This document shows, in pieces, positions 1-64,000 of a DNA stretch of 64,000 bases. Below the pieces are notes generated by a model, which was not told the DNA's origin, did not search any database, and worked only from the letters and a program-made list of their open reading frames with translations. How positions within the stretch are numbered: position 1 is the stretch's first letter; each line of letters opens with the position of its first letter. The stretch is from Octopus vulgaris (Eukaryota): the NCBI GenBank assembly GCA_951406725.2, contig OX597826.1, positions 57,102,001-57,166,000 of the forward strand, given 5' to 3'. The position numbers and the translations under genes are program-made.

Positions 1-62
1 GCCCCTGAAGACCAAGTGCACCCACAAGTGCACCCACAGAGTAGCAAGAGACTGGCTCAAGC

Positions 63-100
<38 letters not shown>

Positions 101-101
101 G

Positions 102-260
102 GAAAATAGATGACAAAGAGAAAACAATGGTTATGTTATGAACTTCATTAGCTTACAGCTGTTTCAGCTATAAAATGCAGTGGACTGTTATATCAGAAAC
201 AGCTGTAAGCTACTGAAGTTCACAACATAACCATTGTCTTTCCTGCATCATCTCTTTTCT
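102..260. repeat. Long imperfect inverted repeat (about 63-bp arms, about 31-nt loop), probably inverted Penelope-like pseudo-LTR ends
   Basis: Arm 103-165 (aaaatagatgac...ttagcttacagctgtttc) is the near reverse complement of 197-260 (gaaacagctgtaagctac...catctcttttct). The motif GAAACAGCTGTA resembles the 3' half of Penelope-type hammerheads. Confidence 0.75.
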
Positions 261-345
261 TATTACTTCTCTATACTCATCTAACACTTTGTTCAGAAAC
301 ATATGTATAGTGAGTTCTACACCAGGTTATTACTCTCACAATGCC

Positions 346-519
346 CATGTGAAGGCACGTAAAAAGCACCCACAACACTCACGGAGTGGTTGGCGTTAGG
401 AAGGGCATCCAGCTGTAGAAACACTGCCAGATCAAACTGGAGCCTGGTGCAGCCTCCTGGCTTCCCAGACCCCGGTCGAACCGTCCAGCCTTTGCTAGCA
501 CGGAAAACAGACGTTAAAC

Positions 520-551
<32 letters not shown>
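346..551 (+). mobile_element. Family B retroposon 3' portion with (GAT)n tail
   Basis: ggcacgtaaaaagcacc...ggcgttaggaagggcatccagctgtagaaac...gacgttaaacg(atg)n; near-identical copies at 10473, 16238, 21655, 22890, 29815 and 35180. Confidence 0.9.
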
Positions 552-552
<1 letters not shown>

Positions 553-574
553 ATATATATATCACTAGCCACTA

Positions 575-745
575 CACATTCTTCATTTTCTCGCCTTATT
601 TTCTTTCTGTGTTCCTTTCTGTGGAAGAGCACAGGCTTGAAACGTTAAAGACTTTTTCACTTCCAGCGTGTTATACTAATACATCTGTTTATTGCCTACA
701 CCACCGGTCTTTGTCATTTGTTATTTTTGTGAATTCTCTCCCTAT
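575..745 (+). mobile_element. Penelope-like terminal repeat relic with degenerate minimal hammerhead motif (615-650)
   Basis: cttt-CTGTGGA-A-GAGC-acag-GCTT-GAAAC-GTT-aaag has type I hammerhead order with palindromic stem III; followed by a T-rich tail and a (TA)n array. Confidence 0.5.
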
Positions 746-766
746 ATACATATATTTACATACGCA

Positions 767-821
<55 letters not shown>

Positions 822-905
822 TCATACATATATACATATATATATATACATGCATACATTCATGCATGCAGGCGCTCACACACACACATACACAAATATA
901 TACAT
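743..905. repeat. (TA)n/(CA)n compound microsatellite
   Basis: Directly visible. Confidence 0.95.
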
Positions 906-1461
906 AAATTAACACATGAATCCTAAAATAAAGGATAAAGGGCATTTAATATATTTCATTTGCATGATTTTAAACGGCTATATATCATCAGTTTGTTGGT
1001 TTTTGTATTTGGTATTTGTTTTGAGCCATAATTTAATGCAGATATATGTGGCTGTCATGAAAATAATTTACAATTTTATCCAATAAACTTTGTAAAAAAA
1101 GCAAAAAAAAAACAACAAAAAAATCTAACAATTCAACAAAGTTTCCCTTATATGGTATGTGGTTTTGTGGGATTATATTTGATGATATTAGATATATACA
1201 TATACTAGGCTTTATGCATATTCTTTTAAGTAGATGTTGAACACTTAACTATTTTCACTCAGAGAACAATAAAAAGTATGCACACACAATATATGAAGTG
1301 TGTTCAAAAATTCCTCCCCAGCAGAAGTAACTCCTTATGGAAATTGCTCAGGACATGTTAGAATGGGAAAAACATGACCCAGGAGATAAAAAAAAATTAT
1401 CAAATTTACCCCAAACATCATATATATATGTACATTATATATATATATATATATATACAAA

Positions 1462-1828
1462 GGTGCAGGAGTGGCTGTGTGGTAAGTAGCTTGTTTACCA
1501 ACCACATGGTTCCGGGTTCAGTCCCACTGCATGGCACCTTGGGCAAGTGTCTCCTACTATAGCCTCGGGCCGACCAAAGCTTTGTGAGTAGACAGAAACT
1601 GAAAGAAACCCGTCGTATATATATATATATATATGTATGTGTGCGTGTATGTTTGTGTGTCTGTTTGTCCCATCCAACATCGCTTGACAACCGATGCTGG
1701 TGTGTTTATGTCCCCGTTACTTAGCGGTTCGGCAAAAGAGACCGATAGAATAAGTACTGGGCTTACAAAGAATAAATCTCAGGGTTGATTTGCTTGACTA
1801 AAGGCGGTGCTCCAGCATGGCCGCAGTC
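1462..1828 (+). mobile_element. Family A tRNA-derived SINE with CORE-like segment and internal (TA)n(TG)n; tail missing
   Basis: A box TGGCTGTGTGG and B box GGTTCAGTCCC; caccttgggcaagt resembles the CORE-SINE core start; at least 8 copies in the window. Confidence 0.9.
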
Positions 1829-1829
1829 C

Positions 1830-2062
1830 TGCTAGGGGGACAAACACAGACACACAAACATATACACACATACACATACATATATATATATACATATATA
1901 CAACAGGCTTCTTTAAGTTTCCATCTACCAAATCCACTCACAAGGCATTGGTTAGCCCGAGGCTATAGCAGAAGACACTTGCCCAAGATGCCATGCAGTG
2001 GGACTGAACCCAGAACCATGTGGTTGGTAATCAAGCTACTCACCACACAGCCACTCGTACAT
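1830..2062 (-). mobile_element. Family A SINE 5' half, inverted and abutting the preceding copy
   Basis: Reverse complement of 1462-1680; ends caccacacagccactc. Confidence 0.9.
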
Positions 2063-2283
2063 TAATTTTTTAAATTGCACTTAGAACAGAACAGAAAAAA
2101 TACATCAATACTCCTAAACAAGAATTAACTATTATCAAGTTAACACAAATACTTTTCTAAGTAATTGCATTTTATACTAGAAAGTTGAGAGAGTTAAGGA
2201 GAGGCTTTGCAAATCTTGTATGTACACAATACATCAAAAATAATCATGAAATAAGAAAATTTGTTAAATAGGAATAGGTTTAA

Positions 2284-2503
2284 CCCTTTTGTTACTGTAT
2301 TTATTTTGAGATGCTCTGTGTTTCTTTAAATTACTTTAAATATAACAAAGAATTTAGTAAAATAACTTAGTTATCATTCAGCTAGTGTTAGGAACATAAA
2401 TTGTGACTAAGGTTTGGTGGAAGATTTTAATTCAAAACTTATGAAAATAAGACATTTGTACTTAGAGCCAGAGCCGGTTTCAGCCGGGTTGGTAATGAAA
2501 GGG
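2284..2503. mobile_element. piggyBac-type MITE (TTAA TSD)
   Basis: TTAA (2280-2283) CCCTTTTGTTAC ... GTAATGAAAGGG TTAA (2504-2507): CCC/GGG termini with TTAA duplication. Confidence 0.8.
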
Positions 2504-3084
2504 TTAAACTGTTGAAAAGGAAATGTGACCAGTGAAGGAACTTCATGGGGTTTCTGTGAGGGTTTCACAGTTGTAATGAGATTAAACATAAATTGTGACT
2601 AAGGTTTGGTGGAATATTTTAATTCAAAACTTATGAAAATAAGACATTTGTACTTAGAGCCAGAGCCGGTTTCAGCCAGGTTGGTAATGAAAGGGTTAAA
2701 CTGTTGAAAAGGAAATGTGACCAGTGAAGGAACTTCATGGGGTTTCTGTGAGGGTTTCACAGTTGTAATGAGATTAAACATAAATTGTGACTAAGGTTTG
2801 GTGGAATATTTTAATTCAAAACTTATGAAAATAAGACATTTGTACTTAGAGCCAGAGCTGGTTTCAGCCAGGTTGGTAATGAAAGGGTTAAACTGTTGAA
2901 AAGGAAATGTGACCAGTGAAGGAACTTCATGGGGTTTCTGTGAGGGTTTCACAGTTGTAATGAGATTAAACATAAATTGTGACTAAGGTTTGGTGGAATA
3001 TTTTAATTCAAAACTTATGAAAATAAGACATTTGTTCTTAGAGCCAGAGCCGGTTTCAGCCGGGTTGGTAACGAAAGGGTTAAA
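2393..3084. repeat. 192-bp tandem repeat, about 3.6 near-identical copies (MITE right half plus about 80-bp spacer)
   Basis: The MITE right terminus GGG-TTAA recurs at 2503, 2695, 2887 and 3079; the ORF track shows the same 192-bp period. Confidence 0.95.
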
Positions 3085-3316
3085 ACTGAAGGAAGTGTCA
3101 AAACATCTGACCAAAATTCTTACCCAATTCTGTATTCTATTCCCACCTCATCTATATATCGTCCAGACATGCTGGTCAAACCCATTGTGTCTCCAAAATA
3201 CTGTCTAACAGATCAATGAACAGGCCAGAACAACTGATAAATTGACGCTTATTCTGTCCACAAATTATTGTCTGATAAATCAATGAACTATGCAGAAGTA
3301 CAGCCTAAGCAACCAC

Positions 3317-3552
3317 TGATGACAACGACGATGACGACGGTGTGATAGTGGTGGTGGTGGTGGTGGTTGTGAAAATGGTGATGGCAGAGAGGGGTATGAC
3401 AATGATGATGGTATCAGTGATGATGCTGATGATAACAATGGTGGTAATGATTGATGATGATGAAAGTTGTGATAATAATGGTGTCACTGCTGCAGAGGGC
3501 GATGATGATGGTGGTGGTGGTGATGTTGAAGGTTCTAGTGATAACAACAACA
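3317..3552. repeat. Degenerate (GAT/GGT)n trinucleotide region
   Basis: Directly visible. Confidence 0.8.
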
Positions 3553-3637
3553 ATTCTCAAAGTACAATCCAGCACAGTGGTCAGTTAGCATGGAGTTTCT
3601 ATTATGAACATAGTCCCTGGTGGAACTGTCTCCTCAT

Positions 3638-3644
<7 letters not shown>

Positions 3645-3726
<82 letters not shown>
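3645..3726. repeat. (CA)n microsatellite
   Basis: About 40 units. Confidence 0.97.
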
Positions 3727-3732
<6 letters not shown>

Positions 3733-4244
3733 TTGTGGACACTGCATATCGATGAAACAATCTGAATTTTTCTGATGAGAAAATATTTTTCCTTTTTCTC
3801 TGACAATCGACCATGATGAATGTAGCTTGAGATTATAGATATGTGTAATTTCTTACGGAAGAGACACACAACAAATCATGCAGTGCTCCAACATGGCCAC
3901 AGGCCAAAATCCCGTTCAAGGATACAAGAAATGGCTATAGAAGGGGGCAGAGAATGGATTCAAATAAGATGCCGCTGATGTGTGTATATGTGGGGAGGAT
4001 GGGGAGGAGGCATAGCTGAATGGATATCCCATAGGAACAGTATCCCCTCTTACATCCACATAGCTTGCGCTAAGGAATGGAATAGGGTGCAGGTTAGAGT
4101 TCTGTGCCTCCTCTCAGTAGTACAGCATTCCGTTATCCCCAAACTGACATAAGCAGCTAGCTACTAATTTACAAGAAATGGATGATTTATTGCTGTTGGT
4201 GTTGTTGCAGTTTTACTCCTGTGGTCATTATTATTGCAAGGATG

Positions 4245-4515
4245 ATGGATTGACAGAATCGTTAGAGCACCAGAAAACAATGTTCTGCAGTATTCCTTGT
4301 GGCTCTTTGTGTTCTGAGTTCAACTCCCATTGAGAACAACTTTGTCATTCATTTATTCAGGGTTGATAAAATAAGTACCAACTACACACTGGGATTGATG
4401 TAACTGACTAGCCTCCCCACCCCCCCACTCCACTTAAAAATTTTAAGCCCTGATCCTATTGTAGAAAGGATTATTATTATTATTATTATTATCATTATTA
4501 TTATTATTATTATTA
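4245..4515 (+). mobile_element. Family C SINE, diverged, with (ATT)n tail
   Basis: ttctgagttcaac...gggttgataaaataagtacca...ctggg matches the well-preserved copy at 51094. Confidence 0.65.
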
Positions 4516-5819
4516 GTGTCTGATGTAGAATGATGTGCAACTAGTTACTCTGTGGGATTGTAATTTTAACAAGCACAATGAAAAGAGAAAGCATTTGTTG
4601 TTTTAAATATTTCTTTTGGAGATCCTCTCTGAAACATCAGAATAATTCTCGTATTTGGAAGATACAAAAGCTTGGTTAGTTTCAGACTTTTTCAACATAA
4701 ATTTTTGTGTTTATGTTCAACCTAAGAAGAGCTATTATTCATCTAAGAGAGAGACAACATCTACACCAAAATTTTTAAAAAAAGAAGGAAAATTTGAATA
4801 AAACACAGGAAGTAAATAAAATTTTTTAAAAAAAGCCAATTTAATCACAGGCCAAAATGCAAATATTTTACAAGAAGAAGTGAAAATAAAAAGTAAGAAT
4901 TTTAGGGGAAAAAACACAAACACTGACAAAGACATTCAGTGCTATTTGGCAAACAACAACAGGCAAATGCAATGCTTTCTTTGCCCACCAGTAATAACAT
5001 GCACCCATGAACTTATGTGTTTTGTCAAGTGAAGGAATGAACATAGAATTTGAATTGAGGAACAGAGTGCTCCTTGCCTTCTTCCTTTTAATAGCACTAT
5101 CTCAAACAGACAGACCCTAAATATGAGTTATGTGACAGAGAAAAAGCTTGTCTCATAAAATAACTTGACATTTTGTGCTTAAAACAAACTTAACAAGAAA
5201 CTTCATACATAAATTTATGATGTAAGGTTTTGATTTAAAAGTGAATATTTTAAAAAGTGATGTTTCATATCTTCAATTCCAGATGCTGTCAAGTAGGTTT
5301 TCAACCAATAAACCGACTGCCTAAGACTGAATTATTAAAAAACAGTGGATAGTAGCTCAGAATTTAATAAAAGTTGTCTTATTTCTCCCCTTATATACAA
5401 ATGAAGAGTGGCACTTGTAAGAAATCTGTCTTGCTGTGTTTTTTTCTTTATAATATTGTTATAAGGAATTTATCTTAACAATTACATTATAAATAATTGA
5501 TGGAAAACACTATAATGTTTCACGACCAAATTGTCATTTCTCTTTGTCACCAAGTGTGTAAATGTACTAATACTAGCTGACAATTTCAGCATGTTTTTAA
5601 TGGTCATTCAGAGCAAGAAGGACATTGGCCATCCATGACTTTTCCTTTAGGTTCTCCAAGACTGAAGGGAGGAAGTAACCCTAACAGACCAGAGACCTGA
5701 ACTGAATGCTTGCATTGATGTAGAATCTGATGAAGGCACCCAAGGATCAGGTGGTGATATCAAACTAGGCAACAGATTAATTCAACAGCCAACTATGAGA
5801 AATATGCACATATATAACA

Positions 5820-6030
5820 TACTCTTTTACTCTTTTACTTGTTTCAGTCATTTGACTGCGGCCATGCTGGAGCACCACCTTTAGTCGAGCAAATCGACAC
5901 CGGGACTTATTCTTTGTAAGCCCAGTACTTATTCTATCGGTCTCTTTTGCCGAACCGCAAAGTGACGGCGACGTAAACACACCAGCATCAGTTGTCAAGC
6001 AATGCTAGGGGGACAAACACAGACACACAA

Positions 6031-6073
<43 letters not shown>

Positions 6074-6238
6074 TACGACAGGCTTCTTTCAGTTTCCGTC
6101 AACCAAATCCACTCACAAGGCATTGGTCGTCCCGGTGCTATAGCAGAAGACACTTTCCCAAGGTGTCACGCAGTGGGACTGAACCCGGAACCATGTGGTT
6201 GGTTAGCAAGCTACTTACCACACAGCCACTCCTGCGCC
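5820..6238 (-). mobile_element. Family A SINE, full length with (GTAAAAGA)n tail
   Basis: Head ggcgcaggagtggctgtgtgg at 6238; tail tactcttttactcttttac at 5820. Confidence 0.93.
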
Positions 6239-8149
6239 TATGTTCATGTATTTGATATCTATATGCGCACATAATATGTACACATATACTTACGCAAACA
6301 TTAATTACATTTATTAACATATTTATAAATGCATACCCACAAAGACTCATACATGCACCTATGTCTGTTATGTATGTGTATGAGCTTATATCAATATATA
6401 TATATGTGTGTGTGTGTGTATGATATTTATATGCACACAAAGGAGCACATAGACATGCATGAATCCCAACATATATATATACACATAGTGTAAGTAGTAA
6501 GTTGCCATCAGACCATGTCTACATAGTTACAGCATGAACTATAGTCGTTGAAAAATTCAATATTTCTTTTTCCAATTGTGTTTATTACAGAAACAAATTT
6601 ATTGATTTTTTTTTTAAAACCCTTATACAATTTATGACCCACCCTGTACACATATAAACTAGATATAAAACATCAAACACACACATACCATGGAAACACA
6701 CAGACAAATACTGGTACATGTCATGAACACACATTGGGATTAGGCTGTTAAAATCAAAGGAAGGTTATTTACTATAAAAAGCCACAAAATCTATTTTGAG
6801 TGTTTACATTGCTAACTTAGCAGGTGGAGCAAATGTTGATGGTTCATATGAAATCCTTGCTACTTCTAACACACAAAATTCGCTGGACCAGTCCATCTAG
6901 CTGTAGTTTTAATATCTAAGGGGTGCCCTCAACTCTGAGTATTCTTTTAATCTTTTACTCGTTTCAGTCAATAGATTGCAATCATACTAGAGCACTACCT
7001 TCAGGGGGCTTCATCAATTACAGGGGGCTTCTACTGAACTTAGAAGGATGAATAAGAAAATTAGACCTTGGTAGAATTTGAACTCATGACATAGGGAACT
7101 ACTGTGATTGATGTTGTACAGGTTCTGTCATCCATTCACATGATTATCTCGCATTTTTCTGCTCTAATGTTCATAGGAAGCAACTATTATAGCATAAGTG
7201 GGAAGTCCTCAGTTGAGTTTCAGTTCCTGGTCATTGCTATTTTGCTCATACTGTCAATGCCTTTGGGTAAGGGTATTAATGTACCAAAACCTATTTGTTC
7301 ATAAAACTAGTCAACCACTGATAGAAAACTTAATTATTCACATCATTGACATACAGAACACATAAATACCCATACACACACATGGAATCACACACATATA
7401 CACACAAACAAAACTCTCCTTCAACCACAAATATTCCAGCTAATGTTAGTATACAACATCTCAATAAATATTTGAAAAGCTTCTTTACTTTGTGGTGTCT
7501 TTATCTATATTAAAAGAGAATGTGTACACACACACATGTGCGTGCACACAGTCACACACACACACACACATGTGCGTGCACACAGACACACACACACACA
7601 CATGCACACACAGATACATACACTCATACATGTAAGTAACTTAGTAAACTGGATGTGCAGATCAGTTTACAGATGTTTCAAGCTGAACATCAACCATATC
7701 AATGTCACATGTCTCAAAGGGCCTGCAAAGGTTGAGGGCACTGCCCCTTAATATTGAATAAACCATCAAATAAAATAGAAATGAAATAAAATAACCTTTA
7801 AAATAGCCATGTCTGTTTCATTCTTGTATATAAGAATACTGGTTTGTTCATCATTTTGAATCTTTGTAATTTTTTCTTTCCATGTGTGTGTATGTGTGTG
7901 AGCATGTTAATGTATGTGGTACATAAATGAATTTATGAATGAACTTATATCTACTGTAAGAGTGTAAACTATTTTTGCTTCTACATGTGTGTGTGAGAAA
8001 GAGAGTGGGAGAGAGAAAGAAAGAGAGAGAGAGAGTCAGAATGTTATCTGTGGTGTTTATAATAGAAATGTGTACATATACATGTGTAGCTCATGATTTG
8101 CTAATTTATAAATAAACTTGTTCTTTTAAGTGTTTTACAAAGATGCATA

Positions 8150-8390
8150 GATGCGTTTATACATGTATATGTATATACATATACACACATATATATGTAT
8201 ATATATACATATATGTGTGTATACATATATGTGTGTATATGTATATATATATGTATACATAAATGTGTGTATATGTATATATATATGTATACATATATGT
8301 GTGTATATGTATATATGTGTGTGTGTATATGTATATATATATATTTATGATATATATAAAGTCACACACATATTTGCATATTAGCATGTG
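8150..8390. repeat. (TA/TG)n compound microsatellite
   Basis: Directly visible. Confidence 0.9.
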
Positions 8391-9769
8391 TAAATGATTT
8401 CTGTATAGAGTTTACATTGTTCATGCATCTATAAGTAACAGCATGCACATGAACTTTGTGTGTGCGTGTGTGTGTGTGTGCATTTGCATGATCATATGTA
8501 TGTATACTTATATGCCACTAGTGACACACATTTTGCCTGCATATTTTGGTCTGTGGAAAAATTTTACTACACAACAACACAACTCCAATGGTGGTCCATT
8601 TTACCAAATGCAAAATGCTATCTTTCTTTGGCCTCACTGAAACATAGATGATAACATTAACAGGCTGATGATGATAGCAGCAACCATCTGGCTTGCTGTT
8701 AACTTTCAACAACCACTGTTATATTACCATATGTTTCACTGTAGTAGCTAACATTTTTGTTAAACCCTCCCAGTTTGAAAGGCTCTATAGTTATATGGTT
8801 TCACTCTTAGAGAATGGCAGACAAACAGGCACACAGATGCCATTGACAAAATTGATATATCATCATAGTCGTGTGTGTATCCACTTTTCCATGCTAGCAT
8901 GGATTGGATGGGACATTTTGTAGTAGTGTTTTATGGCCAGGCACCCTACTTGATGCCAAACCTTTTAGTTACTTCTGTCAGCACATAGGTATGGTGTTTC
9001 TATTCTAAACAGTAGGATAAGCACACACACACACACACAAGATCTTTCCTCTAAAAAAATGGAATCCAAACAAGATTTATATTTTTGCACATGTTCTAGA
9101 TTTAAACTTCAGTATTTGAATGAAAGAGAAGAAAGAGAGAAAGAAAAAAAGAATAATAAGAGAAATTTGTGATACAGGAAGAAAATCTAACAAAGGTTAA
9201 TGAGAGTCAGAAATAAGTCAAGGAGAGAGAAAACAATATAGAAACAGGGCCTCAAATTTTGGGGACAGGGTATCTAGTTGAGCAAATCAAACCAGTATTT
9301 CAAAGGCCAATGTAACCATGGTGTGATATGAACTTAGTGGTATAACTATATGACTATATATCTCTATGCCAGTCCTTGCTCCATCAGCTCAGCAAATTAC
9401 TATGTAAATGGTGATATGATAAAAATATAAAGAAGGAAAAAGAAATAAAACAAGAAATGAAATTTGAAAATAATAATAAAGAAAAGAAGAAGGAATAAAA
9501 GGTAGTAAGACAAAATGAACGAACGCAAAAAGAGACAGAAATAAGCTAGGTGTATATGAAAGTGAAAATTGCTTACGAAAGCCTAATCAGTTTATGTCAT
9601 ATATTTTCATGGTTCTAAGCTAATTCGTCCTGATAATGGCAGTGTGATATCAACGATGTATTGATCTCTCCTGCCATTATATAAACTCCAGTTAAATAAA
9701 CGAGAATATATTAATATAATATTGTGTACAAATATTAAATAATATAAATGGTTGTGTGTTTATAATGTA

Positions 9770-9832
9770 TATTACATATATGCACATATATGTATGTATG
9801 TCTGTTAGTATGCATATGTGTGTGTATATATA

Positions 9833-9864
<32 letters not shown>

Positions 9865-10055
9865 GATATATATACACATATATATATATACATACATACA
9901 TACATACATAAATACATACATGCATACATACGTACATACATACATACATACATACATATAAACATAAATACATACATGCATACATACATATATACATACA
10001 AACATACATACATACATACAAACATTCATACATACATACACATCTATATACATAT
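9770..10055. repeat. (TA)n/(TACA)n compound microsatellite
   Basis: Directly visible. Confidence 0.9.
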
Positions 10056-10164
10056 GCGTGTAGTTTCAATGTCAAATTCAATTTTATCTCAAACAATAAA
10101 ATGGTACAAGGTATCATTTCTGTCAATTAATATTGGAACCAGAATGTTGTATGAGCCTTTGTTG

Positions 10165-10965
10165 TTGTTATAACTGTTACTACCACCATAAATATCACCA
10201 TTACAACTGCAACCACCACTGTTAGCACTACTAAAACTATAAACCCCCCTCCCCTTTACCACCATAAATGCCAACCATAATTGCTATCACCATCATAAAT
10301 GCTACCTCAACTATATAACTGGTACCACCACTATAAATACCATGACTATACAACAGGTACCACTACTATAAATACTACTATTATAACTGTTTTGCTACTA
10401 TTACTATTACCATCACTACAACTGTTACCACTTCTATAAATATTACCACCTTAATTAACTATCACCACAAACATCATCATCATCATCATCATCGTTTAAT
10501 GTCTGTTTTCCGCGCTAGCACGGGTTGGACAGTTTGACCGGGGTCTGGGAAGCCAGGACGTTGCACCAGGCTCCAGTCTGATCTGGCAGTGTTTCTACAG
10601 CTGGATGCCCTTCCTAACGCCAACCACTCTGTGAGTGTAGTGGGTGCTTTTTACGTGCCACCGGCACAGGTGCCAGGGGAGTCTGGCAGCGGTCACGATC
10701 GGTTGGTGCTTTTAACGTGCCACCAGCATGGAAGCCAGTCAAGGCGGCGCTGGCATCGGCCACATTCGGATGGTGCTTTTTACGTGAACATCATTAATAT
10801 AATTCCTATCCCCACTGTAACTGTTACCATCATCATAATACCATGACTATATAACTAGTATCACCACCATGAATACTCATACTGCAACAGGTATTGCCAC
10901 TATAATTGCTACTGTTATAACTGGTACCCCGCCATAAATACTATCTCTATTACAGCTATCATCAC
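10165..10965. repeat. Degenerate roughly 30-bp minisatellite (actataactggtaccaccactataaat-like), split by a family B insertion
   Basis: Recurring ataactg(g/t)taccaccac/cataaat motifs on both sides of 10473-10790. Confidence 0.6.
10473..10790 (-). mobile_element. Family B retroposon
   Basis: (cat)n cgtttaatgtc...ttctacagctggatgcccttcctaacgcc, with three gtgcca/tacgtg subrepeats. Confidence 0.9.
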
Positions 10966-11145
10966 CTACACATGGTAGATACTACTTCACTGGCTTTTAC
11001 TAAAAATATTCAGTTGTTAGACCAGTTGTACTCCTGATTTTGAAATCAACACATAAGTGGCTGAGTATTCCACGGACATGCATCCTTCAGATAATTTAGA
11101 GGTTGAATCAGCAGGACACTTTTTGACAAGGCTGGATTTTGAAGT

Positions 11146-11206
<61 letters not shown>
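11146..11206. repeat. (GA)n microsatellite
   Basis: Directly visible. Confidence 0.95.
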
Positions 11207-11207
<1 letters not shown>

Positions 11208-12520
11208 AATATTGGCAGGATTTGGATTCAAGGTGCAAAGAACTTACATGAATATTACAAGTTATTTCAAGGTATTTCTGTTCCTAACTCTAATTTCTCC
11301 ACCATAAATTCATATCTCATCACTGCATTAGTTATGAGGTAAGGTCCAAGAGCCTGTGCAGGAGGACCTGGTGAGGTCAATGCTGTGTTTCATCCCTGCT
11401 TGAAAGCAGTACCAAGGAACAATTCCAGAGTATATTCTTTAAGAATGTTGTGAGAAGTTTTGCTGCATATCAAAACACATGAGGCTAGATTAATTAATAT
11501 ACTAATTGATGGAAAGATTTTTACAACAGAAATCATATTTGGTGCTAAATGTTTAACCTTTTAACAGTGAAACTTGATATGTCTAAACTCCACAACAGTC
11601 ATCAATATTTATTTGTTTAATTAGACCATCTTTTTAGCTTGTTGACATAATATCTTTAATGGCTGTAATAATTGAAATAATGGTGTAGTGGTGGTGGGGT
11701 AGTGGGTGGTGGTGGTAGGGTAGCGGTGGTTTTGGAGTAAACAGGGAGATGGTGTTCTACTTTTCAGCTCACAGGAAAGGGTTTTATAACATCTGACCCC
11801 ACCACCATCCTTTGCAATGACAATTTCACTGACCTAACCATACCCCTGGATCCTAAAGCCTATTTTCATAACAGGTATACAAGGATCTTTCTGATGATAA
11901 TAACAACAACAGCAGGAGCAATAAACAGCAAATCACATCATTACATCAGTATTTCTAAACAGCAGTTAAAATGTTTATTGCAGGGAGAGTAAAAAAAAAA
12001 ATGTGAAAGAAATAGAATTGTATTAATTGTAGAAAATAGTAAAATATAAATTGCAGGTAACAACTGGATATCTGTAAAGCCCAGATTTATAAGTAAGGAA
12101 TGAAGAGATTCATACAGCATCTTCACCATTAAGCCATCATAATTGATAGCCCACACTACTCCACATACCACACAGTACTTTAAAGATAGTTATCGAGTTT
12201 TGTGAAAATTTTGAGCCATTCCACCCAACGTCAGATCATGTCTTCATTTACTTTGCTTTCTTGCGACAATAAATTTGTATCTAGCAGAAACCAATACGTA
12301 CGTAAGCAATCACACATCCACATGTATATATATGCACTTACACACACACACATACACACACACATATATATATATTTATATATACACTAAGTTTTTCCAA
12401 CTCTTTATCTGTTTAACAGCCAATAAATAATATTGAAAACAACAGTTAATAAAATCTAATAAAAGAAGTCTATTTACACAAGATTTTATATGAAAACAAA
12501 AACCCAAGCGCAAAAGGAAA

Positions 12521-12581
12521 AAATAATTATGTGTGTGTGTGCATGAGTAGATATGTATATGTGTATGTCAGTGTAGGTATC

Positions 12582-12634
<53 letters not shown>

Positions 12635-12844
12635 TATATGTGTGTGTATAAATATATATATGTATATATATATACACACATAAACATATAATATGTATAC
12701 ACATACACATATATATACGAATGACAGATACATATACAAATAATTATGTGTGTGTGCATGTGTAGATATGTATATGTGTATGTCAGTGTAGGTATCTATG
12801 TGTATATATATATATATTATATATGTGTATATGTGTGTGTATAA

Positions 12845-12875
<31 letters not shown>

Positions 12876-13135
12876 AACATATGATATGTATACACATACA
12901 CATATATATATATGAATGACAGGTACATATACAAATAATTATGTGTGTGTGCATGTGTAGATATGTATATGTGTATGTCAGTGTAGGTGTCTATGTGTAT
13001 ATATATATATTATATATGTGTATATATGTGTGTGTATAAATATATATATGTATATATATATATATATATACACGCACAAACATATATGTATACACATACA
13101 CACACATATATATATATGAATGAAGATACATATGT
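12521..13135. repeat. Higher-order tandem repeat, 3 copies of about 200-215 bp built from compound microsatellites
   Basis: The anchor aaataattatgtgtgtgtgcatg..gtagatatgtatatgtgtatgtcagtgtaggt recurs at about 12521, 12737 and 12932. Confidence 0.85.
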
Positions 13136-13412
13136 GTGTATGCATGTGTGAGTGTATATATATGTGTTTATGCATATGTGTATGATAAATATTTGTATAT
13201 ACATATGTACATATATATTTGTGTGTGTATAAATATATATATATATATATATATATGTAAATATCTGTGTGTGTTGTGTGTGTATATATATATATATATA
13301 AATACACACACACATATAGATGCATGAGTGTGTGTGTGTATATAAAACATATACACAAATATTAGATATTTCAATATCACTTTCTTCCATTAATTCTTTA
13401 GTGATTCCACCA

Positions 13413-13451
<39 letters not shown>

Positions 13452-13641
13452 TCTTCAAGATCAGTATTATCGATATTGTTGCTGTTGTTGTTGTTGCTGC
13501 TGCTATTATTATTATCGCTTTATCCTCCTAATTTTTCTTTTCTTGGCTCTAAAACTAAAACAAACAGAATAAATGTAAAAAGAAATACAAGCGAAAGGCA
13601 GCAAATGTAGTAACTGATTGATAGTGTGTTTGTGTGTATTT

Positions 13642-13852
<211 letters not shown>

Positions 13853-13974
13853 GTGGTATGTACTGAAGTAACAGCTCTTTAGAGTAGCCACATTGTTGTG
13901 CAATAATAAAAAAACATAACTTTTCAAAAGGAACCTGAGTTGTATACACACACACACGTGTGTGTGTGTCTGTG

Positions 13975-14011
<37 letters not shown>

Positions 14012-14121
14012 AGATATCCATACATATCTATCTTTATATACTTACATATATATATATATATACATGTATGTGTGTGTGTGTATATCTATATCTATATATA
14101 TATATATATGTATACATATGC

Positions 14122-14370
<249 letters not shown>

Positions 14371-14874
14371 GGAAGACAAAGCACACACACATAGAGAGGC
14401 AAATACTTAGAAAGAGAGAGAGTGAGAAAGAGATTAGATATGTAGGCATATAGCAAGATAGATAGTAGGATAGGGAAAAAGAGAGATCTAAATACATAAT
14501 TATATATATAGTTATGTGTATATATGTGTGTGTGTATATATAAATATATATATATATATGTAATAGACAACAAAGATTACATATGTGAATTTGCATGTGT
14601 GTGAAATTTTTTTTTCTATTCCTCCTCACCCATCCCATCCCCACATGAACAAATCCATATTTTGAAATTGAATTCTAACACCCTACATTAAAAAGCAAGA
14701 AAACCAAGATATTTATCTTCAGAAATCTTTAGCATATATCTAAAAGAATTAAATTGAAGCATCCTATGTGTGTATAGTGTGTATACACATAAACATATTT
14801 CTATACACTCATATTGCACATGTATACTTATATAGACATGTATACTTATGTCCATCACATATATACATACATAT

Positions 14875-14925
<51 letters not shown>

Positions 14926-15269
14926 GGCACAAATACATTCATATCAAATATATTTACTTCAGCAGATACATATATTTCATAAACTTAATTCTATACATAC
15001 ATATTTATACACATACGAACACATGTGTATTTTATATAAATACATATACACAGAAAGAAGCATGCATATATATATACATATACAAATATGCACATACATA
15101 CTCATAAACACACAGTAGAAAACACACACACATGCACACAAACACAACCATACAGACACTACATAAAAATAACATTACAAACTTTCTTAAAAAAATAAAC
15201 ACCAAAAACAACTGAGAAAGAAAAAGTTTCATATCAAAATAGACAACGTTCAACTTTAAAATATTGTAC

Positions 15270-15318
<49 letters not shown>

Positions 15319-15507
15319 ACACACATACACACACAGTTACTCAAACTGCCCTTAAAGAAATTGGTAACTGAGAACTTCTCTAATATGTTATTACACATTT
15401 ACTACTAGATTCTTCCTCATTATTTGAAATTCATCCAGACATCTTCAATGTGTGTGGGTGTATAATTGCAGGTATATATGACAATGATTCATAAATGCAG
15501 TTTGTGT

Positions 15508-15539
<32 letters not shown>

Positions 15540-16086
15540 AGGTATGCATATATTTATGTTTTTGTGCTTGACTTCAGTTGCATGTAAGTTTGTGCTTGAG
15601 GAAATATGTTGGTATATTATTTCAAAAATAGGAATTCAAATAAACATGTATGTGCAATACATATGCACAATTACCACAGACATGCATGTATATTGGAACT
15701 GTGTAAGTCAGTACAACATATATATATATATATATGCATGCATGGATGTTTTACCACATACATGGATACATGCATGTATACGTATGCATAAGCTAACCAT
15801 GTAAGTTGGTGCAACCTGTACATGATTGGACCATGAACAACTTAACTGACTAGCTCACTTGGAGAGGATAGTGGTTTTTGGATGCTCTGCAAAATAAAAG
15901 ACAAAACCTGTTAAATGGTGAAGGGACAAACATGTGAATTTAGGATCCATTTTGCAGCACAAAACCTTTTGAGAGCATCTTCTATCATAATCTCAAGTTC
16001 ACCGACGCCTTATGATGGGAATTTATGGTAAAAATATAAAACAAAAGGAAAAAAAAAACATGGGAAAACCTACAGTGTATGTGCAC

Positions 16087-16154
<68 letters not shown>

Positions 16155-16237
16155 CTGTTTCTATGTGGGCAAAAATAGTGGCAGTGCCTATATTTCCTGT
16201 AAACAATACATCTTGGAGCTCAGTGGTTTCAATGTGT

Positions 16238-16495
16238 GATCATCATCATCATCATCATCGTTTTATGTCCGCTTTCCATGCTAGCATGGGTTGGACGATT
16301 TTGACTGAAGGCTGGCAAACCAGATGGCTGCACCAGGCTCCAGTCTTGATCTGGCAGAGTTTCTACAGCTGGATGCCCTTCCTAACGCCAACCACTCCGA
16401 GAGTGTAGTGGCTGCTTTTTACGTGCCACCGGCACAGGGGTCAGTCAGGCGGTACTGACAATAACCTCGCTCGGATCTTTTTACACGTGCCAGTG
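16238..16495 (-). mobile_element. Family B retroposon
   Basis: (atc)n gttttatgtccgctttccatgctagcatgggttggacg...ggatgcccttcctaacgcc. Confidence 0.88.
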
Positions 16496-16879
16496 AAGCG
16501 TGATGACCTTTGAAATATAAAGATGAAAAGCAAACACAGTTTTGTGCAGGAAGGATAGCTTCAATATATTGCATTCAACCCATGGCAACATGGAAAATGG
16601 ATGTAAAAATGATGATGATGATAATGATATATGTATATATATTTTCTATGAGTCAGTCAGGTGTACCTTGAAAGTTGCATCCTGTGACATGAACACAAGT
16701 ATCTTACTAGATTGTGTCCTAATATACTAAAGACAGACCTGAAGAGCCAGCTGTCACAGGCAAATGACTATGGCTTGGCAATATGTACCATGCTTCTGCT
16801 AATTGTTTTAGGTGCCTCTGTGGTGGCAAACAGACATTGTCAACCTCTCAACTCTCCCACCCTTCTACTAAGCTGCACA

Positions 16880-17075
16880 TGTAGGATATGACAGCTAGGA
16901 GAGGATAGGAGAGCTGCACCAATACTTAGCAAGTACTCATTTACAACCAGGCAGGTTGGAGCAACTTGAAATGAAGTGTCTTGCTCAAGGAAGCAGTGAA
17001 CTACCAGTTCAGGAATTGAACCCTGAAGATTATGATGATGAGCTGAACAACTTGGCCAAAGGGCCAGGTGCCTTC
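16880..17075 (-). mobile_element. Old tRNA-derived SINE (CORE/V-like), diverged
   Basis: Minus-strand B box GGTTCAATTCC followed by ccttgagcaagacacttcatttc. Confidence 0.55.
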
Positions 17076-17524
17076 AATAAAGACAGACATAATCATTTGA
17101 GAAAATAAATATCAGAAAGACCACTACATTGATATAATTGACTAAGACTTTTGACTAAAGTACCCTAGCAAAGCTAGTCTAAAGACATTAAAAAATATAT
17201 ACACAAGAAAACACAACCTGTTAAGCTTCTATTCTCTGTAACTGATCACCTTGCTAATGACCAACAAAATCTTTAACTTTACATAGAACAATAAATATTG
17301 ATTCCTTATAAAGGTAGAAAACCAATTATTATACAACAATAATAGTAGTAACAACAGCAGTGTAGTAGTAATAGTGGTATGGTTGATTAAGTCAACCATA
17401 GTATATAACTAGTGTACATTTATGATGAATTTGAACTCAGGATATAACAGGGAGACAAAACAGAATTTCTTAATAGTTTCTTTAAGTATATTTTGAGCCA
17501 AGTCACTCTTTATGCAGTTGAAAG

Positions 17525-17700
17525 ACTAGCTGGAAATAGCAACTAAATTTTCCTCAAATCACACATATAGCCAACTTAAGGAAAGAGCACATTGGTTTAT
17601 GTGGTACATCTGAATAAATGATAGGGGTGGTCCTTGATGGAATGCCTGCGATTGTAGGCATGTCCAGTAAGGCTGACCTTGGGCCAAACAACAATACCAC
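17525..17700 (+). mobile_element. Family E dispersed repeat (old SINE-like 3' part, (AAC)n tail)
   Basis: gaaatagcaactaaat...ctcaaatcacac...ggctgaccttgggccaaacaacaa shared with 40441, 49955 and 56700. Confidence 0.6.
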
Positions 17701-18653
17701 CAACTGTCTTAGACTAATGATTAATACTAAAGTTGCTTCATTAATGTTATTACATGCATGTGGTATTCTCTTCCTAGTATTTATACTCTATACTCCAATA
17801 TTACAAACAGCATACACATGTGTGTATGTGTGTGTGTATGTGTGTGTGTGCGTGTGTGTGTGCGTGTGTGTGTGCATGTGTAAATGTAGAAGCTAAAGTT
17901 ACACTTGCACACTTTTCAAACTATTTGCTCTGAAGTTCATCAAGCAGAAGAATGTAGTACATATGTATGAATATATGCATACATACAGACATATATACCT
18001 AGATACATTACATGCATGCATACATATGTACATACATATGCATACACACCCATATATATATATGTACAAAGTAGCAGTTAACATGGCATTGATGTATTAA
18101 TGCTATCTTATACTTATGACAAGAGGCAATGCTAATTAGTTGACCAACACACATGGAACACACAAATATTTACCCAGAGGCCTGTTTCAAATATTTGACC
18201 AACCACACAATGAATGTAACAAACAATTGTCTATTTTCTTTTCCAGAAAGCAGATAATGCCTTTTGATGACCAGCTTCATATATTTTCTTTCAAACATAG
18301 GAATAATGCTTCCCTAATTGCCTGTTTAACAACCAACCCCAACCAGGTGAGGCATGTGTGTATTTGTGTGTGTGTATGTTTAATTGGTCTTTTTTTGGAA
18401 ACCTGCAATACCAGAATCTGTGTGCAGAAGGCCAGATTTAATAATGTAAATGAAAATATTGTCTTCTTTTAGATTTTATTTGCCTTTTTCTGATTTTTGT
18501 TTCATTTTCGGTTTCTTTTGGAAACACAAACAATAGAAATTAACTATAAATGTGCAAACAAACAAGTTATATATTTACATTAAACAGTGTCATGCTTTTG
18601 AAGCATTTCTTCGCTTGTTATTACATTAAACTTGGTAATTCAATTCCAGTTAA

Positions 18654-18935
<282 letters not shown>

Positions 18936-19574
18936 TGTTTGTTGTTAACTAATTTGCTATTTGCATAACAATACGGCAGTATAGAAGAACTTCAACTTCA
19001 TATTATATGTGTGTATGTGTGTGTGTGTGGTGTGTGCATGCGTGTGTATGTGTGTGTGTCTGTGTGAGTGGTTGGAATATTTGTTATTTGTTTTGTTAGT
19101 TTCAGCTGAGTACTAAACCAGAAATGTTTACATAACTTACACATAACTGTTTAATCAACCAACATTTAGATAATATTTTTTTTTGTTTTAGAATTATAGG
19201 TAAATAAAACAGTTTATTGAATGTAAATAAAAGTATTTCAGTGTTCAGAATAGATTCAAACAATGAAGATGATTTATTATAGCACTTCATGGGGTTAGTT
19301 CTCACTGTGGTACTTTGGTCATGAAGTTAGCATCCACAGTGAAGCTTGGGATGCAAAAGCTAAGCAAACACTATACAGGACTGCTTGCTTTTTTTTCTTC
19401 TTTTTCGTTTTTGAAATAGCAAATTCTAGCTGGGGATTAACATTCCCCAAAAGACACTTTTACTTGCATACTAGACTCTACTCTAAATAGGAGTAAACGG
19501 AGGTTGTTATCTGCTCCGAAACTATTTTCAAAGAAAGTAAAATGAAGGCGACAGCAAAATGAAAGTATGTTGTA

Positions 19575-19710
19575 TATATATGACACAGAAGAAAGCCTGG
19601 TCTCCATGATAGGAAATAAAGTATTGTCTATGTGATGAAAAGAAAAGTATGGCCTATGTAATGAAAGAGATAGCTTGAGCTATATGATAGACAACAAAGC
19701 ATTGTCTCTG
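19575..19710. repeat. Degenerate roughly 25-bp minisatellite, about 5 copies
   Basis: Recurring tatgtgatgaaaagaaaagtattgtc-like unit. Confidence 0.5.
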
Positions 19711-20391
19711 AAGACATTTAAGTTGTTTTTCAACAATTTAGAGCCAAGTTGGCTTTTCAGATTCTAATATTTGTCCAATATTTGCCAGTGATTGTCTTTA
19801 GTAGTGTAAAAACATTTAAGTCAGTGATAACACTGACCTCACTTTCGCAACCTGGTTTCTGACGAAGTGTAAGACATTTAATCAGAGATTAGAAAAAGTA
19901 TCTGTGTGAAGTATGCATGCAGTCAGCCATTGGCCAGCCGTTTCGTAAGATCTTTGAATGTGGGGCCAGTACATAATAATTTTAGATTACACTTTTCTCA
20001 TGTCTCAAAAATAGTAGTATTCATTAAAATAACACCAAAGACACAGGAAACAGATGAGGAGAACATGTAGCAGTATCTATAAAGTTGAAATTAGAAATAC
20101 AGACAAAAACAAAAGTTAAAAGGCAGGTTCTATAAAATGAATAGAGGGAGATACCTTTACTTGACTGATTTGATTGAATACTGAGCAGTGATGTAAAATA
20201 AACATGCCATCGATTACTCTAAGATGAAAGAAACAATAATAAACAAGGAGAGTGACTTAAAATCAAAAACTACAGAACAAAGAGAGATAATACATGTCAG
20301 TCAGCAAAGAGAGGAATAGAAATTTAGCCTAGCCTTTCTTTATGTTGTCATTCTTATTAAAGGGTACCTATATACACAGAGCACCCGTTAC

Positions 20392-20472
20392 CTTTCACTT
20401 CTGAACTTATGGCACACTCGTTACAGATGGATCCCATCACTGTTTGTGAAACTAATGGTCTACAAATGTCAA
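20392..20472 (-). other. Candidate 81-nt symmetric (phase 1-1) exon of an unidentified minus-strand gene
   Basis: ttctaacAG|TTGACATT...GTGAAAG|GTaacg; only one frame is open (DICRPLVSQTVMGSICNECAISSEVK); no recognisable homology. Confidence 0.3.
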
Positions 20473-20821
20473 CTGTTAGAACATCAACAACAACAACATC
20501 ATCACCACTACCATCACCATCGTCATCATCATCATCATCATCATCATTATTATTATTGTTATTGTTATTATGACATTGTATTTCGAGTACTAACATTTAT
20601 CTATTATCCGTTTTGTGGAAACAAATTTTTGGGGAAAGAATATAAACAAAATTTCGTTAAAATATCAAACGAACATAAGGAAGATTTTTGAGCAATAAAA
20701 GGAGAAAAATTATAAATTTAAAATGAAAATACTGACATTTTGATTTTATTTAGAGTTTATTATTAAAAAAAAATATTTCTGTTGTTGTAATTGTTGTTGT
20801 TTTTCTTCTTCTTCTCCTCAT

Positions 20822-20883
<62 letters not shown>

Positions 20884-21467
20884 TTCCAGTAATTTCATTG
20901 TTATTGCATGCTTTCAATGTGTAACTAAGTGCAGCTTCATGTGCCTTGGGTACATACAATATTTTTGTAACATTTTTATATATTTATCTTCTCTATTAAG
21001 ATTAATCTACATAATATGTATGTGCAGTGCCTAGTAGTGCTATTTTTTTTTTGTTTTTTGGGATGTTGTGTATGTGTGTAAGTCCTAAAGGTTTTTTTAG
21101 TTAGATATATTTGTCTGCATCTCTTTATTATCATTCCTAAGGCACTTATAATTATACAGATTGTTTCTGCTTTCAATCCCTCCATTTTGAATATCTCTGG
21201 ATAGTTTCTTAATTTCTTTCAAAGATTTATTGTTATAATATTTGAATATTTTCTTCATTTCTTCCAGAGATATACTGCTGTTGTTATTATTAACTTTCTG
21301 ATGTTAGAGAGCAGCAGAAATTATAGATTAATGGATTAAATGCCTTGAAGCATTATAGCTTATATCCCTCAATATTTGAATAATAAATAAATACCAGTCA
21401 AGTACTAGAGTTGATATAATGACTATAAGTTACTCAAAGATACTAACATTGAACCAGTGTTAGAAAT

Positions 21468-21528
21468 CATTATTATTATTATTATGATTATTATGATTAT
21501 TATGATTATTATTATTTTTATCATGATG

Positions 21529-21579
<51 letters not shown>

Positions 21580-21612
21580 GTTATTATTATTATCATTATT
21601 ATTATTATCATG
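21468..21612. repeat. (ATT)n array
   Basis: Directly visible. Confidence 0.95.
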
Positions 21613-21654
21613 ATAAAACTTGTACAGCTATAGATTACGAAACGACATTCGAAA

Positions 21655-21955
21655 TAAAGCACCATCCGATTGTGGCCATTGCCAGACTCGTCTGGCCCCC
21701 ATGCCGGTGGCACGTAAAAAGCACCATCCGATTGTGGCCGTTTGCCAGCCTTGTCTGGCACCTGTGCAGGTGGCACGTAAAAGGCACCAACTACACCCAT
21801 GAAGTGGTTGGTGTTAGGAAGGGCATCCAGCTGTAGAAACACTGCCAGATCAGACTGGGCCTGGCACAGCCTTCTGGCTTCCCAGACCCCAGTTGCACCG
21901 TCCAACCCATGCTAGCATGGAAAACGGACGTTAAACGATGATGACGATGATGATT
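21655..21955 (+). mobile_element. Family B retroposon with two subrepeats
   Basis: Ends ccaacccatgctagcatggaaaacggacgttaaacgatgatg. Confidence 0.9.
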
Positions 21956-22393
21956 ATCATCATCATCATCATCATCATCATCATTATTATTATCATGATT
22001 ATTATTATTATCATCATCATCATTATTATTATCGTCCTCATCATTATTATTATTATTATTATTGTTATCATGATTATTTATATTATTATTATTATTATTA
22101 TTATTATCATTATTTATTGACTGATTGATTGGCCCTTGTTGCTAATACAAGAAAACCCAAAAGAATCCCTCTCAACACTTGGCTATGATGCTCTCTCACT
22201 ACCCAGAGAAGCACATATCATCAGCCACTAAGGGATATGGTTAAGGTCAAGTTACTGACAAGCAAATCTGTGGTATTGAGCAGAACATTAGCTGTAGCCC
22301 ATCTTTTATACCAAGACAAAATATGCACATAACACTTCCAATGAATTAAAATCAAAAGTCATGGGAGCTACTGTCTGGTATTACATCAAGGCA

Positions 22394-22432
<39 letters not shown>

Positions 22433-22433
22433 G

Positions 22434-22650
22434 CGGTGGTGAGCTGAAAGAAGTATTAGCAAGCTGGGTGAAATGCTATTTCATCTATCTTCATGTTCTG
22501 AGTTCAAATTCTGCCGAGGTTGAAATGCCTTTCAACCTTTCAGGGTCGATGAAATAAGTACCAGTTGAATACTGGGGTTGGTGTAATCAACTGGTACTTA
22601 TCCCCTCCCCTGAAATTGCTGGCCTTGTACCAAAATTTGAAATCATTATT
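22434..22650 (+). mobile_element. Family C SINE
   Basis: gcggtggtgagctg...ttctgagttcaaattctgccgagg...gggtcgatgaaataagtaccagtt. Confidence 0.8.
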
Positions 22651-22889
22651 ACTATTGTCATTATTATTGGTGGTGGTAGAAGTAGTAGTAGTAAATTAGC
22701 AGGAACATTAGGACATTGGACAAAATGTCTTTGTCAGTTCTTGGCTGGTCTTTTATTTTATCAACCTCAGAAGGGTTTGAACAATGAGGGAAGCTAGATT
22801 TGAACTATAAACTACTGTGTTCCTTTCTCAACTTTCTGGCCTTGTGCATGTGTAAGAAAATTATTATTATTATTATTATTATTATTATT

Positions 22890-23170
22890 TGTCCGTTTGC
22901 CAGCCTGGCCTGGCCTCCGTGCTGGTGGCACGTAAAAAACACCATCCGATCGTGGCCATTTGCCAGCCTCGTCTGGCACCTGTGCTGGTGGCACGTAAAA
23001 AGCACCCACTACACTCATGGAGTGGTTGGCGTTAGGAAGGGCATCCAGCCGTAGAAACATTGCCAGATCAGACTGGGCCTGGTGCAGCCTTCTGGCTTCC
23101 CAGACCCCAGTTGCACTGACCAACCCATGCCAGCATGGAAAGCGGGCGCTAAACAATGGTGATGATGATG

Positions 23171-23221
<51 letters not shown>

Positions 23222-23225
23222 GAGG
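22890..23225 (+). mobile_element. Family B retroposon embedded in (ATT)n
   Basis: Same consensus as the other family B copies; (ATT)n on both sides. Confidence 0.9.
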
Positions 23226-23459
23226 TTATTATCTTTGCAGCATGTTAATATAAATGTTAAGAGCTGAACTAAATACTCTTTACAGTACTTAGGTTTGTTC
23301 CTCTAGATTGCAAGTTCAAATCTTCCAGAGTTGACTCTGCCTTTCATCTCTTAAGAACTGATAAAAAAAAAAAGATAAACCAATAAAATGAAGAGAAATA
23401 TTTTTTCAAATCAACTATGTTCCTACTTTAGAAATATGTGATCTTGAATCAATGGAAAT

Positions 23460-23650
<191 letters not shown>

Positions 23651-23708
23651 GGTTAACTCTTTCAAGTACAACTTACTGATCATTACAAATCTGAGGAGCA
23701 TGCAAAGA

Positions 23709-23747
<39 letters not shown>

Positions 23748-24708
23748 CTGAGTGTATTATTCATCAAAGATTTGAAAATCAGCAAATTTTCGACGTGTGT
23801 ATGCAAGGGATAGTGGGGGTGGGGGGTGGAAGACGGGTAAATCAAGAAAATGAAACAAGCAAACGATACAAAAACAATAGAAATGTAGAGCTACATATCC
23901 CATGGAATCCTTTAAATTTTCAACCAATGTAAAGGATGATGGAACCAAACCAAACAAAAAAAAACAACAATAACAAAATCATTGGATTCTGTATTCAGTT
24001 GGGAGAGGGAGAGGGAGAGAAAAGGAGAGAGAAAGCGAAAGTGAAAGTGAGAGACGCGTGTTCCAGTAGACACAGAGCACTACATACCCATATAAAAGAG
24101 ACTCGATAGCAGTTAAATGTACATGCTGGTATGAACAAGGGGTATGGGTATGATATAAACAAACATACATCAAAGTGGAAGCAGACAAGCGGCTGCATCT
24201 GAAGACTGCGGACATCTAAAGACATGCACAAATAGATTACTCATGCAATTTTTAATTGAAATCATTTCAGCTTCAAAGGAATTTCAGCTCATCATGGCAG
24301 ATCGGCATAGATCATTCCTGGAAATGGCTGGAGCTGGAACTATATAACTGCTGCACAGACAGACCCCCTTTAAAAAGATAATCATTCTAATAAACCAGAA
24401 CTAAGAGCATGACAATGTTTTTATTGTTTCAAAGACACTGCCTATGAAAATGATAGCAAAGCAATCTTTTTCCCTGGGATGGGGTGGTGGTGCTGTCATT
24501 TTTTTGTTTTTTACTTTGTTTTAATGTATGTATGTATTTCGCCCCCTCCCCCTATTTCATATCAAATAAATAGATAAATAAATGGAACAAAGAAAACAAT
24601 AACAACAATAACCATAATAATAACTATTATAAATATATATATGTGTGTGTGTGTGTATACATATATATATATATATATACATATATGTATTTATGTATGT
24701 ATGTATCA

Positions 24709-24765
<57 letters not shown>

Positions 24766-25139
24766 AATATAAAGCAAAACATCCCTACATTTTCTACCCC
24801 CTCTTTTTTTTTTTTTTTGTTATGAAGAGGTTTACTTTCTGCTCCTCCTATACTACGTTCATTGCTTTAGCCATCCCTTACATATTTGCCTAGGAAAAAG
24901 CCAAAAATAGCAAAACAAAGGACAAGAAGAAGTAAAACAGGGGCCCTCCAAAAAAGAAAAAAAAAATGAAGGAGTGGATTACCATGTACATTTATGGAAT
25001 AGTCGTCGGACCCACCCGTTCTCCTCTATCTATACTGCCCTGGGAATCTAACAAGATTTATAGTGGATATTTGTCAAGCTAGAACCGGTACCATAAAAGC
25101 TGGAGTAAATTCGAATAACAACTATAAAACAATAAGGAT

Positions 25140-25256
25140 ATAAATAATAATAATAACAACAATAATAATTAATGATAAAAGTAACAATAATAATAATAAA
25201 CATAATTATTATTATTATTAATCATAAACATAATTATTATTATTATTATTATTACT

Positions 25257-25328
<72 letters not shown>

Positions 25329-25530
25329 AATAATAACGATAATAATAATAATAATAATAATAATGATAATAATAATAACAACAGTAATAATAATGATAAT
25401 AATAGTAATAATAATAATAGTGATACAGAGATAAATATAAATAAAAATATGATGATGACGATAACAATAATAGAGACAGTAATGACAAAGACAATAACAA
25501 TAACAAAAAAGATTACAAAAACAACAAACA
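25140..25530. repeat. (AAT)n array with an (ATT)n/(AAT)n inversion point near 25258
   Basis: Directly visible. Confidence 0.9.
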
Positions 25531-26019
25531 GCATTAAAAAAACAATGTTTTTTTAATGATTTCCTCTCCACCCTATCATTTATTTATTTTCCTTTCCTTT
25601 ATTGTATTTTTATGCATCGCTTTTGTTTTATATCAGCAGGGATGGAGGTGTGGCCCAGGCTTTGCTACCACAAGTGGAAATATTCCAGAAGCTTCTTTCA
25701 GAAGAAAATTCTATTTAAATTTTTGAGGGTCAATTGAAAACCATAAACAAAAGGCAAAAATAGAAATTGAAATATAAAAGAATGAAAAAAAAAAAAACAA
25801 AAAAAACAAAATAAAATAAAATAAAAATAAATAAAGAAACAAACGTGTTTTCTGTTTCAATTAAATATTATCCAAGTTAAAAATGGAATATATTAACAAC
25901 AAAACAAAATGAAAATTGATTTATCTTTCGCAAGGAACAGAAAAGGGAGGAGCACATGTGTGTGTATGTGTATCGCTGGCTGATTCAAGGTATTTATTAT
26001 GTATACATAATACATGGGC

Positions 26020-27330
<1,311 letters not shown>

Positions 27331-28875
27331 GTATGTGCGAATATGTATATGCTTGCAACATTTATATTCATAATGCATGTTTGCATCAATCTGCATAAGT
27401 ATGGAGTTTTACATATGTGCATATTGGTATATTTAACTGTATGTACACATGCATTTGTGTATGTATGAGCCTTTAAATATATAAGTATATGCATGTGTGT
27501 ATATATATATATGTATGTATGTGAATGAAAATAATTTTGTTTAAACAATCACAAACATAAATTGCATGCAAGAACTTGGCAGAATTCACATTTATATACT
27601 CCCACACACACACACACACACATGCGCTTGTCCATTTCCTCTATATTTTTCTCATATATACACACTCACATACATATGCTCACACACTCATAAAGAAGAC
27701 AAACACATGCCCATGTGTGTGTGTGTGTGTGTGTGCGTGTGTGTGTGTTTTATGTGCAGGGTTTATAAAGTTGTCCAATTTGATGCAAGTGATATCGAAA
27801 CAAACTGAGATTTACAACTGAAATTATCTACTGAAGAAATTGACAATTACTGTGGAATCGGTAGTTCAGTGGTTGAGGAGGGGGATGAAATGGGGAAAGA
27901 GGGAGAAAGGAGAAGATGGAGAGGAGAAAGGGAGTGATGGAAGTGAAATTGGGAACCATAAACTAACATTAGAATATTTTTAAGAAAGATTGACATATTT
28001 CATGAATAATGGAAAATAATGCAATTTTTCAGTTCCACCATTTATTATTGTAATTCTTTCCAGAAATAGCCTTGCCGGCAGAACTTTTCTTTAAATCTCC
28101 AAAGGTAATTCATCATAATGCTATTATATACAACAGTGCGTGCACACACACACACACAGAGTGCCAGTGTGTATTTGTGCAGATATATATATATATATGT
28201 ATATATATATTATGTCATAACATTATATATATATGCATACATAAAATATATATATTTGTATGAATATACGTATGTATATATACACACATATGCACACACA
28301 CACAGATATATATATATATACAGACATATCGATAAATGCATACATTTACCTCTATGTGTGTGTGTGTGTGTGCACATGAACAGATCATGAATACATAGAT
28401 TAAAGTGCTGGACAAAATCCTATGCCATGTTTATATATACACTCACAAACATATATACACACTCATATGTTAACACTGGTGCAAGCTCAACCCAAGGACT
28501 CATCTCCAACCGCCTGTCAACTGAATGGTTCCTCCTTTTCTAAGGCCGCAGGTTATATATATACTTTGACTTTCACCCCTATTGGTGGTATTCTGCGGAA
28601 CTGCGTTGGACTCACAACCAATGACTTTGAAGAAATTTTTCCTCTGTGTATGCACTCTTTAATGCCCAAGCTTATGGAAAGACTTTTCATTCCAATCCTA
28701 TTTTACCTGGTGGTTCAAGAATTAGGAAAATGTCTTGCACAGTATAACCTGAAACATTTTCTTTTTCACTAGAAATGTGCAGCTATCGCCTTTGTCTCGG
28801 TGAGAAACAGTACATATAATAATTACTGACTATAATTGGTTCCACCAGCATAGCTCATTATTTTCTCCGCATATA

Positions 28876-29219
28876 GGTGTAGGAGTGGCTGTGTGGTAAG
28901 TAGCTTGCTTACCAACCACATGGTTCCGGGTTCAGTCCCACTGCATGGCACCTTGGGCAAGTGTCTTCTACTGTAGCCTCGGGCCGACCAAAGCCTTGTG
29001 AGTGGATTTGGTTGACGGAAACTGAAAGAAGCCTGTCGTATATATGTATATATATGTGTGCGCATATATGTTTGTATGCCTGTGTTTGTCCCCCGCAACA
29101 TCGCTTGACAACTGATTCTGGTGTGTTTACGTCCTCGTAACTTAGCGGTTTGGCAAAAGTGACCGATAGAATAAGTACTAGGCTTACAAAGAAAAAGTCC
29201 TGGGGTCGATTTGCTCGAC
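28876..29219 (+). mobile_element. Family A SINE, 3' truncated
   Basis: Intact A and B boxes; matches 1462-1828. Confidence 0.92.
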
Positions 29220-29814
29220 AGCTTTAACAAGAAACTGTGACTGCCTTGGAACACAGAACTAAACTTCTGAACAACAGGCACACGTCATGCATCCCTGAAA
29301 CTACGAATAGTGCATTACTTAGACTGCCAATAAAAAATTTAAAACTCAGTGACACATACTGAATACTTTTTCTCACTGATAGGGATCAGTGTAATAAACT
29401 GATCCCTATCTTATTGGGCCCTAACTAAAGATAAAGAAAAAAATAGCCGTTAAATGCTTCTATAGTAGAACAACCACATCCAGATACCATCAAGGAAGTC
29501 TTATATAATATGCCTTATTTAGAAGGCAGAAAGTGTAATTATGTGGATGTTTTGGAAGGTTTACTTCTTCAAGAATGGGACTACTGATAAACCCTCAGAT
29601 AACTTTGACTTCAGATCCCAAAAGTGCCCCCACCACCTGTAGAAGCTGAACAGATGCATCTACAGGTTGCTTGATGCACCTCACTCATGGTATAAGAAGA
29701 TTACTCAAGTTCTGATCATATTGGGATGAGTACTGAGTTTTCACAACAATGTTATATTGCATTGACAAGATATGAGGTGGATATTGATGGGTAATCTGGT
29801 GATGCATATAAATC

Positions 29815-30050
29815 AAAAAGCACCATTCGACCGAGGCCGTTTGCCAGCCCCATCTGGCACCTGTGCCGGTGGCACGTAAAAAGCACCCACTACACTCACG
29901 GAGTGGTTGGCGCTAGGAAGGGCATCCAGCCGTAGAAACATTGCCAGATCAGACTGGGCCTGGTGCAGCCTTCTGGCTTCCCAGACCCCAGTTGAACCAT
30001 GCTAGCATGGAAAGCGGACGCTAAATGATGATGATGATGATGATGATGAT
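29815..30050 (+). mobile_element. Family B retroposon
   Basis: Consensus match with (GAT)n tail. Confidence 0.9.
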
Positions 30051-30275
30051 TATCATTTAATGTCTGTTTTCCATGTCGGATGGATTGGCAGAAAGTGGCA
30101 AAACCAGGGGCTACATCAGGTTCTATAGCCTGTTTTGGCTCACTTTCTAAGGCTGGATGCCCTTCCTAACACCAACCACTTTACAGAGTGTACTGGATGC
30201 TTTTTACATGGCACCAGCACCAGTGCTTTTTATGCAGCACTAGTACCTACACCAATACTTTTTATGTGGCACCTT
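30051..30275 (-). mobile_element. Older family B retroposon, tail-to-tail with the previous copy
   Basis: catttaatgtctgttttccatg...ggctggatgcccttcctaacaccaaccact. Confidence 0.75.
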
Positions 30276-30719
30276 GAGATAATTTTGTTTTCTGCAAAAA
30301 ATGAATTGTTTGAGAAGGATGCGATTGAAGTAGTGAAAAAGGAATTACAAGTAGGAAGCACATGAGAATGGAACATTCAAGTATTCAGAACTGAATGCTA
30401 ATTATGTGCAGAATAACTACAGATCATGAGTTATATAACCATCCAAATCTCCAAATGAAATAAGGAAAGAATGGCCAGTAAAAGAGAATAGTAAGCTCAG
30501 TAAAGATGAGAAATTTGAATTAAAAAGACTTGTGGGCTTGCTGGTGTAGGTATCAATGCCAACTCATATAGATATATAATTTGATGTTTGTACAATAAGC
30601 AATAATGGAAAACAGATAGAATGAATCAGAGATGGTGTGCAAAATTTCAGACTATCGAATGAATGCAGGCGCTTCTTCTGAGATTTTGAGAGGTATACCA
30701 AACCAATGATTATCGCCCT

Positions 30720-31095
30720 TTTTCTTTTATTTGTTCATCATTAGATTGTGATGAAGCTGGGACATGCCTTGAAGGGTTCAGTGAAAAAAATTGACCCCGA
30801 TACTTAGGTTTATTTTTTTTTAGATTTGATACTTAATTAAATGGCTATTTTTTTCCAAACCACGAAGTTACAAGGATGTAAACAAACTATTATTGTTGTC
30901 AAACGGTAGTGGGGAGCAAACATGAAGATGTAAACATATATTGACAGGATTCCACACAGTTTTCATAAATCAAATTTACTCACAAGACATTGGTCAGCCC
31001 AATAGTAGACATTAGCCCAAGTTACTGTACAGTGGAACTGAACCTGAAACCATTAGGTTGAAAAATGAGCTTCTTAACCGTAGAGCCATGTCTGT
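30720..31095 (-). mobile_element. Diverged family A SINE
   Basis: aaatttactcacaagacattggtcagccc...cagtggaactgaacctgaaacc...cttcttaacc. Confidence 0.65.
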
Positions 31096-31429
31096 ATCTG
31101 CTGCTTGTTTATTCAATATATAACATCGCTTTGTACATCAGTTTCAAGTACTTTTGAATTTTGGACATTGGTGTTTCAGAGAATTTGAATTTGTCAGCAG
31201 AACTCTTCTACTGGCATTGTACATGGAACTCTCAGCTGTTACGCAATGTTTTGCTAGAGCTAGCGTTTGGAACCAAAAATCTGAGAACAGGAAACTAGCA
31301 ATGTTGATATTGAGTTGCCCTCCCTTGATTTGTATATCATGAATTGTTGCCCTAGGCTTAAGCTGTCAATTTTGAGAGAGTGATGGCATCTATAAGGTAA
31401 ATACTCAATGTTAAAGATGCAGGAACATA

Positions 31430-32270
31430 TGATATGAGAAATTATATGCTATAAGAAGTTATGTATGGAGAATGAAAAGCCTTTCATATGCACTCCAACT
31501 CAGATAAAAAGCCTTAAGAACTTTAAAGCAGACTTGATTAACCTTCTCTGACTCTTTCCTAAACACTTTGAATTATTACATGATAATCTCCTAAAGTACA
31601 CATTCTTGCTGATAAAACAAAGAACATATATGAAACAAGCATCACAACACACAATTCTCTATCTAACAACATCACTAAGATATACAAGAAAGCCAAAATC
31701 ATATTATAAACACTGAAGTTAAGGCATTAACCTGAAGTTAAGGCATGAAACATTTTGTGAAAATAGAAAACCTTGTGGATTACCTTACCACGCCTCACAA
31801 CACCTACATCATCCATAAGGACCACAAACCTAATTTCCCTTCCACATCACCCGTAACGACAAATCTAATTTCATTTCCAGCTTTATAAATGCAGGTTCAT
31901 TAATCTATCTAAAAGTGAGATACATATAATAAGTAAGCTCATCCTTCATGCTATTAATCCTGATGTCAGAAGGGCTACTAAGTTCATTAGTCCGATGGAA
32001 TTCTGGCATCACTATAATCAAATGGTTCTGTGGTATCAACAGCAGAGCAGCTTGCAGATTCACCCCGTTAATTATTGTAAATTTCTACCATTCCAAAAAC
32101 AAGATTCAACATTCTGAAGGCCTTGTACTTTGAGAAGCAACTTCCTAAGATTAGTGATCCCAATGTTAGATTAGTCAAGAATACACTGAAGCCACTCTTA
32201 TATCATAATGGCTCCTACTGAGTCAAAGAGGAAGATAAACCATTATTTGACATTTCCATAGGAGTTACCT
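31430..32270 (+). pseudogene. Fossil Penelope-like retroelement ORF (pre-RT region plus RT N-terminal motifs)
   Basis: Translates with disruptions to TPTQIKSLKNFKADLINLL, ADKTKNIYET (31608), NNITKIYKKA, YIIHKDHKPNF (31805-31837), IIKWFCGINSRAACRFTPLIIVNFYHS and [24 protein letters not shown] (to 32263). This is the motif order of invertebrate PLE RTs (ADKT.N.Y, KDHK.NF, FDI..FYPSI, FDVTMG). Confidence 0.72.
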
Positions 32271-32274
32271 ACAA

Positions 32275-32366
32275 GTGTATGTGTATGCATATATATATAA
32301 ATATACGTGTATATATGTATATATATATATGTATATATGTATATATATATATGTATGTATATATAT

Positions 32367-32410
<44 letters not shown>

Positions 32411-32610
32411 ATATATTTATATGTAGATGTAATATATATATATGTATATATATATATGTATGTATATATATATATATGTATGTATATATATATATACGTG
32501 TGTGTATGTATGTATATATGTGTGTATATATATATATTATATATATATATAATATATATACACACATACATATACACATACATATATACATACTATACAC
32601 ATATGTCTTA
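32275..32610. repeat. (TA)n compound array truncating the PLE fossil
   Basis: Directly visible. Confidence 0.93.
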
Positions 32611-32790
32611 ATACAGATATATATTATTTGTGGTGCAAACATTATCTGATACAGAATTTGATAAACATGCAGAGTGAACAGACATGTTTATTATATCAAA
32701 AATAACAGACTAATCAAATTTCACCATTTGTTTATAGTATTGTCACATACAAATACATACATACACACACAGACAGGCACAAATACTCAC

Positions 32791-32863
<73 letters not shown>

Positions 32864-33049
32864 CACAATCACATACATACACACACACAAACACATGCAC
32901 ATGTCTAGTTGTTATATATGATTAAATTAGTTTATTTGTCATAAGTGAACTCTTCTTCCTTGTACAACTTGTCTCTGAGGTAGAGATAGCCTTGTTTCAT
33001 TGTGATATTTACTGTGGAAAGCAAGAGGAGGATAAAGATACGATGACTA

Positions 33050-33052
33050 GAT

Positions 33053-33095
<43 letters not shown>

Positions 33096-33096
33096 A

Positions 33097-33129
<33 letters not shown>

Positions 33130-33485
33130 AAGAGAAAGAGAGAAAGAGAGAGACAGAATGAGAGAGAGAGAGAAAGGGAGAGAGTAAGAGATACTGACAA
33201 ACAGACAGATAAAAGTGAAAATAATGTGTGATGTAAAAAGAGAGAATGAGCTACAAAGTGTTGAGAGCAGGTCAAAGAGAAGAAGCAAAAAGAAAACGAG
33301 GAGAGAAAGAGAAAGAGAAATAGTAAAGGGAGGAAGGGGAGAGTGATAAGTAGAATGAGAAAGTAAAGGAGAGAGCAAGAAATAAAGAGAAAAAAGGAGA
33401 GTGCTTGTGAAAAAGAAGAGGTGAAGAGCTCGAGTGGGAAAAGAGGAAAGAGAAAGATTCAAAAGAAAAGGAGAGAAGAAAAACA
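33050..33485. repeat. (GA)n and polypurine low-complexity tract
   Basis: Directly visible. Confidence 0.9.
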
Positions 33486-33656
33486 AGTGCTTATGGACAC
33501 CACCAGTGATAACACTTAGATTGGTATGTACTGCAATAGACCAGGGGACAATGTCTCTGTTTTGCATCACATCATCACCAATGACTACAACTGGAATTCA
33601 AAAGTTCTATAATTAAGGTTGTGGGAGAGGGTAGCGAGGTTGAAAGTTCTATCACT

Positions 33657-33682
33657 CACACACGCACGCACGCACGCACGCA

Positions 33683-33768
<86 letters not shown>

Positions 33769-33775
33769 GACACAC
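33657..33775. repeat. (CACG)n-(CA)n microsatellite
   Basis: Directly visible. Confidence 0.95.
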
Positions 33776-34646
33776 GCTTTTAATAGATTTGCAAAAACAA
33801 GTGGGGACTGCCAAGAATGCTGTAATAACAGAATGAGAGTCCATTTCAAAATGAGGCACTTCAAAAAGAGTCCAGGGAGTGGCCCTGCTGTGGCACCTTA
33901 CTGGAAGGCTATTTAATGGTGGACACGACAACTGACCGGCTGACCATAAAAAGGACGGAATAAAGCAAACAGCTAGACAACTATCCATGTTAGCTTCTGG
34001 TCAGCTAGTGTCCAGCTAAGTTGGCAGCATTTTCCTCAGTGGGGTTTCTAATGATGCCAAAGATATAATGGGTGGATATATGAGGCTTAATAGGTATACT
34101 TCGGGTATGTAAATCTCTAAGTGTGTATGTGCACACGCGTGTGTGTGTCTAAATGAGTGTGTGTGTGCACATGTGCATGAGTTTGTGTTTACATGCGTTT
34201 GTACGTGAAGTTTGTGTCCGTTTAAAAAGGTGGGAGAAAAAGAATTAAACACGAACATGTGTGTGTGTGTGTGTGTGTGAGGGAGTGTTTAAGTAGGAAA
34301 GAGTATGTGTGAATCAGGAATGTTTAAATGCGAGTAGTTGATGGGGATACACACACACACACACACACACGCACAAAATTCTGTGGATGTATCTGTCTAT
34401 AAGTGGACATGTCTTTGTGTGTAAATGAAGATATCGTTAAGTATATATAAGTGGATATTTTATTAAATATAAATGGATGTATGACTGCATGTGAGTTGAA
34501 TAAGTGGAGATATATTATTGAGTATGAATAGATATATACTGAATATGAGCTAATGTATCAATTTGTATTGTTGAGCATAAGCAGGTGAATTATGGAGTAT
34601 GAGTGGATGGATTATTGAGTATGACTGGATCTATATAATAGCATAT

Positions 34647-34953
34647 CACCGTGATCACCGTGACCGACCAGGCTATCAGATGTTGCTACACATCGCTGGT
34701 CACAATGCGCTTCGCATTGTTTTAGCCTCCAAATGACGCCACCTCGCTGGCTAAGCGAGCAGGCCAACAGAAGAAAGAGTGAAAGAAAGTTGTGGTGAAA
34801 GAGTACAGCAGGGATCGCCACCCCCTGCTGGAGCTTCGTGGAGCTTTAGGTATTTTTCGCTCAATAAACACTCACAACGCCCGGTCTGGGAATCTAAACC
34901 GCGATCCTACGACCGCGAGTCCGCTGCCCTAACCACTGGGCCATTGTGCCTAT
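34647..34953 (-). mobile_element. Family D tRNA-derived SINE, full length, with 9-bp TSD
   Basis: Minus strand ggcacaaTGGCCCAGTGGttagggcagcggactcgcggtcgtaggatcgcGGTTTAGATTCCC; tail (tcacggtga)2; ATAGCATAT at 34638-34646 and 34954-34962; CpG-rich. Confidence 0.85.
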
Positions 34954-35179
34954 ATAGCATATATAGGGCTGTAAATATGCAAATAATAATTAAGGAGCTA
35001 AGAATATGTACACAAGCATACTAATGCAGACCCACAAAATATGTATATATCTATGTGAATGTTATGTATTTAAAGATATCTAAATATATATTTTACACAC
35101 AAGCACATATATATTATGGGCCTGTGTGTATGTATGTATTTGTATGTGCATATTTCTATGCATTTATTTGTAAGTATAT

Positions 35180-35600
35180 CGAAATTGATCAACATCAATG
35201 GAAATTGCAGCTGTGATACCAGTGCCGGTGGCACATAAGTGAACCATCCGAACGTGGCCATTGCCAGCGCCGCCCTGACGGGCCTTCATGCCGGTGGCAC
35301 ATAAAAAGCACCATCCAATCGTGTCTGTTACCAGCCTCGCCTGGCCCCTGTGCCAGTGGCACGTAAAAAGCACCATCTAACCGTGGCTGTTTGCCAGCCC
35401 TGTCTGGCACCTGTGCAGGTGGCACGTAAAAAGCACCCACTACACTCACGAAGTGGTTGGTGTTAGGAAGGGCATCCAGCTGTAGAAACATTGCCAGATC
35501 AGACTGGGCCTGGTGCAGCCTTCTGGCCTCCCAAACCCCAGTTGAACCGTCCAGCCCATGCTAGCATGGAAAGCGGACGTTAAATGATGATGATGATGAT
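35180..35600 (+). mobile_element. Longest family B retroposon (four hairpin subrepeats)
   Basis: RTGCM-nnn-GGCAC at 35222, 35288, 35350 and 35413; (GAT)n tail. Confidence 0.9.
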
Positions 35601-36449
35601 ATGTATGTTTTAAAAAAGGTGAAGAACAGTGTATGAATGTTTATATCTTTGTAAATGTGTGAATGTGCATGTGCATGAGTGTAAGAGATATGGGGGGCAT
35701 AAATGCTCAAACTCATGCATACACACTATATGCATGTGTAATCACATATGATTTCTGGTAACATCTTTTATTGTAATGACTTAGTCAGGGATGTTCAAGC
35801 ATTGTTTAGATTTTTTTTAGAAACTTAGAGATTGGGGAGAAAGAAAAAGAGAAACTTATCATTAAGTTGGGAACTTTTGCACAAATGCTTACTTCAGAAT
35901 AGGGGACTCTGCTGAAGTATCCAAGGGCTAGGTGGCAGGGTTAAACTGAGCAATGGGTGATGTTTGAGGGTGTGTAAATAATTTGTCTTGGAGTTTTCTT
36001 CGAAGCGTATCAGTTTGCATCAGTAGTGTGTTATGTCAAAGTGTGGATGCATGTGTACATATTGTTGTGTGTGTATGTTAATACTTATGTGTGTGTGTGT
36101 GACTGAGTATGTGCTTGTATACATATGAATGTGTTTGTAGGTGTGCATGTGTAAGTATATAGGTGTGTGAGTGTGTGTGTGTATGTGTGTGTCTGGAATG
36201 AAATTGTCTTAGGAAATGCAAGTGCGCAAGTGTGTGTGTGTGTGTGTGTGAATATGTATGGATATAAAAAGGAGTATGTATAAGGGTGAAAGTGTGTGTT
36301 TGAATGAATGAGTGAATATGAGTGAGAGTGTATGTAAATGAGAATGTGAGAGCATATGTAACTAGCAACCATTAATTCTTCCAATTAAGTAACTAGAGCT
36401 TGAAGACAGTCGGAAGTGGACAGTGCCACAGACTACTCCAGCATTGTTA

Positions 36450-36810
36450 AAAACCACCACCACCAACACCACCACCAACACCACCGCCATAAGCAACACA
36501 CCATCATAATCAACAAAACTCCACCACCTGTCACCATCATTATAACCACCACCACCACCACCTTCACAATTTCATCATTACAACCACCATTTCCACTCCA
36601 GTCGCTACCACCAGTTACTATCATCATCATCGTCATCATCATCATCATCATCATCATTGTCAGCATCTTTGGCAACACAATTATTGCCTCCATCAAAATT
36701 ATCTTGCTTCCCCAACAACTGTAACTACCACTACCACTACCACTTACTCCACTCCACCATAAGCTTCATCATCACTCCAAAAATCGCTGTCACTACTACT
36801 ACTACTACTT

Positions 36811-36868
<58 letters not shown>

Positions 36869-36907
36869 CACCACCACCATCACCACTACCACCACCACTA
36901 CCACCAA

Positions 36908-36966
<59 letters not shown>

Positions 36967-37280
36967 AACAACATTACCAACTCCACTGTTGCCACAATCA
37001 CCCCAACAATGACTAACACCATCATCACAACCTCAGCTACAACCAGTACCATCACAATGTTTTGTAATTAGACCACCATCACCACCACCACCACAGAATA
37101 ATACCACTATATAACATAACCATAAGAAGGGAGGCTGTAATATGGTCATTTGAGCTACTAAAAATAGTAGCCTAATCTCTGGATAATGTGTCCCAGAGAC
37201 ACTGTTTCGATAAGATGGTGTGACCATGGCTGGAAAGCCTTTGATTGTAAGACTGCTCAACCAGAGCTGACCAGAAGCTA

Positions 37281-37361
<81 letters not shown>

Positions 37362-38260
37362 GATAACCACTAGTACTAAAATCTCTTATGATAAACAGGC
37401 AAACCTAACCAAGGTGAGGTTGCATCACCATGGCCATCACCATCACTAAGAACGCCAACAACGACAACATCAGCTCCTTAAACTCATGCCACAAGGAACA
37501 TGACAAGAATGTTAACAACTGCAACCACAACAATAACATCTTCTCAATTTGCACAACAGCCACAACAAAATCTCTACATTAAATCCCCACAACAATCACA
37601 GGAATATCCTTTCAACCCCTCAACCACCACCACCACAACAACAACACCCTCTCAACCACCACAACCACCGTCACTACCACCCCCTCCACAACAACAATCA
37701 CAGTAACATCCTTTCCACCACAACCACCACCACAACAACAACACCAACAACAACAGTAACATCCTCTCAACCACCACCACCAACCACCACCACCACCACC
37801 ACCACCATCACCACAACAACACCACCCTCTCAACCACCACAACCACAGTCACTACCACCACCACCGTCACTACCACCACCACCACCACATATTCTCAACC
37901 ACCACAACCATCATCACTACCACTGTCACTACCACCACCTCCACAACAACAACCATAGTAACATCCTCTCCACCACCACCACCACAACAACAACAACAGT
38001 AACACCCTCTCAACCACCACCACCACCACCACCGATTTGAGAGGGACTCTGCATTAACCACCACAACCACCACAAGAATATCAATTCAGACTCCACAACC
38101 ACTACCACCATCACCACAACCACCACTACAACAGGAACCCTATATTAACAATCTCCACCACTACCACTACAGTAACATCAATTCTGCCTCCACAGTCACC
38201 ACCACCACCACCACCACCATTAAACCCCGCACCAGCACTATCCATCCATCCATCTATCCA
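36450..38260. repeat. (ACC/ACT/AAC)n low-complexity region with higher-order duplicated units at 37600-38035
   Basis: caccctctcaaccaccacaaccac and cagtaacatcctct recur several times. Confidence 0.8.
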
Positions 38261-38801
38261 TCCGACCACCCCATAACATCCTTTATCCATCTTTATTTGT
38301 TTTTAAATAGAAGACCTTTCTCCTCCTTAAAGGTCCACATGGGTTGTATGCAGAACTACCAGGGGAGAATGGAGTAACTATTATAGATAGGAGCGTGGAA
38401 GGGAGGGAACTGATTTGGGAAGAAATATTGGGGTGGAAGAAGGGATGGGTAATTGTTGTGGTGGTGGTGGTGGTGGTGGTGGTGTGGGGGGACAGGGGGA
38501 GAAGTTAGAGACTAAGGATGGGGAAGAGAGAGAGAGAGAGAGAGAGGAATCTGGAAACAGCAGCAGGGTTGTAATAATTGGAAGAGAATGTAAACTGAAT
38601 TAGAAGAAGACACGTGTGTAATGTGCATGTGTATATATGTGTGTATATTGTGTAATCTGTGTGTGTGCCACAAGCTGGCAGAATGTTGTATATGCATTTC
38701 AATTATATGTATAGTAATTATATGATAGTTATTTATGTTTCTGAGTGTGTGAGCATTTGCATGTATGTGTATATGTGTGTGTGTGTGTGTATACACACAT
38801 G

Positions 38802-38853
<52 letters not shown>

Positions 38854-38954
38854 CATATATATTTGTACACATACACACACACACATATATATATGTACAC
38901 ATACACATATATATTTGTACACACACACACACATATATATATATGTACACATAC

Positions 38955-38985
<31 letters not shown>

Positions 38986-39062
38986 CACACATATATATAG
39001 TTGCATTTGTATTTCTGGGACAGAGAAAGAGACATGCATGTGTCAGTGACAAAAAGAAAATT

Positions 39063-39109
<47 letters not shown>

Positions 39110-39229
39110 GTGTGTGTGTGTGCATATGCAATATATATATATGTATATATTATGTGTGTGTGTGTGTGAGTGTGTGTGTGAGTGTTTTTAAATAAGAACA
39201 TCTTTGAGGCAGAAGCAGAAGGAGTAGAA

Positions 39230-39865
39230 GACCATAAGATGGCCCAAGTGAAGGAGAGTGATAAAAAGGAGAGGAGAGAGAAAGCATACAGAAGAAAGCA
39301 AGGAGTGATGGAGGGCAGGAGAGAAGGAAAGGAATATAGAAGAGGATGTGAGAATAGGTTGGAGGTAAAAGTATTAGGAGAGGCAGAGAAATCATGGAGA
39401 AAGAGAAAGTAGTAAAAAAGAGGAGAGAAAGAGTGTTAAGGAAAGAGCAAAGGATGAGTGGTCAGAGAGAGAGAGTGAGAGGAGAGAGAGTCTGGGGAAA
39501 ATAGAGTGTAAAAGGGGACGATAAAGAGGATAGGGTTAGTGAGAAGGAGAGGAAAGAATGAAGGAAGGTAAATGCAATAAAGATAGAAATAAAGAAAATT
39601 TAATAGAGAGGGAAAGAGAGGAAAACTGAGAGATAGAGAAGTGATGGTGAGAAAGGGAAAGAAAAGTGAAAGTACAGAAAGAAGAGAGAGAGGGAGCGAG
39701 AGAGAGAGAGAGAGAGAGAGGAAGAAGTTAGAGTGTGGAACCATAGAAAGATTGAAAGTGAGTAGAGAGACAAATAGAAGAGACAGAGAGAGAAAAGAAA
39801 CAGGTAAAAGATAGTGAGAAAAAGAGGCAGGCAGGGAAAGAGAGAGGGGGAGAAGAGAGAGGGGA

Positions 39866-39919
<54 letters not shown>

Positions 39920-39920
39920 A
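39230..39920. repeat. Polypurine (GA-rich) tract, about 700 bp
   Basis: Directly visible. Confidence 0.85.
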
Positions 39921-40440
39921 GTTCCACTGAAAGTGACAGAGTCGAGTGTGTGACTCAGAGATGGTGTCAGAAATAGCAAAATGCTATTTAATACTTTAAT
40001 TATGCAAGGTTATTACTACGTGTGTGCACAATTAGCTGTGCAGCAAAATATGCATTTCAGTTAAACAGGGGGCAATATTAATGGCTAAAGTACAGCCGCT
40101 CAGAACACTTGGGGGAGATGGTTAGTAATTTATAACGATTACTGCACAATGCTGACGCAATTGCTGCTATTGAATTATTACTACCAATGCCCTAATGCTA
40201 TTACTATTGTCATTATTATCATTATTATTATTATTATTACTATTATTATTATTATTGTAAAGGTGCTAATGCATGCTACCACTCTACTAGTTAACTTTGC
40301 ACCACAAAGGAGCGACTTCAACAGTACAACTTCAGTACTGCATTCTTCAAAGTTGCTTGATTGATTTCGTTGACACCTCTCACTTACAAACATCATCTTA
40401 GCAGCTGAGAAAGCCAATGAAAGTGCTTGAATATGATCTC

Positions 40441-40615
40441 TCAACCTGCTGGAGATGGTAACTAAACTTCCATCAAATCACACTTTGTCATCTTACATAC
40501 AACAGCAAAAAATTTATATTGATTACACCTTGCCTGAATATAAGATAATGTGATCACAATGGGAACACCTTTGACCACAGATCTGCTGGATCAGGCGTTG
40601 ACATGGAGTTAGATA
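40441..40615 (+). mobile_element. Family E dispersed repeat
   Basis: tcaacctgctggagatggtaactaaac..tcaaatcacac...ctttgaccacagatctgctggatcagg. Confidence 0.55.
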
Positions 40616-41019
40616 TTAAAAATCTTAATAGTCCAGTAAAAACCAAAGCATGGTGTTTAGAAAAACCTGGAGAGGATTTAATCCCATGGGTGTAAGTAAA
40701 CTGTAAAACCAAAGATCAAGAGTTGCTGGCAATGCAGCGAAATTTTTAATGATTCCTGCCATGCCTGTAGAAAGTCAGAAAATTGTAGAAAGAAGAGTAG
40801 AGAAGAGTAAATAGGATCCACCCCAACATATTTGTTTTAGCGACCCTATGTGGCTGAAATATAGAATCAACCTTGGAAAGATTTGAACTTGGAGTGTAAT
40901 GTATTGAAACTAAATAGTATAGAACCTTTCTAAATCTAGATATTTACCATTTCTGGCATTCTTCCACCTTATTAAAAAAAAAATAATAACATCAGATGCA
41001 AAAAAAGGAAGCAAAAATT

Positions 41020-41340
41020 GCCAACAAAAAAGTGGAAATGATTTCCAAAAATGCTGAGTTAGCAGCAGAAATCTCAAGAATGTGGGAATGTCCAGTAGTA
41101 AAAGTAGAAGTCATTCCAATTATCATCGGTGAATTAGATTCTATCCCCCATAATTAATGCATCACCAAGAATGGTTTAGAATCAAGACGAGATATGTGAG
41201 TGGTCAAAAATCTAACCTCCTTAGAACAGCTCATATTCTTAGAAAAGTACAACATTTGATAAGGTTTGACAGGTAGTTTGAAGAAAAAAAAAACCCTAAA
41301 GATTTTATACCCAGAGCATGTAATGAAGAATAACAAAAAT
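41020..41340 (+). pseudogene. 3' end of an R4/Dong/NeSL-type non-LTR retrotransposon (restriction-like endonuclease C-terminus)
   Basis: ISKNAELAAEISRMWECPVVKVEVIPIIIGELDSIP (41041-41148) and QKSNLLRTAHILRKV (41205-41249) match K..KY.DL..EI.RMW....V.P..IGALG and QK..LLGTA.ILRKVL. Confidence 0.72.
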
Positions 41341-41496
41341 AACTGTTTTCAATTTAGGCACAAGGCTAGCATTTTTGAAGGGAAAGGATACTTGATACCA
41401 TTGACCCTGAAAGGGATGGGAAGTTAAATTGGTCATGAACAAATACTGCCAAATAATTTTTCCAGTGCTCTAACAACCCTACTGATTCATTGCAAT

Positions 41497-41509
41497 ACTA
41501 ATGATAATG

Positions 41510-41542
<33 letters not shown>

Positions 41543-41545
41543 GTA

Positions 41546-41610
<65 letters not shown>
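41497..41610. repeat. (AAT)n array
   Basis: Directly visible. Confidence 0.95.
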
Positions 41611-41611
<1 letters not shown>

Positions 41612-41613
<2 letters not shown>

Positions 41614-41950
41614 GTCTACTAAACGCACAAGGCCTGAAATTTGGGGTACTTATTTATTGACTCCGAAAGGATGAAAGGCAAAGTTGACCCCGGCAGAATT
41701 TTAACTCAGAACTGAACATTCTGCCCAACTTGCAAACAATTCTGACAGTTCAATGCCCAACATAATAATAATAATAATAATAATCCTTTCTACATCAACT
41801 CCAGTGCTCGACTAGTACTTATTTTATCAACCCCCAATGGATGAAAAGCAAAGTTGAACTTAGTGGAGGCTGAACTCAGATTCTAAAATGTTGGAAGTAA
41901 TGTGGTTAAGCATTTTGCTCAGCATGCTGTTTCTGCTTGCTCACTGCCCT
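41612..41950 (-). mobile_element. Two diverged family C SINE copies in tandem (41612-41760, 41785-41950)
   Basis: gtacttatttt...ccgaaaggatgaaaggcaaagttgac...aactcagaa, seen twice. Confidence 0.7.
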
Positions 41951-43271
41951 TGACCAGATTTATGATGAAATGGAGGTGCTTCAATGATTTTGTTTTTTAT
42001 GAAGAATTTGATGGATTGAACTAAATAACTAACTTTTAATTTTGCAAAATAACTTTTGGTATTTATATTAAATCTGATACCAAGAACATAACTTAGTACA
42101 ATGTCCTAACATGAACTGATGAGGGGAAGATTTTTATTTTAAACATGAACACTTTAAAATATGTGATTCTGTATCAAGTAATTGAAAGTAGTGGTCTCAC
42201 ATGAGTTAGGGTCAAAATAGTTAAAGCAGTAATTAATTAACATGTAACAAACCAGCTGAAGCTAGATTTCATATATGCAGGTATTTGACAAAATATGTAC
42301 CTGGGTTATTTCTGTATGTATTCCTTTTAGATGAAACAATAAAATAAACAAATGCAGTTTCTAAGAAAATACGTCCCTTTTAATATCTTTTAATTGGGAT
42401 TCAGATTTAAATATAAATTGTTTAACAAATCTTAAACAAGACCAGTGTTGGGTTAGCTATAAATTTCATAATACAGAGCAATAATGATAGAAGTATATTG
42501 CTATTGACCACAATCTGTGAAGAATATATACTGATTAATGTACATACTTTAATTAATATTTCTGAAGCTAATAAGATTGCTGTTACAAGTTGGTAATATA
42601 ATCATTATTACTGTAGTCAGAAATTACACATCCATTCAAGGTGGTTCTATAAAAACAAATCACCAATGAATTCAGTACTTGAGCTTTTAAAAATACTCCC
42701 CGAAAATCAATATCAAATTTAGCTTTATAAGATTCTTTAAAAGTATTGGGAGAATGAGTGATTCCCAATGGATAAACTAAACTATAAAAACAATTTAATG
42801 ACATTTTTTTTAGTCATTTTTTTGGTCCAGTTAACTATACCTATATAGTCACCAATATTGAATCAGTTAACTAAAATATACTAATATCTTTATAGTCATC
42901 AATTTTTAATGGCTCTGTTAACTATGCTAATACCAATTTAGTCAATGATACTTATCAGCTCTGTTAACTTAACTATACACTAAAACCTACATAGACAACA
43001 ATATTATTTTTACCCAAAACTTTATATCAATAATTCTAAATCTCACTGTTGCTGATTCAAAACCCGCTAGAGGCAGTTTTGTCTTCCATCTATTTGAGAA
43101 AGATAAAGAAGTAAAATAACAAGTCAGTTCAATTGTGTGTGTGTGTGTACATGTGCATGTGCACGCACATGTCATTATTCAGTTTTATTTCAAGATTCTT
43201 GCAAATAGAGAATGAGCAGGTTTCTAACCTAGATCCAGTGCTCCATCATTGAAATTTCAACACCAACAGCA

Positions 43272-43682
43272 GTGTATGTATGTATGTATGTATGTGTGTG
43301 TGTGTATGTATGTATGTATGTATGTATGTATGTATGTATGTATGTATGTATGTATGTATGTATGTATGTATGCAGATTCGTATGTTTTGTTTTATGTATG
43401 TATGTATGTATGCAGTTTTGTATGTTTTGTTTTATGTATGTATGTATGTATGCAGTTTTGTATGTTTTGTTTTGTGTGTGTTTGTATGTATGTATGTATG
43501 TATGTTTTGTTTGTATGTATGTATGTATGTATGTATGTATGCATGCATACATGTATGTATGTATGTATGTATGTACGTACGTACGTACGTACGTACGTAT
43601 GTATGTATGTATGCATGTATGTATGTATGTTTGTATGTATGTATGCATGCATGCATGCATGTATGTATGTATGTATGTGTGT
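43272..43682. repeat. (TATG)n array with (TACG)n and (TGCA)n variants
   Basis: Directly visible. Confidence 0.96.
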
Positions 43683-44025
43683 GACAAGTAAAGAGGAAGG
43701 TTTTATTTCATAGAATATTTCCATAAAACTCCAGTATTCCTTCTATTCACTCAAATTAAGATACCAAAGGTGTTTTAAGTGGAGTAAATACTTAAAGTGC
43801 TATGATGTAACTGAATACAACAGAATTTAAACAGCTGGAAATTTTTTATACAATAACATTTTGAAGAATCCTGTATCAGACTTAGTATTTTATTTTAAGA
43901 AATTATGAATACACTCTAGAGGATAAGTTCAGATCCCACATAATTAAGGTGAAACTCCAAATGTTCCGTAAGATAATATAATTGTCTGAAGGAACTGAAA
44001 ACTGATTACTTTTGTAAGTACATGT

Positions 44026-44226
44026 CTACTACTACTACTATGGCAATCCCTCAAGGTCGAGGATGATGGTCTTCACGCAAATTTATTGGTGAGTCCGCAG
44101 GTGACTGATAAAACCAATTCTTGCTCGAAAAGATCGGTCACAGTGCGGACATCTAGTGCCGGAAGGGAGAGTCGCACGTGGTTGTTGTTGGCGCTCCTTC
44201 CGTCGTCGTCTTTTCCCCTCCAGCTC
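44026..44226 (-). mobile_element. 5'-truncated RTE (BovB-like) LINE 3' end with C2H2 finger and (TAG)n tail
   Basis: Minus-strand open frame ELEGKRRRRKERQQQPRATLPSGTRCPHCDRSFRARIGFISHLRTHQ* (stop at 44083-44085), short 3' UTR, (TAG)5; possible TSD gtacatgtc/gtatatgtc. Confidence 0.85.
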
Positions 44227-45174
44227 AGTTTGTATATGTCACCCATATACTTTCAACAAACATTCAGAGCGAACTCTGAGTATACAACATGATGGTTGAG
44301 AAAAGGATAATTTTCAATTTTCTCAATTCAAAATAAATTCTACTTCTTTTTATGCAAGATTCCTTAAAAATAAGTTAATCCTTTTCTGAAACTCAAGAAA
44401 ATATAAGAGATAGGGTTTATCTTTGTTTATCCAAAGCATTAAGCAGATGAGAGAGAATTTTTCTCTTATATAAGAATGTTCTCTGTTGCTATAAAGGTAG
44501 CTTTTCTTGAGATGTACATGTGTGTTTGTATGTGTATGTATGCAAATGTGGGTAAATTAAACTCAGTAACTGAAATCTACAGTGCTGCCATCGAAACCTA
44601 TGTTTAATTATACTGCATGCAGAACCTCTATAACACTAGGTGGACTTAACCATTGAAAGTTAAGTCTATTAGACACAGAAGCAACACAGTGCCAGTGACA
44701 AACTGACAAACTTCATGTGGTTTTCAAATGTCGTTTTCTATTGATTTTGATTTACAGAGCTTTGTCTCAAAAATTCCTTACATAACATCTGCATATTATC
44801 TTCAGTTGCATTTTCTTTATTTTTATCTTAAATGAATGCATATAAGTGTGCGCACACACACACACACTCACACAAACAGAGAAAAATAAATGCAACAATT
44901 AAACAAAGACTTTGGCGTGAAACTTCTGAGATAACGTAACTTCTGAGAAGAGTTCAGCATGAGACACCAGACTCAAACTATCATTTATCAATAAAACTTT
45001 AAATAAAACACATTCCCACCTCCATACACACACACACACACAACCACTATCACACCCCCCGTAAATATTTTCTAAAATAACATCCCATTATGCTTGATTA
45101 CATTCAGAAAATTCTAAAATTCTCTTTTATTTTCAGAACTGTTTCAAAAGATGATTTCATAAATATATACATAT

Positions 45175-45228
<54 letters not shown>

Positions 45229-45969
45229 ATGTGTGTATATTTCTTATCCAGTTGTAATTTTTTTATTTTTATTTTTATTTTTATGCTAGGATTACAATTC
45301 TCTGTTCTTTTCAGTAATTAAAATTTTCTTTGGAATTCAGTGTTGTAATTGCATATAAATGTATGTTAATTCCATTCCATTCTCTTCTTTTGCTTTAAAT
45401 GATAATTTTTTTCCCAGTTGGTCTTCAGGATTTCAGCAAACCACACTAACACACACAAACAAATGCAAGCACGCAATAATAAAAATAACAAAAAATTAAA
45501 AAACAAAAACAAAACAAAAAGCATTTAGAATTTAGAGAGAGAGAGAGAGAGAACAATGAAATCACAAACAGAATAAAACATCAATAGAAATAGTTGGTTT
45601 TGCTGACATCATGAACAACACAAGAGCAGCAAAAATAAAACAAAATGGAAAGCAAAAAAAAAAATAAAAGCATTTTCAAAAAACTTTAAATTTCTTCCAT
45701 CCTTTCACATCTTGTCTGCTATTTTCTGTTCTGATGTGATATGAATAATGATTAGTTTTATTCAAATACATGCAAAATCCAGCCAGAATGTAATTTTTAG
45801 AAAACATTATATAGAAGAAATAGAAATTGTAAAGAAAAATTTTGTTTACCTTATTTTTCAGGGAGTTTTACTTATTCTTTTTTTCCCCACCCTTCTTACA
45901 ATAGACTGGTTTTGGTCAATATTAAAGAAAAGTTGAAATGAAAGAAATTTGTAGATGGAATTTCTGGAT

Positions 45970-46010
45970 ACTTACCTGAAAATATAAAATAGAAATAAAT
46001 TAATTAATTT
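45970..46010 (-). promoter_or_regulatory. Candidate recursive splice site (3'ss fused to 5'ss): polypyrimidine-TTTTCAG|GTAAGT
   Basis: Minus strand taaattaattaatttatttctattttatattttCAG|GTAAGTatcc; junction 45976/45975; no AG on the minus strand from 46160 to 45979. Confidence 0.6.
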
Positions 46011-47040
46011 ACGAAACAAATAAATTTTTTGTGTGACAAAAATACAGTAAAAAGAACAAGAGAATTGAAATAAAATAAATTGGAAATTTCAAAGTATTCA
46101 ATAATTTAAAGATTTTGCAACCAGCAAACCATTTGTTGTTTTCAAGGTCAGTGAGTATTACTAAGTAACAACACAACTCCTCTCTCACCAACACTACCAT
46201 CAAGAGTTTTGTCCCATCACCAGCTTCATCTTAAAAAGTTAAAGTTTGTAGTGGTTGGCCAGTGATGAGAATTACTCGATGTTTTACAAGACAACTTACG
46301 GCACAAATGATTGATTCTTGCAAAATTAAACAGGCATCTGTTAAGTCTAATAGTTGAGCTCAAAACTATTCTTAAAAAGAGAAAGAGAAATAGAGAGAAA
46401 GAGAGAGAGAGAAGAAAGAGAAAAGAAAGAGAAAATTCACAATAAATATCCCAGTTTAGCAAGTAATTACATTTCTTCGTTTAATTATCCAAAAACCTAT
46501 AAGTCTTGTACCAACCCTTGCACAATCTAAATTAATTTTGTTTGCCTTGTACAAGGTAAAACATTTTATATGCTTGTTGTAGAATAACTAACTATAAGAA
46601 TATTTGGAGTTATTTGATTTTCTTCATCTTTACAGTTAATTCTTTTATATTAAACATTTCTTTTTGCTTTCTTTTCCACTAATTTTTCAGAAGTTCTTTG
46701 AAAATGAAGATGCACTGCTTGTAAATTTTCTAACAAATAAAATCTTTAAAAATAAATATAGTCTATTTACACATACATACACACACACACACACACACAC
46801 TTGCATACATAATTTCTTTTACAGATCCAACTGAAGACTACCACCTTACATTATTTAAAGAAAGGGAATCTAGTTGGTGTGATGTCAATATTATGACTAT
46901 ATATTTTATTGTGACTGGATCAATAAAAATTCGAACTAAAACAGGACTAAGATTTGAATTTAGAAACACAAAGCACCAAAGTGGTTGATGTCCTAAGTAA
47001 GTGATACCCTTAGTTTGGCTCTATCCAATTTATTTCTAAT

Positions 47041-47291
47041 GGCATAGGGGTGGCTGTGTGGTAAGAAGCTTGCTTCCCAGCCACATGGTTCTGGGTTCAG
47101 TCCTACTGCATGGCACCTTAGTCAAGTGCCTTCTACTCTAGCCTCAGGCCGACTAAAGCCTTGTGGGTGGATTTGGTACACAGAAACTGAAAGAAGCCTG
47201 ATTTATATGTGTGTGTGAGAATGTGTGTGTTTGTGTGTGTGAGAATGTGTGTGTGTTTGTGTGTGTGTATGTGTGTGTGTGTTTGTGTGTG

Positions 47292-47340
<49 letters not shown>

Positions 47341-47552
47341 TGTGTGTGTTTCTCCCCTCCACTACAGCTTGACAGGTTGTGTTGGTGTATTTACATCCCT
47401 ATAACTTTGCAGTTCACCAAAAAGGGGCCAATAGAATAAGTTACCAGGCTTTAAAAAATAAGTACTGGAGTCAATTCAGTCAACTAAATGGAATTCTTCA
47501 AGATGGTGCCCTAGCAGGGAACAGTTTAATGATTGAAACACGTAAAAGATAC
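47041..47552 (+). mobile_element. Diverged full-length family A SINE with expanded internal (TG)n
   Basis: Head ggcataggggtggctgtgtggtaag; (TG)n at 47205-47350; tail gattgaaacacgtaaaagat. Confidence 0.85.
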
Positions 47553-48314
47553 AAACCTCCAAAACACACGCATACTACATATATACATACACAAAAGGTT
47601 CTACTAGAGTAATTCATTCAGGAGAGAATAGCGGATCAAAAATTTTGCAAATCAAATTTAAACTGCTATGATCTCATAGTTTGTTCAGTCTTGCAGGATA
47701 CTAACAGAAATGCCTTTGAATTCAAATTTATATCTGTTGCGCATTTTGGATCCAGTATTTGAACAGTGTTAGAGCAAAAGCGTAGGTTGGGACAAGCTAG
47801 CACGAAACCTTTCCCCTTTGAACAAATTCTTTTTGCAGATTGATTGAAAATACATGCTTCACAGAAAGCCAACAGTTATTAGATGTCATCCTCAGCAGGT
47901 GGCTTTGTTGTAAAGTCTCTTGCTGTATTGCTAACATTGTGAGAAACCTTGCTATTCTGATTTGGTGTGAAATTCTGAATTGTGAATAGCAAACAGGATT
48001 TCTATTTTATCTATGATATTATCCACACACACACACACACACTCAGAGTATTGAAATAGAAATAGTATTAACTCATAGACATGAATGGTCTGAAAGCTAA
48101 TGCTTTCTCTTTCAAAGAAAATTGTCTATAGGAAGAATTAGCATAATATATGTGAACTTTCGTGACAACACGACAATTCAAAGCTCTTGGTTTGTTTGAT
48201 CACATTTCTAGGTTTGTGTTAAAAAAAATAATTTAAGAAAAAAAAAAAATTAAATTAATAAAGTAAAGAAGGAAAAAAAAAGGAAACAATATAAAAGTGC
48301 AATAAAAAAAAAAA

Positions 48315-48351
<37 letters not shown>

Positions 48352-48861
48352 CAGGCAAAATATTTCAAGTGTATCCTTAGGTGTATGTCACTTCAGCTGA
48401 CTGCATCTCATTGACCAGAGAAGTGCTGCAGTAGCAACAACACAGAACATCTAATTGCAAATGGCTTCAAAAGCAAGTAACAACCAATGAAAACATTGCA
48501 ACCATGTTTTGTGAGGTCATTGAATTCCAACAAGAAGAAAAACAAATAATAGTGACTGTAATCTCAACATAGAGTCTATAGTGGCTATTAACTAAAAATT
48601 AACAAAATTCATTAAATGAAAGCTGAGTATGAGTGTGAGTGTGTGTGTGTATGTGTGTAGTATGGTATGGTCGTGTTTGTTGTCTGTGTGTATGTGCGCA
48701 TGTGAATATGTTTCAAATGTGTGTGCTTGTCAAGGATTTTAATATCTTCATAAGATTGTAGGAGGGATAGTATGAAATTACAACACAAATCTGTGTCAGT
48801 GTGTATACACATTCGATCTGTGTTTTTGAAAGTGCATGTGGCCGTGTATATTTCAGTGTAC

Positions 48862-48893
<32 letters not shown>

Positions 48894-48992
48894 GAGTTTG
48901 CATGCATGCTTATATTTGAGAGTGTGTATGTTATATTTGAGTGCACACATATCTGAAAGTGTGTATATGTATGTATGTTGAGTACATATATG

Positions 48993-49028
<36 letters not shown>

Positions 49029-49954
49029 TGCATATGTGTATGTATATTTCAGCCATGTATATGTGAATATATTTATGTGTAATTGTTACACACACAAGTG
49101 TGCTTGTGTGTATATAAGTGAGTGCACATGGTTGTATATATGTATATATATATATATATATATATACATATCTAAGTGTGCACTCATGAATATATCTGAG
49201 TGTTTGCCTGTATGTATGTGCACTTAATTTCCATTTACGAACACTTTGCATGAGACACATCAGAATACTAATAAAGAAAAGGAAAACACAGAAACAAACA
49301 CACAAACAAAAAAAAGAACTTTAAAACACTCACACACACAAACACACACACACACTCTCTTTCTCTCTCTACTAAAACCAAAAATAATCAAATCAACTAA
49401 TGTGGTGATTTCGGAGGGATTTAGTGAACAGAATAAATATTGCTGAAAAGGAAGAAAAAAAGTGGAATGAATAAAATGGAATTTAAGAAATTTATCGAAA
49501 CGTTATGACCCCCGTATGATGCTAGTGTGCCCAAGGTAGAGTAGTCAAAGACAAATGGTGATGTGAGGACACGGATGAAAGCGTAAGGAGACACATTATA
49601 ACTAGACTGGGAATCAATAAAGCAGCTGGAAATAATGAAGCCAAACAGCTTTGTTGGTAGGAGGTAAGCTATTGGTTCAAATAAACAGTATATGATTGAA
49701 GTCCAACTTCAATATAGCTATCATAGACATCATGAAAGAAGTTGACGTCCCATAGCAATTGTGTTCTGAACAAGTGAATAGTTAAAATTCCAAATAAAAG
49801 CAATGGCAATGTAGATAACTACCTTCATGTTGAGGATAGTATACCTACTTCAATAACTTTCATTCTATACTGTATAATAACATTTTTCCTACATGGTGAT
49901 GCTTACTTTACAGAAAGCCTGCCATTTGACAAGACACCAAAGGAACCTCTATGT

Positions 49955-50142
49955 GGCCCATTCAACCTGTTAGAAATAGCTGCTAAATAACTCTCAAATC
50001 ACAACACAGTATTAAAAAAAAAAGGCTGTTAGGTAACATAATGGGGGTTTTATAGCAGAACAAATGATGATTGCATTATGGCTAGAAGGAGTTTGATTGC
50101 GGTCTACTTTGTCAAGGCTGACCTGGGACTAAACTACAACTA
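49955..50142 (+). mobile_element. Family E dispersed repeat
   Basis: ttcaacctgttagaaatagctgctaaat...ctcaaatcacaac...ggctgacctgggactaaactacaac. Confidence 0.6.
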
Positions 50143-51093
50143 CCTTTCAGTTTATGGCTCTTTATTATCCCTTATCCTTTTGTTTGCCTCCCTTAATACA
50201 AAGAGATTTGTTAGCTGAATGTAGGTTGCCTCTTTTCAAACACATTTTTGTACTCACTTATCAACTCCTCCCAACCAACATGTTTTCTGTTCTCTCTCTT
50301 TCTTTCTCTCTGGGACAGGTATCATTTGTATAAGATTTCCAGTCTTGTTTTTGCCATGGAGATTTACGTTCAGGTAGGTTATCAACAACAACAACAATCT
50401 CACCAATCTTGAAGGGTTCTAAAAGATGATGGTCCTCACCCCTCTTTTCTTGTCTAACTCATAAAACAAAAACCAGATCAAAGAATGTTTACCTATGCCA
50501 TTCCATTCCTTTTTCACCAATGTGCTCTTTTCCAATACTCCCAATTTTCAGTTATTTATTATGGTCAAAGAACTTCCATAACTTAACAACAATGTTCTGT
50601 CTTTTATAACTAAAATACTGAATAGATACTTTACATTGTTATATACATGGTAGGTGGTAAACACCACTACTTTTTCCTCCTTTCAAATTGTTTAAAGGAA
50701 AATACAGCAACCAGGTGGCTAAGACATTGACGTTTCTAAAGGCCAGTTCAATTTCTATTGCAAGTGCTAAAATTTATTCTATGGAAGAGAAATATAATTT
50801 TACTTGACACTGGTTTGATATATAATTAATTACAGAAACCTTTTGATAGCATGTCCTGTATGGATCAGTCCATTATATCCAGCAAACAGATGTCTGTCCA
50901 GTAGACAAGTCCTTTACTCCCTAAAAGTCTACTAGCCCATTGTTGAACTGTGTCCTCCTTCCAGGTCTTCAGTATTATTGTGGGTGTTCATCACATGTAG
51001 TTAACAATATTACAGAAAACTCATAATTTATTCGATATATAGAGAAAAATTGTTGTTTTGAAAAAATAATAGTTAGCATCCTCTTGGTATCTC

Positions 51094-51315
51094 CTGGCAG
51101 AAACGTTAGTACACCAGGCGAAATGCTTACCCGTATTTCGTCTGCCGTTACGTTGTGAGTTCAAATTCTGCCGAGGTCGACTTTGCCTTTCATCCTTTCG
51201 GGGTCGATAAATTAAGTACCAGTTATGCACTGGGGTCAATGTAATCGACTTAATACCTATGTCTGTCCTTGTTTGTCCCCTCTATGTTTAGCCCCTTGTG
51301 GGTAATAAAGAAATA
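51094..51315 (+). mobile_element. Family C SINE, young, with 8-bp TSD GGTATCTC
   Basis: ggtatctc at 51086-51093 and 51316-51323; B-box-like GAGTTCAAATTC; gtcgactttgcctttcatcctttcggggtcgataaattaagtaccag. Confidence 0.88.
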
Positions 51316-53367
51316 GGTATCTCAACATTGGAGGAATAAATAAGGAAATAAAAGTAGTTTTAGCATTTTTAGACTATTATCATTATTTTGTGTTTATACA
51401 TATTGATGGACATAATTACCAACAGTCTTCAACAGCTTCACTCTTTTTTTAAAATTTCTAATGTAGAATTGCAATTCTCCACAATCCCAGTGTTATCAAA
51501 TAGTCAACTCAGAAGTGACATGATAACTTGACAAAGCTACAATTTATCAAGGACACGATATGTCCACGGCTGAGGCACTTAGCCACAAATACTTGAGCCC
51601 AGTTAGCTGTAAGCAGAAACCACAAGATGCTACACAGCTCACTGTTATAAAACTAGCAAATATTTCATTACCATATATATAAAAGTGCTTTGAGAAAAAT
51701 GAACTTCTCCAGGCTGGTATATCTTTAATACACTACATTTGAGAAAATGTCTGAAGTGGAGCAGCTATGATTTAATGTGGTATGAGGTTTTCCCACCACT
51801 CATAATAATTCAATATGCATTTCCAGTTTATTCTGAGAGGATGTAGCATTGTTGTCACCTTCAGTATTGTTCTATAGAAGTAGTGATCTATGACACTTCA
51901 ATAACATTTCATTTATACATAATAGACTGAACAAAAGTAATATTGAAGCTGTAAAGTACGTGTTACAGTTTCCCTCCTCCTTCAGTGCTGAAGAGCACAA
52001 ATTTATTTACCATCTAAACCTTCTTGACATACTTATTTCGCATTTTATTTTAAAGCAACCTTTGCTGTAGGTTCTGAAAATTCATATATTTATAGAAATG
52101 GTTTGATCTGGTGATTTACAGTTGGACGCCTTTAAGAACATAAAGCATTCAAGTGTAAAACAGAAGTAGTATCATCTATTTCTAAGCAAAGTTTGAAAAG
52201 AATTCAATAGAGAAATTGTTTCACAATAAAGAACAGAACACAATGCTATTGACAAGGTTTGAACTCAAGATTTTGGTGCCACAGAAAATATGCACTTGAA
52301 AGTTGGGATAAGAAGTTGTGAGACTGACATCTGCAATAGAAGTGATATTCTTTTACATGTTGTCTTATGGGAGGAGGTGTGTTTAGCATTAGAGCTAAAG
52401 AAACACTCGTGTGTTATACAGTGCCCCCACTGCCTTAAAACCCATCTATGCTACAAGATTTACAAGCAAAGCCAAAAATCTGAAAAAAACATATTCAGCA
52501 GAAACATTCTCAATGAGTCAGTCAGTCAGTCAAAAAGCACTCTCTAAAAATAGGTAGGCATTTGTAGCAATATAGAGAAAAGAGTCATGACACACAACAA
52601 AGACAAGAGTTTGAGTTGAAAAACACAACAACAACAGTAACAAACAAACAAAAAAAAAACTACCAACAAAATATCAGATTTATATACAGAGTATTTATAA
52701 AAGTCTGTTGTTGTTATTGTTGTTTCACGGCAAATGGTGAACAAGTTCATGTAAATGTTGTTAAAAGATGAATTCTCCGTTAAAATACAAACAGGAATCA
52801 ATAAGTTCACCAATATTTTGAAAGATGAAAAGATTAATATGAAAAAAAAAAGAAAGAAAGAATAAAACAGAAGCGACCTCCCTCTCACTACCACCACCAC
52901 CACCACCAACACCACCACCAAACATGACCTCCCTCTTGCCTCCTTACATGACCTCCCTCTCACCACCATCACACCTGACCTCCCCTCTTGCCATCATCAC
53001 ACACACACATACAATAAAAGAAAAGAAACAAAAAATTAGAAACTAAATTGAATTGATACATTTTTCACCAGAGAAAAATCATTCCAAATATTGGTGGAAC
53101 TAAAAGCCTTACTTCCTGTTGAAGATTCTGACATCGCTGCCTTCTTCTCTCTCCCTTTCTTTCTCTCTCTCTCTCTCTCTTTACCACCATTCTCCACCCA
53201 TATAATTTTTCAAAGTGATTTTAACCATTTCTCTCTTTAGAGGAGGTTACTAATATCATTATAGATTTGGTCACTTAAAAATTTGGGGATGTTAGATGAT
53301 GATGATGTTTGTTATTGTTGTGGCTTTGTGGGTGGGTATTTATTTACATTGTTGTTACTGTTGTTGC

Positions 53368-53398
<31 letters not shown>

Positions 53399-54719
53399 AA
53401 ACCTTGGTTTTCTTCCTTTCTTTTTTTTTTTTTGTTTTTGTTTTTTTTATCAATTAAAGAATATGTAGTGCAGAGTTCAGAAAGAGTGGATATAACAATA
53501 TGAAGGCAGAAGATAGTGAAAGTGAAACAAACCAACGAGTTCAAATAGAAGTGTTAGGGACAGGAATGAGAAGAAAAGTAAAATTAAAGAAAGGAAATAT
53601 GTGTGTGTGTGTGTGCATGCACTATGCATATTGTTGTGTGTGTAGGTATAGGTTCTTATATGAGTGTGGGAATAAGTGAATGCATATTTGTGGTAAGGAG
53701 ACATGTAGGTCAAGTGAGAGGAAACACAAAACCAGTGGACAAGAAGACAGATTTTAATGACTAAATGCGAGAGTAATAGAGTATTATTGAATATTATAAA
53801 GATTGGTAGAGAGACAGAGAGGTACACAGAATTCCTGGATATGGAGAGAGAGAGATGGAGAGACAAAGAGAGAGAGAGAGAGAGAGAAAGAAAGAAAGAG
53901 AGATATCAATATAAATAAGAGATGTGCACTAGAAAATTACACAAGAGACAGAAATGAGTTGAGAGGATGACATGCATGCTGGAAATGAATGTGAAGAGGT
54001 TGAGTTAATTTTGCAGCAAATTTTCTCTGGACCAGTTTGGCCAGGTCAGGAAAACAGTGAATAGTTTTCACAAGACCCTTCCTGTGTATTGGCACTGTCA
54101 AATACAGATTTACTGAATTCAAAGACAGCTTAATATGTAATTGTGAAAACATTCTGCCTCATTTCATAAACCGACTTAAATCTTCAACGCTGAGATGCCA
54201 TGAGTGTCCATAAGAAAGTATCTTTCCAATGGCTTGTAATTTGCTATCCATTTTGTAGAGGACACACATGTCTCTATAAGGAATGAACAGTCAATACAGA
54301 TATGTACTGTCTCTCTTTATCACTCTCTCTCTATCCCTCTTTCTAAGCTAATGCTTGCAATACTTTGGATGAGTTAAACAAAGCAAAGCCATATAAGACC
54401 CAAATTGAGCGTGTCTTTTGAAGAATAAGCTGTTCTCTTTTCTTGTCTTTTAATCTCGTCAAAAGAAGACTTGCAAAGTATTAAGCTTTGTCCAGTTGTT
54501 GGAATACTGACAAAAGCCACTATACTTTCTACTCCGCATCTTTACATTGAATACAGCGCAAAGATAATTAAAAGAATGGGTGGTTGGCTAGTTAAAAGTA
54601 CAAGTATTAGTCAAACTGAACACACACATTAATTGAGTTAGTATCAGGTTTTATTGAAAAAGTTTCTAAAGAAAATAGCCTTTTCTTTCTATCTCTTCCT
54701 TTCCCCATTTCATTTTTTC

Positions 54720-54736
54720 ATTATTATTATTATTAA

Positions 54737-54793
<57 letters not shown>
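54720..54793. repeat. (ATT)n array
   Basis: Directly visible. Confidence 0.95.
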
Positions 54794-55254
54794 CAACTGA
54801 TGTATTACAAGTAAAGATTAAATACCTGAAATAATATTACAAGAAAAAAATAATGACACCAATATATAAACTTAATTTTGAAAGCAGAGCTTTTAAGTGG
54901 AACTTAAATTGAATTATTGATTTATAAAATAAGTATCAAACTATGTTTCAAAAAACCAAAAAAAACCCAAAAAAACTCGGAAAACAAATACATGTGTATT
55001 TGTATATTTATAAAAAGCATGGCGATGGGAATGATTTTGCTAGTAAAGAATTGAATTAAATGTTCTGTACTTTCTTGTTTAGTATGTTTAGGGTGTGTGT
55101 ATGTTTAAATCTTGCTTGTAAATGCTTCTGGAACTAATTAGGATATTTTAAAAAAGACTAGCTCCTTTAACAACATACCTGTACTCTTCAGAAATGATGT
55201 TATTGTAATTAATGATTCATCAGATTTTAGAGCACAACAAATGAATGCTAGAAA

Positions 55255-55404
55255 TGTCTTTGTGGTTAAGAAGTTTGTTCACAACCATATGATTCTGGAC
55301 TTGGTCTTCACTGTTTAGTAAATGCATTTGCGGTGACTAATGCTTTCTGAGTAAAATTTGGTGGACAGAAACATCGAAAAAGCTTGTAATATGAGTATAT
55401 GATG
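55255..55404 (+). mobile_element. Old family A SINE 5' half, host of the mariner MITE
   Basis: tgtggttaagaagtttgttc.caaccatatgattctgg...aatttggtggacagaaac..aaaaagcttgt. Confidence 0.55.
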
Positions 55405-55406
55405 TA

Positions 55407-55977
55407 TGAGGGAGTGCTGAAAAGTTCTTGGCTTTAATGGTATCACAGAAAGCCTGGTTGAAGGGCCAACCTTCCGAGTTCTCTTACAGAGCTTAAAAAA
55501 ACAGAACTGCTGCAAAAGTAAGGTTGTGTGTCTGTCTCCTACGATTTAGATTCCTAACTACTCCCACATTTTGCGGTGCAGTTTAACCAAAACCGGGTAT
55601 CTTATAGTCGTGATTCATATCGAGCCCTTCTGGGTACTAGCGCGCATCTACGATGAGTCTACGATTTTAAAAATAATTTACCATCATTTATTTCCATTTT
55701 AATGCATTTTTTTCGCTATTATATATGGGAAGTAACTCTCTAAAAATGTCTACGATGAGTCAACGATTTAAAAAAAAAATTACCATCATTTTTTTTCCAT
55801 TTTAATGCATGTTTTTGCTATTTTTTGGCTATAACTCTCTAAAAATGCTTTATAGTTATTTCCCTTACAAACCCGAGCAACGCCGGGCGATACTGCTAGT
55901 GTTCAATAAAATCATAATTAACTGATCCTACTCTATTTTCTTTTACCCTAAGCCAGGAACTTTTCAGCACCCCCTCG
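55407..55977. mobile_element. Tc1/mariner-type MITE with about 28-bp TIRs and TA TSD
   Basis: TA-TGAGGGAGTGCTGAAAAGTTCTTGGCTT ... AAGCCAGGAACTTTTCAGCACCCCCTCG-TA. Confidence 0.85.
55514..55899 (+). mobile_element. Non-autonomous Helitron nested in the MITE
   Basis: 3' hairpin CCCGAGCaacGCCGGG followed by CTAG|T (55896-55900); internal about 100-bp direct duplication (55648-55848); 5' TC end not seen. Confidence 0.75.
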
Positions 55978-56699
55978 TATGTGTATATTTTTTTGTCAAT
56001 ATGCATTGACAAAGCATTTACAAATCAATGAGAAAACCAATAAACCATTACATTCAAGCAGAAGTACTTTGTGATAGTTATTATATACGAGTTACACAGA
56101 CAGTTCCTCCTAGTATCTCTCATGATTAGAAAAACAGTAGAGCAATAACTGGCCCAGCACAGGCAACACCACCACTGCCATCGTTGTTTTACAAATGGTT
56201 TCCATGTAAGTATGGGTTGGAAGGGTCTACGTACTCAGGGTTAGCACATATTCAAGAGTTCTGCTCCCACAGATCACTTCCTTAATGTTGTAACCAATAA
56301 CACTTATTGTTCATAAAAAGTAACATATATATATATAATAATTTAATGTTGCCAGTAAATTATTCTACTGTATCAAACAGATTGAAACTGAGTTTACTGC
56401 TCTGTTGAATGACTCACTACATAGCGCATGTAATTCTCTCTGTACCTGATTTCAACATTCTATGATAAATTGGCGATAAAATGCTGCCATTTCTTATCCT
56501 CATTTAAACAAAATATTTAAATTTTCAACCCATTTATCATACACAAAGAAACTAAAAGATTTCAGCTGTCTAGCTAAAGTAATAACAGTTAATGAAAACC
56601 AATTGAAGTTTTAATGCTGAAAATGTTACCCACAGAACAGAATATTAATGTTAGTAAAGGGAAACTGCAGAAGCCACAGCATTAAGGAAAGCACCTCTA

Positions 56700-56895
56700 G
56701 ATGGTTACTTCAACCTGCTAAAAATAGCGGCTAAATCTACCTTAAATCATACCCTATTTATGGTTTTTAAAATGGAGGGATGCACTGAATAATATAATTT
56801 CAGATAATATTAAACAGACTTGATTGTCACAGTTGGGATGTTTTGGATTATAAATTTGCTGTAACATGGTAAACCTAGGGTTTAACAACAACAGC
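56700..56895 (+). mobile_element. Family E dispersed repeat
   Basis: tcaacctgctaaaaatagcggctaaatctaccttaaatcatacc...acctagggtttaacaacaac. Confidence 0.6.
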
Positions 56896-57765
56896 AATAA
56901 TATTACTGAAAACAAAAATAAACAAAAAACACCTCAGATTCAGTGGGAGTGAGTGAGGTTTTAATGCAATGATTCGATGAATTAAAGGCAGTGAGAGTCA
57001 TAACATCATATCTTAAACAATGTTTAAGAGTGAGAAAGAATGACAGATGAATAGACAAACAGATAACATAGAGAGAGACAGACAGATGGATGGACAATGA
57101 TAATTAAACAAAAGCCAAAGCTGGTGGAAATTATTTTGCTCAGTATTTGGTGGTGGATGTAATTGAGTGGGAGGAAGCAGAAGGTTAACAGTAAGGTCTA
57201 TAGACACAACTGAACTTAATGGGAAGCCTAATTTGACAGTTTCAGAACCTCCAAGGATTTGCAAGGTTCATATATTTGGGCAGAGAAGTGGGGGTAATGC
57301 CAAACGTGGTGGTGGTGGTGGCAGTGAAGAAGTCAGGGTAAGGAGAAGACTGCTAACTAGCATCTCTGGAAAATACTGGTACTGCCATTAAAAAATATAT
57401 ATAACCCCCACCCATGCAGACACATATAGCATCCTTGATCTTGACAAAGGATTAACTTTTGTAAATTGTCCTGAAATTTACTGTAGACATAAAACATTGG
57501 AATTGTCTGTTATTGCTGTATAATCCAACTATTGTGAGCTTTTAGAAGAGAAATAGATCCAGGGAGCCAGGGCTCTTCCTCATCAGCTCCAAGTGAATCA
57601 GGAGTCGTAAAACTTTTGCTCTTGTTTTACTTCTTCTGATTTTGGTTTTCTATTTTTATTATTCTTTTAATCAGACTTATGAGAATATTGTGATCCAGGG
57701 TGGCTTAAGGAAAGCTACTTTTGCTGCCCCTCCATGTTTACCTTCGCAATTACAAATATACATAC

Positions 57766-57825
<60 letters not shown>

Positions 57826-59240
57826 TCATATACATACATACATACATGCACTGCAGACAATGGAATTTTTCCACGAAGACAAAGACTACAAATAAGATGA
57901 GGATAAGATAAAGGAAAGACACATACCCATACAAGTATTAAGAGATGTTCTGATAGACATTCTCATAAAAATAGATGCTGCGACTAAGAAACCGAAACAG
58001 AGATGCACATATAACACTCCATGCCGCCAATACCCACAAGCATGTATGTATGTGCAAGAAAGTGCATGCATATATGCATATATGTGCATATACATATGCA
58101 CACACAATCATGAGTATTACAGTTGATCTGCATTTTCACACACATTTATCCACAATATAGACAAATATAGTGAACTGTATGCATGCACGCACAAACATGC
58201 AGAGGTAGAACTATAGAAAGGCAGGAAAATGATTAAGATTTGAACATACACTACTTGTTTTAAAATCACTCTCATACATGTGCGTGCACACACACCTTTC
58301 AAAACACAAGCACCTGATTACCTTTAAGATGTTCCAGAGAACATAAACACAAACAATATTTTTTTGGGGAAAAAATGTAGTGATAGAAGCTGTAAGAAGG
58401 CAAGGTCAAACAGTGAAAGAAGGAGACTGCAGTGAAGAATAATAAAAAAAGGAAAGCCTTAATTATTGGCAGTAGTGGAAGAGGTTTGATCTATGTGACA
58501 ACTTGATGTTAACATCAGAGACAAGGTACACCATGTCCCATCACAGCTCCCTCCATTGACATGAGACACTCACACACACACACACACACACATGCTTCAA
58601 GTCAAAAGGAGAGAACATTTATGTCAACTGGAAACAAGTGAATGTCCGTTGGCACAAATCTCTTGATATTTTATTCATTTAAGCAGAACCCAAAAGATTT
58701 TGGTGCAAGGGGTGGTAGGTAATGAGTGGACGGAAAAGGGGTGCAAGGGAAGGAAAAGCAGTGAACATGTGACAACTTTGCAGTAGAAAATCGTAAACTC
58801 CAGTTTGGACATCTCTATTTATGAGTTCAGGAAATTTATCTTTCTTATGTTGTCAACTTACAAAGAGTAACCAACAATTCATCCGTATGGAGCAGAATGT
58901 GTGCATGTGTGTGTGTGTGTGTGTGTGTTTGTATTGTGTGCACACACTTGTGCCAGGTACAGCTGCTTAAACTAATTCTGTGTCATGACAGCCTGAAGGG
59001 TAGATGGTCCATATTAAGACAAAGAGCATTGCATTGAATCTAAGGCTACAATATTTATATCCCAATAGAGCAAGCTGGTCTACTTCTAAGCAAGTATCAT
59101 GTATAGAAAAATACACATCTGATAGTACAGATCACCAGTTGACATATGTTGGTCATTTTTTCATTTTTGTGAGCTGACATCAAAACACATCATAGGTATA
59201 GCATGGAGAAATTTGGCTTATACAAAGTAAATTTGTTCTC

Positions 59241-59606
59241 TCTCTTTTTACTCTTTTACTCTTTTACTTGTTTCAGTCATTTTGACTGCGGCCATGTTGG
59301 AGCAGCACCTTTAGTCGAGCAAATCGACCCAGGACTTATTCTATCGGTCTCTTTTTGCCGAACCGCTAAGTGACTGGGACGTAAACACACCAGCATCGGT
59401 TGTCAAGCACATACACACAGACACACACACACATATATATATATGACAGGCTTTTTTCAGTTTCTGTCTACCAAATCCATTCACAAGGCATTGGTCGGCC
59501 CAGGGCTATAGCAGAAGACACTTGCCCAAGATGCCACGCAGTGGGACTGAACCCAGAACCATGTGGTTGGTTAGCAAGCTACTTACCACACAGCCACTCC
59601 TGCGCC
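59241..59606 (-). mobile_element. Family A SINE, near full length with two internal deletions
   Basis: Tail ctcttttact x3; head cctgcgcc at 59606. Confidence 0.92.
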
Positions 59607-59826
59607 TATAGGTATCCTGTTCTATAGATATTATATGAAGACAAGTATCCAGTTGTGCTCTAATGGCCAAAATACATTGCCTCCCTTATTCAATCAAAAA
59701 TTTAAATATTCGACACATTAGGACACAGGTATGATGGTATAATTAAGAAGATTGCTTTATGATAATATGGCTCTAGATCTGACCTTACTTTTGGTCAAAT
59801 GTCTTCTACCATGGATTATGGTTGGC

Positions 59827-59887
<61 letters not shown>

Positions 59888-59980
59888 CATATACATATAT
59901 ATATATATTTATATATATATACATACATATATATACATATATATATACATGTACATATGTATACATATATATATACATAT

Positions 59981-60146
59981 ATACGACGGGTTTCTTTCAG
60001 TTTCCGTCTCCCAAATCCGCCCACAAGGCTTTGGTTGGCCCGAGGCTATAGTAGCAGACACTTGCCCAAGGTGCCACATAGTGGGACTGAACCCAAAACC
60101 ATGTGGTTGGTAAGCAAGCTACTTACCACACAGCCACTTCTGCGCC
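59981..60146 (-). mobile_element. Family A SINE head only, ending in a (TA)n array (59829-59980)
   Basis: atacgacgggtttctttcag...cagccacttctgcgcc. Confidence 0.88.
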
Positions 60147-60364
60147 AATATATATATAAATAAATAAATAAATGCACTAATCGAATTATACATAATTGTC
60201 CAAATCATATATATAAATATATATATACACACACACATATATATGCCTGTATGTGTATACATGTGTGTGTAAGTGCACATACATATGTTTGTATGTATAT
60301 ATATTCATTCATTTTATATCCCATTTTCTATACTAGTATAGGTTATGTATTTATAAACATCATT

Positions 60365-60490
60365 GTTTTAGATTCGTTTTCCATGCTGGCATTGATTGGA
60401 TGATGATATCTTATCCAAATTTGGGCTTGGCTTCAACAGCTGGATGCTCTTTCTAATGCTAACCACTTTTACAGAGTGTAATAAGTGCAC
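60365..60490 (-). mobile_element. Diverged family B fragment
   Basis: cgttttccatgctggcat...cagctggatgctctttctaatgctaaccacttttacagagtgta. Confidence 0.6.
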
Positions 60491-60735
60491 CAGAGAAGAC
60501 AAGAGTGAGAGAGTAACATACAAAAACATACAAACACACACACATACACACACACAAATACACACTCTCTGATAATGGACTCATCTTAAACAATACAGTT
60601 CAGTCACAAATATTTGCCAACACATACATTGTATAGCAAATTCCAAATTATTCAATAAAATTCATTTTTATTGTTGTGGTAGTGCACACACACATGCATA
60701 CACACATGCATACAAATAGATAGATAGATAGATAG

Positions 60736-60775
<40 letters not shown>

Positions 60776-61164
60776 GGGTAATAATATTAATCTAGATTTG
60801 TTTAAACAAACAGAAACATATTGACTGTGTATTTATTAAAATATAAGGATATCATTCGATGCACACAAATACACAGATACACACTTTGTCAGTGTCTATC
60901 ACCGTAAACAAACATAGACACATCAAACTATCTTGTCGCACAGCGTTAAGTTATTTACATATTTTATGTTGTTAATATGTCAATGTTGCAATATAATATA
61001 TATTCACACACACACACACACAAACACACATACACACACAGAAATATATGTACACTATTATAAATGCATTATTTTTATGTGTGTATGTGTAAATACATAT
61101 ATGTATGCACATGCATATACGCTCATACAAATGTATACATACATGTTTTTATATGAAAATACAA

Positions 61165-61350
61165 ATACACACACACACATATATGTATACACACACACAT
61201 ATATGTATACACACACACATATATGTATACACATACACATATATGTATACACACACACACACATATGTATACACACACACACACATATATGTATACACAT
61301 ACACATATATGTATACACACACACACATATATGTATACACATACACATAT
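61165..61350. repeat. Tandem 18-26 bp (CA)nTATATGTATA minisatellite
   Basis: Repeated acacatatatgtatac units. Confidence 0.85.
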
Positions 61351-61557
61351 TCACAAGTACATCTCCACATAGACATGCGTGCCCACACACACACAGCCAA
61401 ACACCTCCCTTTATTTCCTATATATAGCATAAACATACTAATGGCTGGACATTAATGCCACCATCAAAAATATAAAAAAAAAAGAGAAAAAAACTCCATT
61501 CATTCTCACATGTATCATATGTACATTAATGTATAGACATATGGTGCACAAAGGCCA

Positions 61558-61602
<45 letters not shown>

Positions 61603-62938
61603 CATGCACACACACACACACATCAGCTTGCATATAGATATTCACATACACATACAAATATAGAATGCATGCACATTAACACATGCATACACAGACCATG
61701 CTTGCTAATTCAATGACCCTTTCACTACTCTTTTAAAAAAAAAAAAAAAGTCAGATAACATTCAGTTGGTAGCAAAATAAAAGGCTGGTTGAGATTTTCT
61801 AGAATAGTTATATTGCTCAAGAGGGGAACAGTAAGCAGGATCGTGGGGAGATGGGGGGTGACTTTAAAGCAGATAACTGTTGATAGTATATACACATCAT
61901 ACACATGGCCACCCACACAATACCATCATAGTCATATAACAGTATATATAGCAAAGATCACCCATAGATTTGTAGGAAACTATTGACTGAATTAGTAGAA
62001 GCTAGCTCTCTCTCTGTCTGTCTGTCTTTCTCTCTCTCACACATACATACATACACACTCACATATATACAATACAGCTATTAATCACACACACACACAA
62101 ACACACATGCGCGCGCACACACACACACACACACACACATGCACACACATATTTAGTATGTGGCTGACAGATTCCCAACAGACAGAAAGATAAGATAAAA
62201 ACCTATTATCACAGAATTTATCAGACAATTTATCAGCCGTTTAAAACAAAATAAAATAAAATAAAAATTCAAATAAAAAATACGGAGAGAAAGGGTAAGG
62301 AGGTATAAGAAAGAATACAGCACAGACACACATACATATGAACATATGCTTCTGTGTATGTGTATGTATATATATATATATATATATAAATATATGTGTG
62401 TGTGTGTGTGTGTGTGTGTATGTACAAATACATACACATTTCACTATCATGAGCACCATCACTAACATCATATTAAGTTTCACAATCCCTTTCTCTTAAA
62501 TACACCTAAGGGGCAGTCACAGGCAGAGTGTGAAGAAATAAAAATAAGTATAGGAATAGTTTGTGTGCATATGTGTGTGTGTGTGTGAAAGAGAGAGAGA
62601 ATGGCTATTCATATAGAAGGCAGTGGGTATCCGAATAAATATTTGGAAAAAAACATACTTGTTGGTTTTGCGTTGTATTCAGTGTTACTAATTGTCTTTA
62701 ATGAAACAGTGGCTGATGAAGTAAATAGTTGGTGAAATTACAAGATGTTCAACAAAGCAACTTGTGGTTAATTTTTTCATATTTTGAGTAAGTTTTTAAA
62801 ATCTGTTTTGAGGTCCACTCTTTCCATTGCTGAATTCAAATAGGTATAAAGTCATAGTACTAGCTGCAGGCTGAGTTGTTGGGTACTCTCAGTTATTAAA
62901 TATCTTGCACTGAATTAAAATTCTTTGGTCTGGATTCA

Positions 62939-62981
<43 letters not shown>

Positions 62982-63693
62982 TGCATATATACAAACACAT
63001 ATATTCACTGAACCATACTGTCTGTGTAACTCAGGATAGCATTAATCCTGTCTAATCTACCAATCTCTCTGACACTAATTTTCCTAATCACTCTACGATG
63101 CCACCCATGTAGCAGAGGATGATACTGGATTTATCCATATTCAGTTTATCCTGCCACCATCTTTATCACTTAACTTATCTTGCCCACAATGTGGCCCCCT
63201 CCCTCTCTCTCTCTCTCTCTCTCTCCCCTCTCCCTCTCTCCCTATATATATATAAGATATTGCATTTTAAATATTTGTATATGACACATTCCTCCAATGG
63301 TCAATCTTATCATTAACTGCCTCAGTCACTATTCATTATTCTCTTTTTTCCAACTCCTTACTTGCAACACAGTGCTTCTATCAACATACTCTCACACTCA
63401 GCATTTACCCATTCTGGTTTTTCTATCATCAGCGTCTCTACAATTTCCTGTGCTGATAAATATAGTAGTGAGGACTCTTACAATATAGAAGGTGACCTCA
63501 TTAGTGTTGGGCCCATGATAAAATGCCCCCAATAGCATTTTGTAAACTAGCTGGTAAAAGAGCTCAGTCAGTACAGGGTTGAGAGGCTCCTTGACAACCT
63601 CTCTACCTATATTGTGATGATAAAATACACCAATGACACTCTGAGTGTAATAGGTCATATGAAGGGTATCCAGCCAAGGAAATCAAGCCTTAA

Positions 63694-63913
63694 CTCTTTA
63701 GTGTTCAGATTATTCTGTCAAATGTGATGTTAGTTTATTTTAAATGGTTTGAATTAATCATGCATTATCTTGTAGTTTAGAGATTTCGGTGATGAGAATT
63801 TTTAGTTTTAGAACGACATGGTTGGGCTGAGATGAAAGGTGAGATCTGGTCAGTTTCAATATATAACAGGTTAAATATTTTGGCCAGATATGGCCGGTTC
63901 GAATGCTAAAGGG
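63694..63913. mobile_element. piggyBac-type MITE (second family, TTAA TSD)
   Basis: TTAA (63690-63693) CTCTTTAGTGTTC ... GAATGCTAAAGGG TTAA (63914-63917). Confidence 0.78.
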
Positions 63914-64000
63914 TTAAATGAAATATACAAGTGACACATGGTCCTTGTATCCATAATGCAAGGCAGTAAACTCCAAGAGAACTGACTTGGACAATGAAAA

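Follow-up and report, generated by a model that had tools for sequence, protein, structure and literature searches.

A fused acceptor and donor in the window

The window, meaning the whole stretch of 64,000 nt analysed here, spans C13:57102001-57166000 (contig OX597826.1) of a 2.8-Gb Octopus vulgaris genome (G000); numbers without a contig prefix are window positions, and a slash within a motif marks the splice junction. On its minus strand an acceptor runs directly into a donor, TTTTCAG/GTAAGT, and the window letters confirmed the junction at 45976/45975 that a preliminary description of this DNA had reported. The candidate ratchet junction, CAG/G (45975..45978, minus strand), consists of an acceptor AG at 45977-45976 and a donor GT starting at 45975; it corresponds to C13:57147977. 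The sequence AGGTAAGT occurs in the window only at this site, both strands counted. The donor half, GTAAGTAT (45968..45975, minus strand), would pair fully with the 5' end of U1 snRNA, through position +8.

Upstream of the junction lies an AG-free zone (45978..46160, minus strand) with a pyrimidine tract of 16/20 and TT at -6/-5. The absence of AG had been described correctly, but the zone measures 183 nt (46160-45978) rather than 182 nt, the preceding AG being at 46162-46161. At least 15 longer AG-free gaps are present on the minus strand of the window, the 15 longest spanning 240-568 nt; a zone of this length is therefore common here, and the lone site is weak as proof. Branch-like TTAAT had also been described, and two overlapping copies of this word are indeed present (45999..46007, minus strand), starting 30 and 26 nt 5' of the AG. 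They form a candidate branch point within the range of -36 to -21 given for fly ratchet points in the Duff preprint (10.1101/006163).

Downstream of the junction, both donors named in the preliminary description were found, at +76 (ATT/GTAAGA) and +126 (AAG/GTAAAC; 45844..45852, minus strand), together with a third at +85 (AGG/GTGGGG) that it had overlooked and that took the top score in a rough donor matrix. The 126-nt segment between the junction and the last of these (45850..45975, minus strand) has stops in all three frames, as claimed, and is a candidate cryptic RS-exon with alternative ends at +76 and +85. The surroundings, said to be free of transposable elements over about 2.7 kb, proved to hold simple repeats alone between the nearest interspersed repeats at 44026-44226 and 47028-47555. 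A genome search, in which simple repeats were skipped, found the 461-nt site region to be single-copy. Elsewhere in the window, positions 2393-3084 carry a tandem repeat (192-nt unit, 3.6 copies, 98% matches), and an Rfam search of the window returned no matches.

One contig from a relative, organism D, spans 45826-46357; it differs there by 13 substitutions and 3 indels, none of them within 45908-46030. In it the +126 donor is intact and the +76 and +85 donors are substituted. The relative is 97% identical, hence the conservation of the site is weak evidence (P ~0.09). Three sets of RNA-like contigs, which come from two studies and may be DNA, were compared with 43800-46360: they contained no joint and did not cover 45778-46360, and two of the three largely covered 44402-45442. 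The repeat at 44026-44226 is short and of high copy number, and in these contigs it has deep coverage and several variants.

Nine sites on one strand over 1.12 Mb

The survey was widened by 1.6 Mb of flanking DNA, added in 200-kb steps, giving 1.664 Mb with the window included. Strong acceptors were defined by a fixed rule (YAG, at least 16/20 pyrimidines, 30 nt free of AG) and were scored for an immediately following GTAAGT. This rule was set on the first six sites, and the later 800 kb served as held-out DNA; when this rule, the interval scanned for downstream donors and the strict donor rule were chosen, six to nine sites were already known. As the flanks grew, three sites were found by 464 kb and six by 864 kb, then eight, then nine. 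Over the 1.664 Mb, GTAAGT followed 9 of 820 strong acceptors on the minus strand, where 0.129 was expected (P 2e-14), and none of 521 on the plus strand (0.124 expected). In the held-out DNA, 3 of 391 minus-strand acceptors qualified where 0.067 were expected (P 5e-5), and of 260 plus-strand acceptors none did. Each of 24 threshold pairs applied to the first 864 kb returned five to seven minus-strand sites and no plus-strand site.

All nine sites lie on the minus strand and read TTTYAG/GTAAGTA. Counted 5' to 3', with the best downstream donor after each, they are site 1 at C13:57801930 (L165:5930), +125; site 2 at C13:57659019 (L121:3019), +77; site 3 at C13:57565431 (L061:9431), +90; site 4 at C13:57416525 (L047:525), +72; site 5 at C13:57257077 (L011:1077), +95; site 6, which is the window site, with its donors at +76, +85 and +126; site 7 at C13:57028644 (L034:6644), +59; site 8 at C13:56765948 (L068:3948), +55; and site 9 at C13:56677067 (L149:5067), which has no donor at +40 to +150. 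The array extends over 1.12 Mb, its seven upstream sites over 773 kb, and its density is ~0.6 per 100 kb (nine sites in ~1.4 Mb).

That these sites arose by chance from the T-rich composition of the sense strand, or survive as relics of a repeat, is very improbable. Strong acceptors are 1.6 times commoner on the minus than on the plus strand, and one repeat family has a similar motif (at ~15/30 loci, described below); however, an expectation calculated per strong acceptor absorbs the strand bias and still leaves 9 sites against 0.13, and 3 against 0.07 in the held-out DNA. Spacing is also regular, the seven upstream sites being separated by six gaps of 94-159 kb (CV 0.20; P 0.0005 against uniform placement), and the window site is single-copy. 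Apart from one 27-nt off-motif match, the flanks of the nine sites are alike only in the motif, which argues that the sites are not copies of a repeat. The sole large gap in the series, 263 kb, contains a coding exon of ephrin.

The acceptor halves carry features of their own. TT at -6/-5, which lies outside the acceptor rule, is present at all nine sites and at 32% of 811 control acceptors (P 3e-5), and the AG-free zones of the nine measure 36-183 nt. A at +7 is likewise found at 9/9 sites against a background of 42% (P 4e-4). CAG/GTAAGT is an ordinary donor consensus, and each site could in principle act as a donor alone, closing a long AT-rich non-coding exon; we give this explanation very little credence in view of the pyrimidine tract, the TT and the AG-free zone at every site. 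At the six sites checked, moreover, every frame of the 150 nt upstream contains a stop, which excludes the end of a coding exon there.

A donor at +40 to +150 follows 8/9 sites (found at 55-126 nt) and 16.7% of 216 matched acceptors, and the matrix scores of downstream donors separated sites from matched acceptors at P 9e-5, the matrix being a generic one. Such donors would also be expected if the sites were ordinary short non-coding exons that are kept in the RNA, their initial GTAAGTA never being used as a donor, and upstream of the ATG there is no reading frame for such exons to break. This explanation would not account for the fact that nine out of nine such exons begin with a perfect donor. 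The junction donor outscores the downstream donor at all eight sites scored for both, and sites 8 and 9 fall between coding exons whose peptides are contiguous in Octopus ephrin proteins. Retention of the sites as exons is therefore improbable in our judgement, though less so than chance or a donor alone.

Several weaker motifs were seen in the same region. A second CAG/GTAAGT, weaker than site 7, lies 304 nt 5' of it on the same strand (C13:57028948; L034:6948). Weaker combinations of acceptor and donor, with GTGAG, GTAAAG or GTAAGC, occur on the minus strand at C13:57826372, 57748601, 57701656 and 57065538 and on the plus strand at 57708247.

The ephrin locus and possible hosts of the array

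Among exon candidates in the flanks, the best corresponded to the last part of an ephrin domain. Genome-wide, with 47/47 candidates scored, one locus exceeded the cut-off for PF00812, at C13:56.59-56.62 Mb on the minus strand. The signal-peptide exon of this gene is at 56.937 Mb, with its ATG at about 56937311, and the following intron starts at 56937164 (minus strand); the peptides of this and later exons agree, by eye, with the Octopus ephrin record P0005. Records P0007-P0009, which have other N-termini and no true first coding exon, look like gene-model errors. At the other end of the gene (L140:2300-2470), the protein finishes in a hydrophobic tail and has no cytoplasmic domain, an arrangement that would be as in GPI-anchored ephrins; databases mostly apply the label ephrin-B.

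The first coding intron of ephrin is 320,235 nt long and holds sites 8 and 9 on its sense strand, where they divide it into 171, 89 and 60 kb. Sites 1-7, the window site among them, lie 91-865 kb upstream of the exon with the ephrin ATG. The minus strand is T-rich over ~1.4 Mb, the T excess being 0.043-0.065 in the upstream megabase and 0.081 in the ephrin intron. This skew stops near 57.998 Mb; over 160 kb beyond 58.006 Mb it is -0.017, and this stretch has no strong site. Close to the point where the skew ends, an ATG stands directly 5' of a GTGAGT donor (C13:57990945; L184:4945), a candidate first exon and donor.

We lean, at slightly better than even odds, towards a distal ephrin promoter near 57.99-58.0 Mb as the start of the host transcript, which would then contain a 5'UTR intron of ~1.05 Mb removed in eight steps. 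The last of them would end at 56937855, where the ephrin leader has a strong acceptor 90.8 kb after site 7, a step size that fits the series.

The same ratchet mechanism could operate in another host. In that case the seven upstream sites would belong to a separate minus-strand unit that stops short of the ephrin promoter and is either a lncRNA or a gene whose exons went unrecognised. Just before the exon with the ephrin ATG come a region that is rich in CpG and resembles a promoter, and a plausible long 5'UTR; because ephrin has this promoter-like region, the seven upstream sites may have another host. T skew also climbs from 0.047 to 0.081 past this region, and a separate unit could include a 76-nt cassette with strong splice sites at C13:57097686-57097761. 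On the other hand, the skew stays positive all the way to ephrin, and the distance from site 7 to the leader acceptor lies inside the range of the series. Host coding exons were sought with Pfam among 87/153 ORFs of the end regions and 60 of the 142 top-ranked exon candidates of the middle megabase, an approach that would overlook short or fast-evolving exons, and only a LINE exceeded the cut-off. A separate unit keeps a substantial chance of being correct, somewhat below one half. Under the distal ephrin promoter, as under a separate unit, the window site would be the same kind of element.

Other features of the region were recorded. The 76-nt cassette (L041:5686-5761, minus strand), about 4 kb left of the window and 50 kb after the window site, has a very long pyrimidine tract and a GAGG/GTGAGT donor and is a candidate non-coding exon. 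CpG-rich blocks at C13:57.586-57.606 and 57.826-57.856 Mb, in an otherwise CpG-poor megabase, could act as internal promoters or enhancers. We gave no weight to low CpG as an indicator of a transcribed gene body, because most midpoints of other clusters in the genome are CpG-rich. Matches below the Pfam threshold (SRTM1, presenilin, rhabdovirus glycoprotein domain, DUF3678) were discounted as chance. A minus-strand LINE with long endonuclease and reverse-transcriptase ORFs lies at C13:57.216-57.219 Mb (L007).

Related sites across the genome

A tight pattern was derived from the nine sites, so that their own share of its matches (9/77) is circular. In 2.8 Gb it matched 77 times, compared with 68 times for the same pattern reversed and 29 times for one with a scrambled donor. 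With the ephrin locus left out, 68 sites remained, and these formed 8 adjacent pairs at no more than 300 kb, where 0.49 were expected, all on the same strand. A disjoint pattern, differing in the base at +7, matched 89 sites against 34 for its reversed control. Taken together, the 157 sites outside the locus included 21 adjacent pairs no more than 500 kb apart, where 4.3 were expected, and in 21/21 pairs the strand was shared; among pairs more than 1 Mb apart, the strands agreed in 59/105. A control in which the GT was destroyed had 68 sites and no pairs at 30-500 kb (0.76 expected). Its pairs within 1 Mb shared the strand in 4/4 cases, so composition accounts for part of the strand agreement.

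The signal is clustering in few loci, the array at the ephrin locus being the largest, with no genome-wide excess. The genome-wide test for enrichment on the sense strand, suggested in the preliminary description, gave same-strand clustering. The raw counts are ambiguous against their controls (77 vs 68; 89 vs 34). At other clusters, the motif strand was T-rich at 12/17 midpoints (P 0.07), and a strict downstream donor was found at 3/7 clustered sites (P 0.10; by matrix, P 0.03).

A second array on the same contig has four sites, all on the plus strand, at C13:4468665, 4648741, 4685572 and 4805401. Further clusters lie at C12:64.9, C8:22, C4:37, C6:65.9 and C16:27.8 Mb. On another contig, a plus-strand pair at C20:68157932 and 68355472 precedes by 435 kb a same-strand exon for an Ig domain (L249), whose best PDB match is Dscam. 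When I-set hosts were sought near the other clusters, with 150/559 candidates scored, this pair was the one that had a same-strand neighbour.

Looser patterns were uninformative across the genome, because one repeat family yields many of their matches. With an AG/GTAAGT pattern requiring 11 pyrimidines, ~15/30 genome matches came from one or two related repeat families (L082-L110, for example L082, L091 and L107). Going by their motif, these families may be LINE coding sequence read antisense. Insertions of repeats that carry AG/GTAAGT could seed new ratchet-like sites.

A proposed route of stepwise splicing

Judged from the genome sequence, the window site is, at a probability of roughly 0.83, a fused acceptor and donor that acts as a ratchet point of recursive splicing, whichever transcript hosts it. 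The idea that the window lies in a large, recursively spliced gene on the minus strand of a cephalopod genome, raised in the preliminary description, gains support from the eight sister sites on the same strand, the T-rich minus strand over ~1.4 Mb and the same-strand clustering elsewhere. The nine sites are probable ratchet points of the fly type, at about seven times the spacing seen in flies.

In the model that we propose, a predicted megabase transcription unit runs into ephrin, and the array would break the removal of its giant introns into steps of 60-190 kb. At the window site, the pyrimidine tract and a weak donor 76-126 nt downstream would first define a short cryptic exon, as in the fly model (Joseph 2021, PMC8605326). 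The upstream exon would be joined to the CAG of the window site, removing a predicted segment of 109,100 nt that begins at site 5 and whose last 18 kb would occupy 45976..64000 (minus strand) of the window. The regenerated donor GTAAGTAT would then beat the downstream donor and splice to site 7, 119,333 nt further on; the first 46 kb of this predicted segment would be 1..45975 (minus strand). The cryptic exon would leave with that segment and never appear in mRNA.

The broadest reading goes further, and we hold it tentatively, at a little under even odds. Here the octopus would remove megabase introns by fly-type ratcheting at vertebrate scale: an ephrin unit of ~1.4 Mb would lose its 1.05-Mb 5'UTR intron in eight steps of 90-190 kb and its 320-kb intron in three, and at least a dozen other giant genes would have the same kind of array.

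Comparison with known recursive splicing

Recursive splicing is proven and common in flies, with steps of ~18 kb, and is proven in vertebrates, where fully silent sites are rare. If the octopus array is what we propose, its steps of ~130 kb would add a third large animal lineage with recursive handling of giant introns, and step length would scale with genome size instead of being fixed by the spliceosome. An intron of eight steps would exceed in that respect any fly intron in the Duff set as the preprint presents it, and at 1.05 Mb it would be longer than the human introns supported by saw-tooth patterns (Duff, Sibley; table passage of PMC10156609), which in the same source have a median length of 547 kb and reach 875 kb. 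At the quoted transcription rate of 45 min per 100 kb (Shepard 2009, PMC2773006), a unit of ~1.4 Mb would take ~10 h to transcribe. The array also suggests that ephrin has a hidden 5' extension of 1 Mb, and the ratchet motif could help to find unannotated giant genes. Long genes are described as enriched in neural tissue in octopuses as in vertebrates (PMC7222433), and in the octopus optic lobe a gradient of ephrin is reported to run opposite to that of Eph (PMC9815951).

The closest likeness is to the ratchet points of Drosophila (Ubx, kuz, osp, fz, luna, Bx), which have the same YAG/GTAAGT, a strong pyrimidine tract and TT at -6/-5; the Duff preprint (10.1101/006163) counts TT there in 196/197 of them. 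Fly cryptic RS-exons have a weaker donor shortly downstream (Joseph 2021, PMC8605326), and fly ratchet points occur several per intron, are spaced non-randomly and favour first introns (Pai 2018, PMC6110457). At the octopus locus we found the fused motif, the tract with TT, the sense-strand excess, even segments and a weaker donor downstream; sites 8 and 9 are located in an ephrin intron, and a predicted intronic position of the window site is read from strand skew and from the absence of host coding exons among the candidates scored. The scale differs. Fly segments measure 2.6-63.6 kb with a mean of 18 kb, in introns of up to 132.7 kb with 1-6 points each (Duff preprint 10.1101/006163), or 9.1 kb on average in Pai 2018 (PMC6110457), whereas the octopus segments measure 60-171 kb (an uncertain first one 189 kb), with seven consecutive points over 773 kb. 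In flies, moreover, the sites are proven in RNA, and the octopus sites are known here from genome sequence.

With the recursive sites of vertebrates, the octopus array shares the size class of its introns and a putative RS-exon with competing donors (Sibley 2015, as cited in PMC8605326 and PMC10156609). Among mammals, PMC8605326 notes only nine fully suppressed recursive sites, and according to the same source inclusion of vertebrate RS-exons is governed by donor competition together with the exon junction complex. In vertebrate large introns the sense-strand excess is given as little or none, at a ratio of 0.9-1.5 (Shepard 2009, PMC2773006); the octopus locus, by contrast, has nine sites on one strand and none on the other.

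Inclusion of vertebrate RS-exons, for its part, also depends on the upstream exon. The octopus evidence is of the same type, sense versus antisense, as that of the Shepard 2009 survey (PMC2773006), which describes a sense excess of RP sites in large introns of bee, beetle, mosquito and sea urchin. Its 13 species include no mollusc and no other lophotrochozoan, and our literature search, which covered few subscription journals, found no report of recursive splicing in molluscs. At ~0.6 per 100 kb, the octopus density lies within the 0.5-1.0 given in that survey under a different scoring rule. The octopus array would thus present a known kind of site in what is apparently a new phylum, at an unusual scale.
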